Source of the DNA: Bacteroidota bacterium
GTDB lineage: Bacteria > Bacteroidota > Ignavibacteria > Kryptoniales > JAKASW01
Reading direction: 5' to 3'
NCBI GenBank assembly: GCA_021825585.1
Contig: JAKAGT010000016.1
Coordinates: 33,617 to 97,616 of the forward strand
Length of the DNA stretch: 64,000 nt
Shown here: positions 1-64,000 of the stretch, in pieces
Numbering within the stretch: the stretch's first letter is position 1
Layout of the letters: each line of letters begins with the position of its first letter
Notes under the pieces: generated by a model
What the model was told of the DNA's origin: nothing
Databases searched by the model: none
Seen by the model: the letters and a program-made list of their open reading frames with translations, nothing else
Position numbers and translations under genes: made by a program

Positions 1-9
1 TTTCGACAT

Positions 10-582
10 TTATTCCTCCTGTTTTGGTTCGTCAGCAATCGGTTTTGCGTTTGCGGTCCTCACAATCCAGTAGACAACCGCTGCCACGGCAATCGCTACT
101 GTGACAATAACCTCGGTTTTTCCTATGCCGGCAAACGAGCCGATCACCTTACTGAAAAAATAACCAAGAAACCCATAAGAAACAGCCCAAATCAGCGACG
201 CAAAAATATTATATGCTGAAAATTTCAGCGGGGGCATTTTACCCAGGCCGCACATCACAACGAGTGCAGTCCTAAGCCCGTAAATATATCTCGAGAAGAG
301 TACGATATAGCTTCCGTGTCTCTTTACCAGTTGTTCGGCCCTGGGGAGAACAGATGCGATATACTTGAACTTCTTTACGAAGGTAAGGCCTTCCTGGCGG
401 GCAAATTGGAAGAAAATCTGATCGCCGACGGTGGAACCCAGAAATGCAGACAGCATGGAAAGCTCAAGGTTGAGGTAGCCCTGGTGGGCCAGAATTCCTG
501 CTATTATCAGAACGGTCTCACCCTCGAAGAGCGTTATTGCAAATATAAGCAGGTAGCCGTACTCTCGTAGCAGAGTTTCCAT
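10..582 (-). CDS. DedA family inner-membrane protein
   Basis: 190-aa multi-TM ORF with a DedA/SNARE-associated pattern (LFEGETVLIIAG..., STVGDQ). Its stop abuts the SD+ATG (9..7) of a further minus-strand gene that leaves the window. Confidence 0.85.
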   Translation of the reverse strand: METLLREYGYLLIFAITLFEGETVLIIAGILAHQGYLNLELSMLSAFLGSTVGDQIFFQFARQEGLTFVKKFKYIASVLPRAEQLVKRHGSYIVLFSRYIYGLRTALVVMCGLGKMPPLKFSAYNIFASLIWAVSYGFLGYFFSKVIGSFAGIGKTEVIVTVAIAVAAVVYWIVRTANAKPIADEPKQEE

Positions 583-986
583 CAGTAGCCAGCTTTTCGA
601 ATTTCCCGATCCGTCATTCCAAAGTAATGTGCCACTTCGTGGATCAGGACTTCCCTTATCTTTGTCTCAATTTCCCCGTCATCTTTGCAGAGCCGCTCGA
701 TGTTTTGCTTGAAGAGTTTTATTCGATCGGGTACGACAGGATAGAGCCCGTAGTCGGGTCCGCGGTGGTTGAGAGGAACCCCCGAATATAGGCCGAGAAG
801 CGAGTATGGATTCTTTATTCGAGCATTCATCATGTCTAAAGTGTCCGGGAGATCGTCCACGACGATATGAACATTGTCGATTCTCGACTTGAATTCAGGA
901 GGAAGCTCTTCAAACGCCTTTTCGACCAGGCTCTCAAATGTGTCCCTGTCCATTAACCAAGTCCAGAACTTTGTGATCCTGTTCAT
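582..986 (-). CDS. small zinc metallopeptidase family protein (HExxH)
   Basis: 134-aa ORF with a C-terminal HEVAHYFG motif typical of the small zincin-like family. The true start may be the internal Met near 953, because the ORF overlaps the dapF 3' end. Confidence 0.7.
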   Translation of the reverse strand: MNRITKFWTWLMDRDTFESLVEKAFEELPPEFKSRIDNVHIVVDDLPDTLDMMNARIKNPYSLLGLYSGVPLNHRGPDYGLYPVVPDRIKLFKQNIERLCKDDGEIETKIREVLIHEVAHYFGMTDREIRKAGY

Positions 987-1809
987 TATACAAAATTTTA
1001 CCCTGGAAGACTACTCTTGCGCTTCCTTCCAAAACAATATTTGAATACCTGTTGCTGCTCGTGTCGAACGATACTTTCAGTATCTCTCCTCCCGTCGTCA
1101 GGATGCTGACCGGAGACTGCGCATTGTACCTGATCGAGGATGCTATCGCGCTTGCGACAGCGCCCGTTCCGCATGCGAGCGTCTCGTTCTCGACACCGCG
1201 CTCATAAGTCCTCATCCTGATCTTGTTATCGACGATTTTTTCGATGAGGTTCACATTAGTGCCCTTCGGAAAGACCTCGAAATTGTACCTGACCTTTCGC
1301 GCCAAAGTCAGGAGGTCTGCGGAGTCGACCTTGTCGAAACCGCTGCCGCTCGTCAGGACAACATGGTCGGTGTTCGGATGTACATAGGTCGCCTCCAGAA
1401 CCTGCGCACCTAATGGTATTTTCATGTACGGAATTACCCTGTCAGGATCCGGTAAATGAAGCCTGACATTTCTGTCGTTAAAGACTTCTGCGGCATAGGA
1501 GGCGCCGTGGGCTGTGAAGCGCATAGTCGGCTTGCAAATTCCGTTCAGTACGGCGAAACGGGCTATACACCTCCCGCCGTTCCCGCACATGCCCCCCTCG
1601 CTTCCGTCGGAATTGAGATACAACATCTCGAAATCGGCTTCACGGCTATTCTGCAGGACAAGGAGCCCGTCAGCGCCTATTCCGAACCCTCTTGCACAGA
1701 CGGCCTCTGCGAATGCGGGAAAATCTATTTTCAGCCCCCCGTCGAAATTGTTCAGGACGACGAAGTCGTTGCCTGCGCCGTTCATTTTAGTGAAACTTAT
1801 CTGCATCAT
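934..1809 (-). CDS. dapF: diaminopimelate epimerase
   Basis: 291 aa. N-terminal FTKMNGAGNDFVV and two catalytic-Cys regions (GNGGRC, LACGTGA) are characteristic of DapF. Confidence 0.9.
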   Translation of the reverse strand: MMQISFTKMNGAGNDFVVLNNFDGGLKIDFPAFAEAVCARGFGIGADGLLVLQNSREADFEMLYLNSDGSEGGMCGNGGRCIARFAVLNGICKPTMRFTAHGASYAAEVFNDRNVRLHLPDPDRVIPYMKIPLGAQVLEATYVHPNTDHVVLTSGSGFDKVDSADLLTLARKVRYNFEVFPKGTNVNLIEKIVDNKIRMRTYERGVENETLACGTGAVASAIASSIRYNAQSPVSILTTGGEILKVSFDTSSNRYSNIVLEGSARVVFQGKILYNEQDHKVLDLVNGQGHI

Positions 1810-1996
1810 GATGTTTGTCCTTCTTTTCGCCCTGGTTCTTCCGGTTCCCTGTTTCGAACGAACGGCTGTCCGTCAAGAAAATATCTGCCGCCTGCCGATC
1901 TGAAAACCGGCACCGCTGCGAAGTCAGGGAGCCGACCGGGATATCGTTGCGGATGCATCGTGGCTGCTCAGCGGACCGGTTGTTTTGCCGCCGGCT

Positions 1997-2608
1997 TTAA
2001 TCCCGGCCGATGGAAGTGAGAATCCCGTGAAGCAGATCGACTCTTTGATTGAGTTCCGAAAGAGAGCCGTCGTTTGAAATCACGAAGTCGGCGAGCTTCT
2101 CCTTCTCGGTTTGCGGGATTTGCGTGGCAAGCCGCTTCAGAACTTCCTCCCTGCTGATTCCCAGTTTTTCCGCCGCCCGGTGGATGGACGTATCCTTCTT
2201 CGCCTTTACAAGGATAATGTAATCGAAGTCTTCTGTGAGTTCGGCTTCATAGAGCAGAGGAACTTCCATTATGACGTAGCGGCTGTCCTTGAATGCGGAT
2301 GCCTGTTCCGTGATTGTCTTCATTATCGCCGGATGGAGTATTCCTTCAAGTGCCGCCCTCTTCGATTCATCGGCAAAGACAATTTGTCCGAGCACGCGCC
2401 TGCTGATCTTCCCGTCGACGACGACTTCGTTTCCGAAAGTCGAGAGGATTTTCTTCCGGACATTCGTGTCGGACTCGAGGAGCTCATGACCGACTTTGTC
2501 GGCATCAAAGGTAGGGACGCCAAGCCGCGAGAAGGCCTTCGCCGCTGTCGACTTGCCGCTTCCGATGTTGCCCGTCAGTCCGACTATCAGCGGTAAACGT
2601 CCGCTCAA
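1997..2608 (-). CDS. coaE: dephospho-CoA kinase
   Basis: 203 aa with P-loop GLTGNIGSGKST at the N-terminus and CoaE-like length and layout. Confidence 0.9.
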   Translation of the reverse strand: MSGRLPLIVGLTGNIGSGKSTAAKAFSRLGVPTFDADKVGHELLESDTNVRKKILSTFGNEVVVDGKISRRVLGQIVFADESKRAALEGILHPAIMKTITEQASAFKDSRYVIMEVPLLYEAELTEDFDYIILVKAKKDTSIHRAAEKLGISREEVLKRLATQIPQTEKEKLADFVISNDGSLSELNQRVDLLHGILTSIGRD

Positions 2609-2665
2609 AGGAAGACTCCGCTGCCGGTGATACTCATGGTTGATTCCACCCTCGGACCGTGCACG

Positions 2666-4219
2666 CTATTTTGCATACGAAATGCTGCGGACTTCCCTGA
2701 TTACCATTACCTTGATCTGTCCGGGATATTCCATCTGCTCCTGGATTTTCTGAGAGATCTCATGGGCAAGCTGATCGGCAAACAGATCGTTAACCTTTTC
2801 AGGTTCGACGATAACGCGGACTTCGCGTCCTGCCTGGATAGCGTAAGTCTTCCCAACGCCGGAGAAGGAGTTTGCGATGCTTTCCAGCTTCTCGAGGCGC
2901 TTTATGTATCCTTCGAGCGATTCGCGTCTCGCGCCCGGCCGCGCACCGCTAATTGAATCGGCTGCCTGTACCAGCGGGGCAATCGGTGTTTCCATCTCAA
3001 TATCTTCGTGATGCGATCCGATCGCATTGGCCACCGTGGGATTTTCGCCGTACTTCTTTGCCAGCTCGTAGCCCAATAACGCGTGGGGGCCCTCGACGTT
3101 TTTGTCGACCACTTTCCCTAGATCATGGAACAACCCGGCGCGCTTCGCCAGGGTGGAATCCAGACCAAGCTCAATTGCCATCAAGCCGCTGAGGAATGCC
3201 ACTTCGATGCTGTGTTGGAGCACGTTCTGTCCGTAGCTCGAACGGTAGCGCATCTTTCCCAGGAGTTTTACGATTTCCGGATGGACCCCGTGTATTCCGA
3301 CCTCGAGGAGTGCGTCTTCGCCGATCTGTACAATCTCTTCTTCGAGTTCAGCGCGGACTTTCTCGATCACCTCTTCAATCTTGGTCGGATGGATTCTCCC
3401 GTCGGAAATCAGCCGCTCCAGGGCGATCTTCGCAATTTCACGGCGAAACGGATCGAAGCCGGATATTACAACGGCGTCAGGGGTATCGTCTACGATTATA
3501 TCGCAACCGGACACCGCCTCAAAAGAGCGGATGTTTCGTCCCTCGCGTCCTATAATCCGCCCCTTCATTTCCTCGTTCGGAAGGCTGACGACGCTGACGG
3601 TCGTTTCGACCGAGTGATCTGCCGCAGTACGCTGGATTGCCTGAACAATGATTTTCTGGGCTTCTTTCTTGGCGTCTGTGCGTGCCTTCTCACGTATCTC
3701 TCTGATTTCCAGGGCAGACTCAGACTTTGCCTCGTTTATCAGATTCTCCGTAAGGAGCTTCTTTGCCTCTTCACGTGACACCCCGGCAAGCTTCTCGAGC
3801 TTTTCAGTCTGAAAGCCCACGAGCCGATCCGCTTCCTGCTCCTTTAACTGAATGTTCTTCAGTTTCTCCCGTGTTTCAGTTTCAAGGGTCCTGATCGATT
3901 TTTCCTGCTGCCTCAGGGAGTCTGCACGACGGTCCAGATTCTCTTCCTTGGCGGTTAACTGTCTTTCAATGTTCTGTATCTTTTTCTGCTTCGAGTTATA
4001 ATCGTTATCTAGTTCCTGTCTCTTCTTTATCCATTCATCTTTTACTTCAATGAGTTTCTCTTTCTTCATCGCATTTGCTTCTCGTTCTGCCGCTTCAAGA
4101 ATCTCTTTGGAACGAGCCTCCACGCTCCCGAGTTTTTTCTTCGTCAGTGCGTCCTGAACGAACCATCCTATGAGGAATGCCGCAACAGCACAAACTGCAG
4201 CGACCGCGACTGTGACCAT
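2666..4219 (-). CDS. rny: ribonuclease Y
   Basis: 517 aa with an N-terminal TM helix, long coiled coil, KH domain (GRIIGREGRNIRSFE) and HD domain (GLFHDLGK). Confidence 0.95.
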   Translation of the reverse strand: MVTVAVAAVCAVAAFLIGWFVQDALTKKKLGSVEARSKEILEAAEREANAMKKEKLIEVKDEWIKKRQELDNDYNSKQKKIQNIERQLTAKEENLDRRADSLRQQEKSIRTLETETREKLKNIQLKEQEADRLVGFQTEKLEKLAGVSREEAKKLLTENLINEAKSESALEIREIREKARTDAKKEAQKIIVQAIQRTAADHSVETTVSVVSLPNEEMKGRIIGREGRNIRSFEAVSGCDIIVDDTPDAVVISGFDPFRREIAKIALERLISDGRIHPTKIEEVIEKVRAELEEEIVQIGEDALLEVGIHGVHPEIVKLLGKMRYRSSYGQNVLQHSIEVAFLSGLMAIELGLDSTLAKRAGLFHDLGKVVDKNVEGPHALLGYELAKKYGENPTVANAIGSHHEDIEMETPIAPLVQAADSISGARPGARRESLEGYIKRLEKLESIANSFSGVGKTYAIQAGREVRVIVEPEKVNDLFADQLAHEISQKIQEQMEYPGQIKVMVIREVRSISYAK

Positions 4220-4242
4220 TTAGGACCTCCAGGTTTATATAC

Positions 4243-4480
4243 AAAAAAGCCGTAACGCGCACGTGGAAGATAGGAAAGAACCCCATCTTGACACGGTGGG
4301 TGCCCTCCTGAACGACTCACGCTTCCGCCGCAACCTTCTCGCGAGAGAGACTCCCGCAGAGAACTTGACTGGTTGTCCTGCCGAAGCGGGATGCGGCCTG
4401 CTTTTGTCGTCCACGAGCCGGGCTCCCATTATTATTTACTTAGCAGTTCTTTCACGCGTGACCACGGCGCCGTTACGGCC
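4243..4480 (-). ncRNA. ssrS: candidate 6S RNA (SsrS-like) or structured rny leader
   Basis: About 238 nt between the zapA stop and the rny SD. It folds by eye into one long irregular hairpin. Closing stem GGCCGTAACGGCGCCGTGG / CCACGTGCGCGTTACGGC is followed by T6. Nested pairs are GAAAGAAC/GTTCTTTC, TGGGAGCCC/GGGCACCCA, GGACGAC/GTCGTTC and GCCGCA/TGCGGC. A central bubble is formed by AU-rich TGCTAAGTAAATAATAA opposite CCGTGTCAAGATGGG. Position downstream of zapA matches the E. coli zapA-ssrS arrangement. Confidence 0.55.
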
Positions 4481-4508
4481 TAAGACTTAACGAAAATTTT
4501 AAAAGAAC

Positions 4509-4820
4509 TTAGTTCGCTTCTTCGATCGGAAAACTCTCTCTCAAGTAGCTCAATACGCCGACCAGATCAGCGATATCGATGCCTTCATTCTGCACGTGCT
4601 CCTTAAGGTCGAAAAGTTGTTCGGCTATATTTAGAGCTGCAATTACCGCGATGGTCGACGTCGGTGCGCCAGGGTTTTTCTCAATCAGGTCATTCAATAA
4701 AGAATCTACATAGGCGACTACTTTGAGCGCTTTTTCTTCGTTTTCCACACGGAGCGGGTATTCCCTACCCAGGATGGTGACTCGTATGCTCTTCTTTTCC
4801 ATCATCAGCTCCGCCGTCAA
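4509..4820 (-). CDS. zapA: cell division protein ZapA
   Basis: 103 aa with a ZapA-like N-terminus (VTILGREYPLRV) and helical C-terminus, in the conserved position after pheT. Confidence 0.8.
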   Translation of the reverse strand: MTAELMMEKKSIRVTILGREYPLRVENEEKALKVVAYVDSLLNDLIEKNPGAPTSTIAVIAALNIAEQLFDLKEHVQNEGIDIADLVGVLSYLRESFPIEEAN

Positions 4821-5140
4821 AAGAGACTAAGTTGCTTGTCAATTCGCGCGATCAGGTCCCTTGCGATGTCAACCAGCCGGATTCTCTCTTTCTCCTCGAA
4901 CCCGCTGGATGAGGCAGTCTCCCTCGCCGTCAGCATCTTCTCCAGGTCAGATATCTGAAGCTTCAGCCTTTCGATCTCGGCCGCTGACCTTGCGAGGTTC
5001 AGCTTAAGGGACTCGTTTTCGCTCCGAACGGAATTGATAACATCGACTGCTCGTCTGATTTCGTTCCACAACTCCCCAAGGAGCTGCTTCTTCATAGATA
5101 ATGCTGTCTGCTCGTCAGATTGACTTGTGTCGATGCCCAT
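4817..5140 (-). CDS. coiled-coil protein, possible ZapA-associated division factor
   Basis: 107-aa ORF, almost entirely heptad-like helix (LKLNLARSAAEIERLKLQISDLEKML). It is translationally coupled to zapA by a 4-nt overlap. The function is only inferred from context. Confidence 0.5.
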   Translation of the reverse strand: MGIDTSQSDEQTALSMKKQLLGELWNEIRRAVDVINSVRSENESLKLNLARSAAEIERLKLQISDLEKMLTARETASSSGFEEKERIRLVDIARDLIARIDKQLSLF

Positions 5141-7563
5141 CAGTTTTTCTGTTTTCGCAACGCGGCGGAGAACTCCTTCGCCAGCTTGCTCTCCGCATTC
5201 TCAATGAATCCGGCAATATCGCCATCATTCAGCGTCCGCTCATCGCTGCCGAGAATCACGCTGAATGCAACGCTTGTCTTTCCTTCAGGTATTCCACTCC
5301 CTGAATAAATATCGAAAACGGAAATGTCACGGAACAAATTTCCCGCGAGAGATTTGAGAGAATTCATCAGGCTCCCTACGGGTGTATTCGAATCAACGAT
5401 GAAAGCAAGGTCGAATGATGCGAACGGGAACTTCGGAAGGGGGCGGAACTTGTCGGTTTTCTTCCTTGCTGCGAGAATCTCTGCCAGACTCAACTCGGCA
5501 AACTGTACGCTCTGCCTGATGGAGAACTGACCGAGCGCTTCGTCACTCACCTGGCCAAAAATGCCAACTTCACTCCCGTTCATAAACAGCTTTAACGCAT
5601 GTTTGTATTCTTTTGTACTATCATAAGGAATAAAGTCCCAATTGTCAAGATTAAGGTGCCTCAGGAGGCGTTCAACCTCTGATTTGAGGTCGAAAATGTC
5701 GAATTCTGCGCCGCTTCTGTCGAAAGAAATCGGGTCCGCAGCACCCGTAAGGAGAATCGAGAGCATTTCGTTCTCTGCGAAACTCGCACCGTCCGAACCA
5801 CTGTTCGTTGAGTATATCCTGCCCATCTCAAACAGCTTAAGATCCTTGAGGCCGTAAGACAGGTTCAGTTTTACGACCTGAAGGGCGCCGGGGAGGAGGG
5901 AAGTCCTCATAGCCGCCATGTCTTCACTTATAGGGTTCGCAATCCGGACGAAGTTCTCTTTGTGGTATCCCGCGACTTCTGTCTGCTGCAGTGAATTCGT
6001 CACCATCTCGTTGAACCCTGACCCGGCCAGATAAGCTTTCAGGTCATCCAGGACTCCTGTCCCCGTAAAACGCGTGTCGAAGACCAGCCTTGTCTGATGC
6101 TGCTCCTCTATCTTCTCGTAACCGAAAAGCCTGCCGACCTCTTCAATCAAATCCACTTCGCGTTCCAGGTCGCCTCGGAATGTCGGCGCGAAACAGACGA
6201 AACCGGTTTCGGATTTCTTCTCGCAATGGATTTCAATCGACTCGAGGAGCCTTCTCATCTCTCCCGATGCCAGCCTCGTTCCCAGAAGCCGGTTAGCCTG
6301 GTCGACATGCAGCTCAATCTTTCTCGGTGCGAATTTCGCCGCCGCGACGTCAATAACTCCCTGCGCTACCGTGCCCCCGCCTGTCTGTACGATTATTTCC
6401 GTGACCCTGTCGAGCGCGGTGAGAGTCAGATTAGGATCCACTCCTCTTTCAAATCTGTAGGATGCCTCAGTAGAGAGGCCGAGTCTCTTCGATGTCCGAC
6501 GCACTGAAGATGGCGAGAAGTTTGCGCTCTCTATAAGGATGTCAGCCGTCGCGGGGTTAATCTCGCTGTTGGCACCTCCCATAACGCCGGCTATCGCAAT
6601 TGCGCTTTCCTTGTCGCATATCATCAGCATTTCGCGGCCGAGCTCTCTCTCCTTGCCGTCGAGAGTCGCGAATTTCGCCTCGCTCTCCAGCGGTTTACGG
6701 ACCACAATTTTGTGGCCGGCGATCAGATTTAAATCGAATGCGTGGAGCGGCTGTCCCAGCTCCAGCATGACAAAGTTTGTCGCGTCGACCACGTTGTTTA
6801 TCGAGCGCATCCCGGCTTTCTCTACCGCAACCTTGAGCCATTTCGGCGACCGGCCGATTTTTATTCCCTTCACGACACGGGCCGAATATCGCGGGCAGAG
6901 CTCAGGCTCGGACACCTCGACTTTTGCGAGCTTTCCGATCTGCTCGCCGGTTTCATGGAGAATGGGCTTCCTGGAGCTCAACTTTCTTGAAAACGCTGCG
7001 GAAAGCTCACGGGCGATTCCCAGGTGTGAGAGGCAGTCCGCCCTGTTGGGAGTCAGGCTTACCTCGAAAATCGTGTCGTCCAGTCCAAGATACTCGGCCA
7101 GCGGTTTTCCTGTCGGTGCGTCATCATCGAAAACCATGATGCCGCTCTTGTCGTCGCCGAGGGCAAGCTCATATTCCGAGCATATCATCCCTTCGGATTC
7201 AATTCCGCGGATCTTCGCGCGTGTGAGCTGGAACGGTTTCCCGTCGGGGTCATGCTGGTCGTGGGGCACGAGCGCGCCGACGAGTCCGACCGGGACCTTC
7301 TGGCCTGCCGCTACGTTTGGCGCCCCGCAGATGATGCTCTTGATTTCACCGGCTATGTCGACCTGGCACAATCTCAGCTTGTCCGCATTCGGATGCTTGA
7401 CCACCTCCATGACGCTGCCGACAACGAACCCGTTGTACTTTTCCGACAGATTCTCATAAGACTCCACCTCTACGCCCACCATTGTAAGGCGCGTGGCGAT
7501 ATCTTCGTCGGAAATACCGTTCAGGTCGACAAGCTGCTCAATCCACTTTCGAGATATTTTCAT
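5140..7563 (-). CDS. pheT: phenylalanine--tRNA ligase beta subunit
   Basis: 807 aa with the tRNA-binding, B3/4, B5 and FDX-ACB domain order typical of PheT, directly downstream of pheS. Confidence 0.95.
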   Translation of the reverse strand: MKISRKWIEQLVDLNGISDEDIATRLTMVGVEVESYENLSEKYNGFVVGSVMEVVKHPNADKLRLCQVDIAGEIKSIICGAPNVAAGQKVPVGLVGALVPHDQHDPDGKPFQLTRAKIRGIESEGMICSEYELALGDDKSGIMVFDDDAPTGKPLAEYLGLDDTIFEVSLTPNRADCLSHLGIARELSAAFSRKLSSRKPILHETGEQIGKLAKVEVSEPELCPRYSARVVKGIKIGRSPKWLKVAVEKAGMRSINNVVDATNFVMLELGQPLHAFDLNLIAGHKIVVRKPLESEAKFATLDGKERELGREMLMICDKESAIAIAGVMGGANSEINPATADILIESANFSPSSVRRTSKRLGLSTEASYRFERGVDPNLTLTALDRVTEIIVQTGGGTVAQGVIDVAAAKFAPRKIELHVDQANRLLGTRLASGEMRRLLESIEIHCEKKSETGFVCFAPTFRGDLEREVDLIEEVGRLFGYEKIEEQHQTRLVFDTRFTGTGVLDDLKAYLAGSGFNEMVTNSLQQTEVAGYHKENFVRIANPISEDMAAMRTSLLPGALQVVKLNLSYGLKDLKLFEMGRIYSTNSGSDGASFAENEMLSILLTGAADPISFDRSGAEFDIFDLKSEVERLLRHLNLDNWDFIPYDSTKEYKHALKLFMNGSEVGIFGQVSDEALGQFSIRQSVQFAELSLAEILAARKKTDKFRPLPKFPFASFDLAFIVDSNTPVGSLMNSLKSLAGNLFRDISVFDIYSGSGIPEGKTSVAFSVILGSDERTLNDGDIAGFIENAESKLAKEFSAALRKQKN

Positions 7564-7569
7564 CTTTAT

Positions 7570-8616
7570 TCAAAATTGATTAAGAAATCGGACATCATTA
7601 TCGAAGAAGAGTCGGATGTCGTCAATGCCGTATTTGAGGAGCGTGATTCTCTCGATGCCCATTCCGAACGCGTATCCGCTGACTTCCTTCTCGTCGTAGC
7701 CGACGAATTTGAACACGTTCGGATCGACCATCCCGCAGCCCATTATTTCGAGCCAGCCGGTGTGCTTGCAAATCCGGCACCCTTTGCCGCTGCAAATGAA
7801 GCAGTTCACGTCCACTTCTGCGCTCGGTTCGGTGAAAGGGAAGAAGCTCGGGCGGAATCGAAGCCTTACGCCCGAACCAAAAAGCTCCCTGGCGAAATAA
7901 GTGATTGTCCCCTTCAGTTCGGCGAGGCTGACATTCTTGTCGACGTAAAGGCCTTCAACCTGGTGAAACAGGCAATAGCTTCTCGAACTGATGGCCTCGT
8001 TCCGGTACACTCTTCCGGGCATTATCACCCGGACGGGCGGCTTATTGTTCTCCATTACCCTGATTTGAACACCCGAGGTATGTGTCCTTAGCACATACTT
8101 GCCGGTTCCATTTCCCTCTTTCGCGGGCGGATACTTGACGAAGAACGTGTCCTGCATGTCGCGGGCAGGGTGATCGGGGGGAAAATTCAGCGCTTCAAAA
8201 TTGTGGTAGTCATCTTCGATTTCCGGTCCATCAGCTATCCCGAATCCGATGCCGGTGAATATTCTCTTTATCTCCTCGGCCGTCTGGGTGAGAGGATGTT
8301 TTCTGCCGATGTATCGCTTTCTGCCCGGAACCGAAAGATCGATCCTGCTGAGTTCCAGTTTCTTTTCGGATTCTGCACTTTGCCGTGCCGACTCGAAATC
8401 CGATTCGAGCTGCGTGCGAACTTCGTTCAGCAGTTTGCCAACTGCGGGCTTTTCTTCCTTCGGGATTTGTTTCATCTCCTCGAACAGCTGGGCGAGCGAC
8501 CCCTTTCTGGATAGAAACTTCAGTCTGAAGTTTTCGACGTCGTCTGGAGTCTTGATGCGGGCTAAAGAAGCGGTCGCTTCTTCTTTCAACTTCTCAATTT
8601 CCTCAAGCATTCCCAT
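7570..8616 (-). CDS. pheS: phenylalanine--tRNA ligase alpha subunit
   Basis: 348 aa with class II aaRS motifs (HPARDMQDTFF, GRVYRNE, GMGIERI). Confidence 0.95.
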   Translation of the reverse strand: MGMLEEIEKLKEEATASLARIKTPDDVENFRLKFLSRKGSLAQLFEEMKQIPKEEKPAVGKLLNEVRTQLESDFESARQSAESEKKLELSRIDLSVPGRKRYIGRKHPLTQTAEEIKRIFTGIGFGIADGPEIEDDYHNFEALNFPPDHPARDMQDTFFVKYPPAKEGNGTGKYVLRTHTSGVQIRVMENNKPPVRVIMPGRVYRNEAISSRSYCLFHQVEGLYVDKNVSLAELKGTITYFARELFGSGVRLRFRPSFFPFTEPSAEVDVNCFICSGKGCRICKHTGWLEIMGCGMVDPNVFKFVGYDEKEVSGYAFGMGIERITLLKYGIDDIRLFFDNDVRFLNQF

Positions 8617-8709
8617 CTCGTAAAACCCTTACATGAGAGGCAGGATGCTTAGAAGCGGAACTTCCGGCCTCTCTCCGTTTTTCCGGTCGAATTCTGAAAT
8701 GTCCGGATA

Positions 8710-8811
8710 TAAAAAATCTTCCTGCGTTGCAGTCTGTCGGAGTCTTATGCGCGTTCGGCGCAGGAGACCGGACTTCCCGAAGGGGTCCTTCGGACTGAAC
8801 GTAGGAAGATT
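8710..8811 (-). terminator. large compound hairpin plus U-tract after rplT
   Basis: On the minus strand AATCTTCCTACG (8811..8800) pairs with CGCAGGAAGAT (8727..8716) and is followed by T6. An inner CCGAAGG-ACC-CCTTCGG hairpin is present. Confidence 0.45.
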
Positions 8812-8814
8812 GTA

Positions 8815-9162
8815 TTAATTAAGAGCGAACTGAACAACCTGCTTGAACGTCTCCGGATTGTTCGCAGCAAGATCGGCCAATACTTTCCTGTTTATCGAGA
8901 CTTCTTTCTTGGCGAGTGCGGCAATCAGACGGGAATAGGAGGTCCCGTTCAGGTGGGCCGCGGCGTTAATACGCACAATCCAGAGGCTGCGGAATTCGCG
9001 TTTCTTTTTCCGGCGATCCCTGTATGCGTGTTGGAGGGCCTTCTCGACATGGTGCTTTGCAATTGTGTGTACCTTGCTTCGTGCTCCCCAGTAGCCCTTT
9101 GCCAGTTCCAGAGTCTTTTTGCGTCTTCTATGAGATGCTACCTTATTTCTTGCTCTTGGCAT
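8815..9162 (-). CDS. rplT: 50S ribosomal protein L20
   Basis: 115 aa, [16 protein letters not shown]...; canonical L20. Confidence 0.95.
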
Positions 9163-9343
9163 TTTATATTTTCTCCATTAACGATTTAAATATAACAACA
9201 TCGGGCAAAATAGTCATCCCGAGCCCTGTTTTTTTCAACGCCAACGTTATTCGGCCTCCTCTGACGGAAAACATGCAAATGCAACATTCTTACCTCGCAA
9301 ATAGCCGCTCTTGCGCCGTTTGCAGTTGAATCAGGCACGAGAG

Positions 9344-9538
9344 TTATTCGTTCAGCATTCCGCGGACGCGATTCGTGTCCGTCTTATCCAGAACAGCTCC
9401 CTTTCTCAGTTGTCGTTTCCGCTTCTGTGTCTTTGACGTCAAAATGTGGCTTCTGAAAGCCTTCTCTCGCAGGTATTTACCGGTCGCAGTTCTCTTTATT
9501 CTCTTGGCCATCGCACGGTTTGTCTTTGTCTTCGGCAT
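9344..9538 (-). CDS. rpmI: 50S ribosomal protein L35
   Basis: 64 aa, [21 protein letters not shown]...; canonical L35, start coupled to the infC stop. Confidence 0.95.
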
Positions 9539-9539
9539 T

Positions 9540-10127
9540 TTAGTTCTCCTTTGTCTCTTTCTGCTTCGCTTCTTCCCGGACAGTGTCGGGTTCCTTCGGC
9601 GCCACCTTCCTCCTCGTCTTGTCGGGAGCGATGATTACCGCCATGTTCTTTCCTTCCAGCTTAGGCTTCTGTTCAACTTTTCCCACTTCAGAGAGGAATT
9701 CGATGAACTTGTTCAGGAGTTCTTCTCCGTGAGCCGCATAAGTTATTTCGCGTCCCTTGAAGAACACACTCCCTTTTACCTTGTGTCCCTGTTCGAGGAA
9801 TTCTTTAGCGTGTCTTGACTTGAACAGGAAATCATGTTCATCGGTGTTCGGGTGGAACCGTATTTCCTTCATCTGTGCTGAGGATTGCCCCTTTAGCTTC
9901 GACTTCTCTTTCTTCGTCAACTCATACATGTATTTTCCATAGTCGACAAGCTTGCAGACCGGCGGGTTCGAAGTCGGAACGATCTCGACCAGATCCAACC
10001 CTCTGGTTTCCGCAAGCCTCAAAGCGTCGCGAGGCGGCATAACCCCTAGTTGCTTTCCATCAGAGTCTATAAGGCGGACGTTTGGGACCCTGATCTCGTT
10101 GTTGATCCTAAGTTTAGGTGTGTTGAT
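9540..10127 (-). CDS. infC: translation initiation factor IF-3 with probable non-AUG (ATC) start
   Basis: The ORF track starts at an internal Met (10040). The conserved N-terminus [22 protein letters not shown] lies in frame upstream. ATC at 10127..10125 is preceded by GGAGGAG with a 6-nt spacer. No in-frame ATG/GTG/TTG lies between it and the thrS stop. Confidence 0.9.
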
Positions 10128-10156
10128 AGGCGTCTCCTCCGAAGGAACTCTTCGGA

Positions 10157-12058
10157 TTAAGTTTTTTCTACTATTTCTTTCTTTATACTTGAAACGAACT
10201 CCGCAAGCTTGACGGCTCCCTTGTCGCCTTCATGGTGTTTGCGGATCGAGACAGTTTCTGAATCCTTTTCCTTCTGCCCAATAATCAACATGTAGGGAAC
10301 CTTCTTGGTTTCCCATTCGCGTATCTTATAACCTACCTTCTCGTTACGGTCGTCGAGCTCGACCCTGACATCTTCCTTCTTCAACGCGTCCACAACCGTC
10401 TTCGCGTAGTCGTTGAAGCTGTCGGTTATCGGCAGGACTGCGGCCTGAACCGGAGATAGCCAGGTCGGGAAAGCACCCGCAAGATGTTCCGTCAGGATTC
10501 CCACAAATCTCTCAAACGAGCCGAATATTGCCCGATGTATCAGGACGGGTCTCTTGGCCTGGCCGTCTGTGTCGATATAAGTCAAATCGAACCTCTCGGG
10601 AAGCATGACATAATCGAGCTGGATCGTAGCCACCTGCCACTCTCTGCCGATGGCATCTCTTATCTGAATATCTATTTTCGGCCCATAAAAGGCGCCGTCT
10701 TTTTCCTTGACGCCGTATTTGATTCCATTGTTTGCGAGTGCCTGCCTCAGCGCACTCTCTGCCTGCTCCCACAGCTTCGGGTCGCCCATCGCATCGTCGG
10801 GCTTCGTCGAGAGCTTGAACGAGACTTCGAATTTGAAGAGTTCATATACGTATTTGACGAGTCCGATAATATTGTCTATTTCCGCCAGGATCTGGTCGGG
10901 ACGGCAGTATATGTGCGCGTCATCCATAGTGATTTGCCTGACCCTGAACATCCCGCCCAGCGCGCCCGAAATCTCGTTGCGATGAAGCCGGCCGATTTCC
11001 GAGTAACGAAGCGGAAGATCGCGGTAGCTTCTTATCTTGTGGTTGTATGCAAAGGAACTTTCCGGGCAATTCATCGGCTTCAGGGAATAAGTTTCCTCTT
11101 CCACGTCGAGGATAAACATGTTTTCCTTGTAATGCCCCCAGTGGCCCGATCTTTCCCAGAGGTCCTTTTTCACGAGCATCGGGGTCGATATCTCGAGGTA
11201 ATTTCTCTTGTCGAGTTCTTCCCGTATGAATTTTTCCAGTTCGCGGAAGATTATCATTCCCTTAGGAAGCCAGAACGGCGCTCCCGGAGCTATGTCGTGG
11301 AACACGAAGAGTTCGAGTTCGCGACCCAGCCTTCTGTGGTCCCGCAGCTTCGCTTCCTCGAGCATCTTGAGATGATCGTCGAGCATCTTCTTCTTTGGGA
11401 ATGAAACCCCGTAAACGCGCTGGAGCATCTTGTTATTGCTGTCGCCCCGCCAGTACGCGCCGCTCGTGCCAAGGAGTTTGAAGTGTTTCAGCTTGCCTGC
11501 GGAGGGAACGTGAGGCCCGCGGCAGAGATCGGTAAATTCTCCTTCGCTGTAGAAACTAATCGTCTCGTCGAGAGCGCTTATTATCTCTACCTTGTAAGGA
11601 TCGTGCTTCTCGCGGAAAAACTTCAAAGCATCGTCCTTCTGGACGACTTTTCTCACAAAAGCATCGTTTTTTTCGGCGATTTCGTGCATCTTCTTCTCGA
11701 TCGCTTCGAGGTCGGCCGGAGTCAACGTCTTATTGATGTCAATATCGTAGTAGAAGCCGTCATCTATGGCCGGACCCACACCGAACTTCGCCTCAGGATA
11801 CAGCGATTGAATGGCATGCGCCATAAGGTGAGAGCTGCTATGCCAATATACCTCGCGCCCCTCGGGCTCCTCAAAAGTCAGGAACTGCACTTCGCAGTCG
11901 CCGGTGATGAGCGTGTCAAGGTCTGAGACCTTCCCGTTGATTTTTACTGCCAGCGCGTCCTCAGACAGAGAGCGGCTTATCTTACGCGCTATCTCCGAAG
12001 CTGCAACGGGAACCTGGATCTCCAGCGTGGAATTATCCGGGAGCTTAATTTTTGCCAT
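10157..12058 (-). CDS. thrS: threonine--tRNA ligase
   Basis: 633 aa with TGS, second additional domain, class II core and anticodon-binding domain. It heads the thrS-infC-rpmI-rplT cluster. Confidence 0.95.
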   Translation of the reverse strand: MAKIKLPDNSTLEIQVPVAASEIARKISRSLSEDALAVKINGKVSDLDTLITGDCEVQFLTFEEPEGREVYWHSSSHLMAHAIQSLYPEAKFGVGPAIDDGFYYDIDINKTLTPADLEAIEKKMHEIAEKNDAFVRKVVQKDDALKFFREKHDPYKVEIISALDETISFYSEGEFTDLCRGPHVPSAGKLKHFKLLGTSGAYWRGDSNNKMLQRVYGVSFPKKKMLDDHLKMLEEAKLRDHRRLGRELELFVFHDIAPGAPFWLPKGMIIFRELEKFIREELDKRNYLEISTPMLVKKDLWERSGHWGHYKENMFILDVEEETYSLKPMNCPESSFAYNHKIRSYRDLPLRYSEIGRLHRNEISGALGGMFRVRQITMDDAHIYCRPDQILAEIDNIIGLVKYVYELFKFEVSFKLSTKPDDAMGDPKLWEQAESALRQALANNGIKYGVKEKDGAFYGPKIDIQIRDAIGREWQVATIQLDYVMLPERFDLTYIDTDGQAKRPVLIHRAIFGSFERFVGILTEHLAGAFPTWLSPVQAAVLPITDSFNDYAKTVVDALKKEDVRVELDDRNEKVGYKIREWETKKVPYMLIIGQKEKDSETVSIRKHHEGDKGAVKLAEFVSSIKKEIVEKT

Positions 12059-12079
12059 AGATACTTCTCAGACTAAGAT

Positions 12080-12103
12080 AAAAAAATCGGAGTCATCTCC
12101 GAT
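12080..12103 (-). terminator. intrinsic terminator / attenuator in the thrS leader
   Basis: Minus strand ATCGGAG-ATGA-CTCCGAT followed by TTTTTT, ending 21 nt upstream of the thrS ATG. No room remains for a promoter between it and the gene. Confidence 0.6.
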
Positions 12104-12390
12104 CTAAGGATGTAAGAATCCCCATTCTTCAGCGGGGAAAAATCCGAAACTCTCAGTAGTCGTCTCAATATACGGAGACGAGATTTACGACAAACAAATT
12201 CAAAACCTTCGTTATGAACAAACGAATGCTCATCGGCGCAGTTTCGCCGCAACTCGGTAACAGACCTGCCAACCGGCATCCGGGCATAGAAAGAACCCAA
12301 CCTCATCCTTATCAATAGAAGATTCTCACCCAGAGGCTGATGTGCCTCCGGCGCAGAACCTCTGACCTCTCTTTGCCACAACGATTTCAG

Positions 12391-12465
12391 TGGGCGATAG
12401 AGGATTCGAACCTCTGACCTCTACAATGTCAATGTAGCGCTCTAAACCAACTGAGCTAATCGCCC
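12391..12465 (-). tRNA. tRNA-Val (anticodon GAC)
   Basis: Minus strand GGGCGAT TA GCTC AGTTGGTTTA GAGC G CTACA TTGACAT TGTAG AGGTC AGAGG TTCGAAT CCTCT ATCGCCC A. Full cloverleaf; CCA not encoded. Confidence 0.9.
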
Positions 12466-12504
12466 GAGATATCAAGAACGAAACCTAAAAGGAACTGCAG
12501 CATC

Positions 12505-12573
12505 CTAAACCAATCGAGTCCTGCGATTCGAGCAGGACGAGATCCCGCGTTAGCGGGACTGAGCTAATCGCCC
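12505..12573 (-). pseudogene. decayed tRNA-Val 5' fragment with a 44-nt two-hairpin insert in the D-loop
   Basis: GGGCGATTAGCTCAGT (16/16 identical to tRNA-Val positions 1-16) is followed by an insert (CCCGC-TAAC-GCGGG and GTCCTGC-TCGAATC-GCAGGAC hairpins), then TTGGTTTAG. No anticodon arm, T arm or acceptor 3' strand follows. Confidence 0.5.
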
Positions 12574-12592
12574 GTATTATGAAAATCGACTG

Positions 12593-12679
12593 TGCCGAGG
12601 GCGGGACTTGAACCCGCACGGCCCGTTTGGGGCCAAAGGATTTTAAGTCCTTCGCGTCTACCAGTTCCGCCACCCCGGC
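12593..12679 (-). tRNA. tRNA-Leu (anticodon UAA)
   Basis: 87 nt: GCCGGGG...GAAGGA CTTAAAA TCCTT, long variable arm, GCGGGTTCAAGTCCCGC, CCTCGGC A. Type II tRNA. Confidence 0.9.
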
Positions 12680-12995
12680 GGAATTCCACCGAAGTCAAAA
12701 CAGGGCCAACAACGTGCTTGATCGACATTCGGTTTCCCGAACGGATTTACCGCATAATTCGCACGTTTTCAAAGAAAGCGGTACACGTCATCCTTTTCGC
12801 TAAATTGCTGATTAATTTAGTCACCATGGGCAAGAAAGTCAACGCGAGAATGAGCGGCAATTCGGTCCAATCGTGAGTCTTTCAGGCCGGCAACTGCCAA
12901 CGTGAAGACCGGAAAAACGCCATTTCTACCGGCATTTTTTAAAGGAGACTTGTCTCTACTTGCCGCCAGTCGTGGAATCTTACAGAGGCGTTCAA

Positions 12996-13241
12996 CTACC
13001 CTGCATTTAATTTTGCCAGCGTATAGGCAAGCTTCTCCGACCCCAATTTGGTGATGCGATAAGCGCCGTCCTGTTCTGTAGCCAGCCTCGTGTCAATGAG
13101 ATCTCTTGCGGTCGCTCGTACGAGATACAAGGGGATATCCGTGATTGAGGCGACCTCTTCGAGCGAATGGTGTTCGACCATAACGCTCATAAGTGTGACG
13201 GCCGCCTCAGTCAGGGTCCCATCGGAATTGGTGCAGGGCAT
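12996..13241 (-). CDS. small stand-alone winged-helix-like protein
   Basis: 81-aa ORF starting 3 nt after the peroxiredoxin stop. The segment SLEEVASITDIPLYLVRATARDLID followed by DGAYRITKLG resembles an HTH plus wing. No family was recognised with certainty. Confidence 0.55.
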   Translation of the reverse strand: MPCTNSDGTLTEAAVTLMSVMVEHHSLEEVASITDIPLYLVRATARDLIDTRLATEQDGAYRITKLGSEKLAYTLAKLNAG

Positions 13242-13244
13242 GAA

Positions 13245-13913
13245 TCAGAGTGCCTTCTTGCTCAGGTACCATTCGACTACTTCCAGGCTCTTGTCTTTCA
13301 TGCGTTGCTCAGCCATGGAAGAGGTGTTCGGCGCTCCCACAATGACCTTTTCCCCCGGCTTCCAATTGGCCGGAGTGGCAACCTGGAACTTGTCTGTGGC
13401 CTGCAGGGCATCTACTACACGGATTATCTCCTGCATGTTTCTTCCCGTCGTGAGCGGGTAGTAGATCATCGCGCGGAGTTTGCTCTCCGGGTCTATGAAA
13501 AAGACACAACGGGAAGTTTCTGTCCTGCTCTCGCCCGGCATTATCATCCCGTACTTCATTGCCACCTCTCTGTTGATGTCCGCGATCACGGGAAACGGTA
13601 CCTTCACGCCGAGCTTCTCTTCTATGTTGCGTGTCCAGGCAATATGGGAGTACACGGAGTCTATGCTCAATCCGAGCAATTGCACGCCCTTCTTGTTCAG
13701 TTCGGAGTTGATTTCGGAGAATCCGACAAACTCAGTCGTGCAAACCGGGGTGAAATCCGCGGGATGAGAAAAGAGAATCAGCCAGCTTCCCTTGAAGTCC
13801 GAGAGTCTCAACATGCCGTGAGTCGTTATTGCTTCGAAATCGGGCGCCGGCTCCCCGAGCCGCGGCAGACCGCGGAACGTCTCAGATCCGTTTGCTCCAT
13901 TATGCTCAACCAT
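13245..13913 (-). CDS. peroxiredoxin (Prx6/1-Cys-like subfamily)
   Basis: 222 aa with peroxidatic-Cys motif FTPVCTTE and a thioredoxin fold pattern. Confidence 0.9.
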   Translation of the reverse strand: MVEHNGANGSETFRGLPRLGEPAPDFEAITTHGMLRLSDFKGSWLILFSHPADFTPVCTTEFVGFSEINSELNKKGVQLLGLSIDSVYSHIAWTRNIEEKLGVKVPFPVIADINREVAMKYGMIMPGESRTETSRCVFFIDPESKLRAMIYYPLTTGRNMQEIIRVVDALQATDKFQVATPANWKPGEKVIVGAPNTSSMAEQRMKDKSLEVVEWYLSKKAL

Positions 13914-14163
13914 TTGTAGTCCCTCCTTCTATCTTTGCCTTGCGTTTGCGATCATAAGAAAAATCCTGACATATAGATTCTCTAACATGGGAACGGGATT
14001 AAAGGTTCAGCAGGTTGCCTGACTGCGGCCGAATGCGGCGGGAATCCTGAAATGCCGTGCGATGTTGATCGACCGGGCGTTTCTTCGGTGTTTGGAATTT
14101 ACGCTTATCAGCATAAATTAAATGAGAAATCAGTAATGGCCCGTTTCGCAAGGAAGGTTTGAA

Positions 14164-16362
14164 TTGTCATACTTAGCAGATGTGAGGAGTGTCGAGAAGT
14201 TGACCCGGCTCATCGATCTATGCCGGAATAACCTCTATACATTCGACGAAAATTTGATAAGGCGGGCCTTCGAGTTCAGCTGGAACGCGCATGTCAAGGG
14301 TAAGCCGCGGGCGTCGGGTGAGCCCTACTTTTCACACCCGTACGAAGTCGCGCTCGTCGTAGCCAAGGAGATTCCCCTCGACGACATCTCGGTCGCCGCC
14401 GCGCTGCTCCACGATGTCGTGGAAGACACCGCATACGATCTCAGGGCAATCCGGGCGGAATTCGGAGACGGAATCGCCGACATCGTTGACGGGGTAACTA
14501 AGATATCCGGTGCGGTCGAGAGTCACGAAATCACTCGTGCGGAAAACTACCGGAAGATGCTGCTGTCGATGGCAAAGGACGTGAGGGTTATTCTTGTCAA
14601 ATTCGCCGACCGGCTTCACAATATGAGGACGCTGGGTTTCCTGTCGTCCGAGAAGCAGAAGCGCATCTCCAAGGAGACGCTCGAGATATACGCACCGCTT
14701 GCCCACAGATTCGGACTGGCAAAGGTCAAGTGGGAGTTCGAGGATCTTGCTTTCAAACACCTGAACACCTCCGATTACGAATATATATCGAGGAAGCTCA
14801 ACGCGAAGCGGCGCGAGCGCGAAGCGTACATCAGGAAGTTCATTCAGCCCATCAAGGAGAGGCTCAACGCGGACGAATACAGATTTGAGATCACCGGTCG
14901 GCCGAAGCATATCTACAGCATCTATAACAAGATGGTCAAGCGCAGCAAGCCGATAGAGGAAATCTACGACCTGTTTGCCGTACGCGTCATTCTCGACACC
15001 GCCGACAAGAACGACTGCTTCTCCGTCTACGGGGTCGTGTCCGAGATCTATACTCCTGTACCGGAAAGATTCAAAGACTACATCTCAGTACCGAAACAAA
15101 ACGGCTACCAATCGATTCACACGACCGTCGTCGGGCCCGAAGGAAAAATGGTCGAGGTGCAGATTCGAACAAAGCAGATGGACGAAGTGGCGGATCACGG
15201 CGTCGCGGCTCACTGGAAATACAAGGAAGGAGTAAAGGAGTCTGACAGGAAGCTCGAAGAATGGATCTTATGGGTGCGCGAGATACTGGAGCAGCCTGCA
15301 GTCTCCAGCGGCGAAGAAGCAGCAACGAGTTTTCTCGAAGGGTTCAAGCTGGATCTGTACCAGGATGAGATTTATGTCTTCACGCCGAAAGGTGATCTCC
15401 AGATTCTTCCTAAAGGAGCTACCCCCGTCGATTTCGCGTTCGAGATACATTCCCAGGTCGGGACGCACTGCGTGGGCGCGAAGGTCAACGGCAGGATTGT
15501 TCCCCTGAACTCGAAGCTCAACAGCGGTGATCAGATCGAGATAATCACGTCGTCCAATCCGAACGTCAACCCGGACTGGGAGAAGTTCGTCGTATCGCGT
15601 AAAGCCAAGGCCCACATCAGGCGTTGGATAAACGAAGAGTCGAGGAAGAAGGCCGCCGACGGTGAAGAAACCTGGACGAAGCGGCTGAAGAAACACAAGA
15701 TGACCCTGACAGAGGAAGAGCTTGCCAAATTGCTCCGTGAACTCAAATACGACAACGCCCAGAAATTTTACATCGCGATCTCGGAGGAGGATGTCGACGC
15801 CGATCAGATCATAGCCCGCCTGACTCAGCAGAAGTCCTCCCACGCGGCAGGCGAAAGCAGCAAGCCCGCGCGGACATTCGTGGAAATCGCCCGGAACGCC
15901 TCCGAAGGAATAATCGTGGACGGCTCACGAACGGAGTGGAAGATTTCCTACGCAAAATGCTGCAACCCCATTCCCGGGGACGAAATTGTCGGCTTCGTGA
16001 CAATGGGTGAAGGGATAAAGGTTCACCGGAGAAGCTGCCCGAACCTTTCGAGGATGGCCGCTTCCGCGAAGGAAAGAATCATCGATGCGAGCTGGCCGGG
16101 TGAAAGCAGCGGCCTCTTCGTCGCGGGCGTCTCCGTCTCCGGCATGGATCGCCCCGGGATCCTGACCGAGCTGACACATTCGATTTCCAATTACCAAAAC
16201 ACAAACATACGCAGCGTCTCAGCCGAAGTCCGAAATGCGATTTTTGAAAGCCTGATTATCATTTACGTCAAGGACAAGGAGCATCTGGAACGGCTGATCG
16301 ACAAATTGAAAAAGATCGAGGGCGTCACGCGCGTAGACAGGATACAGGGCCAAAGTGTCTGA
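14164..16362 (+). CDS. relA/spoT: bifunctional (p)ppGpp synthetase/hydrolase
   Basis: 732 aa with an HD hydrolase (HDVVEDT), RelA/SpoT synthetase domain, TGS and C-terminal ACT. TTG start. Confidence 0.95.
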   Translation: MSYLADVRSVEKLTRLIDLCRNNLYTFDENLIRRAFEFSWNAHVKGKPRASGEPYFSHPYEVALVVAKEIPLDDISVAAALLHDVVEDTAYDLRAIRAEFGDGIADIVDGVTKISGAVESHEITRAENYRKMLLSMAKDVRVILVKFADRLHNMRTLGFLSSEKQKRISKETLEIYAPLAHRFGLAKVKWEFEDLAFKHLNTSDYEYISRKLNAKRREREAYIRKFIQPIKERLNADEYRFEITGRPKHIYSIYNKMVKRSKPIEEIYDLFAVRVILDTADKNDCFSVYGVVSEIYTPVPERFKDYISVPKQNGYQSIHTTVVGPEGKMVEVQIRTKQMDEVADHGVAAHWKYKEGVKESDRKLEEWILWVREILEQPAVSSGEEAATSFLEGFKLDLYQDEIYVFTPKGDLQILPKGATPVDFAFEIHSQVGTHCVGAKVNGRIVPLNSKLNSGDQIEIITSSNPNVNPDWEKFVVSRKAKAHIRRWINEESRKKAADGEETWTKRLKKHKMTLTEEELAKLLRELKYDNAQKFYIAISEEDVDADQIIARLTQQKSSHAAGESSKPARTFVEIARNASEGIIVDGSRTEWKISYAKCCNPIPGDEIVGFVTMGEGIKVHRRSCPNLSRMAASAKERIIDASWPGESSGLFVAGVSVSGMDRPGILTELTHSISNYQNTNIRSVSAEVRNAIFESLIIIYVKDKEHLERLIDKLKKIEGVTRVDRIQGQSV

Positions 16363-16375
16363 TAACGGACGAATA

Positions 16376-16831
16376 ATGGGAATCGATTTCGGCCTGAAGA
16401 GGGTCGGAATCGCGGTGAGCGACCCGATGAGAATTATCGCTCAGGGCTTCGACACTCTCGCCAACGACTCTGCTCTCTCCGCCAAAATTCTCGATATCGT
16501 GAAAAAGATGTCGGTATCGAAAATCGTCGTGGGCAAACCGCTGAAACTGAGCGGCAAAGAGGGCGATTCGGCAATTGAGGCTTCGAAGTTCGCCCGGAAG
16601 TTGAGAGAAAGGCTGTCCCGCGAAGTTCCGGAAGAAGTCGAAGTTGTCGAATGGGACGAGAGGTTTACCACAACCATCGCTCAGAGAACTCAGATAGAGC
16701 TCGGCGTCAGGAAGAAAGACAGGCAGAAGAAGGGGAACCTGGATCGAATGGCGTCTCAACTCATACTCCAGAGTTACCTTGATTCTCATCCCAGGTCAAA
16801 CGATCCTTCGGAGAGACGACCGGATCTGTGA
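16376..16831 (+). CDS. ruvX: Holliday junction resolvase-like nuclease RuvX/YqgF
   Basis: MGIDFGLKRVGIAVSD N-terminus typical of YqgF. An alternative GTG at 16355 overlaps the relA stop. Confidence 0.85.
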   Translation: MGIDFGLKRVGIAVSDPMRIIAQGFDTLANDSALSAKILDIVKKMSVSKIVVGKPLKLSGKEGDSAIEASKFARKLRERLSREVPEEVEVVEWDERFTTTIAQRTQIELGVRKKDRQKKGNLDRMASQLILQSYLDSHPRSNDPSERRPDL

Positions 16832-17529
16832 CCCCCAGGAAACACACAATCAGGAAAGTCGTTCTCGGATTGGCGCTGCTCTTCGTTGTGATTGAGGCGG
16901 TGATGCTTCCCTTCCCATGGACGGTCGCCCGGCTGCGAACTCACAACCCGGGCTTGACGGCGGTAATGAAAGAAAGGATCAGGCAGGCGAGAGCGAGAGA
17001 CGAGCACTACAAGATTGTTCAGGCCTTCGTCCCGTTGTCGAGAATTTCCCCTTCAATGGTTCATGCTGTGATCGTCGGCGAGGACGGAACGTTTTACGAG
17101 AATGACGGCGTTGATTGGTATGAAGTCCAACAATCTTTCAAGAAGGATTGGAAGGACAAGAAGATAGTGAGGGGATCGAGCACAATCACGATGCAGCTGG
17201 CGAAAAATCTGTGGTTTTCGACGAGCCGCGACCCCCTGACGAAGCTGAACGAAGTGATTTCAGCATTTATGCTCGATCATTACCTGACGAAAAACAGAAT
17301 CCTGGAGCTTTATCTCAACTACATAGAATTCGGGCGCGGGATATTCGGAGTCGAGGCAGCCAGCAGGACCTATTTCGGAGAATCGGCCTCACGGTTGACG
17401 CGCGAACAGGCCGCCCGACTCGAGGCAATAGTGCCGAGTCCGATAAGGCATTCGCCGAACTCCCCTTCGAGATTTGTTTCGTTCAGGACGAACATCATCC
17501 TGATCAGAATGGAAGCGAGAGGATGGTAA
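16828..17529 (+). CDS. mtgA: monofunctional peptidoglycan glycosyltransferase
   Basis: 233 aa with a TM anchor and GT51 motifs (EDGTFYENDGVDW, RGSSTITMQLAKN). Confidence 0.85.
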   Translation: MTPRKHTIRKVVLGLALLFVVIEAVMLPFPWTVARLRTHNPGLTAVMKERIRQARARDEHYKIVQAFVPLSRISPSMVHAVIVGEDGTFYENDGVDWYEVQQSFKKDWKDKKIVRGSSTITMQLAKNLWFSTSRDPLTKLNEVISAFMLDHYLTKNRILELYLNYIEFGRGIFGVEAASRTYFGESASRLTREQAARLEAIVPSPIRHSPNSPSRFVSFRTNIILIRMEARGW

Positions 17530-17535
17530 AGACAG

Positions 17536-18186
17536 ATGGATGTAGCAGAACTCAAAGAGCTGATTTCAGAGGGCGAGAATTTCAAGATCGAATTCAAGCG
17601 CCAGTTCAGCTCCGTCGAGAAAATAGCGAAGGAACTGATCGCGTTCGCAAACACGAAGGGGGGGATGATCCTCTTCGGGGTCGATGATGACGGGACAATA
17701 TACGGCGTTGAGAGCGAGAAATCGGAGATCGACCTGATTTACGAGGCGTCGCGCGAATATTGCGAGCCGCCGATAGAACCGATCGTGCAGGTTATCGAGC
17801 TCAACAGGAAAGATGTGGTCGTCGCCATTGTGGAGGAGAGCCGGAAGAAACCTCACAGACTCCAGGATTATAAAAGCGCGCTCTCCCACGACGCGAAGGT
17901 CTATATCAGGATAAACGATAAGAGCGTGATCGCAAGCAGGGAGGTTGTAAAGATCCTGGAGGGGGAGAGCCCCGACAGCGAGCCGCTATCGATAATCATC
18001 GGAGAGAACGAACGAAGGTTGTTCAAACATCTTGAGGAGTACGAACGGATAACCGTGAAAGAGTACGCAAAGCTGGTAAACATAGGTGAGAGGCGTGCTT
18101 CGAGGATACTTGTGAGTCTTGTAAGGGCGGGTGTAATTAGAATTCATACCGAGGAGAGGTTCGAGTACTTCACGTCGGCGTTCTGA
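17536..18186 (+). CDS. AlbA_2 (Schlafen-like) domain DNA-binding protein with C-terminal wHTH
   Basis: 216 aa. N-terminal ELISEGENFKIEFK...IAFANTKGGMILFGVDDDG matches the AlbA_2/divergent AAA-4 pattern. C-terminal KEYAKLVNIGERRASRILVSLV is HTH-like. Confidence 0.7.
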   Translation: MDVAELKELISEGENFKIEFKRQFSSVEKIAKELIAFANTKGGMILFGVDDDGTIYGVESEKSEIDLIYEASREYCEPPIEPIVQVIELNRKDVVVAIVEESRKKPHRLQDYKSALSHDAKVYIRINDKSVIASREVVKILEGESPDSEPLSIIIGENERRLFKHLEEYERITVKEYAKLVNIGERRASRILVSLVRAGVIRIHTEERFEYFTSAF

Positions 18187-18238
18187 TCAAAGTCAAAATT
18201 CAAAGGTCAAAAATCAAAAGGTAAAAACCTGCCCGGAT

Positions 18239-18835
18239 TTATTTTTGAATTTTGACTTTTGCTTTTTGACTCGTTACACTGAAAATCTCAAAAAGTCGGT
18301 ACACTGCGATACCATAAGCCACCGCCACATTCAGCGAGTGTTTCACTCCGAGCATCGGGATATCGACAGCCAGGTCGGCCGCTTCGATGACGTCCTTCGT
18401 TATTCCGCCGATTTCGTTTCCAACAGCGATGCAGACCGGAAAAACGGTATCATCGAGTTCCCAGATCGGAATGCTTTCCCGCGTCTGTTCGAGTACGGCG
18501 AACTTTATTCCCTGTGATTTCATCTCCTCAACTGCGTCGATCGGTTTCTTGTGGTAGGACCACGGCACACTTTCCACCGCGCCAAGTGCAGTCTTTGAGA
18601 TTTCGGGACGAGGCGGGTAAGGAGTAAAGCCGGTAAGGCAGAGCCTGGAAAGGAGGACCGCGTCGGAGGTCCTGAATATGGATCCGACATTGTAGAGGCT
18701 GCGCACGTTCTCGAGAAATCCGTAAATAGGCGTCCGCCGCGCGGAGATTGCCTGTTCCGCCGTCAGTCTGTTTGCAGAGATCTCGAAATTGGTAAGCTTA
18801 TGCATCCGCAGTTTCGCGGCGCTTTGACTTGGCAA
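18239..18835 (-). CDS. SpoU/TrmH family RNA 2'-O-methyltransferase
   Basis: 198 aa with SPOUT motifs (NVGSIFRTSDA, AVGNEIGGI, SLNVAVAYGIAVY). Start uncertain. Confidence 0.8.
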   Translation of the reverse strand: MPSQSAAKLRMHKLTNFEISANRLTAEQAISARRTPIYGFLENVRSLYNVGSIFRTSDAVLLSRLCLTGFTPYPPRPEISKTALGAVESVPWSYHKKPIDAVEEMKSQGIKFAVLEQTRESIPIWELDDTVFPVCIAVGNEIGGITKDVIEAADLAVDIPMLGVKHSLNVAVAYGIAVYRLFEIFSVTSQKAKVKIQK

Positions 18836-19154
18836 ACCACAACCTGTAAAACACCGCTTCCATGATTGTCAGCAGAATAAGCGACAGCGTGTCGCCGTTC
18901 AGGATGGCGCTGAGTCCCTTCTGGCCGAAGATGACATGTATTAGGAACGACGACATCGTCCAGCCGGCAGTGAAGACAATCGCGGCGAAGACCAGCGCGA
19001 GAAAAGCCTCGCCGAGACTCTCTTCGGAATATCTCTTTGAGAAAAGATAAACGCCGCCGGTGATGTGCATCCAGAAAATCAGAACGGGAATCATACCCGG
19101 ATAAAATCTCATTCGGGAATGTGAAAAGCAAGGTTGAGACTTTTGAATGGTCAT
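18798..19154 (-). CDS. small integral membrane protein, unknown function
   Basis: 118-aa ORF with 3 predicted TM segments. The start is probably an internal Met. It overlaps the trmH-like ORF start by about 38 nt. Confidence 0.45.
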   Translation of the reverse strand: MTIQKSQPCFSHSRMRFYPGMIPVLIFWMHITGGVYLFSKRYSEESLGEAFLALVFAAIVFTAGWTMSSFLIHVIFGQKGLSAILNGDTLSLILLTIMEAVFYRLWFAKSKRRETADA

Positions 19155-19223
19155 CGCGCCCTAATCTTTGTAAAATCTCCCTTTCACAGATATATTCTAA
19201 TATACACAGAAGGAGAATTTAAT

Positions 19224-20108
19224 CTGAAAGTCATCGTTCCGGCGTCAACATCAAATTTGGGTCCGGGCTTCGACACACTCGGACTCGCTGTAAATAGATA
19301 CGTCGTCATTGATGCAAGTGCATCGTCGCACTTTTCGGTAGAGATAACCGGAGAGGGTGCTGACGGAATTCCGACCGACGAAAGGAATCTTACCGCGGTC
19401 GGAATGAAAACAATACTCGGGACTCTTCCGGACCTGCAGGTGAAAATTTACAACGGCATACCGTCATGCGGCGGGTTCGGTGCAAGCGGCGCGGCAATCA
19501 TTGGCGGGTTGCTGCTAGCCAACGAGCTTTCGAGCACGAAACTCACCATCGACGAGATCTATAACCTTGCAGTAAAGATCGAGGGTCACCCTGATAACGT
19601 CAGTGCCGCATTGTACGGGGGGCTTGTCGTGAATGCGCGCGGCGGCAACGGAACCTATTCGCGACTCAAGATTCCGGTCGAAAGCAAACTCAAGTTTGTC
19701 GCAGTACTTCCCGACTCGAAGGTCGAAACCGAAGTTGCGAGAAAGCTCCTGCCGGATTCGGTGAAACTCCACGATGCCGTGTCCAACGTCCAGCACAGCT
19801 CCCTCCTCGTCGCGGCTATGGCATCAGGGAACTATGAGATGATTAGGCAGGCCGTTCACGACGAGCTTCATCAGAAATATCGGAAGGAGCTGATCCCTCA
19901 CTATGACCGGTTCTCCGATGCGGCGATGAAGAGCGGTGCCCTTGCGTATGCAGTGAGCGGAGCGGGGAGCAGCTGCGTCGCCTTCTGCCTGGACGACCAT
20001 AAGAGTGTCCAGAGGGCCTTAGAGGATCTGATAGACGAGCTCGGGCTGAATTGGCGCGCCGAAGTCTTCGAGCCTGTGAACAAAGGCGCCGAAGTTTTCA
20101 TCGACTAA
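19224..20108 (+). CDS. thrB: homoserine kinase
   Basis: GHMP kinase (PASTSNLGPGFD, GIPSCGGFGASGA). The conserved N-terminus begins at LKVIVPAS, whose CTG (19224) lies 7 nt after AGGAGA. The ORF-track ATG (19134) adds 30 non-conserved residues that overlap the divergent gene. Confidence 0.85.
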   Translation: MKVIVPASTSNLGPGFDTLGLAVNRYVVIDASASSHFSVEITGEGADGIPTDERNLTAVGMKTILGTLPDLQVKIYNGIPSCGGFGASGAAIIGGLLLANELSSTKLTIDEIYNLAVKIEGHPDNVSAALYGGLVVNARGGNGTYSRLKIPVESKLKFVAVLPDSKVETEVARKLLPDSVKLHDAVSNVQHSSLLVAAMASGNYEMIRQAVHDELHQKYRKELIPHYDRFSDAAMKSGALAYAVSGAGSSCVAFCLDDHKSVQRALEDLIDELGLNWRAEVFEPVNKGAEVFID

Positions 20109-20130
20109 ACACAATCGCAGCTTACTGAAT

Positions 20131-21435
20131 ATGGCAACAATCGCTATCGTGGGGAGACCCAACGTCGGAAAATCGACGCTCTTTAACCGTCTTACCGGAG
20201 GAAGGCGCGCGATTGTGGACGATAAACCCGGCATCACTCGCGACAGGATCTACGGTTCTTTCGAATGGGGCGGGAGACAATTCACGGTAATCGATACGGG
20301 CGGATTTGTCCCGGATTCGCAGGATATCTTCGAACGCGCGATCAGAGAACAGGCACAGTATGCCGTCGACGAGGCCGATGCTATCATCCTTGCCGTCGAC
20401 GGACCTGCCGGCCTGCATCCGATCGATAAGGAGCTCGCCAAAATTCTCCGCAAGAGGAGCAAGAAAGTGCTCCTGGCAGTGAACAAGATAGATGATGCGA
20501 AACACGAGAGGAATATCGCCCAGTTCTTCGAACTTGGTTTCGAGAGAGTCATGGGGATTTCGGCTCAGCTCGGCAGAAGCGTCGGCGATTTCCTGGACGA
20601 GGTGGCTTCGATTGTGCCGGATGACAAAGCCGGTGAAGACCTTCCCGGGATAAAGCGAGTGGCGATTGTGGGAAAGCCGAATGTCGGAAAATCATCCCTG
20701 GTTAACCTGCTCCTGGGCGAAAACCGTTCGATCGTAACCGATGTGCCGGGAACGACAAGGGATTCGGTAGACTCATTGATGAAATTTCAGGGGGAAGAGA
20801 TAATTCTCATCGATACTGCCGGCTTGAGACGGAAGAGCAAGATCAAAGAGTCCGTGGAGTTCTTCAGTGCGCTCCGCACGTTTCAGGCTGTCGAGCGGTG
20901 CGACACCGCCATCGTTCTGTTCGATGCTTCGATCGGAGTGGAGAAACAGGACCTGCAGGTGGTAGAGTATACGATCGAACAGGGCAAGCCGGTAATAATC
21001 GGCGTCAACAAATGGGACCTGGTTCATAAGGACGAAGTCAGCGCGAAGGAATATGGGGAGGCCATAAAGACGAGGCTGCGGATGTACGATTTCGTGCCGA
21101 TAATTTTCGTCTCGGTCCTGAGGAATCAACGGGTGCAGAAACTCCTTTCGAAAGCCCTCGGGACATTAGAGACATCGAAGTCGAAGATAAAAACGAGCGA
21201 GCTCAACGGTTACCTCCTTCCGCTTATCGAGCAGACACCGCCGTTCTCCAAAACAGGTAAGGAGATCAGGATAAAGTATATCACACAGGTAGACAGCAGG
21301 ATTCCGACCTTTGCGATGTTCACTAACCTCCCCGAAGAAGTGTCGGGTACGTATAAGAGATTCATCGAGAACAAATTTCGCGAGAAGTTCGGATTTGAGG
21401 GGGTTCCGGTAAGGTTCGTCTTCCGTCAGAAGTAA
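20131..21435 (+). CDS. der: ribosome-associated GTPase Der/EngA
   Basis: 434 aa with two tandem GTPase domains (GRPNVGKST, GKPNVGKSS) and a KH-like C-terminus. Confidence 0.95.
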   Translation: MATIAIVGRPNVGKSTLFNRLTGGRRAIVDDKPGITRDRIYGSFEWGGRQFTVIDTGGFVPDSQDIFERAIREQAQYAVDEADAIILAVDGPAGLHPIDKELAKILRKRSKKVLLAVNKIDDAKHERNIAQFFELGFERVMGISAQLGRSVGDFLDEVASIVPDDKAGEDLPGIKRVAIVGKPNVGKSSLVNLLLGENRSIVTDVPGTTRDSVDSLMKFQGEEIILIDTAGLRRKSKIKESVEFFSALRTFQAVERCDTAIVLFDASIGVEKQDLQVVEYTIEQGKPVIIGVNKWDLVHKDEVSAKEYGEAIKTRLRMYDFVPIIFVSVLRNQRVQKLLSKALGTLETSKSKIKTSELNGYLLPLIEQTPPFSKTGKEIRIKYITQVDSRIPTFAMFTNLPEEVSGTYKRFIENKFREKFGFEGVPVRFVFRQK

Positions 21436-21479
21436 GAGCCGGACCCGTTCCGGACCTGCGAGTAAAGGCTTTACAGCAA

Positions 21480-22190
21480 ATGCTCGAACTTGTTTCGTTA
21501 TCTAAGAAGTTCGGATCGTTCACCGCGGTGGACGACCTATCGTTAAAAGTCGATGCAGGGGACGTGTATGGTTTTCTCGGACCGAACGGGGCGGGGAAGA
21601 CTACCACGATAAAAATGGTCGCCACACTTCTGAAACCTACCTCCGGAAAGGTGACCATAAACGGTTTTGATGCGCATCAATCTCCGGAAACGGCGAAGAA
21701 GTTCCTTTCTTATGTTCCCGATCAGCCTTTTCTTTACGACAAGCTTACCGGAAAAGAGTTCCTTCTCTTCGTGGCAAAAATGTATATGATGGACGAGTCT
21801 GATGCGGAGAAGGGCATTGAAGAGGCGTCCAGCATCTTTGAAGTAAAACCCTGGCTCAACAAGCGGATCGAGGACTATTCGCAGGGGATGAGACAGCGGC
21901 TCGTCCTCGCGGCCGCCCTGGTACATAAGCCGAAACTCATCGTCATAGATGAACCGATGGTTGGGCTCGATCCCAAGGGTGCTGAGACCTTCAAGGCTCA
22001 CATAAGACTCGTTGCGGAAAACGGGTCGGCGGTTTTCATGACGACCCATCAGCTTTCACTCGCAAAGGAAGTCTGCAATCGCGTCGGAGTCATACACAAC
22101 GGCCGGCTGGTATATGAAGATTTGATGGCCGTCTTTTCGGGTGACGGCGTTGCGAGTCTCGAGAAGAAATACATCGAGCTCACTTCGTGA
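21480..22190 (+). CDS. ABC transporter ATP-binding protein
   Basis: 236 aa with Walker A GPNGAGKTT, signature YSQGMRQRL and Walker B LIVIDEP. Confidence 0.9.
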   Translation: MLELVSLSKKFGSFTAVDDLSLKVDAGDVYGFLGPNGAGKTTTIKMVATLLKPTSGKVTINGFDAHQSPETAKKFLSYVPDQPFLYDKLTGKEFLLFVAKMYMMDESDAEKGIEEASSIFEVKPWLNKRIEDYSQGMRQRLVLAAALVHKPKLIVIDEPMVGLDPKGAETFKAHIRLVAENGSAVFMTTHQLSLAKEVCNRVGVIHNGRLVYEDLMAVFSGDGVASLEKKYIELTS

Positions 22191-22206
22191 AGTGAGGAGC
22201 AGCTGA

Positions 22207-23859
22207 ATGCTTAAGCATCTGGTCGGAACGAAACTACACCTGCTCTACCTTGAAGGAGGAGAGCGGATGAGCCGTCACCTCATGAGGTCGGTGTTTTCCT
22301 TTCTTACTTTCGCTCTATTCGCCTACCTGACGTTTGAAGTAGTCAAATTCACCACTTCATACCTGATACTGGAAGCGAAAGTCGGTCTGTTTGTCTTCTA
22401 CAGACTGATGGCTCTGGCATTCTTCGTCTTTTTCGCCATCATAAGCGTCGCCAACGTACTCGTGGCTTTTGCGACCGTGTTCAGGAACATCGAGGCGGAG
22501 TTCCTTCATACACTGCCGATCAAGCCGGTCGAGATATTCCTGGCCCGGTTCCTGGATTCGTTCCTGTACAGCTCTGCGCTGATGCTAATTCTGGTGCTGG
22601 CTGCCGTTTCAGGCTACGGCGCCTTCTTCAAGGATCCGGTGACTGCCATTCTCGGTGTGCTCCTCTCGATCCTGCCTCTTATTCTTTCTGCTGCTTGCCT
22701 GGGAGCCATAGTCCTGCTCCTCGCACTGAAGCTTTCCAAGGAAATTTCCATAAAGACGGCGGTCGTCGTACTCTCGCTTATCTATGCCGGCGGGACTTAC
22801 ATGTATATCAGGTTCAACAATCCCTTCACACTCTTCACGGAAGTCATGAAATACTATCCGCACATAGATCAGTACCTTGGGGCCCTTGATCCGAAGGCGG
22901 ATTATCTGGTTCCGAGTTTCTGGTCGGCGAATTTCTTCTACTTCGCCGCCACGGGCAATGTTGCAGGTGCGGTGTTGTCGGCCCTTATAGTGTGCGGGAT
23001 CGCCGCGCTGTTATTCGTTCTGATGCTGCGGCTTGCCGGCAAGTATTATCAGGAGGCGTACTGGATTGCGCGCCACAAATTGTTCGAAAGAAAGGCGGCA
23101 AGATCCGGAGAAGGATTCGGCGTGACCGCAGGGAAACGAGCGCGTCCTGTATCGCTTCTTAAGAGGGATTTCCTGCTGTTTGTACGGGAACCGAGCCAGA
23201 CGTTTCACTTCGCCGTCATGGTTATACTGATAGGGGTCTTCCTTTTCAATCTTTTTGAGATGAAGATTTACCTGCCCGACACGTTCATCGTGTCAGCCGC
23301 ATTCACGCTCATTTTTGCATTCAACAGTTTTCTCATAGTGGCATTTGCGGTGAGATTCGTCTATCCGATGATCAGCCTCGAAGGAGAAAGCGTCTGGTTC
23401 CTGCGCTCGTCGCCGATGAAACCGGAGAGACTTTTCTATTCGAAACTGGTGCCGGGCGTGGCAGTACTTTCGGCCATCGGAATCGTACTCGGTTATGCTG
23501 CGCCGTCTCCGTTCAAGAACTTCCGCGGGTTGGTGCCGGAGAGCGTCCTCTATGGACTTGCTGGAGGAATAATTTTTCCGTCGGTGGCGATGGTATTTGG
23601 GGGAGCTTTCGTTGACTACACTGAAAAGAACCCCGTGAGAGTTGCGTCATCGCACGGTGCCACGGTCTCGCTGCTGATCTCGCTCGGCGTCATGGTCATC
23701 CTGAGCTCCATGGTCTTCAGCCAATCGTTCAAGTACTTTTCCGTCCATACTAACTTCCGGTTTGATACGTCGGTAATCTGGACGCTGGCAGGAATCGGAA
23801 CCGCTTCCGTTGTCCTCGCCAGATACTTCGGGGGAAGAGCGCTCAGGATGGACCTCTGA
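22207..23859 (+). CDS. multi-TM putative ABC exporter permease
   Basis: 550 aa with at least 10 hydrophobic segments, immediately downstream of the ATPase gene. Confidence 0.7.
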   Translation: MLKHLVGTKLHLLYLEGGERMSRHLMRSVFSFLTFALFAYLTFEVVKFTTSYLILEAKVGLFVFYRLMALAFFVFFAIISVANVLVAFATVFRNIEAEFLHTLPIKPVEIFLARFLDSFLYSSALMLILVLAAVSGYGAFFKDPVTAILGVLLSILPLILSAACLGAIVLLLALKLSKEISIKTAVVVLSLIYAGGTYMYIRFNNPFTLFTEVMKYYPHIDQYLGALDPKADYLVPSFWSANFFYFAATGNVAGAVLSALIVCGIAALLFVLMLRLAGKYYQEAYWIARHKLFERKAARSGEGFGVTAGKRARPVSLLKRDFLLFVREPSQTFHFAVMVILIGVFLFNLFEMKIYLPDTFIVSAAFTLIFAFNSFLIVAFAVRFVYPMISLEGESVWFLRSSPMKPERLFYSKLVPGVAVLSAIGIVLGYAAPSPFKNFRGLVPESVLYGLAGGIIFPSVAMVFGGAFVDYTEKNPVRVASSHGATVSLLISLGVMVILSSMVFSQSFKYFSVHTNFRFDTSVIWTLAGIGTASVVLARYFGGRALRMDL

Positions 23860-23978
23860 CCGATAGGCTCTTCGTGCTTTCTCGTTTGAACTCAAACACC
23901 AAGAGGCGCGGAGAGATGTCTGTCCCATGTTCGCTCAACGTCTCCGTGCCTCTGCGATTCAATTGATCGGCAGTTGTC

Positions 23979-25024
23979 TTACCACTTCTGCATTATCTCT
24001 CCGAAGCATTCGAGTCCGCTCGATAGAACCGAACCATAACCGTGTCCCAGCCTGCTCTGGCCCGAATTGTCGACGGTTTGGTCCCAGCCGTAATTTGCGC
24101 CGCGGTAGTTGCTGGTGTACCTGACGTTTGTCAGCGGAGTCCCAATCTCCTTTACCTCAATTACGTCGGCTAAACCCGGGAGAAGCGTCGTGTCCACTTT
24201 CTCGATAAGGATATCCGCCATACGCTCCTTTTCTTCCCTGTACGCGGATTTATTCCCGCTAAAATAGTCCGATTCAAACGGCTTCAAGTGATCATAACCC
24301 TGGAAAACAATGATGTTGACGGTATTTTTTCCGGCAGGTGAGTAGCCCTTATAAATGTTGTCGTACAAAGTGACGGCGTATCCGGGATCGCTCAAATCCG
24401 ATTCCTGCGCCGCCCTGTATGCCGCTTCCATATCGTACCCCGATTGATAGAATATTTCCGAAATCTGTAGATATCGTCGGTGAGTGCCTGCATGTCTTGA
24501 AATATCCCTTCGATGCCTTTCTTCTCTTCGGGGAAATAACCGGTCAACATCCTGATGTACTGCCGGAGATCTTTCTGCGGTACCCTGACGTCGTAATCGG
24601 GATAGATCGCCCGGTAAAGATTCGGATGAGGGACAAACTCGACGTCTCTGATCTCCGGAAAGCCCGGAATGAGATTATGCAATCCGTCTCTTTCACCGGC
24701 TCCCGTAGAGTGAAGCGAAACGTCGAAGACGAACCCGCCGGGCTTGTCATGCTGCTCCAATACGAGGACTTTGAATCCCTGCCTTGCAAAACCGGCGGCG
24801 CAGCTCAGCCCGCCCAATCCGGAGCCGATGATTATTGCGTCGTATTCATCTGCTTTTGAAAATGCGCTTACTCTCCTTGGAAGTGAACTCCAATCCAGGG
24901 CGAGCACCGAGATCCCGCCGAGGACATACTTCAGAAAATCTCTTCTTTCAATTCCCTTGCTGTCCATTGACGTTCCTCCTGACTTGTTTTCGAAAAGTAC
25001 CGGAAGAGGTCGGGATCGAATCAT
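23979..25024 (-). pseudogene. disrupted Tat-signal FAD-dependent oxidoreductase (CrtI/phytoene-desaturase-like)
   Basis: N-terminal fragment (24392..25024) has a twin-arginine signal RRDFLKY and dinucleotide fold DAIIIGSGLGGLSCAAGFARQGFKVLVLEQHDKPGG. The C-terminal fragment (23979..24431) is in another frame. Together they total about 360 aa versus about 500 expected, implying a frameshift plus internal loss. Confidence 0.7.
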
Positions 25025-25113
25025 CTCCGGTATGAATCCTGGCGACTAAGTGCTTGGTATCCCGGATCCCGTAGCTGCCTGTTGTTTAGCCGTGGTATGG
25101 CGCCGACAGGCTG

Positions 25114-25380
25114 ATGAATGCGCTCTGTGCCGCCGGGTTTCTCAGGAAAAAGAAGGAGAAATTCAGCAATACGCCGCTCACCTTTCGCTTCCTGGTGAAA
25201 GGGAATCCGGACTACATGGCGGGTCTCATGCATCAGGTCAGCCTGTGGAAGACCTGGAGCACTCTCACCGAGGCAGTGCGAACGGGCTCTGCCGTCGTCG
25301 GACGCGATTCTGTGAACTATACCAGCGATTCTCTCGGCAGCGAATTCGATCTCGTGTTTCTGTCGGCCATTATCCACAGT
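25114..25380 (+). pseudogene. O-methyltransferase remnant
   Basis: Retains the end of the dimerisation region (FSNTPLTFRFLV...LWKTWSTLTEAVRTG) and then jumps to FDLVFLSAIIHS. The SAM-binding core (DVGGGxG region) is missing and there is no credible start. Confidence 0.55.
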
Positions 25381-25420
25381 AATTCTCCGAGGACAAACAA
25401 GATCTTGTTAAAGTCCTCTG

Positions 25421-26437
25421 CTAAGTGTCCGCCGGATCCACTTGCCCCTTTTCTTCGTCTTCCTTCCCGATAAAATATTCGGGATACAATTTCTTTGCAC
25501 AATCGGGACAGATGCCGTGTGAGAACTCTGCTTCCGAATGATCGTGGATGTATTGCTCCAGTTGTTCCCAATAACCTTTGTCATCCCGGATTTTTTTGCA
25601 GTTGGAGCAGATGGGAATCAGTCCGCTGAGTGTTTTTATGCTGGCCTGGGCCTCAATGATCTCGTGAGTCCTTTGCTGCACCTTCAGTTCCAGGTTGGCG
25701 TTCAAGTCTTCGTATGCCTTGTGGAAATCCACGAATCTATCCAGTAATGTGTAAGCCATGGATACAACCATCAGGAAAAACGGATATTCGCTCACATAGA
25801 CGAAGGGATAAATCTGCATCGCTACCATCGAGTCGCTTGCAACTCCTATGAAGTAAGTGAGCCCGCAGTAAACAACAAACAGCAGTGTCTTCTTCTTCGT
25901 CTTTCGATAGTAGCCGATGTAGAGGAAAAGGATGTAGCTGAAGATCAATAATGCGGAGAGAATTTCCACCCGGTAGAGAAATCCCACCGAAGACTCATAG
26001 TACCTGATCTTCAGCAGATTGAGAAAGTGCACGTCCTTAATGGCGGGCGTAGCAGTCGAAAGCGTGAGTGCCGGGTCGGCCGCGAAGGAGAGGACTAACA
26101 ATGCTCCGAACCAGGCTATGGAGAACCGAAGGGTCCGTTGACTTTTTTGTTCGGTGAAAATATTCGTGAACCATAACGAGAAGATCATAATGGCCGCCAC
26201 TGAGTCGAGCTGTATTCTCTGCCAGAAAACCCCGGCAGGCGGCGAGGACTCTTGTTCTTCAAATGCGCCTAATCCCACGCGCCGCATTCTTGTCGCACCT
26301 TCAGCTCCCTTGAAGCACGATGCCGTGAAGTCTTCTAACCTGCCGTCCCGCTCACGGTCGGGTAAGGTGTATGTGGTCGTCTTTAGTCCCATTCCCAGCC
26401 GCTTTATCTCACATAAACCGGGCTGGTCGCGAAGCAC
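25421..26437 (-). CDS. multi-TM sensor-like protein with a C-terminal Cys-rich (CxxC...CxxC) module; possibly 5'-truncated
   Basis: 338 aa with about 5 TM helices resembling a 7TMR-DISM membrane core, then a coiled coil, then LIPICSNCKKIRDDKGYWEQLEQYIHDHSEAEFSHGICPDCAKKLYPEYF. The N-terminal ~75 aa look non-native. Confidence 0.65.
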   Translation of the reverse strand: MLRDQPGLCEIKRLGMGLKTTTYTLPDRERDGRLEDFTASCFKGAEGATRMRRVGLGAFEEQESSPPAGVFWQRIQLDSVAAIMIFSLWFTNIFTEQKSQRTLRFSIAWFGALLVLSFAADPALTLSTATPAIKDVHFLNLLKIRYYESSVGFLYRVEILSALLIFSYILFLYIGYYRKTKKKTLLFVVYCGLTYFIGVASDSMVAMQIYPFVYVSEYPFFLMVVSMAYTLLDRFVDFHKAYEDLNANLELKVQQRTHEIIEAQASIKTLSGLIPICSNCKKIRDDKGYWEQLEQYIHDHSEAEFSHGICPDCAKKLYPEYFIGKEDEEKGQVDPADT

Positions 26438-26529
26438 TTCTTATGGTCATTTGGCCCTTGAGAATCCGGCAGAATTCCGACCAACTCACCAAACAACAAA
26501 TCGTTACAAACCTCTACCGTGGAGAAAAA

Positions 26530-27606
26530 CTACTGTCCTATTCCGTTTTTCTCGCCGCTAATTTCCAATTCGTCGTATTTTTGAACCTTGTAAACAATCG
26601 TCGAACTAATCCAGCTTAATACAAAAATTCCGATTATGAAATACCCCATCGTTCCAAAGTCTCCGTTCAGGCGGCTTATGTAAGTCCAGAACCCGCCTTT
26701 CAATTCCAGCTTGCTGCCTATTACGCCAAACGCCTCGATTCCGCCAACCAATAGGGCGACAAGAACGGACACAAAAGTAATGGTCACATTGTAATACAGT
26801 TTTCTCAGAGGTTTAACATAAGCCCAGCCGTAAGCGGCAAGCATCAGGATTCCGTCCGTCGTGTCGATAAGCGACATGCCCGCAGTAAAGATGGCAGGGA
26901 AGAGGAGTATCGACCAAACTGGTAAGCCCTTCGTCGCTTCGGCGGCAGTAATCCCCAGGATGCCGATTTCGGTTGCCGTGTCGAAGCCCAGCCCGAACAG
27001 GAATCCGAGCGGGTACATGTGCCAGCTTCGCTTGATGAGCTTGTAAGCCGGTCGCAAGAACCGTCCCACCAGCCCGCGCTGGTCAAGAAGCGCATTCAAA
27101 GAATCTTCGTCGTAATTTCCGCCGAGCCTGGCCGTCCTGAATGTGCCGTACACGTCGCGAAGGACAATCATGTTGACGAACGCTATTGCGAAAAGGAAGA
27201 TGGCTGAAACGGAGGTACCTATCACGCTGCCGACAGCGCGCATCTCAGGAAAGTTCTTCTGAATAGCGGATGCGGCGATGGCTATAGCAACCGAGGCAAG
27301 GACGACCACGGTCGAGTGGCCAAGAGAGAAGAAGAAACCGACCGATACGGGCCGCTTTCCATCCTGCATCAGTTTACGGGTAACGTTGTCTATTGCTGCG
27401 ATATGGTCTGCATCGACCGCGTGCCGCAAACCGAAAGTGTACGCGATAACGCATGTGCCGATGAGAAGGGGAAAGCCGTGGAACGTCGAAAGTGCAGCAG
27501 CCCAGACCCCGGCATTTGCGGCAATCAGCAAGATGTAAATGCCCACGACTTTCTGCCGCACCTTCCCGGGATTATCGTCGAATATTTTGAGAAAGCGTTT
27601 CATCAC
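26530..27606 (-). CDS. HoxN/HupN/NixA family nickel/cobalt transporter
   Basis: 358 aa, 8 TM, NiCoT signature RHAVDADHIAAIDN. Confidence 0.9.
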   Translation of the reverse strand: MMKRFLKIFDDNPGKVRQKVVGIYILLIAANAGVWAAALSTFHGFPLLIGTCVIAYTFGLRHAVDADHIAAIDNVTRKLMQDGKRPVSVGFFFSLGHSTVVVLASVAIAIAASAIQKNFPEMRAVGSVIGTSVSAIFLFAIAFVNMIVLRDVYGTFRTARLGGNYDEDSLNALLDQRGLVGRFLRPAYKLIKRSWHMYPLGFLFGLGFDTATEIGILGITAAEATKGLPVWSILLFPAIFTAGMSLIDTTDGILMLAAYGWAYVKPLRKLYYNVTITFVSVLVALLVGGIEAFGVIGSKLELKGGFWTYISRLNGDFGTMGYFIIGIFVLSWISSTIVYKVQKYDELEISGEKNGIGQ

Positions 27607-27971
27607 TCCGGTTAGATTCTCCTGTTAGATTATTGATTCGGGGAATCATGAAATATTATCGCAATCGGAAAATGAAGATACAAGAGAGTGATGTCAATAA
27701 TGATCTCAGGGCCATGAACGCCCGCGAATAATGAGGTGAGTTCTCTTCGCTCTCAACGAAAAACTCGGTCTGGATAAATGACTGCGGGGTGAATCCATGA
27801 AAGAGAAGAGGTTTAATATCCCGACTCACGTGGCAGACTGGTTTCCGAACCCCCCCGCGCTCTGATTATTTCTATCGAGATAGTTCACCGGCAACCAGGG
27901 AAAGTCAAGGCATCGAGGAAGAAGAGGCTGACTTTCCCTGAGAATCAGCCGGATATGTGATCCTGATACGG

Positions 27972-29477
27972 CTAAGCGGTTGTGCGGCCCATGACACCCT
28001 TCCAGATGAAATACACGGGTATCCCGATCAGCACGATGATTAAGCCTGGCCATGTGTAGGCAGGCTTGAAGACCAGAAGATCGATGCAGATGGCGGCGGC
28101 AATCAGGATGTAAAGCCCCGGCAGAACCGGATAGCCGAAGGCTTTGTATGGCCGCTCGGCATCGGGACGTTTCTTCCGAAGTATGAAAATTCCAGAGATG
28201 GTCAGGATGTAGAAGATAAGGACGGCAAATATCACATAGTCAAGCAAATCGCTGTATGTTCCCGACAGGCAAAGCAGGCTTGCCCAGACTCCCTGTACAA
28301 CCAGGGCTGCACCCGGCACAGATCTGTTGTTGAGCTTTCCTGCGGATTTGAAAAACACATTGTCTTTTGCCATGGCGTAGTAAACGCGCGCGCCGGCGAG
28401 AATGAGTCCGTTGTTGCAGCCGAAGGTCGAGATCATTATGAGCACAGCCATTATGACTGCTGCCGCCGGTCCGAAAATCATCGCCGCGGCTGCTGTCCCC
28501 ACTCGGTCATCCGCCGCGAATTGTATTCCACGGCTGAGGACTCCATGGCCCGCAGGATTCCCGATGACGGGAAGAATAAGTATGTATGCTACGTTCGCCA
28601 GTATGTAAAGTATCGTGACTGTCAGCGTTCCAAGCGCGAGGCTGAGGGGTATGTTCTTTCTTGGATTTACAACTTCTCCTGCCGTGAACGTTATGTTGTT
28701 CCATGCGTCGCTAGAGAAGAGCGAGCCGACCATCGCCGTCCCCATCGCTGCAATCAGCATCCAGCCGGAGAGCGACTGGATCATCACCACTTTGCCGTCC
28801 GCTACATGCGTCCAGCTTGCCTGCCAGAAGTTATGGAAGTTCGCGGCTATTGCGGTGGCATTACGTGCGAGGAAAATTCCGAGCAGTATGATGCCGAGGA
28901 GGGCGGCAGTCTTCGTAATTGTAAAGATGTTCTGCACCGTTTTTCCTTCGCGCACGCCGCGAGTATTGACATAAGTCAGGAATGCCACGCTTGCAATTGC
29001 GAGGAGCTGTGCGGCCGAGACTTTCAGCCCGATCAGTGAAAAGAGTATGTTTGTTTCGCCGAACCACGGAATCAGCACGGCAGTGAATTTCGCGAATGCC
29101 ACCGCGACGGCGGCGATTGTGCCGGTCTGAATTACGAGGAAGAGCGTCCAGCCGTAAAGAAAACCGGTAAGCGGGTTGTATGCCTCGCGGAGATAAGCAT
29201 ACTGTCCGCCGACATGCGGCATCATGCCCGCGAGCTCGCCATAGCTGAGGGCGGCGATGACAGTCACTATCCCCGTTATCAGCCATGCGAGGAGCAGAAT
29301 GCCGGGAGAGCCGAGGGTGCGGGACATATCGGCGCTTACTATGAAGATGCCCGACCCGATCATCGAGCCGATTACTATCATAGTGGAGTCGAGGAGCTTC
29401 AATTCCCGTTTGAATTGAGCCTCGCCGTGCGATGCAGCCGGTTGGGGATTTGTCAGTACGTTGTCTTGCACGCTCAT
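27972..29477 (-). CDS. APC family amino acid permease
   Basis: 501 aa with 12+ TM and an APC N-terminal motif (IGSMIGSGIF). Confidence 0.9.
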   Translation of the reverse strand: MSVQDNVLTNPQPAASHGEAQFKRELKLLDSTMIVIGSMIGSGIFIVSADMSRTLGSPGILLLAWLITGIVTVIAALSYGELAGMMPHVGGQYAYLREAYNPLTGFLYGWTLFLVIQTGTIAAVAVAFAKFTAVLIPWFGETNILFSLIGLKVSAAQLLAIASVAFLTYVNTRGVREGKTVQNIFTITKTAALLGIILLGIFLARNATAIAANFHNFWQASWTHVADGKVVMIQSLSGWMLIAAMGTAMVGSLFSSDAWNNITFTAGEVVNPRKNIPLSLALGTLTVTILYILANVAYILILPVIGNPAGHGVLSRGIQFAADDRVGTAAAAMIFGPAAAVIMAVLIMISTFGCNNGLILAGARVYYAMAKDNVFFKSAGKLNNRSVPGAALVVQGVWASLLCLSGTYSDLLDYVIFAVLIFYILTISGIFILRKKRPDAERPYKAFGYPVLPGLYILIAAAICIDLLVFKPAYTWPGLIIVLIGIPVYFIWKGVMGRTTA

Positions 29478-29498
29478 GCTACCTCCGTATTGATTAGG

Positions 29499-29541
29499 TA
29501 AAAATGCGAACGGCCCCGCCTTTTTGCAAGAGCGGAGCCGT
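29499..29541 (-). terminator. hairpin between the two permease genes
   Basis: Minus strand ACGGCTCCGC - 12-nt loop - GCGGGGCCGT (one G.U pair), followed a few nt later by ATTTTTA. Confidence 0.4.
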
Positions 29542-29571
29542 CGTGAATCAAAAGGGACGCATCAACCCCTT

Positions 29572-31038
29572 CTATTTATTCGTTCCGTTGGCCAGCCTGA
29601 CTTTGCTGTGCTTGCGGCTGTACGCGAAATAGATGACGAAGCCGATTGCCATCCAGATGATCAGCCGGTACCATGTATCGAGCGGAAGACTAACCATCTG
29701 TGCGAGTGACACGACTACTCCGAGAATGGGCACCAGGGGTACCCATGGAGTCTTGAAAGGACGATATATGTTAGGTTTTGTCTGCCTCATGACCAACACA
29801 CCAGCCGATACGATAGCGAAGGCGAGAAGCGTTCCAATAGAAACGAGTTCTCCGAGTATCCCGATGGGGAAGAGGCCTGCGATTATCATTGCGACCGTTC
29901 CGGTGACGATTGTCGTTATGTAGGGTGTCCTGAACTTCGGGTGAACTGCCGCGAACTTTTTCGGAAGGAGGCCGTCATTGGCCATGCTGTAGAAAATCCT
30001 CGGCTGCCCGAGAAGCATAACCAGTACCACCGAGCTTAATCCGGCGATAGCGCCGATCTTTACGAGAGGTCTCAACCAGAAGAGCGCGGGGCCGGCAGCA
30101 TCGACGCCGACCGCGATCGGGTCCGGAACCAGAAGCTGTTTGTAGCTAACCATGCCTGTAAGAACCAGTGCTACAACTATATACAGGATGGTTGAAACTC
30201 CTAACGATCCCATTATTCCGATCGGCATGTCTTTCTGCGGGTTCTTCGCTTCCTGTGCGGTCGTCGACACGGCGTCGAATCCTATATACGCGAAGAATAT
30301 TACGCCGGCTCCACGGAAAATTCCGCTCCAGCCGAAATCGCCGAAATGACCTGTGTTCGGCGGGATGAACGGCACCCAGTTCGAATGGTGAATAAAGGAA
30401 AGTCCGAATCCGACGAAGAGGAGGATAACCGCCACCTTCACAATAACGATGATATTGTTGAATCCCGCCGATTCGCGTATGCCGATCACCAGAAGCGTCG
30501 TCATAATCGCGATGATGAACATAGCGGGGAAATTGATGACTGCACCTGTCATGATCCAACCGACATGCGGCTGATAGTTTATCGGTGCGTTTGCCAGGTA
30601 CGCAGGTATGCTGATACCGAAATCCTTAAAGAAGCTTACGACATAGCCGGACCAGCCGACTGCTACCGTGGAGGCACCGAAGAGATATTCAAGTATGAGA
30701 TCCCAGCCGATGATCCAGGCGAGGAATTCACCGAGCGTAGCGTAGGCGTAAGTGTACGCGCTTCCGGCTATCGGTATCATGGACGCGAACTCGGCGTAGC
30801 AGAGTCCCGCGAAGGCACAGCCAAGTCCGGAAATGATGAAGGAAATCACTATAGCGGGGCCGGCGTACTGTGCCGCAGCCTGTCCCGTCAGCACAAATAT
30901 TCCTGCGCCGATGATTGCTCCCACGCCGAGAGTGGTGAGGTTCAGCGGACCGAGCGTCCGCTTCAGACCATGTTCGGTATTGGATGCTTCCCTGGTAAGG
31001 TCCTCGAGAGATTTGGTAGCGAAGAGTGGATTACCCAT
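29572..31038 (-). CDS. APC family (cationic amino acid transporter-like) permease
   Basis: 488 aa, 12-14 TM, with [15 protein letters not shown] and CAT-like C-terminal helices. Confidence 0.9.
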
Positions 31039-31106
31039 TATTCCTCCATTCCCGAAGTGGTTCCTTCGGAATTGTCAATTGATTAAGAATTGGAGCTCGC
31101 CTATCG

Positions 31107-31697
31107 TCATGAAGGGGTGACTCGGGGTGTGCTTTGCCAGATACGATAGACCGCAACGGCGGCGCCGAGCTTGACGAGATCCCAGACAGAGAAAATCAAA
31201 AACCCTTGTGTTAATGATAACTGCCAGTTGTGAATGAAGACTTGGTTGAGATAGACTGTTCCGCAAGCGAAGATTATCAGGAAGCCGATCAACATTACGA
31301 GTGTGGTCCATAGAAGCGATCGGCTAAAATGGATCATAGCTCCGACGACTGCCGCGCTAACGACGAACCCGAAAAGATACCCTGCGGTCGTACCGAAGAA
31401 CACGGATAGTCCCACTTCCGGTCCCGCAAGAACCGGGAGACCTGCGGCGCCGAGCGCCAGGTAGAGAAGCATGCTCATCGTGCCATTTCGCCAGCCCAGA
31501 ATTGCCCCTGATAACACCACGAACAGCGTCTGCAGCGTAAACGGGACAGGCTCGTGAGGGATGTAAACCTTTGCCCCTATTGCGGTGAGGGCCGCAAATA
31601 TTGCGATGTTCCTGATCTGATCGAGTTCCTCACTGAGCGGGTAATCGAGTGAACGAATGATTCCTTCACCGTCTTTCATTTTGACTCCGATATTCAA
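31107..31697 (-). CDS. bioY: biotin transporter BioY
   Basis: 196 aa. PFTLQTLFVVLSGAILG and LPVLAG motifs are typical of the BioY S-component. The start may be internal. Confidence 0.85.
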   Translation of the reverse strand: MNIGVKMKDGEGIIRSLDYPLSEELDQIRNIAIFAALTAIGAKVYIPHEPVPFTLQTLFVVLSGAILGWRNGTMSMLLYLALGAAGLPVLAGPEVGLSVFFGTTAGYLFGFVVSAAVVGAMIHFSRSLLWTTLVMLIGFLIIFACGTVYLNQVFIHNWQLSLTQGFLIFSVWDLVKLGAAVAVYRIWQSTPRVTPS

Positions 31698-31993
31698 AAC
31701 TCAGATTGTCCTTGTTCGTTTGCGGAAAATGTTGCGAACAATATCAACTGTGAATCTATTCTCTGGGGTAACTTCTGCAATGATTTCTTTGTAAGCCTGT
31801 CAGTGAAACGTACTCGACTCGACCAATTGCCATCGAAGCAAAAAATATAACCTAACTCGCTGAGAATCAAGATTTGATATGCTACGGTATGAATGTAACC
31901 TTGATACAAACAAACGCAATTATTAGGTTTTGTGGAATCGGATTTCAGCTTCGTATGCCTGATAACTGAGATTTGCAAAGGGAGGGAAGAGTT

Positions 31994-33235
31994 GTGAAGA
32001 CGAGTTTGCAGATTTTGTTCCTCGGTTTGGCTATTACGGTGGTGTCGTTCGATTACGGATGCAACTTGATGACCGGACCGGGCGACTCTCAAAAGAATTT
32101 GGATCTCACGACAACGGATAAAGTGGTAGCGTCCGCGAGCAGTTCTTTCGGGTTGAATCTCTTCGGAAACGTGGCGGCTCAAGAGGCGGGCAAGAACTTT
32201 TTCATTTCCCCGCTCAGCGTCTCGATGGCGCTCGCTATGACTCTCAACGGAGCCGCGGGTCAAACATACGCCGACATGCAGAAGACGCTCGGTCTCCAGG
32301 GACTCTCTAATGGGGAAATCGATAAATCGTATGAGGATTTAATCGCACAGTTTGCCGCGCTCGACCCCAGTGTGACGTTTCGGATCGCAAATTCAATCTG
32401 GTATAGAAACACCTTTCCAGTGATAGACTCGTTCCTGACGGTCAATTCCACATACTTTGATGCCGCTGTCAAGCCTCTCGATTTCAATGCTGCCGACGCC
32501 GCGGATGTAATCAATCAATGGGTGAGCGGGAAGACCGGCGGGAAAATTCCGTCGATAATTTCGCCTCCCATCGATCACACAGCCATGTTATACCTCATCA
32601 ACGCCCTATATTTTAACGGCATATGGATGTACGCCTTTGATCCGGCAAACACGGAGCCTCGACCGTTTCATTTGCTGGACAGCTCGGTGGTGAATGTGCC
32701 GACAATGGCCGTAGGCGACACCTTGAACTATTACTCGGATAATCTATTCCGGGTTGTGGAACTGCCTTATGGAAAAGGAGACTACAGCATGTTGGTACTT
32801 CTGCCGAAGCCAACTTTTGCGGCAGCTGAAGCCTCGTTGAACCAGAATGAAGTCGATGGAATCATCAATGGCCTTGCACCCAGAGATGTCAACGTCCTTC
32901 TGCCGAAGTTCAAGCTGACATATGAAACGAGTCTGATTCCAATTTTGAAGAAGATGGGAATGGGTATCGCATTTGGAGGCGGTGCTGACTTCTCTCGAAT
33001 CAACGCGAGCGTTCCGCTGGAAATAACTGAGGTCCTCCACAAAGCTTATGTCGATGTGAATGAGAAGGGCACCGAGGCTGCCGCTGTGACGGTCGTGGGA
33101 ATCGGATTAACCGCTGTAGAACCGGTGCCGATCAACTTCACTGTCGATAAGCCCTTTATCTTTCTTATAAAGGAAAACCATGACAACACGATTATGTTCA
33201 TGGGCGCCGTTGTCAATCCGACTTTGACAAGCTGA
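31994..33235 (+). CDS. serpin family protease inhibitor, secreted/possibly lipidated
   Basis: Serpin fold signatures, inhibitory-type hinge EKGTEAAAVT and C-terminal FMGAVVNP. The likely start is GTG 31994, 6 nt after GGAGGGA. The signal peptide ends in ...SFDYGC. Confidence 0.9.
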   Translation: MKTSLQILFLGLAITVVSFDYGCNLMTGPGDSQKNLDLTTTDKVVASASSSFGLNLFGNVAAQEAGKNFFISPLSVSMALAMTLNGAAGQTYADMQKTLGLQGLSNGEIDKSYEDLIAQFAALDPSVTFRIANSIWYRNTFPVIDSFLTVNSTYFDAAVKPLDFNAADAADVINQWVSGKTGGKIPSIISPPIDHTAMLYLINALYFNGIWMYAFDPANTEPRPFHLLDSSVVNVPTMAVGDTLNYYSDNLFRVVELPYGKGDYSMLVLLPKPTFAAAEASLNQNEVDGIINGLAPRDVNVLLPKFKLTYETSLIPILKKMGMGIAFGGGADFSRINASVPLEITEVLHKAYVDVNEKGTEAAAVTVVGIGLTAVEPVPINFTVDKPFIFLIKENHDNTIMFMGAVVNPTLTS

Positions 33236-33244
33236 GGTCCAATC

Positions 33245-33886
33245 ATGGCAGGACGGTCAAAGAATATTGATTGGGTTAAATCGCTGGCGCCGCTCTTTCG
33301 GGCGTACGGCAAGCGGAAGCATCCTCTCGATTACAAGAACAGGTACCAGCTCATCGCTATGGTAATACTATCCTCGCGCAGCACTGACGTGCTCATAAAC
33401 AAACTCGCGCCTGAGCTTTTTCGCGCATTTCCATCCATGAAGGAGCTGGCCAAGGCTAAAGCGGAAGACCTCTTTCCTTACGTGCATGGCGTGACGAACT
33501 TCAGGCACAAATCCGAATGGCTTGTCTCGATAGCGAAGATCGTAAAGGACGACGATCATATCCCGACCACGATGGACGAGCTTACGAAGCTTCCCGGCAT
33601 CGGCAGGAAATCGGCGAATGTTATTATAAGTGAGTCGGGCGGAAAGGCGGAAGGGGTGATGGTCGACTTGCACGTCGCTCGTGTGGCGCCGAGACTCGGG
33701 ATAGCTAAATCGAGCGCGCCGGACGAGATCGAGAAGCAAATAATGGAAACCGTTCCGCAAAAATACTGGCATGCCGCCGGAATGGGGATGACTTTCCTCG
33801 GAAGAGAAATATGTCGTCCTAAGAATCCGCGCTGCGGAGAATGTGTCGTCAATGCCGTGTGTGAATACTACGGAAAGATGAGATAA
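33245..33886 (+). CDS. nth: endonuclease III
   Basis: 213 aa with HhH-GPD ([12 protein letters not shown]) and a 4Fe-4S loop [17 protein letters not shown]. Confidence 0.9.
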
Positions 33887-34001
33887 CCATTTCTTCACCG
33901 GGGCCATTCCACTTCTCAGCACGAAACGCCATTTCTTGAGTTACAAACCACGGTTTCATATATTTCAAAAGATTTTACTAACTCATTTTAAGGTTACCGA
34001 G

Positions 34002-35165
34002 ATGAAAATTCACGAATATCAAGCCAAAGAGATTCTAAGGAAATTCAATGTAGCCACGCCAAACGGGAAGGTCGCGTTCAGCGTCGATGAGGCTGTCAAC
34101 GCTGCGACGGAGATAGGTGGAAGCGTATGGGTTGTGAAGGCACAGATCCATGCAGGCGGACGCGGAAAGGGCGGCGGCGTGAAGCTTGCAAAGAGTCTGG
34201 ACGAAGTCAGACAGCTCGCTTCACAGATGCTCGGGATGACTCTCGTTACTCACCAGACCGGTCCCGAAGGGAAAGTGGTGAAGCGTCTTTTGATCGAGCA
34301 GGGAATCAATATCGCGAAAGAGCTTTACGCGGGGATTGTCCTTGACAGATCGACGTCGAAGAACGTTTTCATGGTATCCACAGAGGGAGGAGTTGAAATT
34401 GAGAAGGTTGCCGCGGAATCGCCGGAAAAGATATTGAAGGCGACAGTCGATCCGGGTCTCGGTCTGATGCCTTTTCAGGCAAAGGAGCTTGCCTTTGGCC
34501 TCGGACTAGAGGGCGATGCATTTAAGAACGGCGTGAAGTTTCTGACTGCGCTCTACAAGGCATATGAGGCATCGGACGCGAGTCTCGCAGAGATCAATCC
34601 TCTCGTATTGACGAAAGAAGGCTCTGTGATGGCTCTCGATGCTAAGATGAATTTTGACGACAACTCGCTATATCGCCATCCGGAGATAGTCGAGATGAGG
34701 GATTTGGACGAAGAGTCCCCGCTGGAAGTCGAAGCCTCGAAATCTCACCTCAATTACATCAAGCTTGACGGAAACGTCGGTTGCATGGTTAACGGTGCCG
34801 GACTCGCGATGGCGACGATGGATATTATCAAGCTGACCGGCGGCGAGCCGGCGAATTTCCTCGATGTCGGCGGCGGCGCCAATGTGGACACGGTATCCAG
34901 CGGCTTCAAGATTATTCTGTCCGACCCGAATGTGAAGGCGATACTCATCAATATATTCGGCGGAATCGTTCGTTGTGACCGCGTTGCACAGGGAGTTATC
35001 GAGGCTGCGAAGCGCGTCTCCGTCAATCTCCCCGTCGTCGTCAGGCTCGAAGGCACGAATGCAAAGGAAGGCGCTGAATTGCTGAGGCAATCAGGACTTA
35101 ACTTTGCCGTTGCGAACGGTTTAAAAGATGCCGCCGAGAAGGTGGTCGCGGCGCTCGCAAATTGA
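34002..35165 (+). CDS. sucC: succinate--CoA ligase (ADP-forming) beta subunit
   Basis: [15 protein letters not shown]... canonical SucC. The ORF-track start 33936 adds a non-conserved extension. Confidence 0.95.
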
Positions 35166-35211
35166 GGAGTTAATAAGCTGAGAATCCGTGAGGGTACGAA
35201 AGGGCTGAGTC

Positions 35212-35568
35212 TTGGTAACATTTGAAATCAAGATAGGTGTATCGGGTTTGACTTCCGGCGAGTTCATCGAAACGGAGGCTCTTGTCGATACCGGTGCCAG
35301 CCATACGCTTCTTCCAAGTCCGCTTCTGCAGAGGCTCGACGTTAAGCCTATCGACCGGATACCATTTCAGCTTGCCGACCAGCATGTTGTTAATTATGAA
35401 GTCGGTCAGGTTCGACTCCGAATCGATGGCAGGGAGCGAATAGTCCTTGTTGTCTTTGGGGAACCGAGTGCGTCGCCGTTAATCGCCGCAACAACGTTGG
35501 AGCTTTTCAATCTTGCCGTGGATCCGGTCGGTAAGCGGCTGTTTCCGGTTGTCGGTTTGATGAAATGA
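35212..35568 (+). CDS. single-domain retropepsin-like (clan AA) aspartic protease
   Basis: 118 aa with ALVDTGASHTLLP (DTG active-site motif) and a size consistent with a homodimeric retropepsin-like protease. TTG start. Confidence 0.7.
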   Translation: MVTFEIKIGVSGLTSGEFIETEALVDTGASHTLLPSPLLQRLDVKPIDRIPFQLADQHVVNYEVGQVRLRIDGRERIVLVVFGEPSASPLIAATTLELFNLAVDPVGKRLFPVVGLMK

Positions 35569-35653
35569 GGTAACGAAGTTAGGGCCACTTCGGACTCTAG
35601 ACTTTTAAGAAAGTGTAATTCAGAGCTCAATATCTAAAACTAAGAATTAGACC

Positions 35654-37117
35654 TTGGACTGGAATAAATACGAAGCTGTAATCGGTCTCGAAGTTCATGC
35701 TCAGATGCTGACGGAGACGAAGACGTTTTGCGGATGTTCCACGAAGTTTGGAAATCCCCCCAACTCGAATGTGTGCCCTGTCTGTCTCGGGATGCCGGGC
35801 GTCTTGCCGGTTTTGAACAAGCGCCTGGTCGAGTTTGCAATCAAGATGGGACTTGCCACACACTGCAGAATTGCGCCCAGCTCCATTTTTGCCCGCAAGA
35901 ATTACTTCTATCCCGATCTTCCCAAGGGGTACCAGATTTCGCAGTTCGAGGAGCCGATCTGTTCGGAGGGTTACGTTGAGATTGAAAAATCAGACGGTAC
36001 AAAAACCCGGATCGGCCTCGTCAGGATCCACATGGAGGAAGACGCAGGCAAGTCGATCCACGATCAGGACGTCGATACTCTTGTGGACCTGAACCGGTGC
36101 GGCGTTCCGTTGCTTGAAATCGTGAGCAAGCCCGATATTCGCACCGCCGAGGAGGCGTACCTCTATCTTCAGCAGATCAGGCAGACGGTCACTTACCTCG
36201 GAATCTGCGACGGCAACATGGAAGAGGGCTCGCTCCGATGCGACGCCAACGTTTCGCTGAGGCTTCGCGGCGCGGAGAAGCTCGGCACAAAGGCGGAGAT
36301 CAAGAACCTCAATTCGTTCCGCAACGTCGAGCGCGCACTGGGCATCGAGATCGAGAGGCAGTACGCAATACTCGAACACGGCGGCACTATCGCACAGGAG
36401 ACGCTTCTCTACAACGCCGACACGAATACCGTCAAGTCGATGCGTTCGAAGGAGGAGGCAAACGACTACCGGTATTTTCCCGATCCGGACCTGGTTCCTG
36501 TAATCGTGGATGAACCGTGGATCGATTCGATCAGGTCGGCTCTGCCCGAACTTCCGATGCAGCGGCGCGAAAGATACATGCGGGAATTCTCCCTGCCTAA
36601 ATACGACTCGGAGATCCTGACCGGCGAGAAGGAGGTCGCTGACTATTACGAAGTCGTGGTGACGAGCCTGAAGCACAAGTCGAAGGATGCCTGCAAACAG
36701 GCAAGCAACTATGTCATGACCGACGTGCTTCGCGTCGTCAACGACAAAGCGATCAGGATGAAAGAATTCTCGATTCCGCCTCAGAACCTCTCGAAGATGA
36801 TCGACCTTATAAATGAAGGTACAATCTCGACGAAGATAGCGAAGGAGGTCTTCGAAGAGATGCTGCAGTCGGGACAGAATCCCGATGCGATCGTGGAGAA
36901 GAAGGGCCTTCGTCAGGTTTCCGATGAATCGGCGATTGAGAAGGTTGTTGAAGAGGTGCTTCAGTTGAATCCGGATGAAGTACAGCGCTATATCGGAGGA
37001 AAAGACAAGCTGTTCGGTTTCTTTGTAGGTGAGGTCATGAAGAAGACTCGTGGAAAGGCAAATCCAAAGATGCTGAACGACTTGCTGAAGCAGAAACTAG
37101 AGAAACTGAAGAATTAG
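35654..37117 (+). CDS. gatB: Asp-tRNA(Asn)/Glu-tRNA(Gln) amidotransferase subunit B
   Basis: 487 aa with [11 protein letters not shown] and [11 protein letters not shown] motifs and a YqeY-like tail. Confidence 0.95.
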
Positions 37118-37258
37118 TTGCAAACAAGCACCAGTTCCGCACATCAGACTCCGAACTCTGAAGCGATAAGACTGCATATCCGTCTTTTTGCTTCCTGATC
37201 GATCGGAGATAGACGCTTGTTTGATTTTCGAGCTCGAACATTCCAAGAAAGAGGGCAT

Positions 37259-38032
37259 ATGCGAAAAAAGATTATTGCAGCCAACTGGAAGATGAACAAG
37301 GACGTCAATGAGACTTCTGAATTCATTGCATCGTTTCAGAAGGAGATGCAGAACTACGATTGTCCGGCAGAGGTCATCATTTGTCCGCCGTTCATATCGC
37401 TGCAGGCAGCCGCGAGGCTCCTGCAAGGAAGCCGGATTGAGCTCGGCGCTCAGAACCTGCATTATGAAAGCGACGGGGCTTACACGGGAGAAATTTCCGC
37501 GCGCATGCTGAAGTCGCTCGGTGTGCACTATGTCATAGTGGGGCACTCCGAACGGAGACAATTTTTCGGCGAGACGGACGAGATAGTTACGAAGAAGGTG
37601 AAAAAGGCTCTGGCTTCCGACCTCAAGGTCATTTTGTGCGTCGGCGAGAGTCTGGCCGAGCGCGACGGCGCTGTGACCGAAAAGGTATTGGAACGGCAGG
37701 TAAAAGCGGCTCTGGAGGGACTAACCGAGCAGCAGCTGGCGACGCTTGTAATAGCGTATGAGCCGATCTGGGCAATCGGTACCGGCCGCAACGCGACCCC
37801 GCAACAGGCTGAGGAAGCACACGCGTTCATCAGGTCGGTGGTGGCGAAGCTGTTCAGCCGTGAGGCCGCATCGGCGCTGACGATCCAGTACGGCGGAAGC
37901 GTCAAGCCGGATAATGCATCGCAGCTTCTTTCACAGCCGGACGTCGACGGCGCACTGGTCGGCGGGGCGAGTCTTGTCGCCGACTCGTTTGCAAAGATCG
38001 TGAAGAGCTGCCCTTTCGGTAAAACGGCGTGA
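37259..38032 (+). CDS. tpiA: triose-phosphate isomerase
   Basis: MRKKIIAANWKMN, VGHSERR and AYEPIWAIGTG motifs. The ORF-track start 37217 is an upstream extension. Confidence 0.95.
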   Translation: MRKKIIAANWKMNKDVNETSEFIASFQKEMQNYDCPAEVIICPPFISLQAAARLLQGSRIELGAQNLHYESDGAYTGEISARMLKSLGVHYVIVGHSERRQFFGETDEIVTKKVKKALASDLKVILCVGESLAERDGAVTEKVLERQVKAALEGLTEQQLATLVIAYEPIWAIGTGRNATPQQAEEAHAFIRSVVAKLFSREAASALTIQYGGSVKPDNASQLLSQPDVDGALVGGASLVADSFAKIVKSCPFGKTA

Positions 38033-38056
38033 GGTGACCGCCGCACAATTGCTACG

Positions 38057-41000
38057 ATGTCCTGTGCGAAGCGTCTCCTATCCATTTCAATCCTTATCGC
38101 CGCATCATGTGAAATTTTATTGCCTGCCCGTTCCTTCGGGCAGGTAAATTCATCATTAGAGTTTCAAGCATCCGATTCAGTTGTCGTCCGCATCTTCAGC
38201 GCGGATACACTCGTACATCTCCCCGACGAATTCGTAGTCCAGAACTCCGACCGGGTGGTTTGCGATTCCGTGGAATTGAAGCGGGGCCCGGACTACAGGA
38301 TCAACTACACTGCGGGCACGCTGAGGTTCGAACCAGGTGGGCCATTCTTCCGGAACCGCAGAGACTCGGTTTATGTCGTAAGTCTCTATTATGCCAGTTT
38401 CCCGTTTACGATGCCGACCGAATTTACCAATCACATAGTAATCGCGAAATATGATACTTCGTTCAAGAAGAAGGTAATGATGATCGAGCAGAGTGCTCCG
38501 ATCACGCCTGCAGAACTCTTCGGCAGCAACATCCAGAAAAGCGGGAGCATCGTGCGCGGTTTCACCATCGGATCCAACCAGGACCTGACACTCAACTCCG
38601 GTTTCCGGATGCAGCTTTCGGGACAGCTGACGAAGGACGTCCAGGTGACCGCGGCGCTGACGGACGAGTCGAGCCCGATCCAGCCCGAAGGAAATACGAG
38701 AACGCTCCAGGAGTTCGACAAGGTGTTCGTCACCATAAAATCCCCGCATATCATCGGCACACTCGGCGATTTCGACCTGACCGAAACCGGGACGGAATTC
38801 GGAGTCATAAACCGCAGGCTTCAGGGTGGAATGGGAACGGCGAACTATGGTCAGACATCCGTTATGATCAGCGGCGCCGTGAGCAGGGGGAAATTCCGAA
38901 CCCAGCAGATTGCGCCGATAGACGGCAGCCAGGGGCCTTACCAGCTTGTCGGGGACGATGGAAGTCCTAACATAATTGTGGTTGCGGGCACCGAGCATGT
39001 TTACCTCGACGGCGTTAAGATGGTTCGCGGCGAAACGAACGACTATGTTATAGACTATTCGAATGCTCAGATCACCTTCACTCCCAAACACCTCATTACT
39101 AACCTGAGCCGGATCTTCGTGGATTTCGAATATTCCGACGGGCAATTCCAGCGGACGTTTGCCGGGGGCGCGGCGAAGACGAAGGTGGCGAACAATAAGA
39201 TTGAGGTGGGTGTCTCTTACTTCCAGACGGGCGACGATCCTAACAGCTCACTCGGCGTGACGCTTGCGGATTCGGACAAGGCTCTCCTTGCAAAGGCCGG
39301 CAATAACAGGCTCGCTGCTTCGAGGAGCGGTGTGACCTACGTCGGACGCGACTCAATCACCGGGATCGGTAAGGGACAGTACCGTCTCGATTCGCTGATT
39401 GTCAACGGCAAGCCGTACTACATTTATAGGTTCGTACAGCCGACCGACACGAGTAACCTTGTAAATGCCGTCTACAACGTCGCCTTCTCAGAGGTAGGCA
39501 GCGGGGAGGGTGACTACCAGTCGGTCGGATTCGGTCAGTATAACTTTGTCGGTATTAATCAGGGATCCTACGCGCCGATCGTTGTCCTCCCGATGCCGCA
39601 GTTCCACCAGCTCGCGGATGTAAATACGAAATACCGGTTCAGCCGGGACGGTTCGGCGACACTCGAGTATGCAGCAAGCAGTTTCAACGCCAATACCCTC
39701 TCCTCGCTTCCCGGTGTCTCATCCAGCGGATACGCGGCCAAGTTCGGATTTGACTACTCTCCCAAGAACCTGAAGATCGGCGACATGGATGTCGGGGCTT
39801 TGAAGTTTGCGGAGATGACGAGGTACGAGAATGCCAATTTCGATCCGATGGACAGGGTCAACGACGTCGAGTTCAACAGGGAATGGGGAATAGACACACT
39901 TGTTGCCGCAGATGAGCTCCTGAACCAGGCACACCTGGATTTTACGCCGGCAATCAAGGAGGCCCGCCTGACGATAGGCGGAGATGTAGGGAGAATCACA
40001 CGAGGCTCCGGCTTCAGCTCCGGAAGATACTCCGGTGCAATTTCCTTCGGGGGAAATCCCGGAGCGAAAGGCGAGCCTGGCTGGATACCTTCCATCAATT
40101 ATCAGGCGACGCTCGTGGACAGCAGGGACAACGAGTTCTCAAATGCCGGGAGCTGGTTCAGGCAGAACGGCACGATCCAGTTTGCGGTATGGAAACTAAC
40201 CCCGGGGTTTCGATTCGAATCGGAAGACCGGCGTCTGGCTACGACCGGTACAGACTCCCTTTGGGCGAACTCGTATCGCTACCTCGAATACGGGCCGACA
40301 CTGGCCGTCGCGCAATTTTATAACGTCGACATCTCGGCACAGGTTTATGTGAGAAATGAGAGCGGCATCATCAACGGAGAACTCGTTCCATCATCCAATT
40401 CACTTACCGAACAGCTCACGATGCGGCTGAACCAGATCAGCAGCTTCTCTTCCAACCTGACATTAACGTACCGGAAGAAATCATACAGCGACAGTTTCAA
40501 GTCGCTCGGAAATTCGGACAATGAAGCGTTTCTGTCGAAGTGGGACGCCAACTACGCTCCGCTGAATCGCGGTCTCCAGGCAAACGTGTTTTATCAGGTC
40601 AATACCGAGCGTGCTGCAAGGCTCGAACAAATTTTCTGGAAGGTGCAGCCGGGCCAGGGTCAATACATCTGGATCGACGGAAATCATAACGGCCAGGTCG
40701 ACATTACGAATCCGCTCGATTTCCAGCAGGTCAACTTCAACGGCGACTACATTTTGCTGACAAGGCCGACCACGACGCTCTATCCGGTAATCGACCTGAA
40801 GACGAATTTCAGGATTGCCGTCACCCCGGAGAAGTTCATGGAGAAGAGCGGCGGGATAGTCAATGCAGTTCTGCGCTCCCTTTCATCGGTCACCTTCTGG
40901 CAAATCGCAGAGAATAACCAGACGACCAACGTCAGCAACATATATCTCCTTCATCTTTCGAAGTTTCTCAACGACAGCCTGACTATCAGCGGCAACCAGG

Positions 41001-41635
41001 TGCTCCAGCAGGATTTTTACGTCCTGCAGAACAACCGCGACTTTTCTCTCCGCCTGAGATTCCTGCAGAACAAGTCGCTGAACCAGTATTCGATAGCAAC
41101 GGAGCGCGGTTATACGCGCGAGCAGAGCATGAGGCTCAGGGCCAAGCTGTCCGATTTATTCTATGAGGAACTCGATCTGTCTTTGAACGACAACGATGTG
41201 TTCACCACATACACCGACCGTGCACACCAGATCAGCGGAAACAGTATCGCCTCGGAGCTCTCTTACCGTCCCAACATGAACGTGGAGTCTTCGTTCAAGA
41301 TAGAGATTTCGAAAGCGGTGGATGCTTCCCGGGCCGGCCTTACAAATTCCATGAATACGGAAGTGCTGAGTGTCGCTTATTCGATTCTGACGAGAGGCCG
41401 CGTCACGCTTCAGCTTGAACGGGACGAGATCTTGATTTCGAACGAGGAACCGAATGTCTATTTGCCGTTTGAATTGACACAGGGTTTTCTGCCCGGTCAG
41501 ACATACATTTGGCAGCTGGGTTTCGATTACAGGATAAACTCTTTCATACAGGCTAACGCAAGTTACAACGGGAGAAGCCAGGCAGGTGGGCCGCCAATCA
41601 ATACGATGACTGCGGAAGTAAGGGCATTCTTCTAG
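38057..41635 (+). CDS. large predicted outer-membrane beta-barrel protein, unknown function (possibly distantly SprA-like)
   Basis: 1192 aa with a signal peptide (LLSISILIAASCEILLPARSFGQ), alternating beta-strand-like composition rich in Y/G/N/S, and a C-terminal ...AEVRAFF typical of OMP termini. Repeated DY.I.Y..G.I.F motifs. No family was assigned with confidence. Confidence 0.8.
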   Translation: MSCAKRLLSISILIAASCEILLPARSFGQVNSSLEFQASDSVVVRIFSADTLVHLPDEFVVQNSDRVVCDSVELKRGPDYRINYTAGTLRFEPGGPFFRNRRDSVYVVSLYYASFPFTMPTEFTNHIVIAKYDTSFKKKVMMIEQSAPITPAELFGSNIQKSGSIVRGFTIGSNQDLTLNSGFRMQLSGQLTKDVQVTAALTDESSPIQPEGNTRTLQEFDKVFVTIKSPHIIGTLGDFDLTETGTEFGVINRRLQGGMGTANYGQTSVMISGAVSRGKFRTQQIAPIDGSQGPYQLVGDDGSPNIIVVAGTEHVYLDGVKMVRGETNDYVIDYSNAQITFTPKHLITNLSRIFVDFEYSDGQFQRTFAGGAAKTKVANNKIEVGVSYFQTGDDPNSSLGVTLADSDKALLAKAGNNRLAASRSGVTYVGRDSITGIGKGQYRLDSLIVNGKPYYIYRFVQPTDTSNLVNAVYNVAFSEVGSGEGDYQSVGFGQYNFVGINQGSYAPIVVLPMPQFHQLADVNTKYRFSRDGSATLEYAASSFNANTLSSLPGVSSSGYAAKFGFDYSPKNLKIGDMDVGALKFAEMTRYENANFDPMDRVNDVEFNREWGIDTLVAADELLNQAHLDFTPAIKEARLTIGGDVGRITRGSGFSSGRYSGAISFGGNPGAKGEPGWIPSINYQATLVDSRDNEFSNAGSWFRQNGTIQFAVWKLTPGFRFESEDRRLATTGTDSLWANSYRYLEYGPTLAVAQFYNVDISAQVYVRNESGIINGELVPSSNSLTEQLTMRLNQISSFSSNLTLTYRKKSYSDSFKSLGNSDNEAFLSKWDANYAPLNRGLQANVFYQVNTERAARLEQIFWKVQPGQGQYIWIDGNHNGQVDITNPLDFQQVNFNGDYILLTRPTTTLYPVIDLKTNFRIAVTPEKFMEKSGGIVNAVLRSLSSVTFWQIAENNQTTNVSNIYLLHLSKFLNDSLTISGNQVLQQDFYVLQNNRDFSLRLRFLQNKSLNQYSIATERGYTREQSMRLRAKLSDLFYEELDLSLNDNDVFTTYTDRAHQISGNSIASELSYRPNMNVESSFKIEISKAVDASRAGLTNSMNTEVLSVAYSILTRGRVTLQLERDEILISNEEPNVYLPFELTQGFLPGQTYIWQLGFDYRINSFIQANASYNGRSQAGGPPINTMTAEVRAFF

Positions 41636-41825
41636 AGTGCTTTTCATTAATTCTTTTTCATGATATTGTTTTACCTCATAATCGCGCGAAACGGCGAGCT
41701 GTCTGAAATGTCGGAGTAAACCAATCCGGTCATCATGATGTCTACATATATAGTCGCACCACTGAGGGAGAGCGGAGGAACGATAACCAACGTGATAGTG
41801 GGCGCGACAAAAAAGGAGGAACGTT

Positions 41826-42587
41826 ATGAATACGATCAGATTCAAATCCCTGGCAATCGCACTCTCGACGATTGGTGCGATAATATTGATGAGCCTTTCA
41901 GCACCAGCATTTGCGCAGAACCCAAAGAAATCCGACCACAAGATCAAGATTTACGTGGAATACAAACTTGCGAAAGACCACCTTATAACGGATCACAATA
42001 TACAAGTAGCAGTTGCAAACGGGAAAATCACGCTTACAGGCAACGTACCTACGCTCTACGACATAACACTGGCCAAGAAGGATGCGCGGAGTGTCGACAA
42101 TAATTATGCGGTGGTAGACGAATTGACGGCCGTTGCGCCTGAGGTACCCGATAGTCTTATCGCCCACGAAGTGATGCATAGAATCGAGACGCACGATTTC
42201 TACACCGTCTTCGACTGGGTTACCACCCACTCCAGCAACGGAGTTGTCACGCTTCGCGGTTGGGTAAACGCTCCATGGTACATTCGTCAGTATCAGAGCC
42301 AGGCTGAACGAGTGGTTGGAGTGCGTAAGGTCGTAAACGATCTGAAGACCGCAATCGGATCGGATTTCCTGAAATACAGGGCCTACAGGCTTATCTATAG
42401 CGATCCCTTCTACCAGGATTATGCGTTAGAAATGAACCCGCCGGTTCACGTCATCGTAAACGGTGCCAGCCTGATTCTCGAAGGGAAGGTCAATACATCG
42501 GGAGACAGAGGATATCTTGCGGACCTCATGAGATTCTACACGGATGCGCCCGTTGTGGTCGATCACCTTCAAGTAACATCCGACTAA
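41826..42587 (+). CDS. periplasmic BON-domain protein (OsmY-like)
   Basis: 253 aa with a signal peptide and three BON-like repeats (GKITLTGNVPTLYD, GVVTLRGWVNAPW, ASLILEGKVNTSGD). Confidence 0.8.
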   Translation: MNTIRFKSLAIALSTIGAIILMSLSAPAFAQNPKKSDHKIKIYVEYKLAKDHLITDHNIQVAVANGKITLTGNVPTLYDITLAKKDARSVDNNYAVVDELTAVAPEVPDSLIAHEVMHRIETHDFYTVFDWVTTHSSNGVVTLRGWVNAPWYIRQYQSQAERVVGVRKVVNDLKTAIGSDFLKYRAYRLIYSDPFYQDYALEMNPPVHVIVNGASLILEGKVNTSGDRGYLADLMRFYTDAPVVVDHLQVTSD

Positions 42588-42632
42588 ACGCAGCACTTTA
42601 ACATATAGATTCGACGCAAATCGAACGAACAC

Positions 42633-42656
42633 AAAGTGGGCCGCAAGGCCCGCTTT
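42633..42656 (+). terminator. possible terminator after the BON gene
   Basis: AAAGTGGGCC-GCAA-GGCCCGCTTT stem-loop. The U-tract is only the TTT within the stem end. Confidence 0.35.
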
Positions 42657-42723
42657 GCATACAGGGGTGCGGCTGCTTCGTCACTTAACTGCAGCTAAAG
42701 TTTCGGAACTATAGAAATCATTC

Positions 42724-42747
42724 ATCTGTTGAACCGGGTAAACAGAT
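42724..42747. promoter_or_regulatory. candidate ArsR/SmtB operator
   Basis: Perfect 7-bp inverted repeat ATCTGTT-N10-AACAGAT ending 10 nt before the arsR-family ATG. Confidence 0.4.
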
Positions 42748-42757
42748 CGGTGAGTGG

Positions 42758-43084
42758 ATGAAGGATGATTTCAGCCGGCAGGCGGTCAAGGTATTCAAGG
42801 CGCTCGGCGACCCGAACAGGTACAGCATAATGAAGTTACTCGTAGAGAAGGGCGAGCTCTCCTGTGCGGACTTTGACGGCAGGACGGTCCTTTCCAAACC
42901 GGCCATGTCGCACCATTACCGCATTCTCGGGAACGCCGGATTGATGGACGTTCGAAAAGAGGGGCTGCACTACTATATGAAGGCGAACGTACAGCTGCTT
43001 GAGCGATTCGTTCCGAAATTCATTGAAATGCATGTGAAACAAAAGACAGGTGGGCAGAACGTGCGTCCGGGGTCAAAGGAATAA
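42758..43084 (+). CDS. ArsR/SmtB family transcriptional regulator
   Basis: 108 aa with FKALGDPNRYSIMKLL and a wHTH pattern. Confidence 0.85.
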   Translation: MKDDFSRQAVKVFKALGDPNRYSIMKLLVEKGELSCADFDGRTVLSKPAMSHHYRILGNAGLMDVRKEGLHYYMKANVQLLERFVPKFIEMHVKQKTGGQNVRPGSKE

Positions 43085-43090
43085 TATTCA

Positions 43091-43130
43091 GCGGGCTTGT
43101 CCCGACGGGCCACGGCCGGGACGAACCCGC
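43091..43130. terminator. GC-rich hairpin between convergent genes
   Basis: GCGGGCTTGTCCCG - 12 nt - CGGGACGAACCCGC (11 of 14 pairs) between the arsR-family stop and the hybrid kinase stop. Confidence 0.45.
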
Positions 43131-43216
43131 AACTGTTTGAAATCGAATTATCCCCTCGGAATAACCTTTCTACCCGGCAGCCCGGAGGAGGGATTGCCTT
43201 TTGCCGACCATCCGGA

Positions 43217-44500
43217 TCAGGTCGGGTTCTGCGGGAGCGCTTTCAATGCCCAGTGGATCTTCGCCAACAGTTCCTCGGCCAGGTACGGCTTTGGCATGAA
43301 GTCTATCGCCCCGACCTCATAGGCCTGGGCCTTCACTTCCGGCTGAACGTAACCGCTGGCGGAAATTACCCTCACACGCGGATTTAGAATCATGAGCTTC
43401 GCAAGAACTTCACTCCCGCTCATTTTGGGAAGTCCCATGTCGAGGAGCACGAGGTCGATTCTGCTCAGATGTTCCATGTAGATGCGAAGGCCCTCTGACC
43501 CATCCGATGCCAGCAAGACTTTGTACCCGCTTTCCTCGAGAATTGTTTTCAGAAAATCCCTTAGAGGCTCTTCGTCCTCAATGGCAAGAATCACTTCGCC
43601 GGCGCCTCCTGGTGCCTCGGCTGTTTTATCTTCTTCCGACAACACCCCTGTTGTCTGAGGAAGGACCGGGAAATAAAGGGAAAATGCTGTACCCGTACCG
43701 ACTCTGCTTTCAACGCCCACGAATCCATTGTGGGCTTTCATAATCCAATCGACGACCGACAGCCCAAGGCCGGTGCCGTGCCCGTCCCTCTTTGTCGTGA
43801 AGAACGGCTCAAAAATATGCCCCAGCGCCTCCTTCTTTATTCCTGAACCTGAATCCGACACTTCAATTTGTACGTATCGGTCCGCTTCCGCTCCCCGAAA
43901 ACGAGCGTCGATGACCCCCCGTCCGACGCACTTAGCGGTGATTTCGATTGTTCCCGCGTCCGGCATTGCATCGCGGGCGTTCAAGCAAAGATTGAGCAGG
44001 GCTTGGTGAATCCGATTCGAGTCAGCCCGGATTACAGGGATGTCGGAATCGATCTGAATGCTGAAGCGGATCTTCTCGGGAAAGATCTCCTTCAGCAGCC
44101 CCGTGAGTTCTTCAATTACCTCGCCTATTTTGACACGCTCCGTTACGACCTCGACTTTCCGCGTGAACGTGAGAAGTTGCCTGGCAGTCTGAGCCCCGCG
44201 GTCAGTTGCCTTCTTCACGGCGTCGAAGCTCTTTGCAAACCGCTCCGGGTCTTCCCTCCACCTTTCCATGAGTGAGACGTGCCCGGAGATAACGTTCAGT
44301 ATGTTGTTGAAGTCGTGGGCGATTCCACCGACGAGCGTGCCCAGCGTCTCCAGCCTTTGCGACTGAAGGACATGGTCTTCCCAGCGTCGCGGACCTGTTT
44401 CATTTGTCGCGAGTCTCCCTTTTGAGAGGGCAAGGTCCGGGCGATCGAACTTCCCGATCTGATTTTCTTCCATGAATGTCTTCTTTCCTTTTCGGCACAT
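43217..44500 (-). CDS. hybrid sensor histidine kinase/response regulator lacking a recognisable sensor domain
   Basis: 427 aa with HisKA (GGIAHDFNNIL), HATPase_c (GTGLGLS) and a C-terminal REC (LLDMGLPKMSG). Only about 60 aa precede the H-box, and an in-frame stop lies 21 nt upstream of the first ATG. Confidence 0.85.
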   Translation of the reverse strand: MCRKGKKTFMEENQIGKFDRPDLALSKGRLATNETGPRRWEDHVLQSQRLETLGTLVGGIAHDFNNILNVISGHVSLMERWREDPERFAKSFDAVKKATDRGAQTARQLLTFTRKVEVVTERVKIGEVIEELTGLLKEIFPEKIRFSIQIDSDIPVIRADSNRIHQALLNLCLNARDAMPDAGTIEITAKCVGRGVIDARFRGAEADRYVQIEVSDSGSGIKKEALGHIFEPFFTTKRDGHGTGLGLSVVDWIMKAHNGFVGVESRVGTGTAFSLYFPVLPQTTGVLSEEDKTAEAPGGAGEVILAIEDEEPLRDFLKTILEESGYKVLLASDGSEGLRIYMEHLSRIDLVLLDMGLPKMSGSEVLAKLMILNPRVRVISASGYVQPEVKAQAYEVGAIDFMPKPYLAEELLAKIHWALKALPQNPT

Positions 44501-44990
44501 ACATCCTGCCTTCTGCGTTATTCAATCGCTTCCTATCACCGACAGGCTCCATCAGTCCTTGCGGGTACTTAACGCCGCAGGCGACCTGGATGCCTTTGTG
44601 TCCTCTTGTCCATATCCGATACCGACACTGACGGCAAAGCAGCCTTCGTCGTGATCGCACTCAAAGAGCAGTACTTCAATGACCTTATCATGACTTCGGC
44701 GGGATCCGAAGCCGCGAATCCGACGATGACTCAGCCCTCGTGCTGACGATGAAGCTATGGAGCTGATATTGAAATGTAGGTGCCACAAAAACCGGCCCCG
44801 CTCTGCCAGAGCTGTCCCGGCCGCCGGATCAAGCCGGCGTACGAGAAAAACCAGCCTCGTCAAAATGCAAACTCCTCTTTCCCGGAACGTTGAGTGTGAC
44901 TGCACTCGCCTGGGCAGGCTCTGGCTCGCGTTCTTGTAAACCAACAAGTTTGAACTCGCAACCGATATTACAGATTGCTCGTTCGGTGAT

Positions 44991-45098
44991 TCAGTCTGGT
45001 ACGCAAAGCAATGCGTTGCAGCCGAGGCAGTTTGTTCCTGGTTGCTGCTCGGTTTCGGGTTGCTGTACCTGTACCTTAGGGGCTACTACTACCTTCAT
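44991..45098 (-). CDS. candidate RiPP precursor peptide (35 aa, 3 Cys), unannotated sORF
   Basis: ATG 45098 is preceded by AAAGGAGGTG with a 6-nt spacer, 74 nt downstream of the rSAM/SPASM stop on the same strand. Translation: MKVVVAPKVQVQQPETEQQPGTNCLGCNALLCVPD, stop TGA 44993..44991. It is below the ORF-track length cut-off. Confidence 0.5.
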   Translation of the reverse strand: MKVVVAPKVQVQQPETEQQPGTNCLGCNALLCVPD

Positions 45099-45172
45099 CT
45101 GGTTCACCTCCTTTCCTTTTCTTTTATGTTTAGCATCCAATTAGTATCTCAAAATTGCCTTAAGGAGAGAGT

Positions 45173-46504
45173 CTAGTTTGTCCCCTCTTGTTGGGCGTTT
45201 TCTACGAACATCTTGATATCCTCTTTGTAAGGAGGGCAGACGGGATGGTTGGGAGTTCCATTTTCCCTCAATCTTAAAACTTCATTTTTGGGACAATGAG
45301 CGGAATTACATATCGGCAATACGGCACAACGGCGGCACTGTGGATACTTTTCGATGCTCGATTCGACCCAGAGGCTGAAGTTCTTTACGTCGAGATGGAT
45401 TGTCCCTTCAGCAGTAAGATGGCCCACCAGGTTTTCCGGCATCTCAAAAGCCGATGTGCACTTGTAAATCGAACCGTCTGGCCCTATGACGAGCGAATGT
45501 GGGTCTGCGGCGTAGCACATTCCCAGGGCAGGGTTCAAAAAGAGGTCGCTGTCATAAAGGTACAACCCGACTTCGCCGCATATGTCTACTATTTGCTTTC
45601 TAAGACTTCTGGTCTCGAAATTGGTAAGCAAATCAAACTGGCTCTTTCCCCACGTGGGTCTCACATAAAATCGCGCCCTCTTGTCGTCGCCGACGATATC
45701 CTTGACGATGCGGGCAAACTCCGGAACGGTCTTAAGGTTATCCCTGTCGACATTCATCCTCACGACGTACATGACTTCCGGATGGTCGGATTTTGCGATG
45801 TATCGCAGGTTGGAGATAACCTGGTCGAATGTCGGTCCCCCGGATTCGAGGATCCGGCGCTGATTGTGAAATTCTCTCGGACCGTCAATTGTAATCTGGT
45901 AGCGGAGTAATCGCCAATCCTTGACTGCCTCTTCGAACACCTCCGGCGTCAGGAGATAGCCGTTTGTTGTAATCGTCGCATTAAATGCGGCGTTATATTT
46001 GTCTGCCTCTCTGACTGCATGTTTTGAGATGTTTCTGATAACGTCAATCCCGAGAAGCGGTTCACCCCCGAACCATTCGATGGAAAATCCATTTACCCGT
46101 CCCATATTATTGGAGATGTAATCCTTCAATGCCTTCTGGATTTCCTCACTCATCTTCGGCTTCTGAAAGCTCTCGTAGCAGTACACGCACCGGAAATTAC
46201 ACTCTTCCGTCGGCATCACTATCAGGCTTACTCTGTCGGTGCTCTTCTGCCTCGCGTTGAACGAAGCGATGTAGTCGGGAATCTCGTTTGTATCTTCAGG
46301 GATTATGAACATTGCGTCTTTCAGTACCGGGAACCACTCATGATCGCTGAGTTGGAATGTCTCATGCCTCCAGGCCTCCTCAAATCCCGGAAATAAAGGA
46401 TCCGTGTTGGACAGCTCGACAATAGCCCCGGTCCTTGCGTTGAAGAGACGTGCGCCGTCTTCGGTCTTTACCGTTACATTGTAACGGCTCTTCTTATAGT
46501 TCAT
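45173..46504 (-). CDS. radical SAM/SPASM domain peptide-maturase-like enzyme
   Basis: CNFRCVYC (Cx3Cx2C) about 95 aa from the N-terminus. C-terminal SPASM pattern: CYAADPHSLVIGPDGSIYKC ... CRRCAVLPICNSAHC ... HPVC. The likely start is ATG 46504 (GGAGAG 5 nt upstream); the ORF track uses GTG 46519. Confidence 0.9.
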   Translation of the reverse strand: MNYKKSRYNVTVKTEDGARLFNARTGAIVELSNTDPLFPGFEEAWRHETFQLSDHEWFPVLKDAMFIIPEDTNEIPDYIASFNARQKSTDRVSLIVMPTEECNFRCVYCYESFQKPKMSEEIQKALKDYISNNMGRVNGFSIEWFGGEPLLGIDVIRNISKHAVREADKYNAAFNATITTNGYLLTPEVFEEAVKDWRLLRYQITIDGPREFHNQRRILESGGPTFDQVISNLRYIAKSDHPEVMYVVRMNVDRDNLKTVPEFARIVKDIVGDDKRARFYVRPTWGKSQFDLLTNFETRSLRKQIVDICGEVGLYLYDSDLFLNPALGMCYAADPHSLVIGPDGSIYKCTSAFEMPENLVGHLTAEGTIHLDVKNFSLWVESSIEKYPQCRRCAVLPICNSAHCPKNEVLRLRENGTPNHPVCPPYKEDIKMFVENAQQEGTN

Positions 46505-46537
46505 GGTCACTCTCCACACTTGTTAGTCACCTTGAAT

Positions 46538-46556
46538 AGTACTAATACCGTGCCGG
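46538..46556 (-). promoter_or_regulatory. sigma-54-like -24/-12 element upstream of the rSAM gene
   Basis: Minus strand cCGGCAC-GGTAT-TAGTac has correct GGCAC-N5 spacing but a weak -12 (TAGT versus TTGC). It lies 36 nt upstream of the ATG and downstream of an activator gene and palindromes. Confidence 0.35.
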
Positions 46557-46597
46557 GAAGGAGGCCCCGTAATTGAGTTATTTGCGGGGAATGGGTA

Positions 46598-46625
46598 TGG
46601 ATTTTCCAGAATTCTGGAAAATCCA
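46598..46625. promoter_or_regulatory. 28-bp perfect palindrome, candidate enhancer (UAS) for a sigma-54 activator
   Basis: TGGATTTTCCAGAATTCTGGAAAATCCA equals its own reverse complement. It sits about 60 bp upstream of the -24-like element. Confidence 0.5.
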
Positions 46626-46637
46626 GGCCTTTGCTTT

Positions 46638-46656
46638 CCAGATTTCCGGAATCTGG
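46638..46656. promoter_or_regulatory. second related inverted repeat
   Basis: CCAGATTTCCGGAATCTGG (CCAGA...TCTGG arms around a TTCCGGAA core) shares the TTCCAGA half-site with the 28-bp palindrome. A further TTCCAGG lies at 46658..46664. Confidence 0.4.
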
Positions 46657-46841
46657 CTTCCAGGAGCGAGTAGTTTTGCGGGGCGGGCAAGCTGCCGAAG
46701 TCAGGCTTCTAAGAACGGCCGGGTGTGATCCTTGTGGGGAGACATGAGTTATTGTTGGCGTCGGATGCGATCGGAATAAGAGATAACATGCTGCCTGAAC
46801 GGCAACACACGCTCCCAACGATTCATTCCGTACAGGAAAAC

Positions 46842-47960
46842 CTACTCATCAACCGAAGCCGGCGATTTCAGCTTGGATATTTTTCCGGCGACCAATTCGT
46901 ATACAGTACTCTTTGAAGTCCCCAGTGACTTGGCCACCGACTTGTAGTTACCGGAACAAACAGTCAATGCGGCCTCAACGAGATTCTCCTTGAAGCATCT
47001 TTCTTTTTCCCTGAGGTTGAGATTCTCACCGCGTAATATTCCGCAGTTCATGGCGTCAAACTTCCCCTCCGGCAAATGACTGACGTCCACCAGGTCTTCG
47101 TTCTCGTCGAGCACCGCTATTGTGTATTCAACGACGTTTTTCAATTCCCTTATGTTGCCTGGCCAGCTGTAGCAGGAGAATATCTCCATCACTTCCGGGG
47201 AGACCACGACTCCTTCACGGCCATTGGCATCAAGGAAATATCTGACAAGGGCGGGAATTTCATCTATCCGTTCTCGCAGCGGCGGGATGGTCAGTTCACA
47301 GGCGTGGATTCTATGGTACAAATCTACTCTGAAGGTTTTGTTCTTGACCATTTGAGCGATATCCTCGCCGGTTGCGCCCACCAGTCTGAAATTGACTTTC
47401 CTGGGTGCGACGGAGCCGACCGGATAAAACTCCTGATATTCCAGCGCTCGCAGCAATTTCTTCTGGACCGCCAGGCTCATTTCCGCCACCTCGTCGAGGA
47501 AGAGAGTACCGCCGTCTGCGATTTCAAAGAAGCCCGTCTTATCGCCGCGCGCATCTGTGAAGGCTCCCTTCACGTATCCGAAGAGCTCACTTTCCAGCAG
47601 GTTATCGGGAATCGCCGCGCAGTTTATTGCCACGAAGCTTCCCGTCGAGTTTCTCGGCGAATTCTCATGTACATACCTTGCCAGGATCTCCTTCCCACTT
47701 CCGGTTTCGCCCGTAATCAGCATTGGTAAGTCAGATTTGGAAAGCTTTCTGGCCCTGTCATAAATCCTCTTCATGGCGTCATTTCGCATCACCGGGAGAG
47801 CTAGAGCAATGATGGCGGCGTTCGACGCCAGCCAATGCGCGCCATGAGAGAATGTCGGAATCAAATGACTCGCCGCACTGCAGAGAATGCCTGACAGGAC
47901 ACTCGCCTTTAGGGCGAAAACAATTGTTATGGCTGACATATCCATGATGTTCCTTTTCAT
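46842..47960 (-). CDS. sigma-54-dependent transcriptional activator without receiver domain
   Basis: 372 aa with an AAA+ sigma-54 interaction domain (ITGETGSGKE, ESELFGYVKGAFTDA, GTLFLDEV) and a C-terminal Fis-type HTH. The N-terminal ~55 aa are hydrophobic instead of REC/GAF/PAS. The ATGA overlap with the permease stop indicates co-transcription. Confidence 0.9.
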   Translation of the reverse strand: MKRNIMDMSAITIVFALKASVLSGILCSAASHLIPTFSHGAHWLASNAAIIALALPVMRNDAMKRIYDRARKLSKSDLPMLITGETGSGKEILARYVHENSPRNSTGSFVAINCAAIPDNLLESELFGYVKGAFTDARGDKTGFFEIADGGTLFLDEVAEMSLAVQKKLLRALEYQEFYPVGSVAPRKVNFRLVGATGEDIAQMVKNKTFRVDLYHRIHACELTIPPLRERIDEIPALVRYFLDANGREGVVVSPEVMEIFSCYSWPGNIRELKNVVEYTIAVLDENEDLVDVSHLPEGKFDAMNCGILRGENLNLREKERCFKENLVEAALTVCSGNYKSVAKSLGTSKSTVYELVAGKISKLKSPASVDE

Positions 47961-50377
47961 TCATATCTAAGGGCATTCACCGGGTTTGAAACACCTGCCT
48001 TAATCGCCTGAAAGCTCAATGTGAGCATGGCGGTCAAAAAGACAATCAAACCCGAAATGATGAACACCCATACGTTAATGGTGATCTTGTATTCGAATTT
48101 CTGAAGCCACTTGTTCATGAAGAAGTATGCCGTCGGCCATGCAACGGCTCCCGCAATTGCAACGAGCTTGATCGACTCCTTGGACAACATCAGAACTATG
48201 CTTAACACCGAAGCGCCAAGAACTTTTCTAACACCTATTTCCTTTATCCGTTGTTCGCTCGTGTATAGAGTGAGCCCGAAGAGACCCAGGCAAGCCACCA
48301 GGAGTGCCACCGAAGAGAAGAGTGCAAGGAGGTGCTCGTTCTTGACCTCATTGCCATACTGACTGTCCAGGTAGCTGCCAAGGAAGCCATAATCGAAGGG
48401 CTGGCGCGGCATCAGGTTATTCCAGGTCTTCGACACGAAATCGACGGTCGACCCTATGTCCTTAGGAGCGACTCTTACAACAAGGTACTGGCATTTGTCA
48501 GGTCTCAGCCACATGACGAGAGGATCGATCTTGTTTTGCAGAGAGAAGTAATTGAAGTCTCTCACAACGCCAACCACGGAGAAAATCTGTCCGTTTCCCA
48601 ATTGAATCTTTTTCCCCACAGGACTGCTCCAGCCAAGCGTTCTTCTCATTGTCTCGTTGATAATCACGGACGATGAGTCTGATGGGAATTGCATAGAGAA
48701 ATCCCTTCCTTCGACGATCTTCATGCCCATTGTCCTGATATAGCCGTAGTCAATGTAGCTCTCCCTCACTATCAAACGGGACTGACCGTTCGTCTCAGGC
48801 ACTAACACGGTTCCTTGTGTGGAAGCGGAACCGGTCAACTCGCCAGCCGACACGGCTAGAACTTTAGGGTTTGTAAGGAGTCTTTCACTAATCAACGGGA
48901 TCTTGCTTCTGGAATCTGCATTTCGCAGCGGAATGTATACTATGTTTTTCTTGTCGAACCCTAATGGCTTGCTGTAGACATAATTCATCTGATCGACCAC
49001 GATGCTTGTCCCGGTAACGAGCCCCATGGCTATGCTGAATTGCAGCATTATCAACGCTTTCCTGAGGATTATCCCGCGCTTGCTGGACGAAAATCTTCCC
49101 CTGAGCAAATCGACCGGGCGAAACGAGGAGAGATAAAACGCGGGATAGATTCCTGCAATGAAGCCCACAACGACCGCTATCAGGGCAAGCATTAGGAGGA
49201 ACGGCCACTGATTATTGTAAGAGACGATTATCCGGTCGTCCATCATTGAGTTAAACGAGGGAAGGAGAGCCTCGACAATGGGAAGGGAAATGAGGAAGCC
49301 ACTGAAGGAAAGCAAAATAGATTCTCCGATGAACTGATAAATAAGGTGCGAGTGGAACGATCCTAGCAGTTTGCGGATTCCCACTTCTCGAGTCCTTATC
49401 CCAGAGCGGGCTGTTGTAAGATTGATGAAGTTTATACACGCAAGGACAATCACGAACAACGCTATCATGATGAAAAGCCTGACGTGCTCGATGTTCCCCT
49501 TGTCATAATTAACCTGATAAAGTATGCGGCCTGAATGAAGGTGGATGCTTATGAGAGGCTGCAAATACATCTTCAAACCGTTCCAGACGTTCTGTGGTAG
49601 ATTGGCTTTGAGAAACGCCGGGAGTTCCCTTTGAACCACGCCGGAAGACCGGCTGTCCTTCAGGAGAACATAAGTGACCACATCGTTGGTTGCCCATCCC
49701 TTGAAGAGATCCAGATGACTTTCGAGTGCACCCAGTGAAGCAATCATATGAAAATGCAAATGAGAGTTTCGCGGAAAATCCTTAACTACTCCAGTGACCT
49801 GAAATGCCTTCTGGGAAAGATCCGCGTCGATATCTATGAATTTCCCCAGAGGATCGATGTTCCCGAAGTATTTTCTCGCCGTCGACTGATCGATCACTAC
49901 ACTGTAAGGTCCATTGAACGCCGCGGAGGCGCTCCCTTCGACGAAGTGGAACGTGAAAATGTCGAAGATGCTCGAATCGGCGAAGGTCAGCCCGTCTTCG
50001 TAAAACCTCCTTTCTCCAAAGTGACACAGGACGGTTGGCCATGGAACAAATCTGGCTGCGTCCTCCACTTCCGGGAATTCTTTCTTCAAGGCCGGTGCCA
50101 GCTCAGGCATCGTGATGGCCACCTGCTGTACGCGAGCGCCCGGCGGGTTCTGAATCTCCACGACCCGGTATATCCGATCGGCCTTCTTATTGAACGTGTC
50201 GTAGTTGAACTCGTTAAGAACAAACAGCATTATAAGCGTGAAGAGCGTGAAGCCTATTGTGAGGCCTGCAATGTTTATGAAGGAGTAAACCTTGGAGCTT
50301 GAGATACTTCTGAGAACGGTTTTAACGTAGCTCCAGAACACCCCGTGTCCCTTCCGTAATATTCTCGTTGGCCACAT
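47957..50377 (-). CDS. MacB/FtsX-type ABC transporter permease (duplicated FtsX)
   Basis: 806 aa with the typical N-terminus (...YSFINIAGLTIGF), two FtsX 4-TM modules and two large extracytoplasmic domains. The start may be GTG 50341 rather than ATG 50377. Confidence 0.9.
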   Translation of the reverse strand: MWPTRILRKGHGVFWSYVKTVLRSISSSKVYSFINIAGLTIGFTLFTLIMLFVLNEFNYDTFNKKADRIYRVVEIQNPPGARVQQVAITMPELAPALKKEFPEVEDAARFVPWPTVLCHFGERRFYEDGLTFADSSIFDIFTFHFVEGSASAAFNGPYSVVIDQSTARKYFGNIDPLGKFIDIDADLSQKAFQVTGVVKDFPRNSHLHFHMIASLGALESHLDLFKGWATNDVVTYVLLKDSRSSGVVQRELPAFLKANLPQNVWNGLKMYLQPLISIHLHSGRILYQVNYDKGNIEHVRLFIMIALFVIVLACINFINLTTARSGIRTREVGIRKLLGSFHSHLIYQFIGESILLSFSGFLISLPIVEALLPSFNSMMDDRIIVSYNNQWPFLLMLALIAVVVGFIAGIYPAFYLSSFRPVDLLRGRFSSSKRGIILRKALIMLQFSIAMGLVTGTSIVVDQMNYVYSKPLGFDKKNIVYIPLRNADSRSKIPLISERLLTNPKVLAVSAGELTGSASTQGTVLVPETNGQSRLIVRESYIDYGYIRTMGMKIVEGRDFSMQFPSDSSSVIINETMRRTLGWSSPVGKKIQLGNGQIFSVVGVVRDFNYFSLQNKIDPLVMWLRPDKCQYLVVRVAPKDIGSTVDFVSKTWNNLMPRQPFDYGFLGSYLDSQYGNEVKNEHLLALFSSVALLVACLGLFGLTLYTSEQRIKEIGVRKVLGASVLSIVLMLSKESIKLVAIAGAVAWPTAYFFMNKWLQKFEYKITINVWVFIISGLIVFLTAMLTLSFQAIKAGVSNPVNALRYE

Positions 50378-51026
50378 GACCGTCGAACAGCTGAACTATC
50401 CTGTTTGCCCAGCTCGCGTATTCGGTCGAGTGTGTGACCATAACGACGGTAGCACCGCCCTCATTTAATCGTGCAAGCAGAGTCATCACTTCATCCCCGT
50501 TTCTGGAGTCGAGATTCCCGGTAGGTTCATCCGCGAGTATCAACTTCTGTTTACCCACTATTGCTCTGGCGACGGCCGCTCGTTGCTGCTGTCCTCCCGA
50601 CAACTGCTTCGGAAAGTGATTGCGCCTCGGGGTGAGACGCATCTTCTCCATAATGTCCATCACCATTTCTTTCCGCTCGGGAGAACCAATTCCCATATAT
50701 ATAAGCGGCAGCTCAATATTCTCGTAGACCGTCAATTCGTTTATCAGGTTGAAATTCTGAAACACGAAGCCGATGTATTTTCTTCGGAGCGCGGTACGCT
50801 GTTTCTCTGAGAACCTGGACACCTCCTGTCCGAGGAAGTAATGTTCCCCCTCAGTAGGGCTATCGAGAAGGCCAAGTATTGTAAGCAAAGTTGTCTTGCC
50901 GGATCCGGACGGCCCCATAATTGCAACAAACTCACCGGGATCGATACGCAAGTTCGCATTGGCGACTGCAACTGTCTCGACCTGATCGGTCCTGTAAACT
51001 TTCTTGAGATTACTGATTCGAATCAT
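50322..51026 (-). CDS. ABC transporter ATP-binding protein (MacB/LolD-like)
   Basis: 234 aa with Walker A GPSGSGKTT, signature LSGGQQQR and Walker B LILADEPTGNLD. Confidence 0.9.
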   Translation of the reverse strand: MIRISNLKKVYRTDQVETVAVANANLRIDPGEFVAIMGPSGSGKTTLLTILGLLDSPTEGEHYFLGQEVSRFSEKQRTALRRKYIGFVFQNFNLINELTVYENIELPLIYMGIGSPERKEMVMDIMEKMRLTPRRNHFPKQLSGGQQQRAAVARAIVGKQKLILADEPTGNLDSRNGDEVMTLLARLNEGGATVVMVTHSTEYASWANRIVQLFDGHVANENITEGTRGVLELR

Positions 51027-51064
51027 TTTCCGGGTCCTTTTTGGCTAAATAGCCCTTGAAAAAG

Positions 51065-51082
51065 CGTCAAAAATTGTGCCTT
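51065..51082 (-). promoter_or_regulatory. sigma-54-like -24/-12 element upstream of the ABC operon
   Basis: Minus strand aAGGCAC-AATTT-TTGAcg has correct spacing and a -12 of TTGA versus TTGC. It lies 40 nt upstream of the ATPase ATG, in the divergent region shared with the NtrC-type regulator gene. Confidence 0.4.
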
Positions 51083-51276
51083 ATTTTATGACACCAGTAG
51101 CATCCAGATACACGCACGCCGACTTAAAGTGTTCGCTTTCGATACACCGAGTGTGCGGATATGATACAGAGTCCGACTTAATCTGTCAGGAAAAAAGGAA
51201 ATGCAGCGGCGCGACCTTACTATGCCATGAGACGATCGGGGTTCGCATTATCAAGAAGGGATTATTAGATTTGTCC

Positions 51277-52659
51277 ATGACTTCAAATCCTGAAAAACAC
51301 GGCAGCGCTCTGATCGTCGATGACGATGCTGCTATCCTCACAGCGTTTAGTCTCCTTCTCAAGCCGCACCTTAGGCTGGTGGAAACCGAAAGAGATCCTC
51401 ATAATATAGAAAAACGGCTCAAAACAATATCACACGATGTAATTTTCCTGGATATGAACTTCGCCAAGGGATCGACGACGGGCGAAGAAGGATTCCTATG
51501 GCTCAACAGGATTCTCAAAATTGATCCCACGGCCATCGTGATTTTGATCACCGCCTACGGCGACATAGAAACAGCGGTGAGGGCCATCAAGGAAGGTGCG
51601 ACGGACTTCGTCGTGAAGCCGTGGCAAAACGAAAAGATCCTGGCGACTCTCTCGTCGGCCTTGAAGTTGAGGGAGTCTCAGGTAGAACTCGCGGCATCGC
51701 GTAATCGCGAGAAAGTACTCAGTGCCGATCTCGATCAGCCGTTCCATGAAATAATCGGCAAGTCAACAGCAATGCTTCAAATATTTGAAACGATACGGAA
51801 AGTAGCGGGAACGGAAGCGAATATTCTGATTCTGGGTGAAAACGGTACGGGTAAGGAGCTGGTGGCGCGTGCGATACATCGTTTCTCAATGAGAGCCGAA
51901 AGTTCTTTTATTGCCGTCGACATGGGGGCAATAAGCGAGACTTTGTTTGAAAGCGAACTCTTCGGCCATGAAAAGGGGGCCTTCACCGGCGCCTCAAATG
52001 ATCGAATGGGGAGATTTGAAATCGCATCCAGGGGTACGCTTTTCCTCGATGAGATAGGAAATCTCCCGTTCTCACTTCAGGCCAAATTGCTCGCCGTAGT
52101 CGAGAGACGCGAGATCACGAGGGTCGGTTCCGATAGGCCGCGTCCGATCGATATTAGACTCATAACAGCCACGAACATGCCGATACATGAAATGGTGGCG
52201 CAGAAGAAGTTCAGAGAGGATTTATTATACAGGATAAACACCGTCGAGATAAATCTTCCTCCTCTGAGTCATCGGGTGGAAGATATCCCGCTGCTGGTCG
52301 AACATTTCGTACAACTTTACGGCAGGAAGTACCAGAAGCCGGGCATCCGTGTGTCTCCAGAAAGTATGAGGGTCTTGAGCGAATACCAGTGGCCCGGCAA
52401 TGTCAGGGAGCTGCAGCACGTCATAGAACGAGCGGTGATATTGAGCGAATCCGACTCCCTGCATCCCGAGGAGATGATTCTCAAACCGGCTGCAGCTGCG
52501 CACCCGGATAATGCGGCTGATCATTCGCTCGACGAAATCGAGAAGAAACACGTTGAGATGATGATCAAGAAACACGATGGAAACGTTACCGAAGCGGCAA
52601 AGGAACTCGGCCTGACACGGACTGCCCTCTACAGGAGAATCAAGAAATACGGAATATGA
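51277..52659 (+). CDS. NtrC-family sigma-54-dependent response regulator
   Basis: REC (LIVDDDAAIL...FLDMNF), AAA+ (GENGTGKE, ESELFGHEKGAFTGA) and Fis HTH domains. The conserved protein begins at MTSNPEKHGSALIVDDD. The ORF-track start 51076 would overlap the divergent promoter region. Confidence 0.9.
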   Translation: MTSNPEKHGSALIVDDDAAILTAFSLLLKPHLRLVETERDPHNIEKRLKTISHDVIFLDMNFAKGSTTGEEGFLWLNRILKIDPTAIVILITAYGDIETAVRAIKEGATDFVVKPWQNEKILATLSSALKLRESQVELAASRNREKVLSADLDQPFHEIIGKSTAMLQIFETIRKVAGTEANILILGENGTGKELVARAIHRFSMRAESSFIAVDMGAISETLFESELFGHEKGAFTGASNDRMGRFEIASRGTLFLDEIGNLPFSLQAKLLAVVERREITRVGSDRPRPIDIRLITATNMPIHEMVAQKKFREDLLYRINTVEINLPPLSHRVEDIPLLVEHFVQLYGRKYQKPGIRVSPESMRVLSEYQWPGNVRELQHVIERAVILSESDSLHPEEMILKPAAAAHPDNAADHSLDEIEKKHVEMMIKKHDGNVTEAAKELGLTRTALYRRIKKYGI

Positions 52660-52740
52660 ACGAATCGCCGCACGCCGCAGAACGCCCGTCGTTAAGATCA
52701 TCTTCCTATCTGTGCTAATGCATAACGGAAGAACGTCGCT

Positions 52741-54096
52741 ATGACTCTTGACCGCTTCCGCCTGGCCAGTGTTTCGCGTACGTTATTGTTAACTGCGACC
52801 GTATCGCTGCTCGCCTACCTTCTCTTTCGCACCGTCCTGTACGAGATGGCTGCGCTCGTTGGCTTAATTGCGTTGTACCAGCTGTTCTCCTTCATTCGCT
52901 GGATAGAGAGAAAAAATATCAGGTTGGCCAGATTCCTGGAAGCCATTGAGGCCGCCGATTTCACGCAGACTTTCAGCAATAACACAAGGAGCAAAGCCTT
53001 CGATGAACTGAACAGAAGCCTGAACAGGATCGCCCAGAGATTCGAGGAGATGAGAGTCGAAACAGAGGATCAGTTCCAATATCTGCAGTTCGTCGTCGAA
53101 CAGCTAACCGTCGGTCTGATCGCCTTCCGTCAGGACGGGAAGATTGATATGATAAACCGTGCCGCCAAACGCTTACTCGGCGTGCCGCAGCTCAAGAACG
53201 TCAAAGACCTCAGGCCCCTCAGCAACGACTTGTACGAGGTACTCATCAGCGCCAACCCACGTAAGAGGAACCTCGTGAGCATGGAGAGCGGTAATGTATC
53301 GGTAAGGCTTGCCATACAGATCTCCGGATTCAGGATGAGAGAGGTGAGCTACACTCTTGCATCGCTGCAGGACATGCGGGGTGAACTGGAAGAGATAGAA
53401 CTCGACGCCTGGCAGAATCTGATACGCGTATTGACGCACGAGATTGTCAACTCCATCGCTCCGATAGCATCACTGGCCTCAACCGCAAACAGACTCCTGT
53501 CCGACACGAGCTGGCAGTCGCCGGAGAAAGGAGAGGCTGCCCCGCCTGCTCTTGAGGACGTCCAGACCGCTGTGCGGACTATCGAGGCCAGGAGCGAAGG
53601 GCTGCTCCGTTTTGTCAATTCCTACAGGACCCTTACACATATTCCGAATCCGAAGTTCAGGATCTTCCCGATCTGGATGCTGTTTTCCCGGGTCGAACAA
53701 CTCGTCAGGTCGGCAGTAACCCAGAGCGGCATAACACTGACTACCAGCGTTACCCCTCAGTCGTTGGAACTGACGGCAGACCCGGACCTGCTGGAGCAAG
53801 TGCTTCTAAACCTTCTGATGAATTCAATTCAGGCTCTCGATGGCAAGACAGGCGGGCAGATTATCCTGTCGGCTCAGCTCGAGGAAAAGGGAAAGATAAG
53901 TATACGCGTTGAGGACAACGGCTTGGGGATTCCCAAAGATATTCAGGAAAAAATCTTCATTCCATTTTTTACGACAAAGGAGAGCGGCTCCGGGATCGGG
54001 CTCAGCCTCTCTCGCCAGATACTGCATTCACACCAGGCACTGATCAGCGTGTGGTCGCATCCGGACGAGAAGACGGTATTTACAATAGTCTTTTGA
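52741..54096 (+). CDS. sensor histidine kinase with two TM helices and almost no periplasmic loop
   Basis: 451 aa. TM1 and TM2 are separated by about 6 residues (RTVLYE). These are followed by a linker, a PAS-like segment, an H-box (LTHEIVNSIAPI) and HATPase_c (DNGLGIP...GSGIGLSLS). Confidence 0.85.
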   Translation: MTLDRFRLASVSRTLLLTATVSLLAYLLFRTVLYEMAALVGLIALYQLFSFIRWIERKNIRLARFLEAIEAADFTQTFSNNTRSKAFDELNRSLNRIAQRFEEMRVETEDQFQYLQFVVEQLTVGLIAFRQDGKIDMINRAAKRLLGVPQLKNVKDLRPLSNDLYEVLISANPRKRNLVSMESGNVSVRLAIQISGFRMREVSYTLASLQDMRGELEEIELDAWQNLIRVLTHEIVNSIAPIASLASTANRLLSDTSWQSPEKGEAAPPALEDVQTAVRTIEARSEGLLRFVNSYRTLTHIPNPKFRIFPIWMLFSRVEQLVRSAVTQSGITLTTSVTPQSLELTADPDLLEQVLLNLLMNSIQALDGKTGGQIILSAQLEEKGKISIRVEDNGLGIPKDIQEKIFIPFFTTKESGSGIGLSLSRQILHSHQALISVWSHPDEKTVFTIVF

Positions 54097-54124
54097 TTAA
54101 TAGGTGAACGAGGGATTGTCCGCT

Positions 54125-54280
54125 GAAATTGTGCGAGCCGCAGAGGAGAGGCGGCTGCCGGTGTCCGGTGCGGCCTCCTGGGGTCTGGATCATGGCGCAT
54201 GGCTTCCATTATATTTCATGTTTCCCGAACTGCGCGACCAGATACTTAAGCTGGGGACGCCGAATCTGACGGTTAGCTGA
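54125..54280 (+). pseudogene. orphan internal fragment of a LigB/YgiD-type extradiol dioxygenase
   Basis: A 51-codon frame reads ...AASWGLDHGAWLPLYFMFPE...ILKLG...; the GLDHGAWxPL motif is characteristic. There is no start codon and no remainder of the gene. Confidence 0.5.
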
Positions 54281-54311
54281 CCATGCCCGCCTTCCGTAGG
54301 ATGTTTCGACT

Positions 54312-56306
54312 TCATTTTAAAAGGAGCATCTTACGTGTGGCGGCGTATCTATCGGTCGTGATCCTGTAGAAGTAAACTCCGCTTGCCAGTTCGTCACCGT
54401 TGAAGATTACTCTGTAACTTCCCGCTTTCTGATTCCCCTCGACCAGCGTTTCCACCTGCCTCCCGAGAATGTCGTACACTTTGAGTGTTACAAAACTGCT
54501 CGAAGGGAGCTGGTAGCTGATGACGGTCGTTGGATTGAATGGATTTGGGTAGTTCTGGCTAAGCATAAAGGCAAGCGGCACGACGTGAGGGGGGAGGATC
54601 GAATCCACCGTGGCACTGTCGCCGTAAACCTGGATCTCAGAAATAGAATAGGGCCCGTTACCCGGCTGTGCAAACTGGAACCGGAGATATCTGCCTACAC
54701 CGTGAAGATTTCCCAACGTTTGGACACCATCCGACGCGACCGAGTTCAGCGTCACTGTCGTAAGAGGGATCCAGTTCGTCAGATCGCTCAATATTTCGAC
54801 TGAATCCTGTCTTGCAAAGGTCTGGCTTGCCCAGTAAATGACGATCCTGCCGATCGAGTCCACCGTTCCCAGGTCCATCTGCACCCACTGAGACGGCGCT
54901 GAACCTGCCTGCCAACGTGTCGATATGTTGCCGTCGGTAATGTTCATGGGGCTGCTGGTCGGGTCGGCAACGGTATCGTTTGAGGAAGCGGTAACGGCAG
55001 CGTCCAGCGACTTGTTGACTATGTTTACGCCGACATCTTGCGGATAGTCGTCGTGCATCAAACTGAGCGACTGCAGGATTCGCGATTGTTCCGTACCTCC
55101 CGAACCGTAGGACCAATCCAGGGCGCCTGCGTAACCGTTAGAGTAAATATCCGGGTAAATGCTGGACCACGTCAGGTTCGAAAAAAGAGAGCTCGAGAGA
55201 AGATTCGAGAACATGAACTCAGCAATCACGAGAGGTTTTGTCAGTTTCCAGGTGGAGTAGGGGACGAGGAACGGGGCGACAGCGGCTCCTTCCCATGTGT
55301 AATAGTGAACGGAGTAGAAATCAAGCGTTCCCAGGGGATCGCCTCCAGCGGCTATAAGTCGGCTATCGGTGTAGTAATTGAAATTCGTGGTCGCGGCAAC
55401 CCTGTCCATGAATTCCTGCATCTGCTGGACGGTGAAGCTAGTCCTGTGAGTTGCGTTGAAATCATCGGTTATGCGCTGCATCTGGTCAGGTGAAATGCCA
55501 TCGAGTTTTTTCAGCCACGCTCGTTTGGCCGACAAGAGGGGAGTCACATCCGTTATGCTGAGGAAACCTACAGCTCCGGTTGTGACCAGTGCGCCCGGGT
55601 CAGCTCTGTGTATGGCTCCAGCCATTAGATTAACGCTTCTCTGAATATCCGACATCTGAATATGGTCATATCCTCCCCAGGCAATCGGCGGGGCAACACC
55701 TTCCATTTCGTTGAAGATCTCCCAGGCGACAATTGCAGGATTGTCTTTCACGGAGTCCACCATCGGGACAAGCGCATTTCGGATAAACGCCATAGTATAC
55801 GACGTGTCGGTAAGCAATTTATAATTGTCGTTCAACTGGGTGGACGTCATGTTCTCCGACGGCGGCTCGCTCATCATGTCGAACGACCATAGACAGAGTA
55901 TCAAACCTATATTGTTCTGCTGCGCCAGATTCAGGATCTTCCTAAGATCCTGAATTGCGTACGGGCCGGGACCTGTAACGTATCCGTTTGAGCCGAAGGC
56001 GGGAGTATTCACTCCGTTCGTGAACAACCAGAGCCGCATCACGTTGCCGCCGTTCTGATGCACAGTCTGAAAAATGGTCTGGAAACGTGAGAAGTTTACG
56101 CTGTTAGGAGAACTGGCGCTTCGGGGTCCGAGGTCCCCTGCGAAACTGACCCATGCTACGTTTGCGCCGCTGAGGAAAACATATTTGTTCGAGAATGGAA
56201 TCCTGGATTGGGCAAAGGCGGATGTTTGAATCGACAGTACCGAAATCAGTAATGCACCCATCAGGATCTTCGTTCGTCGGAATATGTCGACATGGTTCTT
56301 CTTCAT
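54312..56306 (-). CDS. secreted GH5-like glycoside hydrolase with F5/8 type C (discoidin) CBM and T9SS C-terminal sorting domain
   Basis: 664 aa with a signal peptide, a (beta/alpha)8 GH5-like region (WEIFNEMEG) and a discoidin-like module (NITDGNISTRWQAG...WVQMDLG). C-terminal NYPNPFNPTTVISYQLP...GVYFYRI...KMLLLK matches the Por/T9SS CTD. Confidence 0.85.
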   Translation of the reverse strand: MKKNHVDIFRRTKILMGALLISVLSIQTSAFAQSRIPFSNKYVFLSGANVAWVSFAGDLGPRSASSPNSVNFSRFQTIFQTVHQNGGNVMRLWLFTNGVNTPAFGSNGYVTGPGPYAIQDLRKILNLAQQNNIGLILCLWSFDMMSEPPSENMTSTQLNDNYKLLTDTSYTMAFIRNALVPMVDSVKDNPAIVAWEIFNEMEGVAPPIAWGGYDHIQMSDIQRSVNLMAGAIHRADPGALVTTGAVGFLSITDVTPLLSAKRAWLKKLDGISPDQMQRITDDFNATHRTSFTVQQMQEFMDRVAATTNFNYYTDSRLIAAGGDPLGTLDFYSVHYYTWEGAAVAPFLVPYSTWKLTKPLVIAEFMFSNLLSSSLFSNLTWSSIYPDIYSNGYAGALDWSYGSGGTEQSRILQSLSLMHDDYPQDVGVNIVNKSLDAAVTASSNDTVADPTSSPMNITDGNISTRWQAGSAPSQWVQMDLGTVDSIGRIVIYWASQTFARQDSVEILSDLTNWIPLTTVTLNSVASDGVQTLGNLHGVGRYLRFQFAQPGNGPYSISEIQVYGDSATVDSILPPHVVPLAFMLSQNYPNPFNPTTVISYQLPSSSFVTLKVYDILGRQVETLVEGNQKAGSYRVIFNGDELASGVYFYRITTDRYAATRKMLLLK

Positions 56307-56557
56307 CTCTTGTCACTCCAATTTCTCGGCAGAGCCATGAAATTGCCTTTCGACTTCCCGGTCTGTTAAATAGCGTCTCGACTCGGCCTTGACCACATCG
56401 TTTACTCCCTGACTCATCATGCTCAATATGCCAGTAAAGAAACAACACACAAGACTGCAGTTGCGTTTCATCGTGAGATTTTTTTTGCAAGCCGGTTCAT
56501 CCGCCGATTAGGGGTTAAAGCGTCACTGTTTTGGACGTTTTATTGGCTTTGTAAGGA

Positions 56558-56812
56558 ATGATTAAGGATTTGAAAGTCTTTCTCGTACTCCGTCCGGGGA
56601 GCGCGGGAGCAGGCGCCAGGGTTAGAATGCTTCTGGACGGAAAGCCGGTCGGCGCTTCCGATGCCGGCTCCGATGTCAAAGATGGGCTCGTCACCATAAA
56701 CACGTCGCGGCTCTACAGCCTGATTAATCTCAAGGGTAAGCAGGGAAGCCATATACTGCAGCTGCAGTTCGAAACGCCGGGAGTAGAGGCGTTCGCGTTC
56801 ACCTTTGGATAA
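56558..56812 (+). pseudogene. orphan C-terminal fragment of a DipZ-like thiol-disulfide protein
   Basis: 84 codons ending ...RLYSLINLKGKQGSHILQLQFETPGVEAFAFTFG match the C-terminal domain of DipZ-type proteins. A stop codon lies immediately upstream, and the thioredoxin/CcdA parts are absent. Confidence 0.5.
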
Positions 56813-57541
56813 GTGGGGGGCGCGATGGAGAACGGGTGGATTATCTTTCTCGTAATCTCTGTTGTCGGCTTCGGCGGGGTCTTCACAAGAGGTACTTCGG
56901 AGAGACCAGGCCATCATTGCAGACACGTCTTCGACGGCGGCCCACCCCCGACCGGTAAGAGATACTGCATCAATTCGGCGGCGCTGATATTCGTTCCGGA
57001 CGGCGGGAAATAGGATCAACGCCACAATTCTATCTTCACGACCCCTAAGCTGACCGAGTCTTATGAGGCGTGTGTTGGCCCTTCTTTCCTTGGATCCGCA
57101 AGCAACACGTTCCACTCTCCAGCGGCGCGTGAGTGCGCGTGCGTGTTGCCTCCGACCTTGACGCGAAGGAGCGATTTCAGTAAGTTCTCTTGTCGAAAGT
57201 AGAAAACTCGTAGCGTGTCTCAGGGGGCACTGCAATAGAGCAAAGACGGGAGTGTAGAAGCCCGGCAGCGGGGAGCCGTACGCGCTCAAGCGGGCTCAAG
57301 GATTTGCTTCAGAAATGTATTGACCAGTTTGAGAAGATGAGCAACAAGAACATCCTTGTTGGTCTGGGTGAATCTTTGTCTGACCGGCAAAAAGACTGGG
57401 CCCGTGCGAAACTTCGGTCGGATACAATCTTCTTGCTCAAGGCTTGCATGGAGAGTGAAGGGTGATACCGCACAGGAAAGGAATATCTCGTCTTTTCGTA
57501 ATTTCGATCAGGAACGAGTGTGAGTAAGGACGGGATTGTCT

Positions 57542-57570
57542 TTGACTTATCTGCTATTTATTGATATAAT
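57542..57570 (+). promoter_or_regulatory. near-consensus sigma-70-type promoter upstream of fic
   Basis: TTGACT - 17 nt - TATAAT, 33 nt upstream of the fic ATG. Confidence 0.4.
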
Positions 57571-57603
57571 CCGATATATGATGTATATTGGCTGTATGAT
57601 CCC

Positions 57604-58698
57604 ATGAAAACGATTCCCCAGAAATTCGATTACAGGATAAAAACCATCGATCCCCATATCGTGGCTCTCTTGGCTGCCATTGACGAAGTGAAGGGACAAT
57701 TCAAGGCGGGGCTTCGCATGACTCCGCAGGCGATCACCAGTTTGAAAAAATCAGTGCTCATCACGTCAGCCGGCGCCTCTACCCGTATTGAAGGTGCGAA
57801 GCTCAATGACAAGCAAGTCGAGAAGGTGATGCGCGGCCTTGCTGTTTCCAAATTCGCTGACCGCGATTCGCAGGAAGTCCAGGGTTACCTTGAGACGTTG
57901 CAGAACGTGTTCGACAATTATGACGCCTTGCCGCTCCGAGAAAGCTTGATCCTGTCACTTCATAAGGAACTCCTCAAGTATTCGACTAAGGACGAATTAC
58001 AACGCGGCAAATACAAGATGAAAGAAAATACGGTCGGCGTATTGGGCCCGGACGGCAAGGTGGTTCGAATAATGTTCGAGACAACCAAGGCGTATTTAAC
58101 ACCGAAGGAAATGCAGGAACTCGTGGAGTGGACCGCCGAAGCATTGCAGGAGAATCGGTTCCATCCGCTCCTCACCATTGCCAACTTCATCGTTGAGTTC
58201 CTAAAGATACATCCGTTCGAGGATGGCAACGGGCGTCTTTCGCGCGTATTCACGAATCTCTTGCTGCTTCGCAGCGGTTACTCATTTGTCCAATACGTGT
58301 CCCATGAGCAGCTGATTGAAAAAAGAAAAGATGAGTATTACATCGCACTCCGCAAGTCACAGGAAACATTCTCCGCCAAAGGTGGATCCGCCTCAAGCGG
58401 AAAAACCGACCATGTAACCATTACGCCATGGCTCAATTTCTTTTTGTCTGTGATCCATGAACAGGCTACCAAGGCTGTCACGTTTCTTGAGGAAGAAAAG
58501 TTCGAGGATATCCTTTCGCCAAAGCAACACGAGGTTTGGATGTATATCTCAAGCGTCGGAGAGGCAAGTCCGAGCGACATCGTGAAGGCAACTCACGTTG
58601 TCATGCCGACGGTACGTCAAGCTTTGGACAGACTCATTGAGCTTGGTAAAGTGAAACGAATCGGCCGTGGTCGCGGAACGAGGTACGTAAAGTTGTAA
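57604..58698 (+). CDS. fic: Fic family protein (AMPylase-type) with C-terminal wHTH
   Basis: 364 aa with the Fic motif HPFEDGNGRLSR, an N-terminal inhibitory-helix-like motif STRIEG and a C-terminal wHTH (VMPTVRQALDRLIELGKV). Confidence 0.9.
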   Translation: MKTIPQKFDYRIKTIDPHIVALLAAIDEVKGQFKAGLRMTPQAITSLKKSVLITSAGASTRIEGAKLNDKQVEKVMRGLAVSKFADRDSQEVQGYLETLQNVFDNYDALPLRESLILSLHKELLKYSTKDELQRGKYKMKENTVGVLGPDGKVVRIMFETTKAYLTPKEMQELVEWTAEALQENRFHPLLTIANFIVEFLKIHPFEDGNGRLSRVFTNLLLLRSGYSFVQYVSHEQLIEKRKDEYYIALRKSQETFSAKGGSASSGKTDHVTITPWLNFFLSVIHEQATKAVTFLEEEKFEDILSPKQHEVWMYISSVGEASPSDIVKATHVVMPTVRQALDRLIELGKVKRIGRGRGTRYVKL

Positions 58699-58709
58699 AC
58701 TAGATTAAG

Positions 58710-58871
58710 ATGCCTGTGGAAACCAAAAAATCGAACGGTGCAACAGTAGGTTTCGAGGAGAAGCTCTGGTCAGCCGCCGACAAGATGCGTAACAACATGG
58801 ATCCGGCGGAGTAGAAGCACGTTGTGCTTGGTCTGATTTTCCTCAAATACATTTCCGATTCTTTCGAAGAA
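58710..58871 (+). pseudogene. hsdM: type I restriction-modification methyltransferase (HsdM) N-terminal remnant with in-frame TAG
   Basis: [53 protein letters not shown]. The conserved HsdM_N motif has the expected Tyr codon replaced by TAG (58812..58814). Homology ends about 58871. Confidence 0.7.
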
Positions 58872-59954
58872 ATCTATAACAGGATACGAGTTGAGCAGGG
58901 TCTGAGTGCCATTGTAAACAATGGCACTTATGCGGTCGTAATCTCAGACATGCGCATGCCGAGGTTGGATGGCATCCGATTTCTTGCTTGGGTCAAGACG
59001 AAAGCCCCCGACACTGTTCGCATTCTTCTGACTGCATACGCCGATCTCAGGTCCGCCATGGATGCGGTCAATAATGGTAATGTGTTTCGCTTCCTGACGA
59101 AGCCGTGCCCCCCTCCTGTGCTTTTGACTGCTCTGGAAGAGGCATTGAAACAGTATCGGCTCGTGACAACAGAGCGTGAGCTTTTGGAAAAAACCTTGGG
59201 CGGGACGGTCGCAGTGATGGCTGATATTCTTGAGATGGTTGATGAAGATGCGTTCGGGCGGGCTCAGAAGGTGAGAGATCATGCCAATTTACTCGCAAAA
59301 GCGCTGGCGATCTCAAACCCCTGGGAAGTGGAAATGGCGGCATTGCTCTGCCAAATGGGGTACGTTACCGTCCCTGAAGAGGTGACGAAGAAACAAAAAA
59401 GAGGTCTGACTCTATCGAATATTGAGAGTGCCATAATTGCCCGTGTACCTGAAATTGGCAGGAACCTGCTTATCAAGATTCCGCGGCTGGAGACAGTGGC
59501 CGAGATTGTGCAATATCAGAACAAGAACTTTGATGGAACAGGCTTTCCTACTGATAATATATCAGGCGAGAAAATTCCGCTGGGTGCAAGGATACTTAAG
59601 GTATTGTTGGACTTTGTGCACCTGACAGAAGATGGATCGTCTGGTCAATCGGCCTTGGAAGAGATGAAAGGGCGGACAGGGTATTACGATCCGAAGATTT
59701 TCGACGCGGCAGCTGTTAGTATATTGGGGTCGGAGGGGGTGGATATGAAAACAGCAGAACCGAAAATGGTCTTCGTCTCAGTCGGGCATTTGTATCCGGG
59801 GCTTGTTCTTTGTGAACAGATCGAAACTGTTACGGGTCTCAAGCTCGTCTCCGCAGGGACTAAGATCACCGAAGCGATGCTTGAAAAGGTCAGGAACTTT
59901 GCCGAACTAACAGGGGTAAAGGAGCCTTTGGTTGTTGAGAAACATGGTCTTTAA
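58824..59954 (+). pseudogene. chimeric ORF: hsdM remnant fused to a 5'-truncated receiver + degenerate HD-GYP-like regulator
   Basis: After ...FEEIYNR the frame continues into the REC domain from alpha2 onward (AVVISDMRMPRLDG, TKPCPP); beta1-alpha1-beta2 are missing. This is followed by an HD-GYP-like domain in which HD is replaced (LLCQMGY) and HHExxDGxGYP reads QYQNKNFDGTGFP. Confidence 0.6.
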
Positions 59955-60170
59955 CTGTGAGAAATTGTTCACTTCTTCGAGGAAGAGGTGGTGGCTGATG
60001 GGAGCAAAGAAGAGGTGGGATACGGGGTGAAAATCGAAAATTCGGTAATCTCAGAAAGCGACAAAAAAAGAAACACGACGTCGTAGCTTCCTTGATCATG
60101 CAGTCTTTCAGGCGACTGAAGAACGGCACATTCAGCACCCGTTGAGTATGCCGTTTCTTATTTTTGAGTT

Positions 60171-60584
60171 TCAAAACAGGCCACTGCCCGATATTTTCCT
60201 CAAGGTCTTAGGAAAGAGTTTCCCTTTTCCGGTTTCCAGCCGTGTAAGGGCGGCCTCGTCAATACCCAGAACCTTAGCCAGTTTCTTGCGGCTCAATCCA
60301 TGCAGCATCCGGTACTTTCTGATTTTGTCACCTAAACTCTCTGTTGCCACGAGGTTGTCAGGGACATATCCGAGAAAATCAATGACGGCGGGGATATTTT
60401 TCGGATGGGGTTCAGTAAGGCTTAATTCCCAGTTCACAATGGTCATTTCGTCCACATGAATGATTCTTGCGACCTGTTTTTGAGTTAGCTTTGAATCAAG
60501 GCGCCTTTTCCGTATATGGTCTCCAAGGGTCATGATTACCTTTGGGTAGGCATTGGAAACGGGCTTTTTGGCAATTAATTGCAC
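60171..60584 (-). CDS. XRE family regulator with two tandem HTH domains
   Basis: 137 aa with LGDHIRKRRLDSKLTQKQVARIIHVDEMTIVNWE and LGDKIRKYRMLHGLSRKKLAKVLGIDEAALTRLETG. The likely start is the internal MTLGDH. Confidence 0.8.
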   Translation of the reverse strand: MQLIAKKPVSNAYPKVIMTLGDHIRKRRLDSKLTQKQVARIIHVDEMTIVNWELSLTEPHPKNIPAVIDFLGYVPDNLVATESLGDKIRKYRMLHGLSRKKLAKVLGIDEAALTRLETGKGKLFPKTLRKISGSGLF

Positions 60585-60591
60585 ATCCAGA

Positions 60592-61005
60592 ATGGCAACG
60601 CGGGGATGTCCATGTGGGAACTACGGCAATCCGAACGGAACATGCTCGTGCACGCAGACGCAGATACAGAGATACATGTCGAAGTCCCGGCGGTGAAATA
60701 CGCTGAGCTTTCGAGCAAGAGGTCTGGGGAGCCTTCGTCTGCGGTAAGGTCACGCGTGATGCGGGCGCGGGAAGTACAGTGCGAGCGGTTCAAAGGGAGG
60801 AAGGGACTATTCAAGAATGCAGATATGCAGAGTAAAGAGATACGTGAGTTCTGCCAGCCGGACAAATCGGGTGAAGAAGGCGATAACGAAACTCGGGCTC
60901 AGCGCGCGCGCATACGACAGGATACTCAAAGTGGCGAGGACAATCGCGGACCTTGCTGACAGCGGCGACATAATGCCGAAACACATAGCGGAGGCGATAC
61001 AGTAG
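60592..61005 (+). pseudogene. comM: 3' remnant of Mg-chelatase-like ATPase ComM/YifB, frameshifted
   Basis: Three frames carry successive ComM C-terminal segments: GCPCGNYGNPNGTCSCT..., then IHVEVPAVKYAELSS...[13 protein letters not shown], then [35 protein letters not shown]. The AAA+ N-terminal two-thirds is absent. Confidence 0.75.
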
Positions 61006-61273
61006 TAGGGAGAAGGTAGTAAGTAATACCCGCTCAGAGCCAAAGTTCAAAGGGAACTCTGCTCCCGACGCATGCTCTGGAGCAGAGCTCCTTCTGAACT
61101 GTTTGCAGCAGAATGTTCGTTGAATTTCAAACGAGGGTAGGGTAACTTCTCGGAAGCAAATGAGACAGGGCATCAGTCGTCTCCGGATCATCGAAAAGCT
61201 CCCGGCGAATGAACGAAGTTCGCGGGCTAAAACATATCTTTAACGCCCTTGAATTCCACAGTGAGAGGTTATC

Positions 61274-62512
61274 ATGTCGACCGAGACAGTTCTTGAGAGA
61301 TTTCTCCGATACGTAAAAATCGATACTCAATCGAAGGAAGACTCCGACACTTATCCGAGCACATCAAAGCAGCTCGATCTGCTTAATCTTCTCGACAAGG
61401 AATTGAAAGAGCTCGCAGTATCACAGGTCGAATTAGACAAGTACGGTTACGTGACGGGGACTATTCCTTCGAATGTTCAGGCGAGAGTTCCTGTCCTCGG
61501 ACTGATCGCGCATGTGGACACTTCGCCGGAAGCAACCGGTGCGGATGTGAAGCCGCAAGTGATCAGTGAGTACAAAGGCGGCGACATAGTGCTGCCGGGC
61601 GATCAGAGTATCGTCATCAGTGAATCGGAAAACCCTTCGCTGAAACTCGCGCTCGGGAAATCGATCGTGACAAGCGACGGGACTACACTTCTGGGTGCAG
61701 ACGACAAGGCGGGTGTTGCCGCGGTAATGACCGTAGTGCAGGAACTCATGAAAGATCCGAAAATTCCGCACGGCGAGATCAAAATTGGCTTCACACCTGA
61801 CGAAGAAGTGGGCGCCGGAACGAAGTACTTCGACATAAAGAAATTCGGTGCCGAGTTCGCATACACCGTCGATGGCGATACCCCGGGCGAGCTCAACAAG
61901 GAGACTTTCAGCGCCAACTCGTGCATGGTCACCGTGGAAGGACGCGATATTCATCCCGGCACGGCAAAGAATGTGATGGTGAATTCCGTGAGAGTCATTT
62001 CTGAAATCATTGCCCGTCTCCCGAAGGATATCTCACCCGAGACGACGGAAGGTTACGAGCCATACATACATCCTTATGTATTGGAAGGCGGAGTCGGCAA
62101 GTCTTCCGTCAAGATCCTCTTCCGCGATTTCAGGACAGAGGGACTCGACAAGCTGAAGAAGATCGTCGAAGGCGTCGTAACAGAAGTGCAGGCCATGTTC
62201 CCGAAGGCGAAGATCGGCATGAAGGTCACTGAGCAGTACCGGAACATGCGCGAGGGCGTGGAGAAAGACACGCGAGTGGCGGATTATTTGTTCGAAGGCG
62301 CGAAGAGAGCCGGGCTCGAACCGGAATGGAAACCTATTCGCGGCGGTACGGACGGCTCCAAGCTTACCGAAGCCGGGCTTCCCACTCCCAATGTGTTCAC
62401 CGGCGGTGCAAACTTTCATGGGCGCATGGAATGGGTAAATGTCTGGGGAATGGAAAAGGCGGTGGAGACCGTGCTGAACACGCTCAGGATATGGGCGGAG
62501 AAGAGCAAGTAG
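61274..62512 (+). CDS. pepT: peptidase T (tripeptide aminopeptidase, M20B)
   Basis: 412 aa with ERFLRYVKIDTQS, AHVDTSPE and GADDKAGVA motifs. Confidence 0.95.
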   Translation: MSTETVLERFLRYVKIDTQSKEDSDTYPSTSKQLDLLNLLDKELKELAVSQVELDKYGYVTGTIPSNVQARVPVLGLIAHVDTSPEATGADVKPQVISEYKGGDIVLPGDQSIVISESENPSLKLALGKSIVTSDGTTLLGADDKAGVAAVMTVVQELMKDPKIPHGEIKIGFTPDEEVGAGTKYFDIKKFGAEFAYTVDGDTPGELNKETFSANSCMVTVEGRDIHPGTAKNVMVNSVRVISEIIARLPKDISPETTEGYEPYIHPYVLEGGVGKSSVKILFRDFRTEGLDKLKKIVEGVVTEVQAMFPKAKIGMKVTEQYRNMREGVEKDTRVADYLFEGAKRAGLEPEWKPIRGGTDGSKLTEAGLPTPNVFTGGANFHGRMEWVNVWGMEKAVETVLNTLRIWAEKSK

Positions 62513-62655
62513 GTAGTATGTAACAGATTGATGGAAGTTGAGAAATAGTGTGAATGCTGACAGGTAGATGCGAAGGTTCGTCGGGGGACTGAGCTGATTC
62601 CAAATATATAGATGCTGATTACCGAGAGTAATTTCACCATTTAGAAGGAGTGGCA

Positions 62656-64000
62656 ATGGACCGGTCTGAGGAAGCCCGCTCTGCGGAACAAGAATCCAGG
62701 ACTCTTCCTGAGAATGCATTCACAGAATTGAAGGAAGGCGAAGAATATCAGCCGGTAATGTCTCCGGCAAAGGTGTACCCCGAAGTCACTGCCTGGTCGG
62801 TGACATGGGGACTCGTGATGGCGGTGCTGTTTTCGGCGGCCGCGGCGTATTCGGGTTTGAAGATCGGGCAGGTGTTTGAAGCGGCAATCCCGATCGCTAT
62901 ACTCGCAGTCGGCGTCACCGGACTGGCGAAGAAGCCGAACGGACTCGGCCAGAATGTCATTATTCAATCGATAGGCTCCGCATCTGGGAGCGTGGTCGCC
63001 GGTGCGATCTTCACAATTCCGGCGCTTTACATACTCGCGCTGCCCGCAAGTTATTTCCATATGTTCATGGCATCGGCCTTAGGCGGCTTCATCGGCATAC
63101 TCTTCCTGATACCGTTCAGGAAATATTTCGTGAAAGACATGCACGGAAAACTTCCGTTTCCAGAAGGAACGGCAACCACGGAGATTCTCGTCACCGGCGA
63201 GAAGGGAGGGAAGGAAGCGCTTGTGCTGGTAATCAGCGGCTTAATAGGGGGTGCATTCGACTTCACATTCAGTGCCTTCGGTCTGTGGTCTGAGGTTATC
63301 ACAAGCCGCATTTTCTCATGGGGACAGGCTTTGTCCGACAAGTTCAAGATGGTCTTCAGGCTCGATGTCTCGGCGATGATACTCGGTCTCGGTTACATAA
63401 TAGGATTGAAATACTCCGCCATCATCGCGGCAGGTTCCTTCCTCTCGTGGTTCGTGCTCGTCCCGCTGGTCTATGAAATCGGGAGGCATCTTACGACGCC
63501 GCTCGGGGCCGGCGTTACAACTCTCATTTCACAAATGGGACCCGGTGACATTTTCCAGAATTACGTGAGGCAGATCGGCATCGGCGGAATCGCTATGGCG
63601 GGAATCATCGGAATTGTCCGCTCGTCGAAAATCATCGCCGGGGCCTTCAAACTCGCCTACAGCGAGATTGTCCACCGAAAATCGGGCGGGGAAGGGAATA
63701 CGATCCGGACTCAGACCGATATAAGAATGCTCTGGATCGTCACGTTAATTCTGCTTGCCGCGATTGCGGTCTTCGCCTTCTTCATAATCGGGGTCGTTCC
63801 CTCTGTGTTTCAGGCGGTTGTCTCGCTCCTGGTCGTCCTGATCATCTCCTTCCTCTTTACGACAGTCGCGGCCAACGCAATTGCCATCGTCGGGACGAAC
63901 CCTGTATCCGGAATGACACTCATGACTCTGATATTGTCGTCGGTGGTACTCGTACAGATAGGACTTACAGGGAAGTCGGGTATGTTAAGTGCAATGATAA
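62656..64000 (+). CDS. OPT family oligopeptide transporter (3'-partial, runs off the window)
   Basis: ATG 62656 follows AAGGAG. The frame stays open to the window end (about 448 codons). OPT motifs present: FPEGTATTEIL, GTNPVSGMTL. It is absent from the ORF track because it is incomplete. Confidence 0.9.
   Translation, partial: MDRSEEARSAEQESRTLPENAFTELKEGEEYQPVMSPAKVYPEVTAWSVTWGLVMAVLFSAAAAYSGLKIGQVFEAAIPIAILAVGVTGLAKKPNGLGQNVIIQSIGSASGSVVAGAIFTIPALYILALPASYFHMFMASALGGFIGILFLIPFRKYFVKDMHGKLPFPEGTATTEILVTGEKGGKEALVLVISGLIGGAFDFTFSAFGLWSEVITSRIFSWGQALSDKFKMVFRLDVSAMILGLGYIIGLKYSAIIAAGSFLSWFVLVPLVYEIGRHLTTPLGAGVTTLISQMGPGDIFQNYVRQIGIGGIAMAGIIGIVRSSKIIAGAFKLAYSEIVHRKSGGEGNTIRTQTDIRMLWIVTLILLAAIAVFAFFIIGVVPSVFQAVVSLLVVLIISFLFTTVAANAIAIVGTNPVSGMTLMTLILSSVVLVQIGLTGKSGMLSAMI

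Follow-up and report, generated by a model that had tools for sequence, protein, structure and literature searches.

A predicted radical SAM/SPASM maturase and an adjacent cysteine-rich peptide as a candidate RiPP system in Kryptoniota

Introduction

Among the described systems, the closest solved structure by both sequence and fold to the enzyme presented here is CteB of the SCIFF (thermocellin) system (PDB 5WGG, 5WHY). CteB contains three clusters, forms thioethers and has an RRE-like domain at its N terminus; the SCIFF precursor carries six Cys in about 45 aa. The RRE-rSAM-SPASM layout predicted for our enzyme is also that of the NCBIfam family TIGR04463 (‘rSAM_vs_C_rich’), whose partners, judged from the model name alone, are very short Cys-rich peptides. 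In anSME, the radical SAM core and the SPASM domain are likewise present, without the N-terminal domain. Radical SAM/SPASM enzymes that are about as closely related to ours yield C-C, C-O or cyclopropyl products, or epimers.

Thioether linkages to Asp and Asn have been described in two further groups. Ranthipeptides of the PapB/freyrasin type contain Cys-X3-Asp beta-thioethers (PMC9413430). The streptococcal RaS-RiPP enzymes demonstrate Cys-Asn linkage by radical SAM/SPASM catalysis: NxxcB forms the thioether at the beta carbon and tolerates Asp, Ala and Gln as acceptors, and QmpB forms it at the alpha carbon (PMC9389541, PMC11851443).

Here we describe an enzyme-peptide pair encoded in a 64,000-nucleotide stretch of contig JAKAGT010000016.1, hereafter the window. 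Literature searches on the TIGR04463 family, on sigma-54 in connection with SPASM, on the OhkG, FlmE, CefB and Clo7bot maturases, on Tumebacillus, and on Kryptonia RiPPs returned nothing on this enzyme family.

Results

The maturase gene

The predicted radical SAM/SPASM peptide maturase is encoded on the minus strand at 45173..46504 and comprises 443 aa. The open frame (45173..46519, minus strand) extends to a GTG at 46519, the limit given in the first-pass annotation; this GTG is not the start. The conserved start was found to be the ATG at 46504 (MNYKK...), which has its own GGAG and is common to all orthologs. Cysteines are nevertheless numbered from the GTG in the following. The Pfam model Radical_SAM (PF04055) matched with 59.8 bits (cut-off 29.5). 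The Cx3Cx2C motif CNFRCVYC noticed on first inspection was recovered and spans residues 107-114 when the ORF is counted from the GTG, with C107, C111 and C114 invariant in 116 homologs. The full SPASM pattern that had been claimed as well held at the level of the cysteines, since all seven (C335, C354, C395, C398, C404, C409, C428) are invariant in 116 homologs and are spaced C335-x13-G-x4-C354, C395-x2-C398-x5-C404-x4-C409 and C428, i.e. as the seven-Cys motif CX9-15GX4C...CX2CX5CX3-4C...C; it did not hold at the level of the Pfam SPASM model, which remained sub-threshold (14.7 vs 21.5 bits). Immediately before the SPASM motif no eighth Cys is present, as in CteB.

The enzyme reached the cut-off of no curated NCBIfam family. 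The best-scoring model, TIGR04463, aligned over residues 66-445 (201.8 bits, cut-off 525), and the enzyme is therefore no member of that family. It was followed by Clo7bot (167 bits), CefB (154), FlmE/OhkG (144) and geopeptide maturase (134) models, so that the top NCBIfam matches are all RiPP maturases; the PapB model NF047865 gave 118.1 bits (cut-off 340). With these scores of 202-134 bits against 92 for anSME, and with CteB as the closest solved structure, the enzyme sides with the peptide maturases and not with anSME, as had been proposed.

In the AF2 model (pLDDT 94) the N-terminal domain is folded beta-beta-beta-alpha-alpha-alpha, with three to four beta strands and then helices in residues 8-92 at pLDDT >90. 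CteB was the top Foldseek match (E 2e-20, full-length alignment of about 450 columns including the CteB N-terminal domain) and also the best PDB match by sequence (E 1.8e-24), although identity between the two enzymes is only about 20%. Structures of TigE, SuiB, EpeE and anSME were also among the Foldseek matches. No sequence model, PqqD/RRE included, matched residues 1-97, even at E≤10. Sequence and comparison together point to a radical SAM/SPASM maturase with three clusters and, N-terminally, a putative RRE-like domain for peptide binding.

Weak matches to the models of anSME (TIGR03942, 92.2 bits) and QhpD (65 bits), together with the anSME structures among the fold matches, could be taken to mean that the enzyme acts on another substrate (sulfatase-like, quinoprotein-type or a cofactor), the neighbouring small ORF being an unrelated conserved micro-protein or a regulatory upstream ORF of the kinase gene. 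We regard this as very improbable. The anSME score is far under its cut-off of 349 and also lower than the scores of six peptide-maturase models, and the N-terminal domain of about 95 residues, absent from anSME, aligns with CteB. The approximately 10 kb to each side contained neither sulfatase nor quinoprotein genes, in agreement with the earlier statement on the lack of such substrate genes. Moreover, the pairing of enzyme and small ORF persists in orthologs of 45-51% identity with different neighbours, and a terminator-like hairpin and about 490 nt lie between the small ORF and the kinase gene.

The precursor peptide gene

On the same strand, 74 nt after the stop codon of the enzyme gene, lies the predicted precursor peptide gene (44991..45098, minus strand), which encodes 35 aa plus stop with three Cys (MKVVVAPKVQVQQPETEQQPGTNCLGCNALLCVPD). 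It is preceded by the Shine-Dalgarno sequence AAAGGAGGTG (45105..45114, minus strand) with the 6-nt spacer AACCAG before the ATG. The first-pass annotation had drawn attention to this ORF by its length, distance, Shine-Dalgarno spacing and three cysteines, and all of these sequence statements were verified. The peptide consists of a leader, MKVVVAPKV..., and a C-terminal core, N23-C24-L-G-C27-N28-A-L-L-C32-VPD.

Queries with the peptide gave no match to NCBIfam profiles at E≤10 and likewise none to Pfam, and the exact peptide of the window was missing from the protein collection in an exact cluster look-up. Homologs have been called as genes in the annotation of some assemblies, always nameless, in agreement with the initial impression that the peptide belongs to no named family. 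A whole-library phmmer search with the peptide retrieved only four short representatives; a further match, P0128 (864 aa, 12 stretches), was discarded as a tandem-repeat artefact and is no relative of the peptide. No Rfam family matched the locus. The peptide also differs from SCIFF, as had been suspected from its three Cys: these are placed in 35 aa, its gene is downstream of the enzyme gene, and the enzyme scored 91.3 bits with the SCIFF maturase model TIGR03974 (cut-off 425). With no curated enzyme model at cut-off, no peptide model and nameless homologs, the label ‘undescribed’ given to the locus on first pass appears fair.

The peptide ORF was present downstream of the orthologous enzyme, in the same position and on the same strand, in 12/12 distinct Candidatus Kryptoniota-type loci with downstream DNA, the enzymes of which are 63-94% identical. 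Related Cys/Asn-rich peptides also adjoin the enzyme in two divergent orthologs (45-51% identity), and no enzyme locus with downstream DNA was without an adjacent short peptide ORF. The first-pass proposal had been made to depend on such conservation, and a small ORF with a C-terminal CxxCxxxxC core was indeed conserved beside every orthologous enzyme with downstream DNA. All 12 loci, among them two that start with TTG or GTG, have GGAGGTGA 5-7 nt upstream of the start codon, and the sequence was found in the orthologs of 45-51% identity as well.

The alignment of the 12 loci revealed a leader of the form M-K-h-h-V-x-P-K-V, followed by a variable linker and then by a core that reads [N/D]-C-x-x-C-[N/D]-x-x-h-C. 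Invariant residues were M1, K2, P7, K8, V9, C24, C27 and C32, and the sole substitution at N23 and N28 was Asp. Over the ORF, pN/pS was 0.25 in frame, as opposed to 0.92 and 1.31 when the other frames were read, which indicates that the small ORF evolves as protein. Variable columns were distributed 12/8/20 over the three codon positions (of 20 each), with the Cys, Pro and Lys codons kept, and the linker differed in length by whole codons only.

An untranslated chance frame within a conserved non-coding region might be suspected, as the ORF has no name in public annotation and its exact product is missing from the protein collection. This is extremely improbable when all 20 third positions vary and the codons for Cys, Pro and Lys persist, when pN/pS is close to one only in the other frames, when the linker changes by entire codons, and when Shine-Dalgarno sequence and start codon are conserved with interchange of ATG, TTG and GTG. 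Judged from the purifying selection in 12 loci, the small ORF is a real gene, far beyond chance.

Transcriptional regulation and gene neighbourhood

A sigma-54-type promoter is predicted about 38 nt before the ATG of the enzyme gene (GGCACGGTATTAG, 46542..46554, minus strand; -24 GG, -12 G). Across 10 orthologous upstream regions, which elsewhere share 44% identity, its GGCA, TT and G columns do not vary. In most orthologs the site reads GGCACGATATTGGCA, and in the ortholog of 51% identity (L099) it is perfect (TGGCACGAGGATTGCA, TGGCACG-N4-TTGCA), while the window copy has a degenerate -12 element (TTAGTA, not TTGCA). Further 5′ of the enzyme gene are two palindromes of the form TTCC-N8-GGAA, the proximal TTCCAGAATTCTGGAA at 46604..46619 and the distal TTCCAGATTTCCGGAA at 46636..46651, with TTCC/GGAA columns invariant in 10 loci; they are candidate upstream activating sequences, i.e. 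candidate enhancers, for the adjacent sigma-54 enhancer-binding protein (bEBP).

The bEBP is encoded at 46842..47960 (minus strand) and contains an AAA+ domain (PF00158, 212 bits) and a C-terminal HTH, with no receiver domain and with the loop GAFTDA (GAFTGA canonical). Its true start is probably internal to this ORF, the orthologs being 328-367 aa long. The gene is conserved directly upstream of the enzyme gene, even in the ortholog of 51% identity, where a GAF-containing bEBP occupies the position. The promoter footprint, the two palindromes and the bEBP are all present, as expected of the sigma-54-dependent operon predicted here for the enzyme.

Next to the bEBP gene are a duplicated MacB/FtsX-type ABC permease (ADOP-like; 47957..50377, minus strand) with two copies each of MacB_PCD and FtsX, a candidate exporter that is syntenic within the clade and scored 280 bits with TIGR03434, below cut-off, and an ABC transporter ATPase (PF00005; 50322..51026, minus strand), the best NCBIfam match of which was DarD (269 bits vs a cut-off of 375). 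As evidence for peptide export, the matches to DarD/DarB of the darobactin exporter were rejected, since they fall short of the cut-off and stem from the general similarity of MacB/LolD proteins. A second sigma-54-like promoter (AGGCACAATTTTTGA, 51067..51081, minus strand) is predicted to precede the ABC-permease-bEBP genes, and its GGCA[CT]-N5-TTTG pattern is conserved in 5 loci. Its position near an NtrC-type two-component pair suggests a regulatory cascade.

Downstream of the peptide gene, a terminator-like hairpin with a U-tract (44786..44821, minus strand) is nested in a larger conserved stem structure at approximately 44790-44900, where 9 loci retain a long-range stem of 15 bp with a few compensatory changes. 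The following gene, always the next downstream in the clade, encodes a sensor-less hybrid histidine kinase/receiver (43217..44500, minus strand; Pfam HisKA, HATPase_c, Response_reg). A sigma-54-like site before the kinase gene (TGGCACCTACATTTC, 44785-44771) was dismissed, as it was matched in no other ortholog tested, the closest (L001) having TGACAC. The ABC transporter and the kinases are candidate members of the system by synteny among related genomes only, and this synteny may be no more than inherited gene order. No leader peptidase gene was seen in the locus.

Distant homologs

Short Cys/Asn-rich peptides also adjoin distant homologs of the enzyme (30-37% identity). Examples beside divergent and distant homologs are ...GCNANCPSGCNTNC..., ...CPCNDTIC..., ...NNCNC and ...GCNINC..., and many of the homolog-adjoining peptides bear a leader of the type MKxhVKP. 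Their C-termini contain 13% Asn vs 6% in opposite-strand control ORFs, and Cys adjoining Asn amounts to 32% vs 13% in the same type of controls. With TIGR04463, the homologs of 30-37% identity with NNCNC-type peptides scored 191-225 bits, below the cut-off of 525. No curated model covers this much wider set of related enzymes, in which every member has a short Cys/Asn-rich peptide as neighbour.

Discussion

Very likely, the enzyme and the peptide make up a RiPP (peptide-modifying) system that is itself uncharacterised and belongs to a familiar general type, and from the sequence features of the locus we infer that the peptide is transcribed, translated and modified. Taking the evidence jointly, we consider it probable that the locus is a sigma-54-controlled two-gene RiPP operon that forms Cys thioether crosslinks, likely to the conserved Asn/Asp; the thioether chemistry is proposed by analogy with the described maturases. 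On the model of CteB, PapB and NxxcB, the RRE-like domain would bind the peptide leader, and auxiliary cluster I would have its open site ligated by a core Cys thiolate. The 5′-deoxyadenosyl radical would abstract a hydrogen from the acceptor residue, and the resulting carbon radical would capture the Cys sulfur to give a thioether, with a mass change of -2 Da per link and at most three links. The likeliest acceptors would be Asn/Asp at 23 and 28, at the alpha or beta carbon, with N23-x3-C27, N28-x3-C32 or C24-x3-N28 as candidate pairings, and the expected product is a C-terminal peptide that is compact and polycyclic. As there are three Cys vs two Asn/Asp, at least one Cys is left without an obvious partner.

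The candidate pairings resemble the described linkages in part. C24-x3-N28 with its interchange of N and D recalls the Cys-X3-Asp unit of the PapB type, but the peptide has one possible C-x3-N/D unit in place of repeats, and most sequences carry Asn as the acceptor. NxxcB and QmpB are likened here by their described chemistry; the acceptance of Asp by NxxcB matches the N-to-D substitutions of the peptide, whereas its spacing is N-x2-C and not N-x3-C. The streptococcal systems are also under shp/rgg quorum sensing in Firmicutes, in contrast to the predicted sigma-54 control in Kryptoniota.

Every curated maturase family was missed by a wide margin, and chemistry is not transferable by homology. 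A genuine RiPP pair of other chemistry has to be weighed: classical sactionines that involve other residues, crosslinks of the C-C or C-O type, epimerisation, or free metal/redox cysteines, in which case the CxxC would be a metal-binding or redox unit of a metallophore-like or disulfide peptide. The position of the enzyme outside all characterised families speaks for this, as do the fold neighbours TigE (cyclopropylglycine), SuiB (Lys-Trp) and EpeE (epimerase), the common occurrence of CxxC as a metal or redox motif, and the one Cys lacking an Asn/Asp partner. Against cyclophane chemistry, the peptide core has no conserved aromatic residue; further, the three invariant Cys and the seven-Cys SPASM without an eighth ligand resemble CteB-like thioether synthases, Asn is exchanged for Asp only, and the co-enrichment of Cys and Asn holds across distant homologs. 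We therefore judge other chemistry to be the less likely outcome, though one of some weight, and retain Cys-Asn/Asp thioether formation as the working model.

For its regulation, transcription of the two-gene operon would start at the sigma-54 promoter, driven by the adjacent receiver-less bEBP from the two TTCC-N8-GGAA palindromes, and the bEBP, together with the MacB-type ABC exporter, would itself apparently stand behind the second sigma-54 promoter next to the NtrC-type two-component pair. Candidate roles of the peptide are a signal, an antimicrobial or a metal ligand.

A more far-reaching combination, in which a signal peptide is fixed across the lineage, the Cys-Asn/Asp thioether topology is new, and a two-tier sigma-54 cascade operates in Kryptoniota, is speculative and rather doubtful. 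If true, an uncurated radical SAM/SPASM clade would produce the chromosomally fixed peptide signal and install the new topology as a recurring C-N-x(n)-C unit, and the cascade would run from the NtrC-type two-component pair to the ABC exporter and receiver-less bEBP, and from there to the maturase and precursor, as an autoinducer-like circuit of a type undescribed for RiPPs. The thousands of homologs of 30-37% identity with NNCNC- or GCNxNC-type peptides would then be one large unrecognised RiPP class.

The locus adds to the radical SAM RiPPs a precursor-enzyme pair from a phylum that, to our knowledge, is without a cultured member, and both the core motif and the leader of the predicted precursor are clearly conserved. 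The pair is small, 35 aa and one enzyme, which makes it an easy target for heterologous expression, and the predicted sigma-54 promoter and enhancer architecture may offer a testable handle on the regulation of such peptides outside Firmicutes.

Organisation and conservation of the enzyme-peptide pair

The radical SAM enzyme ORF was located on the minus strand at 45173..46519, with CNFRCVYC at residues 107-114, and was followed after a gap of 74 nt by a 35-codon sORF (45098..44991, minus strand; product MKVVVAPKVQVQQPETEQQPGTNCLGCNALLCVPD) with the Shine-Dalgarno stretch AAAGGAGGTG and a 6-nt spacer. Reread in the DNA, these features agreed with the first-pass annotation, as did its ORF limit at 46519; the enzyme start was instead assigned to the conserved ATG at 46504 (MNYKK..., 443 aa), which has its own GGAG and is aligned in every ortholog. 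The peptide motif occurs once within the window.

About 20 close relatives of the enzyme were found (identity 45-94%, the next step down being ca. 36%), and all those with names were Candidatus Kryptoniota or 'Bacteroidetes' MAGs. In the surrounding DNA, drawn from genomes, metagenomes and assemblies, a homologous sORF was present at every locus having sequence downstream of the enzyme gene, i.e. at 12 distinct loci (the window, L013, L001, L004, L002, L014, L016, L093, L095, L097, L100, L101), as expected if the sORF is kept beside orthologous enzymes. It was absent only from L003, L015 and L018, which are contigs ending within the enzyme gene.

In the peptide alignment of the 12 loci, M1, K2, P7, K8, V9, C24, C27 and C32 were invariant and P20, N23 and N28 nearly so, N23 and N28 being replaced by Asp alone (in L016 and L013). 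Residues 10-19, the linker, were variable, with length shifts in whole codons. In all loci, GGAGGTGA was kept 5-7 nt before the start codon, which was ATG at ten loci, with TTG and GTG at one each. Among the 20 alignable codons, third positions varied in 20 and second positions in 8, and the pooled pN/pS was 0.25 in frame, the other two frames giving 0.92 and 1.31. Taken together, the residue conservation, whole-codon linker indels, retained GGAGGTGA and start, and pN/pS argue that the sORF is a translated gene. It was already called as a gene in some assemblies, with no name for its product in any source checked. A phmmer search of 1.84 billion representative proteins returned only four short relatives of the peptide; a fifth match was a repeat artefact.

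Region downstream of the peptide gene

The peptide gene is followed by a hairpin and U-tract (ca. 44821-44786, minus strand). A long-range stem of ca. 15 bp (GCCAGAG.CTGTCCCG ... CGGGACAG.CTCTGGC; ca. 44790-44900, minus strand) encloses ca. 100 nt directly after the gene, and ends as a terminator-like hairpin in the window and the relatives nearest to it. The stem was present in 9 loci (the window, L001, L002, L004, L013, L095, L097, L100, L101) with a few compensatory changes, and no Rfam family matched the stem region; candidate readings are a structured 3' UTR or stabiliser and a small RNA of an unrecognised kind.

In at least six loci (L001 at ca. 7735-8110, L004, L016, L095, L097, L101), a gene for a second conserved small protein of ca. 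75-90 aa, starting with MYSI or MYP and carrying the motif [FY]C[KRVM]Y.D.I.G.IEFEI, sits between the precursor and hybrid kinase genes. This gene is frameshifted in L002, absent from window positions 44501-44990, and was not seen in L093 and L100; the window diverges from L001 immediately after GGTTTTTGTGRCACCTACA. The protein is a candidate accessory component of this system.

Enzyme family and predicted fold

Pfam searches identified Radical_SAM and Fer4_12 in the enzyme. The full SPASM Cys pattern proposed for it stood as to its seven cysteines, which did not vary across 116 aligned homologs, while the Pfam SPASM model was missed (14.7 vs 21.5 bits). The best NCBIfam matches were all peptide maturases, each far under its cut-off (bits/cut-off): TIGR04463 (202/525, the best), Clo7bot (167/600), CefB (154/600), FlmE/OhkG (144/500), geopeptide maturase (134/400) and PapB (118/340). 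With anSME at 92/349 and the SCIFF maturase at 91/425, these scores of 118-202 bits favour a peptide-modifying maturase over an anSME, as first suggested.

The nearest solved structure by sequence was CteB (5WGG, E 1.8e-24). A confident AlphaFold model from 116 sequences (pLDDT 94.1) placed a strand-strand-strand-helix domain N-terminal to the TIM-barrel core, and Foldseek returned CteB on top (E 2e-20) with ca. 450 aligned columns, so that the N-terminal domain is part of the alignment, followed by anSME, ChlB, TigE and SuiB. No Cys was found immediately upstream of the seven-Cys motif, which, by analogy with the CteB and anSME literature, suggests an open coordination site for a substrate thiolate on auxiliary cluster I.

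Likely chemistry

Radical SAM/SPASM enzymes join Cys sulfur to Asn, NxxcB at the beta carbon, with Asp, Ala and Gln also accepted, and QmpB at the alpha carbon (PMC9389541, PMC11851443), and PapB joins Cys to Asp/Glu (PMC9413430). With three invariant Cys, Asn replaced by Asp only, and no conserved aromatic residue in the peptide alignment, a Cys-to-Asn/Asp thioether is the best-supported guess. Another chemistry may apply, as the fold neighbours of the enzyme include makers of cyclopropyl, C-C and epimerised products. For the Cys-to-Asn/Asp thioether, the candidate pairings would be N23-x3-C27, N28-x3-C32 or C24-x3-N28, with alpha and beta linkages alike compatible.

Gene order and regulation

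Gene order was the same across the clade: a histidine kinase and NtrC-type sigma-54 response regulator, divergent from the rest, an ABC ATPase, a duplicated MacB/FtsX permease, a receiver-less sigma-54 enhancer-binding protein (bEBP; 46842-47960, minus strand), the maturase, the peptide, and a hybrid kinase/receiver. The ABC transporter and kinases are putatively assigned to the system, by synteny among related genomes only, and no peptidase was seen at the locus.

Ten upstream regions of the enzyme gene were poorly conserved (mean identity 44%) except for three invariant blocks, i.e. two TTCC-N8-GGAA palindromes (46636-46651 and 46604-46619) and a sigma-54-type GGCA-N5-TT-N-G element (46554-46542) ca. 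38 nt before the ATG, which in most orthologs reads GGCACGATATTGGCA. At L099, the locus of a 51% ortholog, the upstream bEBP is of GAF type, unlike that of the window, and TGGCACGAGGATTGCA is perfect, which indicates that the predicted sigma-54 control of the operon extends past the syntenic Kryptoniota clade; no sigma-54-type promoter was found at L102 (45% ortholog). The window bEBP has the loop GAFTDA and is without receiver, GAF or PAS domain; PspF-like activators such as this one are usually controlled in trans. As its orthologs have 328-367 aa, its first 57 annotated residues, hydrophobic in appearance, may precede the true start.

A second, conserved sigma-54-like element, GGCA[CT]-N5-TTTG (51067-51081, minus strand), lies ahead of the ABC genes and suggests a two-tier cascade. 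The divergent intergenic region holding it (51027-51290, ABC ATPase versus NtrC-type regulator) has farther upstream a conserved block, GTGTATCA.ATCCGCACAC...AAAA.CGAACA, a candidate response-regulator binding site.

Other features of the window

A protein of 1192 aa lacking any Pfam domain (38057-41635, plus strand) has a counterpart of 1160-1173 aa at the same relative place in all long orthologous contigs, with a BON-domain protein and triosephosphate isomerase as neighbours. A GH5 cellulase-like protein (54312-56306, minus strand) has F5/8 type C domains together with a C-terminal T9SS sorting domain, consistent with a bacterium of the FCB group, and a Fic/DOC family protein (57604-58698, plus strand) is encoded nearby. 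The sole Rfam matches in the window were two tRNA genes (12391-12465 and 12593-12679, minus strand).

Wider family and standing of the pair

The 45-51% orthologs had peptides related to, yet differing from, the canonical one behind the same GGAGGTGA site, i.e. MKIVKSSGITSKDPVTNESACGKGCPCNDTICPNIPRCSQ in L099 and MKIIKSCTLKPPEPPNAGCASGCNANCPSGCNTNCPCGISC in L017/L102. Homologs of 30-37% identity were found in Tumebacillus, Bacillus, Brevibacillus and many metagenomic contigs, beside short peptides with endings such as NNCNC, GCNINC, NENCDCC and GCNFATGC, many of which start with MKxhVKP, similar to the Kryptoniota leader. Cys-rich sORFs near these homologs numbered 45 on the same strand versus 15 in the opposite-strand control, with Asn making up 13% versus 6% of their C-termini and Cys adjacent to Asn in 32% versus 13%. 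None of these enzymes reached a curated cut-off, and none of ten of their peptides matched any NCBIfam model at E<=10. The window pair is thus a distinct small clade in a large uncurated rSAM/SPASM maturase branch, whose substrates have a common C-N...C theme.

The pair would work like the thioether RiPP systems CteB/SCIFF, PapB and NxxcB, while it is a member of none of the curated families tested. The early impression of no named family was borne out, the enzyme falling under all curated cut-offs and the sources holding no name for the peptide, and a literature search found no paper describing the pair. As thousands of uncharacterised rSAM-RiPP clusters are already familiar to specialists, a pair of this known general kind holds no surprise for them; it represents a solid and easily testable discovery lead.

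Follow-up and report, generated by a model that had tools for sequence, protein, structure and literature searches.

Why should a radical SAM (rSAM) peptide maturase and its short substrate share a locus with a two-component system, an ABC transporter and two sigma-54 activators, and do these parts form a single regulatory circuit? The question is raised by a 64-kb stretch of DNA, hereafter the window, from an uncultivated Kryptoniota-like bacterium. The reading that we favour, with a probability of about 0.58, is that two sigma-54 modules, fused in this lineage only, are connected in series here.

The forward strand carries a gene for an NtrC-type response regulator (51277..52659; REC-AAA+-HTH_8 with a GAFTGA motif, from Pfam and domain alignment), whose ATG at 51277 is kept in orthologues as MxSxxEKxGS, and one for a sensor histidine kinase (52741..54096; Pfam HATPase_c and PAS_8). 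The divergent kinase/regulator pair given in the preliminary description is thus present on this strand, but the order differs in that the regulator gene precedes the kinase gene. Hydropathy places two adjacent transmembrane helices in the kinase, at about residues 14-34 and 37-55 and with nearly no external loop, followed by cytoplasmic PAS, H-box and HATPase domains. The reverse strand encodes an ABC ATPase of the MacB/LolD/DarD type (50322..51026; Pfam ABC_tran), a duplicated, ADOP-like FtsX permease with two MacB-like periplasmic core domains (47957..50377; Pfam MacB_PCD x2 and FtsX x2, TM profile) and a receiver-less sigma-54 activator with an AAA+ domain and a C-terminal HTH (46842..47960; Pfam and alignments). 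These are followed by a radical SAM/SPASM peptide maturase (45173..46504; Pfam Radical_SAM and Fer4_12) and a precursor peptide gene of 35 aa plus stop (44991..45098, codons 44994-45098; MKVVVAPKVQVQQPETEQQPGTNCLGCNALLCVPD), both on the same strand.

The maturase has a CxxxCxxC motif and C-terminal auxiliary-cluster cysteines, and its 20 orthologues share 45-94% identity before the next match falls to 36%. Its best NCBIfam matches are RiPP maturase families (TIGR04463, Clo7bot, CefB and PapB-type), while the ATPase matches DarD best (269 bits against a cut-off of 375 bits) and the permease scores 280 bits against ADOP; since all these scores are under the respective cut-offs, the rSAM locus is regarded as a distinct family. 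The precursor gene, with a strong ribosome-binding site (AAGGAGGTGA) 5' of its start, encodes a three-cysteine peptide of a conserved family, MK[VI][VI]VAPKV...PGxNCxxCNxxxCxP[DE], kept in 10 loci. A hairpin with a T-run (44785..44820, reverse strand), kept in the window, L013 and L016, is the probable terminator of this rSAM-peptide operon. In every orthologous locus the next gene downstream encodes a soluble hybrid histidine kinase-receiver lacking a sensor domain (43217..44500, reverse strand; Pfam HisKA, HATPase_c and Response_reg, synteny), which may lie outside the circuit; a TGGCAC-like site 5' of this gene (44770-44785) has no conservation in orthologues. rpoN was not found within the window.

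Candidate sigma-54-type promoters precede the ABC-FtsX-activator operon (51066..51081, reverse strand; AGGCACAATTTTTGAC) and the rSAM-peptide operon (46540..46555, reverse strand; CGGCACGGTATTAGTA). Each departs from the consensus TGGCAC-N5-TTGCW by three mismatches, and since matches of equal score, and even those with two mismatches (24 observed versus 22.7 expected in the 64-kb window), occur at background frequency, both are on window sequence alone no better than chance. The ABC promoter has GG at -24 and TTGA in place of TTGC, and in the rSAM promoter decay of the -12 GC has left GT (TAGT), so the canonical -12 GC is absent from both. Both motifs could therefore be fortuitous or belong to other elements, the operons using housekeeping Bacteroidetes-type promoters instead, and a TTTG resembling a Bacteroidetes -33 element does lie within the ABC element. 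This is nevertheless very improbable in view of the comparison with orthologues. GGCAy-N5-TTnGnA is found at -48 to -51 from the rSAM ATG in 11/11 orthologous loci and GGCAy-N5-TTTG at -54 to -63 from the ABC ATG in 8/8, and this fixed distance from the start codon raises both promoters above chance. The positions of the GGCA and TTG blocks do not vary while their flanks have diverged, the sequence around the conserved sites upstream of rSAM being unalignable among loci. In addition, GC at -12 is intact in 7/11 rSAM promoters (the -12 C of the ABC promoter is kept in 1/8 only), no conserved -7 box was found downstream, both elements adjoin sigma-54 activator genes and follow conserved paired dyads at a distance of ~60-90 bp, and sigma-54 promoters that are nearly perfect occur in related loci. 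The sigma-54-like promoter previously proposed before the ABC operon hence holds as a conserved site, but not by motif score.

The dyads upstream of the two promoters are of two kinds. Two tandem 17-bp TGTATC-N5-CG(C/A)ACA dyads, 22 bp apart (51130..51168, reverse strand), have their centres ~65 and 87 bp before the GG of the ABC promoter and are candidate binding sites for the response regulator, while two 16-bp TTCC-N8-GGAA dyads, 32 bp apart (46604..46651), have theirs ~59 and 91 bp before the GG of the rSAM promoter and are candidate sites for the orphan activator. Both pairs are unique in the window and were found in 0/100 shuffles. The TGTATC-N5-CGnACA pair is kept in 8/8 orthologues and the TTCC dyads occupy positions -147 and -115 relative to the rSAM ATG in 11/11, which bears out the earlier report of palindromes and a sigma-54-like promoter before the rSAM/peptide operon. 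In the orthologous loci there are no TTCC dyads upstream of the ABC operon and neither type of site is found at the other's promoter, and this lack of crossing over argues for two different activators.

Relatives suggest which activator uses which sites. HK-RR<>(MFP)-ABC-FtsX modules without rSAM and without the orphan activator occur in L079, L083, L089 and L090. The regulators of such independent modules show 47-62% identity to that of the window. Their HTH is almost unchanged in L079 and L090 (AAKELGLTRTALYRR type), with greater divergence in L083 and L089, and the kinases of such modules have the same N-terminal architecture as the window kinase. All four loci have two TGT-N10/11-ACA dyads, 21-24 bp apart, and a sigma-54-like promoter (TGGCACGTTCCATGCA in L079) beside the regulator gene. 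Since these elements accompany homologous regulators where the orphan activator is missing, the TGT...ACA sites are assigned to the response regulator, and tier 1 would run from this protein to the ABC promoter. By elimination, and by adjacency, the TTCC dyads would be bound by the orphan activator. Both proteins have an HTH and both promoters need an activator, which makes it conceivable that the wiring is reversed, with the response regulator on the TTCC dyads driving the rSAM operon and the orphan activator on the TGT...ACA dyads driving its own operon. This is hardly credible, however, considering the paired dyads and promoter in loci that have only the regulator homologue, the preservation of its recognition helix (clear in L079 and L090) and the confinement of TTCC-N8-GGAA pairs to loci where the orphan activator is present. 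Against the assignment of the TTCC dyads to the orphan activator stands a paralogous clade of receiver-less activators, whose sites are of another kind.

The orphan activator qualifies as a genuine bEBP. Its Pfam content is limited to Sigma54_activat (PF00158, E = 5e-63) and AAA_lid, the AAA+ domain starting at residue 59; Walker A, Walker B and an HTH-like C-terminus are present, and the fold is that of a bEBP, the top structural matches being NtrX, FlrC, LuxO, NtrC1 and the AAA+ domain of PspF. In its AlphaFold model the AAA+ core is confident and residues 1-56, with pLDDT <50, are predicted to be unstructured, leaving no folded N-terminal domain. Pfam, alignment and model thus agree with the proposal that this second activator lacks a receiver or sensory domain. 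Across its subclade the N-terminal tail comprises 20-56 aa and is variable, non-conserved and hydrophobic. The L1 loop, which contacts sigma-54, reads GAFTDA, a documented natural variant listed as compatible with activation (PMC4641369). The same loop is common to all five regulators of the independent modules. That the protein is constitutively active, or 'active when made' as first suggested, is an assumption; the lack of an input domain implies that its level would be set mainly by tier 1.

Serial wiring also depends on how the activator gene is transcribed. Its ATG does overlap the permease stop (ATGA, 47957-47960), as had been described, and even with an alternative ATG at 47945 the distance between start and stop would not exceed 12 nt, so that a promoter has no space between the genes. 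The overlap is kept in L013, L016, L001, L027 and L028, where promoter space is likewise lacking, and the same-strand order ABC-FtsX-activator is invariant in all orthologous loci whose contig spans both genes. In the window genome the activator is thus probably co-transcribed with the ABC and FtsX genes, to judge from gene layout. Six other orthologues have a gap of 14-238 nt instead of the overlap, which makes a separate activator promoter possible there, and no conserved promoter or terminator was found in these gaps. No conserved terminator lies between the activator gene and the rSAM operon either, so read-through is possible.

These gaps are among the arguments for two modules that sit side by side and act in parallel. 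The two-component system would then control the transporter only, and the activator would have a separate promoter, possibly a constitutive one, and be gated post-translationally by a partner, be it the hybrid kinase-receiver that always follows downstream, another anti-activator or the variable hydrophobic tail. Activators without an input domain, PspF and HrpS among them, do normally depend on partner proteins for their control (PMC4641369). Furthermore, each module occurs separately elsewhere: the kinase/regulator/transporter module is widespread without the peptide locus, and rSAM genes are found with a GAF-type activator and a perfect TGGCACGAGGATTGCA in L010, with an XRE regulator only in L009, and with a divergent receiver-type activator and TGGCAT-N5-TTGAT in L021 and L023 (sigma-54 control recurs in the rSAM superfamily, in L010, L021 and L023, which speaks for the main reading). 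The preliminary description had named independent occurrence in relatives as evidence against a cascade. At larger distances the blocks are indeed separate, but within the orthologous clade they are always fused, i.e. the two modules are separate in distant relatives and fused only in this lineage. The flanks of the orthologous clade (BON protein, 1170-aa protein, TIM and GatB) are syntenic too, and gene-order conservation there consequently says little about function. Parallel action is difficult to reconcile with the ATGA overlap in the window and five other loci, with the lack of a conserved promoter-like element in the gaps of the remaining ones and with the invariant gene order, and we consider it unlikely.

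If the modules are wired in series, as we prefer, the transporter would be made before, or along with, the modified peptide, towards which it may act as exporter or in immunity, as first suggested. A cascade could also be real while the transporter is neither, being instead a general module for the envelope or for antimicrobial efflux, which lends its regulatory input to the peptide cassette. This is a tentative but tangible possibility, since the HK-RR<>(MFP)-ABC-FtsX module is widespread without rSAM or peptide and the permease family is found in large tandem arrays. Pumps of the MacB type work from the periplasm and usually require an adaptor plus a channel in the outer membrane; neither is encoded at the locus, and the precursor lacks a signal peptide. 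On the other hand, the operon of darobactin, another rSAM RiPP, includes an FtsX-type ABC exporter (DarBCD), DarD is the best match of the present ATPase, and the invariant linkage in the clade is compatible with a dedicated role.

Known systems offer partial parallels. In the BceRS-BceAB systems of Firmicutes, which sense and detoxify peptide antibiotics through an OmpR-type regulator and a sigma-70-type promoter, a kinase with two transmembrane helices and virtually no external loop likewise adjoins an ABC transporter whose FtsX permease has large extracytoplasmic domains, and induction is predicted here as well. However, the present regulator is NtrC-type, its promoter sigma-54-type, the kinase has a cytoplasmic PAS domain and the permease is a duplicated, MacB-like protein. 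Darobactin (darABCDE) and other rSAM/SPASM RiPP loci (ranthipeptides, sactipeptides, SCIFF) similarly have a maturase beside a short precursor with conserved cysteines and an FtsX-type ABC transporter, whereas here the precursor lies 3' of the enzyme gene and there is no membrane-fusion protein. No report of sigma-54 control of such systems was found in the literature searched, in line with the earlier remark that no description of this arrangement for a RiPP locus was known. NisRK also links a two-component system to a RiPP cluster, controlling biosynthesis and transport/immunity genes of lantibiotic operons, but by one-tier, sigma-70, OmpR-type autoinduction rather than by the two sigma-54 tiers proposed here, where sensing of the mature peptide would be purely hypothetical.

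A regulatory precedent with the same two-tier logic is the NtrB/NtrC-NifA cascade of nitrogen fixation in Klebsiella, in which a kinase and its NtrC-type regulator drive a sigma-54 operon encoding a second activator, which in turn uses upstream sites of its own to act on additional sigma-54 promoters. Unlike NifA, which possesses a GAF input domain and is subject to NifL, the second activator here lacks an input domain; its gene is the last of a transporter operon, and what the cascade delivers is a peptide-modifying enzyme and its substrate rather than nitrogenase. In lacking an input domain it resembles PspF and HrpR/HrpS, which are also AAA+ and HTH proteins without an N-terminal regulatory domain. 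PspF is, however, restrained by PspA and HrpS by HrpV, of which no counterpart was identified here, and the present activator differs in its GAFTDA rather than GAFTGA loop and in the non-conserved tail of its subclade. One sigma-54 activator also controls transcription of another in Myxococcus cascades and in the flagellar hierarchies FlrA-FlrBC (Vibrio) and FleQ-FleSR (Pseudomonas), but in the latter an input-poor master activator stands above the two-component system, an order reversed relative to this locus, and the outputs of all of these are unrelated to those here.

Taken together, the predicted cascade is well supported architecturally. In tier 1, the membrane kinase would phosphorylate the NtrC-type regulator, which would bind the two TGTATC-N5-CGnACA dyads (51130-51168) and activate the sigma-54 promoter at 51081-51066, driving the genes of the ABC ATPase and the duplicated FtsX permease together with that of the receiver-less activator, which in the window genome would share their transcript. 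In tier 2, this activator would bind the two TTCC-N8-GGAA dyads (46604-46651) and activate the sigma-54 promoter at 46555-46540, driving the rSAM/SPASM maturase and the three-cysteine precursor. The parts are all of known kinds; it is the proposed wiring itself that would be new for rSAM peptide loci.

According to the ORF listing and the Pfam/NCBIfam scans of the 64-kb window, the minus strand carries a MacB/LolD/DarD-type ABC ATPase (50322-51026; NCBIfam models MacB, LolD and DarD), a duplicated MacB_PCD/FtsX permease (47957-50377), a sigma-54 activator with AAA+ and lid domains only (46842-47960), a radical SAM/SPASM enzyme (rSAM; 45173-46504), a gene for a 35-aa peptide MKVVVAPKVQVQQPETEQQPGTNCLGCNALLCVPD (44994-45098) with the ribosome-binding site AAGGAGGTGA in front, and a soluble hybrid histidine kinase-receiver (43217-44500). 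Divergent from the ATPase lies a REC-AAA+-HTH_8 regulator (51277-52659, plus strand; Response_reg, Sigma54_activat and HTH_8 in Pfam), and the histidine kinase (52741-54096, plus strand; Pfam) is the next gene, which reverses the kinase-then-regulator order given in the preliminary description. The regulator start proposed there was correct, and the longer GTG-started ORF (51076-52659) is not supported, because orthologues keep the N-terminus from ATG 51277. With its receiver, sigma-54 AAA+ domain (GAFTGA), HTH_8 and adjoining kinase gene, this protein is an NtrC-family response regulator, and in the kinase two TM helices follow each other without an external loop between them, and the PAS domain is cytoplasmic. 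The rSAM protein belongs with the SPASM maturases by its matches to PF04055 and PF13353 (Pfam) and its cysteine motifs (CNFRCVYC, CX13GX4C and CRRCAVLPICNSAHC); it scores below every curated NCBIfam maturase cut-off (TIGR04463, Clo7bot, CefB and PapB families), the top value being 201.8 bits against a cut-off of 525 for TIGR04463. The short Cys-containing peptide family adjoining it is kept in 10 loci. At 51258-51279, an invariant GGATTATTAGATTT stands before the regulator start codon in all orthologues; within it, and only a few bases away from the ATG, TAGATTTG matches the Bacteroidetes-type -7 box TAnnTTTG, which would point to an almost leaderless housekeeping transcript of the two-component genes.

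The remainder of the window is ordinary chromosomal context (tRNA synthetases, RelA/SpoT, GatB, TIM and a T9SS-sorted glycosidase), rpoN is absent from these 64 kb, and the nearest relatives in the databases are MAGs under the labels Candidatus Kryptoniota or Bacteroidetes. Among the other genes of the window are one for a bacterial serpin (31973-33235; PF00079, E = 5e-110) and one for a 1192-aa protein (38057-41635) with a signal-like N-terminus, no Pfam domain and 70-91% identity in all related genomes. The rSAM/peptide operon probably ends at a hairpin with a T-run about 190 nt past the peptide gene, in a region matched by no Rfam family. Directly downstream of the precursor gene (about 44800-44935, minus strand) is a conserved long-range stem, in which about 15 bp enclose about 100 nt. 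It has no Rfam match of its own and recurs at the equivalent position in seven comparison loci (orthologous loci or metagenome contigs, numbered L; here L013, L016, L001, L014, L005, L007 and L011), one pair changing between AU and GC in three loci. In the window, L013 and L016 the terminator hairpin takes its 5' arm from the 3' arm of the stem, which makes alternative pairing conceivable, acting as attenuation or transcript stabilisation. Three further candidates here were discarded: a 131-aa ORF (44552-44947) without family match whose protein is not conserved; another sigma-54-like site ahead of the hybrid kinase, TGGCACCTACATTTCA at 44770-44785, which has 1 mismatch and is not conserved in orthologues; and, in a conserved block upstream of the hybrid kinase-receiver, an ORF of 78-116 aa with the motif SSFCKYxDxxIxRIEFE in eight orthologues (L013:11746-12096, L005:11736-11972, L007/L011:11738-11974, L012:11689-11943; window about 44520-44700), in which substitutions are not enriched at third codon positions, which has no Pfam match and which is mostly lost in the window; the ORF is not taken as a gene, and the block may be either coding or a regulatory element.

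The start of the input-less activator (hereafter the orphan activator) does overlap the permease stop, as first described, through an ATGA at 47957-47960; gene callers start the identical database protein at another ATG, which lies 15 nt further on behind AAGGAA, and with either ATG there is no intergenic room for a promoter in the window. The overlap is also found in L013, L016, L001, L027 and L028, while L012, L011, L005, L007, L015 and L003 have a gap of 14-238 nt with a strong GAGGTGA ribosome-binding site, and no conserved promoter or terminator was found in these six gaps. From this junction we infer that in the window the orphan activator is likely to be co-transcribed with the transporter genes. 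Between the orphan activator gene and the rSAM operon, no conserved terminator was found.

The orphan activator is a bona fide enhancer-binding protein. PF00158 matches residues 59-223 (E = 4.8e-63), the Walker A and B motifs read GETGSGKE and LFLDE, and the AlphaFold model has a confident AAA+ core, three C-terminal helices (residues 316-363) and a bEBP fold whose best PDB matches are NtrX, FlrC, LuxO, NtrC1, FleQ and PspF. Its C-terminus aligns with the HTH_8 of the response regulator (SGNYKSVAKSLGTSKSTVYELV), although Pfam HTH_8 itself gives no match at E <= 0.01. That it lacks a receiver or sensory domain was borne out: Pfam and NCBIfam find no domain before residue 59, pLDDT is below 50 over residues 1-56, and orthologues have about 20-56 poorly conserved residues ahead of the AAA+ domain, only about 20 in one subclade, the tail being longer, hydrophobic and poorly conserved in the window's own subclade. 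Within this hydrophobic tail (residues 1-56), missing from the other subclade, a 19-residue hydropathy window reaches 1.9 at residues 8-31, borderline for a membrane helix. The sigma-54 contact loop reads GAFTDA rather than GAFTGA in every orthologue, a natural variant held to retain activation (DVU2106 of Desulfovibrio; PMC4641369), although for VfmH the effect of a G-to-D change in the loop has not been established (PMC10714721). As a shared derived mark of rSAM-linked activators GAFTDA had to be given up, since unrelated regulators carry it too, namely 5/5 response regulators of independent modules (kinase/regulator/transporter sets without rSAM or orphan activator), each beside a sigma-54-like promoter. 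A second clade of receiver-less activators (L025:10001-12223 and L026:10001-12220), about 50% identical and with GAFTGA, is always followed by a 330-aa protein without Pfam domain, and its intergenic region has a conserved GGTATA-N4-TTTG promoter-like site.

The two sigma-54-like promoters put forward in the preliminary description are at chance level on the window sequence alone, whereas their conservation in register across orthologues speaks in their favour. The site upstream of the ABC operon, AGGCACAATTTTTGAC (51081-51066), has 3 mismatches to TGGCAC-N5-TTGCW and a -12 GC without its C, and the one upstream of rSAM, CGGCACGGTATTAGTA (46555-46540), has 3 mismatches as well, with GG kept and GT at -12. 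A consensus scan of the window at 2 mismatches returned 24 matches against 22.7 expected and a weighted sigma-54 scan gave many equal scores within genes; both scans being uninformative, orthologous loci were therefore collected via the rSAM protein and phylogenetic footprinting was used instead. In the 170 nt that precede the rSAM gene, aligned for 11 distinct loci (rSAM identity 64-92%), three kinds of element are invariant: GGCA...TT.G.A, -48 to -51 relative to the ATG (11/11 loci), two TTCC-N8-GGA(A) dyads at -147 and -115, and the ribosome-binding site; the sequence between them has diverged. Since a proper GC at -12 (TTGGCA or TTCGCA) occurs in the same register in 7 of these loci, the window's rSAM promoter is best taken as a degenerate copy of a conserved element. 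Upstream of the ABC operon, aligned for 8 loci, GGCAy-N5-TTTG is invariant in the -24/-12 register (8/8), and so is TGTATC..A..CG.ACAC, with a second, slightly weaker copy 22 bp later; the C at -12 is present in one locus only, a real weakness of the sigma-54 assignment. Both dyad pairs are conserved at a distance that suits activator sites, which lie about 80-150 bp away from the start site; each is unique in the 64-kb window and reproduced in 0/100 shuffles, and neither type occurs at the other's promoter in any locus. Two new activator-site motifs, TTCC-N8-GGAA and TGTryC-N5-CGnACA, are thereby defined for regulon prediction.

Two distinct site types imply two different activators, and by adjacency the sites of the divergent intergenic region would serve the regulator, whose gene borders that region, and those just downstream of the orphan activator gene would serve the orphan activator. 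The paralogous clade of L025 and L026 was uninformative for assigning the TTCC dyads, its HTH and upstream sites being different. As an independent test, metagenomes were scanned with the permease alignment, which yielded 80 loci. Most of these are tandem arrays of paralogous permeases; over L029-L103 (e.g. L037, L042, L051, L094 and L099), duplicated FtsX/MacB_PCD permeases homologous to that of the window form arrays in which as many as six or seven paralogues follow one another, frequently flanked on one side by a lone ABC ATPase gene. Four of the loci (L079, L083, L089 and L090) have a homologous kinase/regulator pair and transporter genes, without rSAM and without orphan activator; L083 contains two copies of the module, and the features reported are those of the second. 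Their regulators are 47-62% identical to that of the window, with a near-identical HTH in L079 and L090 (AAKELGLTRTALYRR type) and a more diverged one in L083 and L089, and their kinases have the same two-TM, no-loop N-terminus. In each, two TGT-N10/11-ACA dyads spaced by 21-24 bp lie in the regulator-proximal intergenic region, ahead of a sigma-54-like promoter (TGGCACGTTCCATGCA in L079, GGCATATAGTTGG in L083, TGGCACGCTCTTTTCA in L089 and TGGCACGAAATTCC in L090), which reads TGGCACG-N4-ATGCA in L079 and is a weaker variant in the other modules. Because such dyads are paired with homologous response regulators in independent modules, the TGT...ACA type is tied to the window's regulator family, and a reversed wiring, with the response regulator on the TTCC dyads and the orphan activator on the TGT...ACA dyads, is therefore unlikely. 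By elimination and adjacency, the TTCC dyads would then be the orphan-activator sites.

We give a probability of about 0.58 to a hierarchical two-tier cascade. In it, the loop-less two-TM PAS kinase would phosphorylate the regulator, which from the TGT...ACA pair would activate the sigma-54 promoter of the transporter operon; the orphan activator, made from the same transcript as the transporter, would act from the TTCC pair on the sigma-54 promoter of the rSAM/peptide operon, and transcription of the latter would stop at the hairpin and T-run. Such wiring would have the transporter made before, or level with, the peptide and would add a delay and a threshold. The main competing view, which we consider rather unlikely, is that the modules work in parallel, the orphan activator having a transcript of its own or being held under the control of a partner in the manner of PspF and HrpS; both options are stated for input-less activators in PMC4641369, and the absence of room for a promoter at the permease-activator junction speaks against the first of them.

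The expectation that the regulatory/export block co-occurs with the rSAM-peptide pair held in the orthologous clade and failed beyond it, where the blocks are found separately. The order HK-RR<>ABC-FtsX-activator-rSAM-peptide is kept in every clade locus over the part covered by the contig; this may merely reflect relatedness, since the right-hand flank (BON protein, 1170-aa protein, TIM and GatB) is equally syntenic. Outside the clade, the rSAM gene of L010 (51% identical) has a GAF-AAA+-HTH activator with a YAFTDA loop directly upstream and a Cys-rich MKIV... peptide, with no transporter within the short contig; a perfect TGGCACGAGGATTGCA lies upstream, with palindromes unlike the window's. 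These are three TGCCC-N4-8-GGGCA palindromes ahead of TGGCACGAGGATTGCA (L010:2245-2590), a third activator-site type for the rSAM/peptide family. L009 (45% identical) has an XRE-type regulator only. In L021 and L023 (31-33%; from Elusimicrobia and an unclassified MAG), the activator is divergent and of the receiver type, TGGCAT-N5-TTGAT precedes the rSAM gene, and an ABC-2 transporter follows downstream. L079, L083, L089 and L090 have the kinase/regulator/transporter module by itself. Judged from these comparisons, sigma-54 control appears to be a recurrent feature of the rSAM/peptide superfamily, and the window arrangement is a fusion of two modules specific to this lineage, the activator of the peptide cassette lacking an input domain.

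The transporter may export the peptide or protect against it. The type VII (MacB/FtsX) assignment rests on two MacB_PCD and two FtsX matches and a MacB/LolD/DarD-type ATPase. As a rule, pumps of the MacB type depend on an adaptor and on a channel in the outer membrane; the block encodes neither a membrane-fusion/adaptor protein nor such a channel, and the module is common without any peptide, which argues against both roles, while an adaptor-like first gene is present in the related modules L079 and L090. On the other side, an FtsX-type exporter has a precedent among rSAM RiPP clusters in the darobactin operon, and DarD is the best-scoring model for the ATPase. An extension of the export idea, distinctly doubtful as it stands, is that this lineage has recruited a widespread sigma-54 kinase/regulator/MacB-FtsX module into an autoinducing circuit, as its tier for sensing and self-protection: the three-cysteine peptide, once modified by rSAM and exported, would be detected via the transporter and the loop-less kinase, the regulator would then raise the transporter and the orphan activator, and the latter would fire the peptide operon. 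If true, this would be the first RiPP system dependent on sigma-54, and a quorum-sensing-like relay with positive feedback made wholly of sigma-54 parts.

Sigma-54 activator cascades are textbook material. The window block has the same logic as the cascade from NtrBC to NifA, its second activator matches the PspF/HrpRS class in lacking an input domain, and its kinase/transporter pairing resembles Bce-type modules, with fitting kinase topology and gene linkage, although the regulator is of a different type. No part is new in kind, and known biology is extended with nothing overturned; the block forms a neat and well-supported regulatory architecture in an uncultivated lineage, and it would not surprise a sigma-54 specialist. 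The open-access literature subset held nothing relevant on control of RiPP or rSAM-peptide loci by sigma-54 or enhancer-binding proteins, which is weak negative evidence. The stand-alone module that recurs in L079, L083, L089 and L090 (loop-less two-TM kinase, NtrC-type regulator with GAFTDA throughout, dyads and an (adaptor)-ABC-FtsX operon) looks like a sigma-54 counterpart of Bce-type modules and resembles a Bce-like envelope or peptide-stress unit; we know of no description of it.

The comparison thus brings out a recurrent sigma-54-controlled FtsX-transporter module in FCB-group bacteria. In uncultivated phyla, RiPP clusters are mostly silent or difficult to express, and on the cascade hypothesis expression of the orphan activator and sigma-54 should suffice to turn on the rSAM/peptide operon, which would open a practical route to its product. 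The peptide cassette, which elsewhere comes with a sigma-54 activator of GAF or receiver type, has apparently lost the input domain and been placed under a pre-existing two-component/transporter module, which would illustrate how regulatory hierarchies arise.

Follow-up and report, generated by a model that had tools for sequence, protein, structure and literature searches.

Which protein recognizes the long palindrome between a sigma-54 activator gene and a radical SAM (rSAM) maturase gene, and which operon does it control? We addressed this question in the window, the whole 64-kb stretch of DNA analyzed here, and in orthologous loci. The features of the gap and of the genes on either side of it are as follows.

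43217–44500, minus strand: hybrid histidine kinase-receiver gene that follows the peptide gene and is syntenic in orthologs.
44991–45098, minus strand: gene for the 35-aa precursor peptide MKVVVAPKVQVQQPETEQQPGTNCLGCNALLCVPD, with GGAGG as its ribosome-binding site.
45173–46504, minus strand: radical SAM/SPASM peptide maturase, 443 aa (Pfam Radical_SAM), first gene of the operon proposed to be controlled.
46502–46515, minus strand: Shine-Dalgarno sequence (GGAG, 46515–46512) and rSAM start codon (ATG, 46504–46502), both invariant.
46540–46555, minus strand: predicted sigma-54-type promoter CGGCACGGTATTAGTA, with GG (−24) at 46554–46553 and G(−13)T(−12) at 46542–46541.
46598–46625, no strand assigned: putative proximal enhancer site UAS-1, core TTTTCCAGAATTCTGGAAAA at 46602–46621, centred at about −82 relative to the predicted transcription start.
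46634–46653, no strand assigned: putative distal enhancer site UAS-2, core TTCCAGATTTCCGGAA at 46636–46651, centre at about −114.
46786–46810, minus strand: weak terminator-like hairpin from a consensus scan, just past the activator stop codon.
46842–47960, minus strand: sigma-54 activator, 372 aa, AAA+ domain with a GAFTDA loop and a predicted HTH at residues 339–364 (46869–46946).

The palindrome, TGGATTTTCCAGAATTCTGGAAAATCCA, occupies 46598–46625 and is exact, as a preliminary description of this DNA had claimed. Its two 14-nt arms (14 + 14, 28 bp) are 100% complementary with a spacer of 0. Among the spacer-less palindromes of the 64-kb window it is the longest, and the runner-up has arms of 7 nt. 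In first-order Markov simulations (n = 200), the longest palindrome arm was 12 nt and the mode was 8, so the earlier judgment that such a length is improbable by chance holds. The gap itself had been given as 322 bp. This length is correct if the rSAM gene starts at the upstream GTG at 46519, but it becomes 337 bp when counted from the conserved ATG at 46504.

We compared the rSAM upstream region in a footprint set of 13 sequences, comprising the window and 12 orthologous loci (L001–L012) from a genome scan, with rSAM 65–92% identical. The closest MAGs are assigned to Candidatus Kryptoniota or "Bacteroidetes bacterium" (FCB group). Across the 13 sequences, the stretch of 200 nt before the maturase ATG aligned nearly without gaps. 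Only four islands were conserved, and the remainder of the intergenic region had diverged. The first is a distal TTCC-N8-GGA(A) site, in which TTCC-N8-GGA is invariant, and the second is a proximal TTTCC-N8-GGAA site, invariant in 13/13. The third is a −24/−12 element, GGCA[C/T]-N4-TT-n-G-n-A, with invariant GGCA, TT, G, and A. The fourth is the GGAG Shine-Dalgarno sequence with the ATG, also invariant. Information content was 1.26 bits per column for the distal site, 1.52 for the proximal site, and 1.54 for the promoter, compared with 0.28–0.61 for the flanks; the Shine-Dalgarno/ATG island also falls between 1.26 and 1.54. The distal centre lies 137–140 nt, the proximal centre 105–108 nt, and the promoter GG 48–51 nt before the ATG, and the site-to-promoter distance varies by at most 3 nt between loci. 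The 32-bp start-to-start spacing is the same in every locus whose two sites both match TTCC-N8-GG(AA).

The palindrome length of 28 bp is peculiar to the window and is not shared by the orthologs. As only four islands are conserved, the functional unit is likely a pair of 18–20 bp dyads (TTTCC-N8-GGAAA) rather than one 28-bp element. In the orthologs, the dyad centre drops its self-complementarity and the outer TTCC/GGAA stays invariant, which argues for recognition by a protein and not for an RNA structure.

The comparative data place the distal dyad, TTCCAGATTTCCGGAA, at 46636–46651, with its axis at 46643/46644. It differs from the proximal core at two positions, and the 64 kb hold no other matches beyond these two sites. 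The second inverted repeat noticed earlier in this region, CCAGATTTCCGGAATCTGG (46638–46656), is present with 8/9 pairs, but its register is shifted by 3 bp from the conserved dyad axis. A third copy, TTCCAGG (46658–46664), exists as described but is conserved in no ortholog. In the 64-kb window, we found two good TTCC-N8-GGAA sites, both in the activator–rSAM gap, and none elsewhere.

We then considered the promoter. The coding-strand element CGGCACggtatTAGTA (46555–46540) has the spacing GG-N10-GT. It contains the GG-N10-G doublet of −24/−12 promoters, and its −12 sequence is TAGTA (GT), not the canonical TTGCW. Compared with TGGCACG-N4-TTGCW, it has 3 mismatches. The window contains 71 matches of equal quality versus 77 expected, and therefore the promoter is not significant without the comparative evidence. 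A consensus sigma-54 scan of the window allowing up to 2 mismatches did not recover the site. At −12, nine of the 13 sequences have C, three (the window among them) have T, and one has A, suggesting that GT at −12 is a tolerated variant of a conserved promoter. The sigma-54-like promoter with an imperfect −12 that had been proposed for this gap is thus exact in spacing and conserved in 13 sequences, but its match alone is at chance level. We infer that transcription starts near 46529. In this clade, the −12 cytosine appears dispensable in predicted sigma-54 promoters, which is relevant to promoter prediction outside Proteobacteria. Two other searches were set aside: the family pattern GGCAYNNNNNTT contains one N too many and misses the site, and TGGCACctacaTTTCA (44785–44770), a candidate third sigma-54 promoter, is unconserved in orthologs. 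The rpoN gene is absent from the 64-kb window.

The dyad centres are 32 bp apart; with positions of about −82 and −114 relative to the predicted start, they are inside the approximate 80–150 bp range of bEBP enhancers. UAS sites generally lie about 100–150 bp upstream (PMC7057263), and the NtrC sites of E. coli glnAp2 are centred at −140 and −108, 32 bp apart (PMC5159524). The two loci are alike in having two dyad-symmetric activator sites at this separation upstream of a −24/−12 promoter. They differ in that the sites here are about 26 bp closer to the promoter and have the motif TTTCC-N8-GGAAA. Only about 48 bp separate the proximal site from the −24 element, a short distance for looping if the DNA is not bent; no site for an architectural protein was identified in the region. 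The layout of the locus agrees with general descriptions of bEBP enhancers and domain types (PMC7175178, PMC7057263). We propose, from the conserved sequences, that the dyad pair forms the enhancer sites of the neighboring activator and that the conserved sigma-54 promoter would drive the rSAM/peptide operon, and we assign this reading a probability of about 0.78.

The 372-aa protein matched Pfam Sigma54_activat (PF00158, E = 4.8e-63) and AAA_lid_14 (E = 1.1e-16). A Foldseek search with its AF2 model (pLDDT 74) returned NtrX, ZraR, NtrC1, FlrC, and FleQ at E of about 1e-25. The NCBIfam PspF model gave 230 bits against a cut-off of 444, and no NCBIfam equivalog cut-off was reached. The C-terminus is modeled as helices 316–334, 339–346, and 350–364 (pLDDT about 60–80 in 10-residue blocks), the last two of which form a conserved predicted HTH; its match to Pfam HTH_8 is weak (E = 0.0089, 16.2 bits versus the 22-bit cut-off). 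GAFTDA replaces GAFTGA in the window activator and in 24 aligned first-tier orthologs, and is among the loop variants expected to retain activity (PMC4641369). The family comprises about 25 ortholog clusters at 63–100% identity; all have GAFTDA, and a sensor domain was seen in none of them.

No N-terminal sensor or receiver domain was found in residues 1–58, where pLDDT is below 50, and we therefore placed the activator with the bEBPs that lack a regulatory domain. The first 56 residues are hydrophobic (Kyte-Doolittle 19-residue maximum of 1.9). About half of the orthologs lack this hydrophobic, His-rich extension, and most members of the family have no sensory domain. PspF (of PspF-pspA), HrpR/HrpS, and Desulfovibrio DVU2894, DVU2956, and DVU2989 likewise consist of an AAA+ domain and a C-terminal HTH without a sensory domain (PMC4641369, PMC7175178). 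As with PspF-type bEBPs, the sites lie upstream of an adjacent sigma-54 operon, and binding is predicted here. Unlike PspF, the activator is encoded in an ABC-exporter operon and some members carry the 56-aa extension; unlike NtrC, it has no receiver domain and has GAFTDA instead of GAFTGA. EBPs that lack an N-terminal domain are assumed to work with a partner protein or within a cascade (PMC4641369). The locus yielded no candidate partner resembling PspA or HrpV.

The activator gene adjoins the rSAM gene, in the same gene order, wherever the contig extends and mobile DNA is not inserted. Second-tier activator paralogs (L203 and L205; about 50% identity, GAFTGA) were uninformative on the TTCC-N8-GGAA site. 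The regions downstream of them contain different repeats, with a TGGTAT-N5-TTGT-like element and no TTCC-N8-GGAA.

We compared the recognition helix of the activator with the half-site at each locus. The helix of the window protein reads K350-S-T-V-Y-E-L-V. Helices of the type SKS-T-V-Y-[E/D]-[L/I] occur together with TTCC[A/G] half-sites in the window, L001, L002, L004, L007–L009, L011, L012, L210, and L211/212. Helices of the type SKS-A-[V/L]-Y-R-[S/A] (P0143 in L010, P0137 in L208/209) occur where all four half-sites read TTCCC. In a neighbor-joining tree built on the AAA+ core with the HTH left out, P0137 is placed beside P0141 (YDLI, TTCCA) and P0143 beside P0140 (YDLV, TTCCA). Because each switched lineage has an unswitched sister, the switch apparently occurred twice, independently. 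Arginine usually contacts guanine, and the pairing of a Glu-to-Arg change with an A:T-to-C:G change is therefore chemically sensible. The numbers are small, as the covariation comprises two switched lineages and L006/L214, where the activator is unlinked. L006/L214 (TTCCC) could not be scored because an inserted block of transposase and MmeI-type restriction-modification genes has displaced the activator. A pairing of this rSAM locus with the YRAV-type activator P0144 was rejected, since the contig ends do not overlap.

The covariation of helix and half-site supports a dedicated activator–operator pair. Together with the adjacency of the genes and the fixed spacing across the 13 sequences, it bears out what the preliminary description had suggested. 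The predicted specificity residues are Glu/Asp355-Leu356 for TTCCA/G and Arg-Ala/Ser for TTCCC. The locus is a clean example of apparent protein–site co-evolution.

The region upstream of the activator gene contains the following features.

47957–50377, minus strand: MacB/ADOP-type permease, co-oriented with the activator gene and upstream of it.
50322–51026, minus strand: ABC ATPase, likewise upstream of the activator gene and co-oriented with it.
51066–51080, minus strand: conserved sigma-54-like promoter GGCACAATTTTTGAC, the second of the locus, with the ATG of the ABC ATPase about 40 nt further downstream.
51129–51169, minus strand: pair of conserved (G)TGTATC-N5-CGnACAC repeats at a distance of 22 bp, a different candidate enhancer.
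51277–54096, plus strand: divergent two-component pair, with an activator (51277–52659, REC-AAA+(GAFTGA)-HTH_8) and an AtoS/ZraS-like histidine kinase (52741–54096).

The order ABC ATPase–permease–activator is found in all loci whose contigs reach far enough, and the activator start overlaps the permease stop (ATGA). The ABC ATPase and the divergent NtrC-type gene are separated by 250 bp, which include the second promoter and the paired repeats; no TTCC-N8-GGAA site was found between these genes. In the second promoter, GGCAY-N4/5-TTTG, 8 sequences share the GGCA and the TTTG without exception. The (G)TGTATC-N5-CGnACAC repeats presumably serve the divergent NtrC-type regulator. This regulator probably starts at the ATG at 51277, with a conserved CATGG, and not at the GTG at 51076 of the mechanical ORF.

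With two bEBPs encoded within 5 kb, the dyads could be enhancers for another sigma-54 activator, either the NtrC-type protein (51277–52659) or one encoded elsewhere, and the 372-aa protein would then have other targets. L006/L214, where the rSAM control region is intact without an adjacent activator gene, fits such an arrangement, but the transposase and restriction-modification insertion described above explains this separation. Moreover, the NtrC-type gene adjoins repeats of a different sequence, GTGTATC-N5-CGnACAC, and it is the recognition helix of the 372-aa protein that covaries with the half-site. We consider control by another activator quite unlikely.

Less likely again is that the dyads are operators of a repressor or other non-sigma-54 factor, acting on a sigma-70-type promoter or blocking read-through. 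A search of the coding strand of the gap gave no sigma-70-like promoter, and the conserved −24/−12 element keeps a fixed distance from the dyads and from the ATG. Palindromes of 18–20 bp are generic for dimeric HTH proteins and the −12 of the window is imperfect, as this explanation would allow; the positions −82/−114 with 32-bp phasing, in turn, are typical of bEBP enhancers, and the half-site covaries with the HTH of a bEBP.

Transcription may continue from the activator operon into the rSAM gene, as the weak terminator behind the activator gene leaves room for read-through. The 86-nt stretch containing this hairpin (46845–46760) has a folding energy of −26.9 kcal/mol (z = −1.9). In read-through transcripts, the palindrome could form an RNA hairpin that serves as a terminator, processing site, or stabilizer, and its perfect 14-bp stem would be very stable. 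No U-tract follows it, however; TACCCATTCC comes next on the minus strand, and the centre of the palindrome is AT-rich. The terminator scan omits the palindrome, and the sole overlapping entry is a 6-pair hairpin on the plus strand at 46613–46627. The sequence is conserved with no compensatory change in the orthologs, two copies lie at a fixed helical phasing, and an Rfam search of 44300–47000 gave nothing credible. A role as an RNA hairpin is thus highly improbable.

The probability that the palindrome arose by chance or is a copy of a dispersed (REP/MITE-like) repeat is negligible: the 19-mer TTTCCAGAWWTCTGGAAAA does occur on more than 120 metagenome contigs among the matches listed, but the listed matches span 29–72% GC, have no flanks in common with the window, and are mostly chance; only the P0008 rSAM contig among them has the distal site and the promoter; and the simulations exclude chance for a sequence whose two good sites in 64 kb are conserved at orthologous positions. 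The check for recurrence proposed in the preliminary description likewise points away from a dispersed repeat, as the two sites in the 64-kb window are both in the gap. A strict pattern of the whole architecture gave 0 matches in the metagenome contigs, because the single JGI ortholog has AT, not TT, before the −12 G.

We return to the reading in which the neighboring activator binds the dyad pair and the sigma-54 promoter drives the rSAM/peptide operon. The two dyads (TTTCC-N8-GGAAA, at about −114 and −82) would each be bound by a dimer of the sensor-less AAA+ activator through its C-terminal HTH, and the bound dimers would nucleate a hexamer. The hexamer would loop across the short A-rich spacer to RNA polymerase–sigma-54 at GG-N10-G(C/T) (46555–46540) and use ATP to open the promoter, with transcription beginning near 46529. 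Nucleation by dimers and looping to the sigma-54 polymerase follow the model of NtrC at glnAp2. As most family members have no sensory domain, the output is probably set by the amount of activator.

The exporter–activator operon has its own conserved sigma-54-like promoter, and this sequence arrangement suggests a two-tier cascade. In the first tier, the two-component NtrC-type system would activate the exporter–activator operon. In the second, the sensor-less activator would switch on the maturase–peptide operon, so that the exporter and the activator come on first. Sigma-54 activator cascades are found in flagellar regulons, from FleQ to FleR and from FlrA to FlrC. As in these, one sigma-54 activator would drive a second, which activates the next tier. 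The cascade proposed here differs in that it is deduced from two conserved promoters and that its output is an operon for a RiPP maturase and a peptide.

A further possibility, which we regard as rather unlikely, is a self-contained 'export-first' circuit of a new RiPP family, built on the two-tier cascade, in which the N-terminal 56 aa, where present, tether the activator to the FtsX-type permease and transporter activity gates transcription. If so, this would be a transporter-coupled sigma-54 activator with a logic analogous to flux sensing by BceAB-BceS.

The reasoning applied to the locus resembles that behind the regulons predicted by comparative genomics for Desulfovibrio EBPs, where an EBP gene lies with an operon preceded by a palindromic site and a conserved sigma-54 promoter (PMC4641369). 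The locus differs in its host, Candidatus Kryptoniota-like MAGs of the FCB group, in its motif, and in its target, rSAM/SPASM peptide maturation. In full-text literature searches, neither the motif nor sigma-54 control of radical-SAM RiPP clusters in this lineage turned up in any paper. The architecture is classical; the regulator, the motif, and the peptide family are undescribed. Because the architecture is classical, the understanding of sigma-54 control is unchanged. The locus offers a testable cis-regulatory code for an activator family, so far uncharacterized, of an uncultivated phylum, namely TTTCC-N8-GGAAA twice, 32 bp apart, with GGCAY-N4-TTnGnA. It also presents a compact radical-SAM RiPP cluster of a maturase, a 35-aa precursor with three Cys, and an ABC exporter. 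The on-switch could be rebuilt in a heterologous host with one small, constitutively active bEBP, which would be useful for a silent metagenome cluster.

The precursor peptide is kept in 8 of the 10 orthologous loci searched, with the pattern MK[VI][VI].{1,2}PKV...C-x2-[CS]-N-x3-C-x0-1-[PG]-[DE]; in the closest relatives, the motif is NCxGCNxxxCVPD. It matched no family in NCBIfam. About 490 bp without a clear gene lie between the peptide gene and the hybrid kinase gene. A T9SS sorting-domain protein was also seen; like the names of the closest MAGs, it points to an organism of the FCB group.

The best NCBIfam match of the maturase is TIGR04463, at 202 bits and under the 525-bit cut-off. Its ortholog group is compact, with 45–94% identity, and the next relatives fall to 36%. 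The P0020 locus (45% identity in rSAM) has an XRE-type neighbor and no sigma-54 features, and was set aside. A more distant maturase ortholog (51% identity) is also preceded by a bEBP gene, of the GAF type, and its locus contains a textbook TGGCACGaggaTTGCA promoter with its own, different repeats, so that sigma-54 control seems to recur in this maturase family.

The divergent gene for the NtrC-type two-component regulator (receiver, AAA+, HTH_8) lies beside the ABC ATPase gene, and the features between the two are as follows.

within 51066-51169, minus strand: second sigma-54-like promoter, GGCACAATTTTTGAC, conserved, 5' of the ABC ATPase gene
within 51066-51169, minus strand: pair of (G)TGTATC-N5-CGnACAC repeats spaced 22 bp apart, 5' of the ABC ATPase gene
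51076 (region 51076-51279), plus strand: GTG start of the mechanically called ORF of the NtrC-type regulator

The ATG at 51277 (MTSNPEKHGSALIVDD...) was kept in the orthologs of this regulator, and thus about 200 nt of the mechanically called ORF are probably the shared control region. The promoter and the repeats point to sigma-54 dependence of the exporter-activator operon too, with control by the divergent NtrC-type regulator.

We compared the control region of the radical SAM (rSAM) maturase gene among orthologous loci. In one lineage (L006, 1-4100; L214, 1-4103), genes for an IS110-like transposase and a PDDEXK protein, together with a restriction-modification gene of the MmeI type, were inserted 5' of this region and part it from the activator gene. 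The sites and the promoter are intact despite the insertion.

Two parts of the 372-aa sensor-less activator were analyzed.

47793-47960: residues 1-56, hydrophobic N-terminal extension with conserved His (..SHL.P...HG.H.L..)
about 47550-47567: residues 132-137, sigma-54-contacting loop

The extension, which could anchor the protein in the membrane or bind metal, is present in some activator orthologs only and missing from roughly half. The loop reads GAFTDA in the window activator and in all 24 aligned first-tier orthologs (24/24); GAFTGA is retained in paralogs at 50% identity. Sensor-less paralogs at about 50% identity from AT-rich FCB-group MAGs (L203 and L205) are followed by a gap (L203, 7970-8221; L205, 7973-8230) and a 330-aa protein of unknown family. 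Within that gap lie a conserved dyad like TTGCGATAA-N5-TTATCG, the element TGGTAT-N5-TTGT and the palindrome GGAAT...ATTCC. The gene of a distant rSAM ortholog (51%) lies behind one for a GAF-domain sigma-54 activator, with repeats of the type TGCCCA-N4-TGGGCA and a textbook promoter, TGGCACGaggaTTGCA (L082, 2246-2589).

Downstream of the rSAM gene, we located the following features.

44991-45098, minus strand: 35-aa precursor peptide, MKVVVAPKVQVQQPETEQQPGTNCLGCNALLCVPD, with a strong ribosome-binding site
44770-44812, minus strand: terminator-like hairpin, followed directly by TGGCACctacaTTTCA
44552-44947: counterpart of a small-protein region (L001, 7746-8096; L005, 1904 onward; L004, 7689 onward)

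The precursor peptide, which matched no NCBIfam family, shares a C-terminal NCxGCNxxxC[VW]PD motif with its orthologs. In most orthologous loci, the stretch from the peptide to the hybrid kinase codes for a small protein (about 80 aa; MYS...FCxYNDxIVGRIEFEI...), matched by no family; its window counterpart is divergent and may be degenerate. TGGCACctacaTTTCA deviates from the sigma-54 consensus at one position, lacks conservation among orthologs and is probably a chance match rather than a promoter.

A 1192-aa ORF (38057-41635, plus strand) had no Pfam match and showed 70-93% identity and synteny across the orthologous loci.
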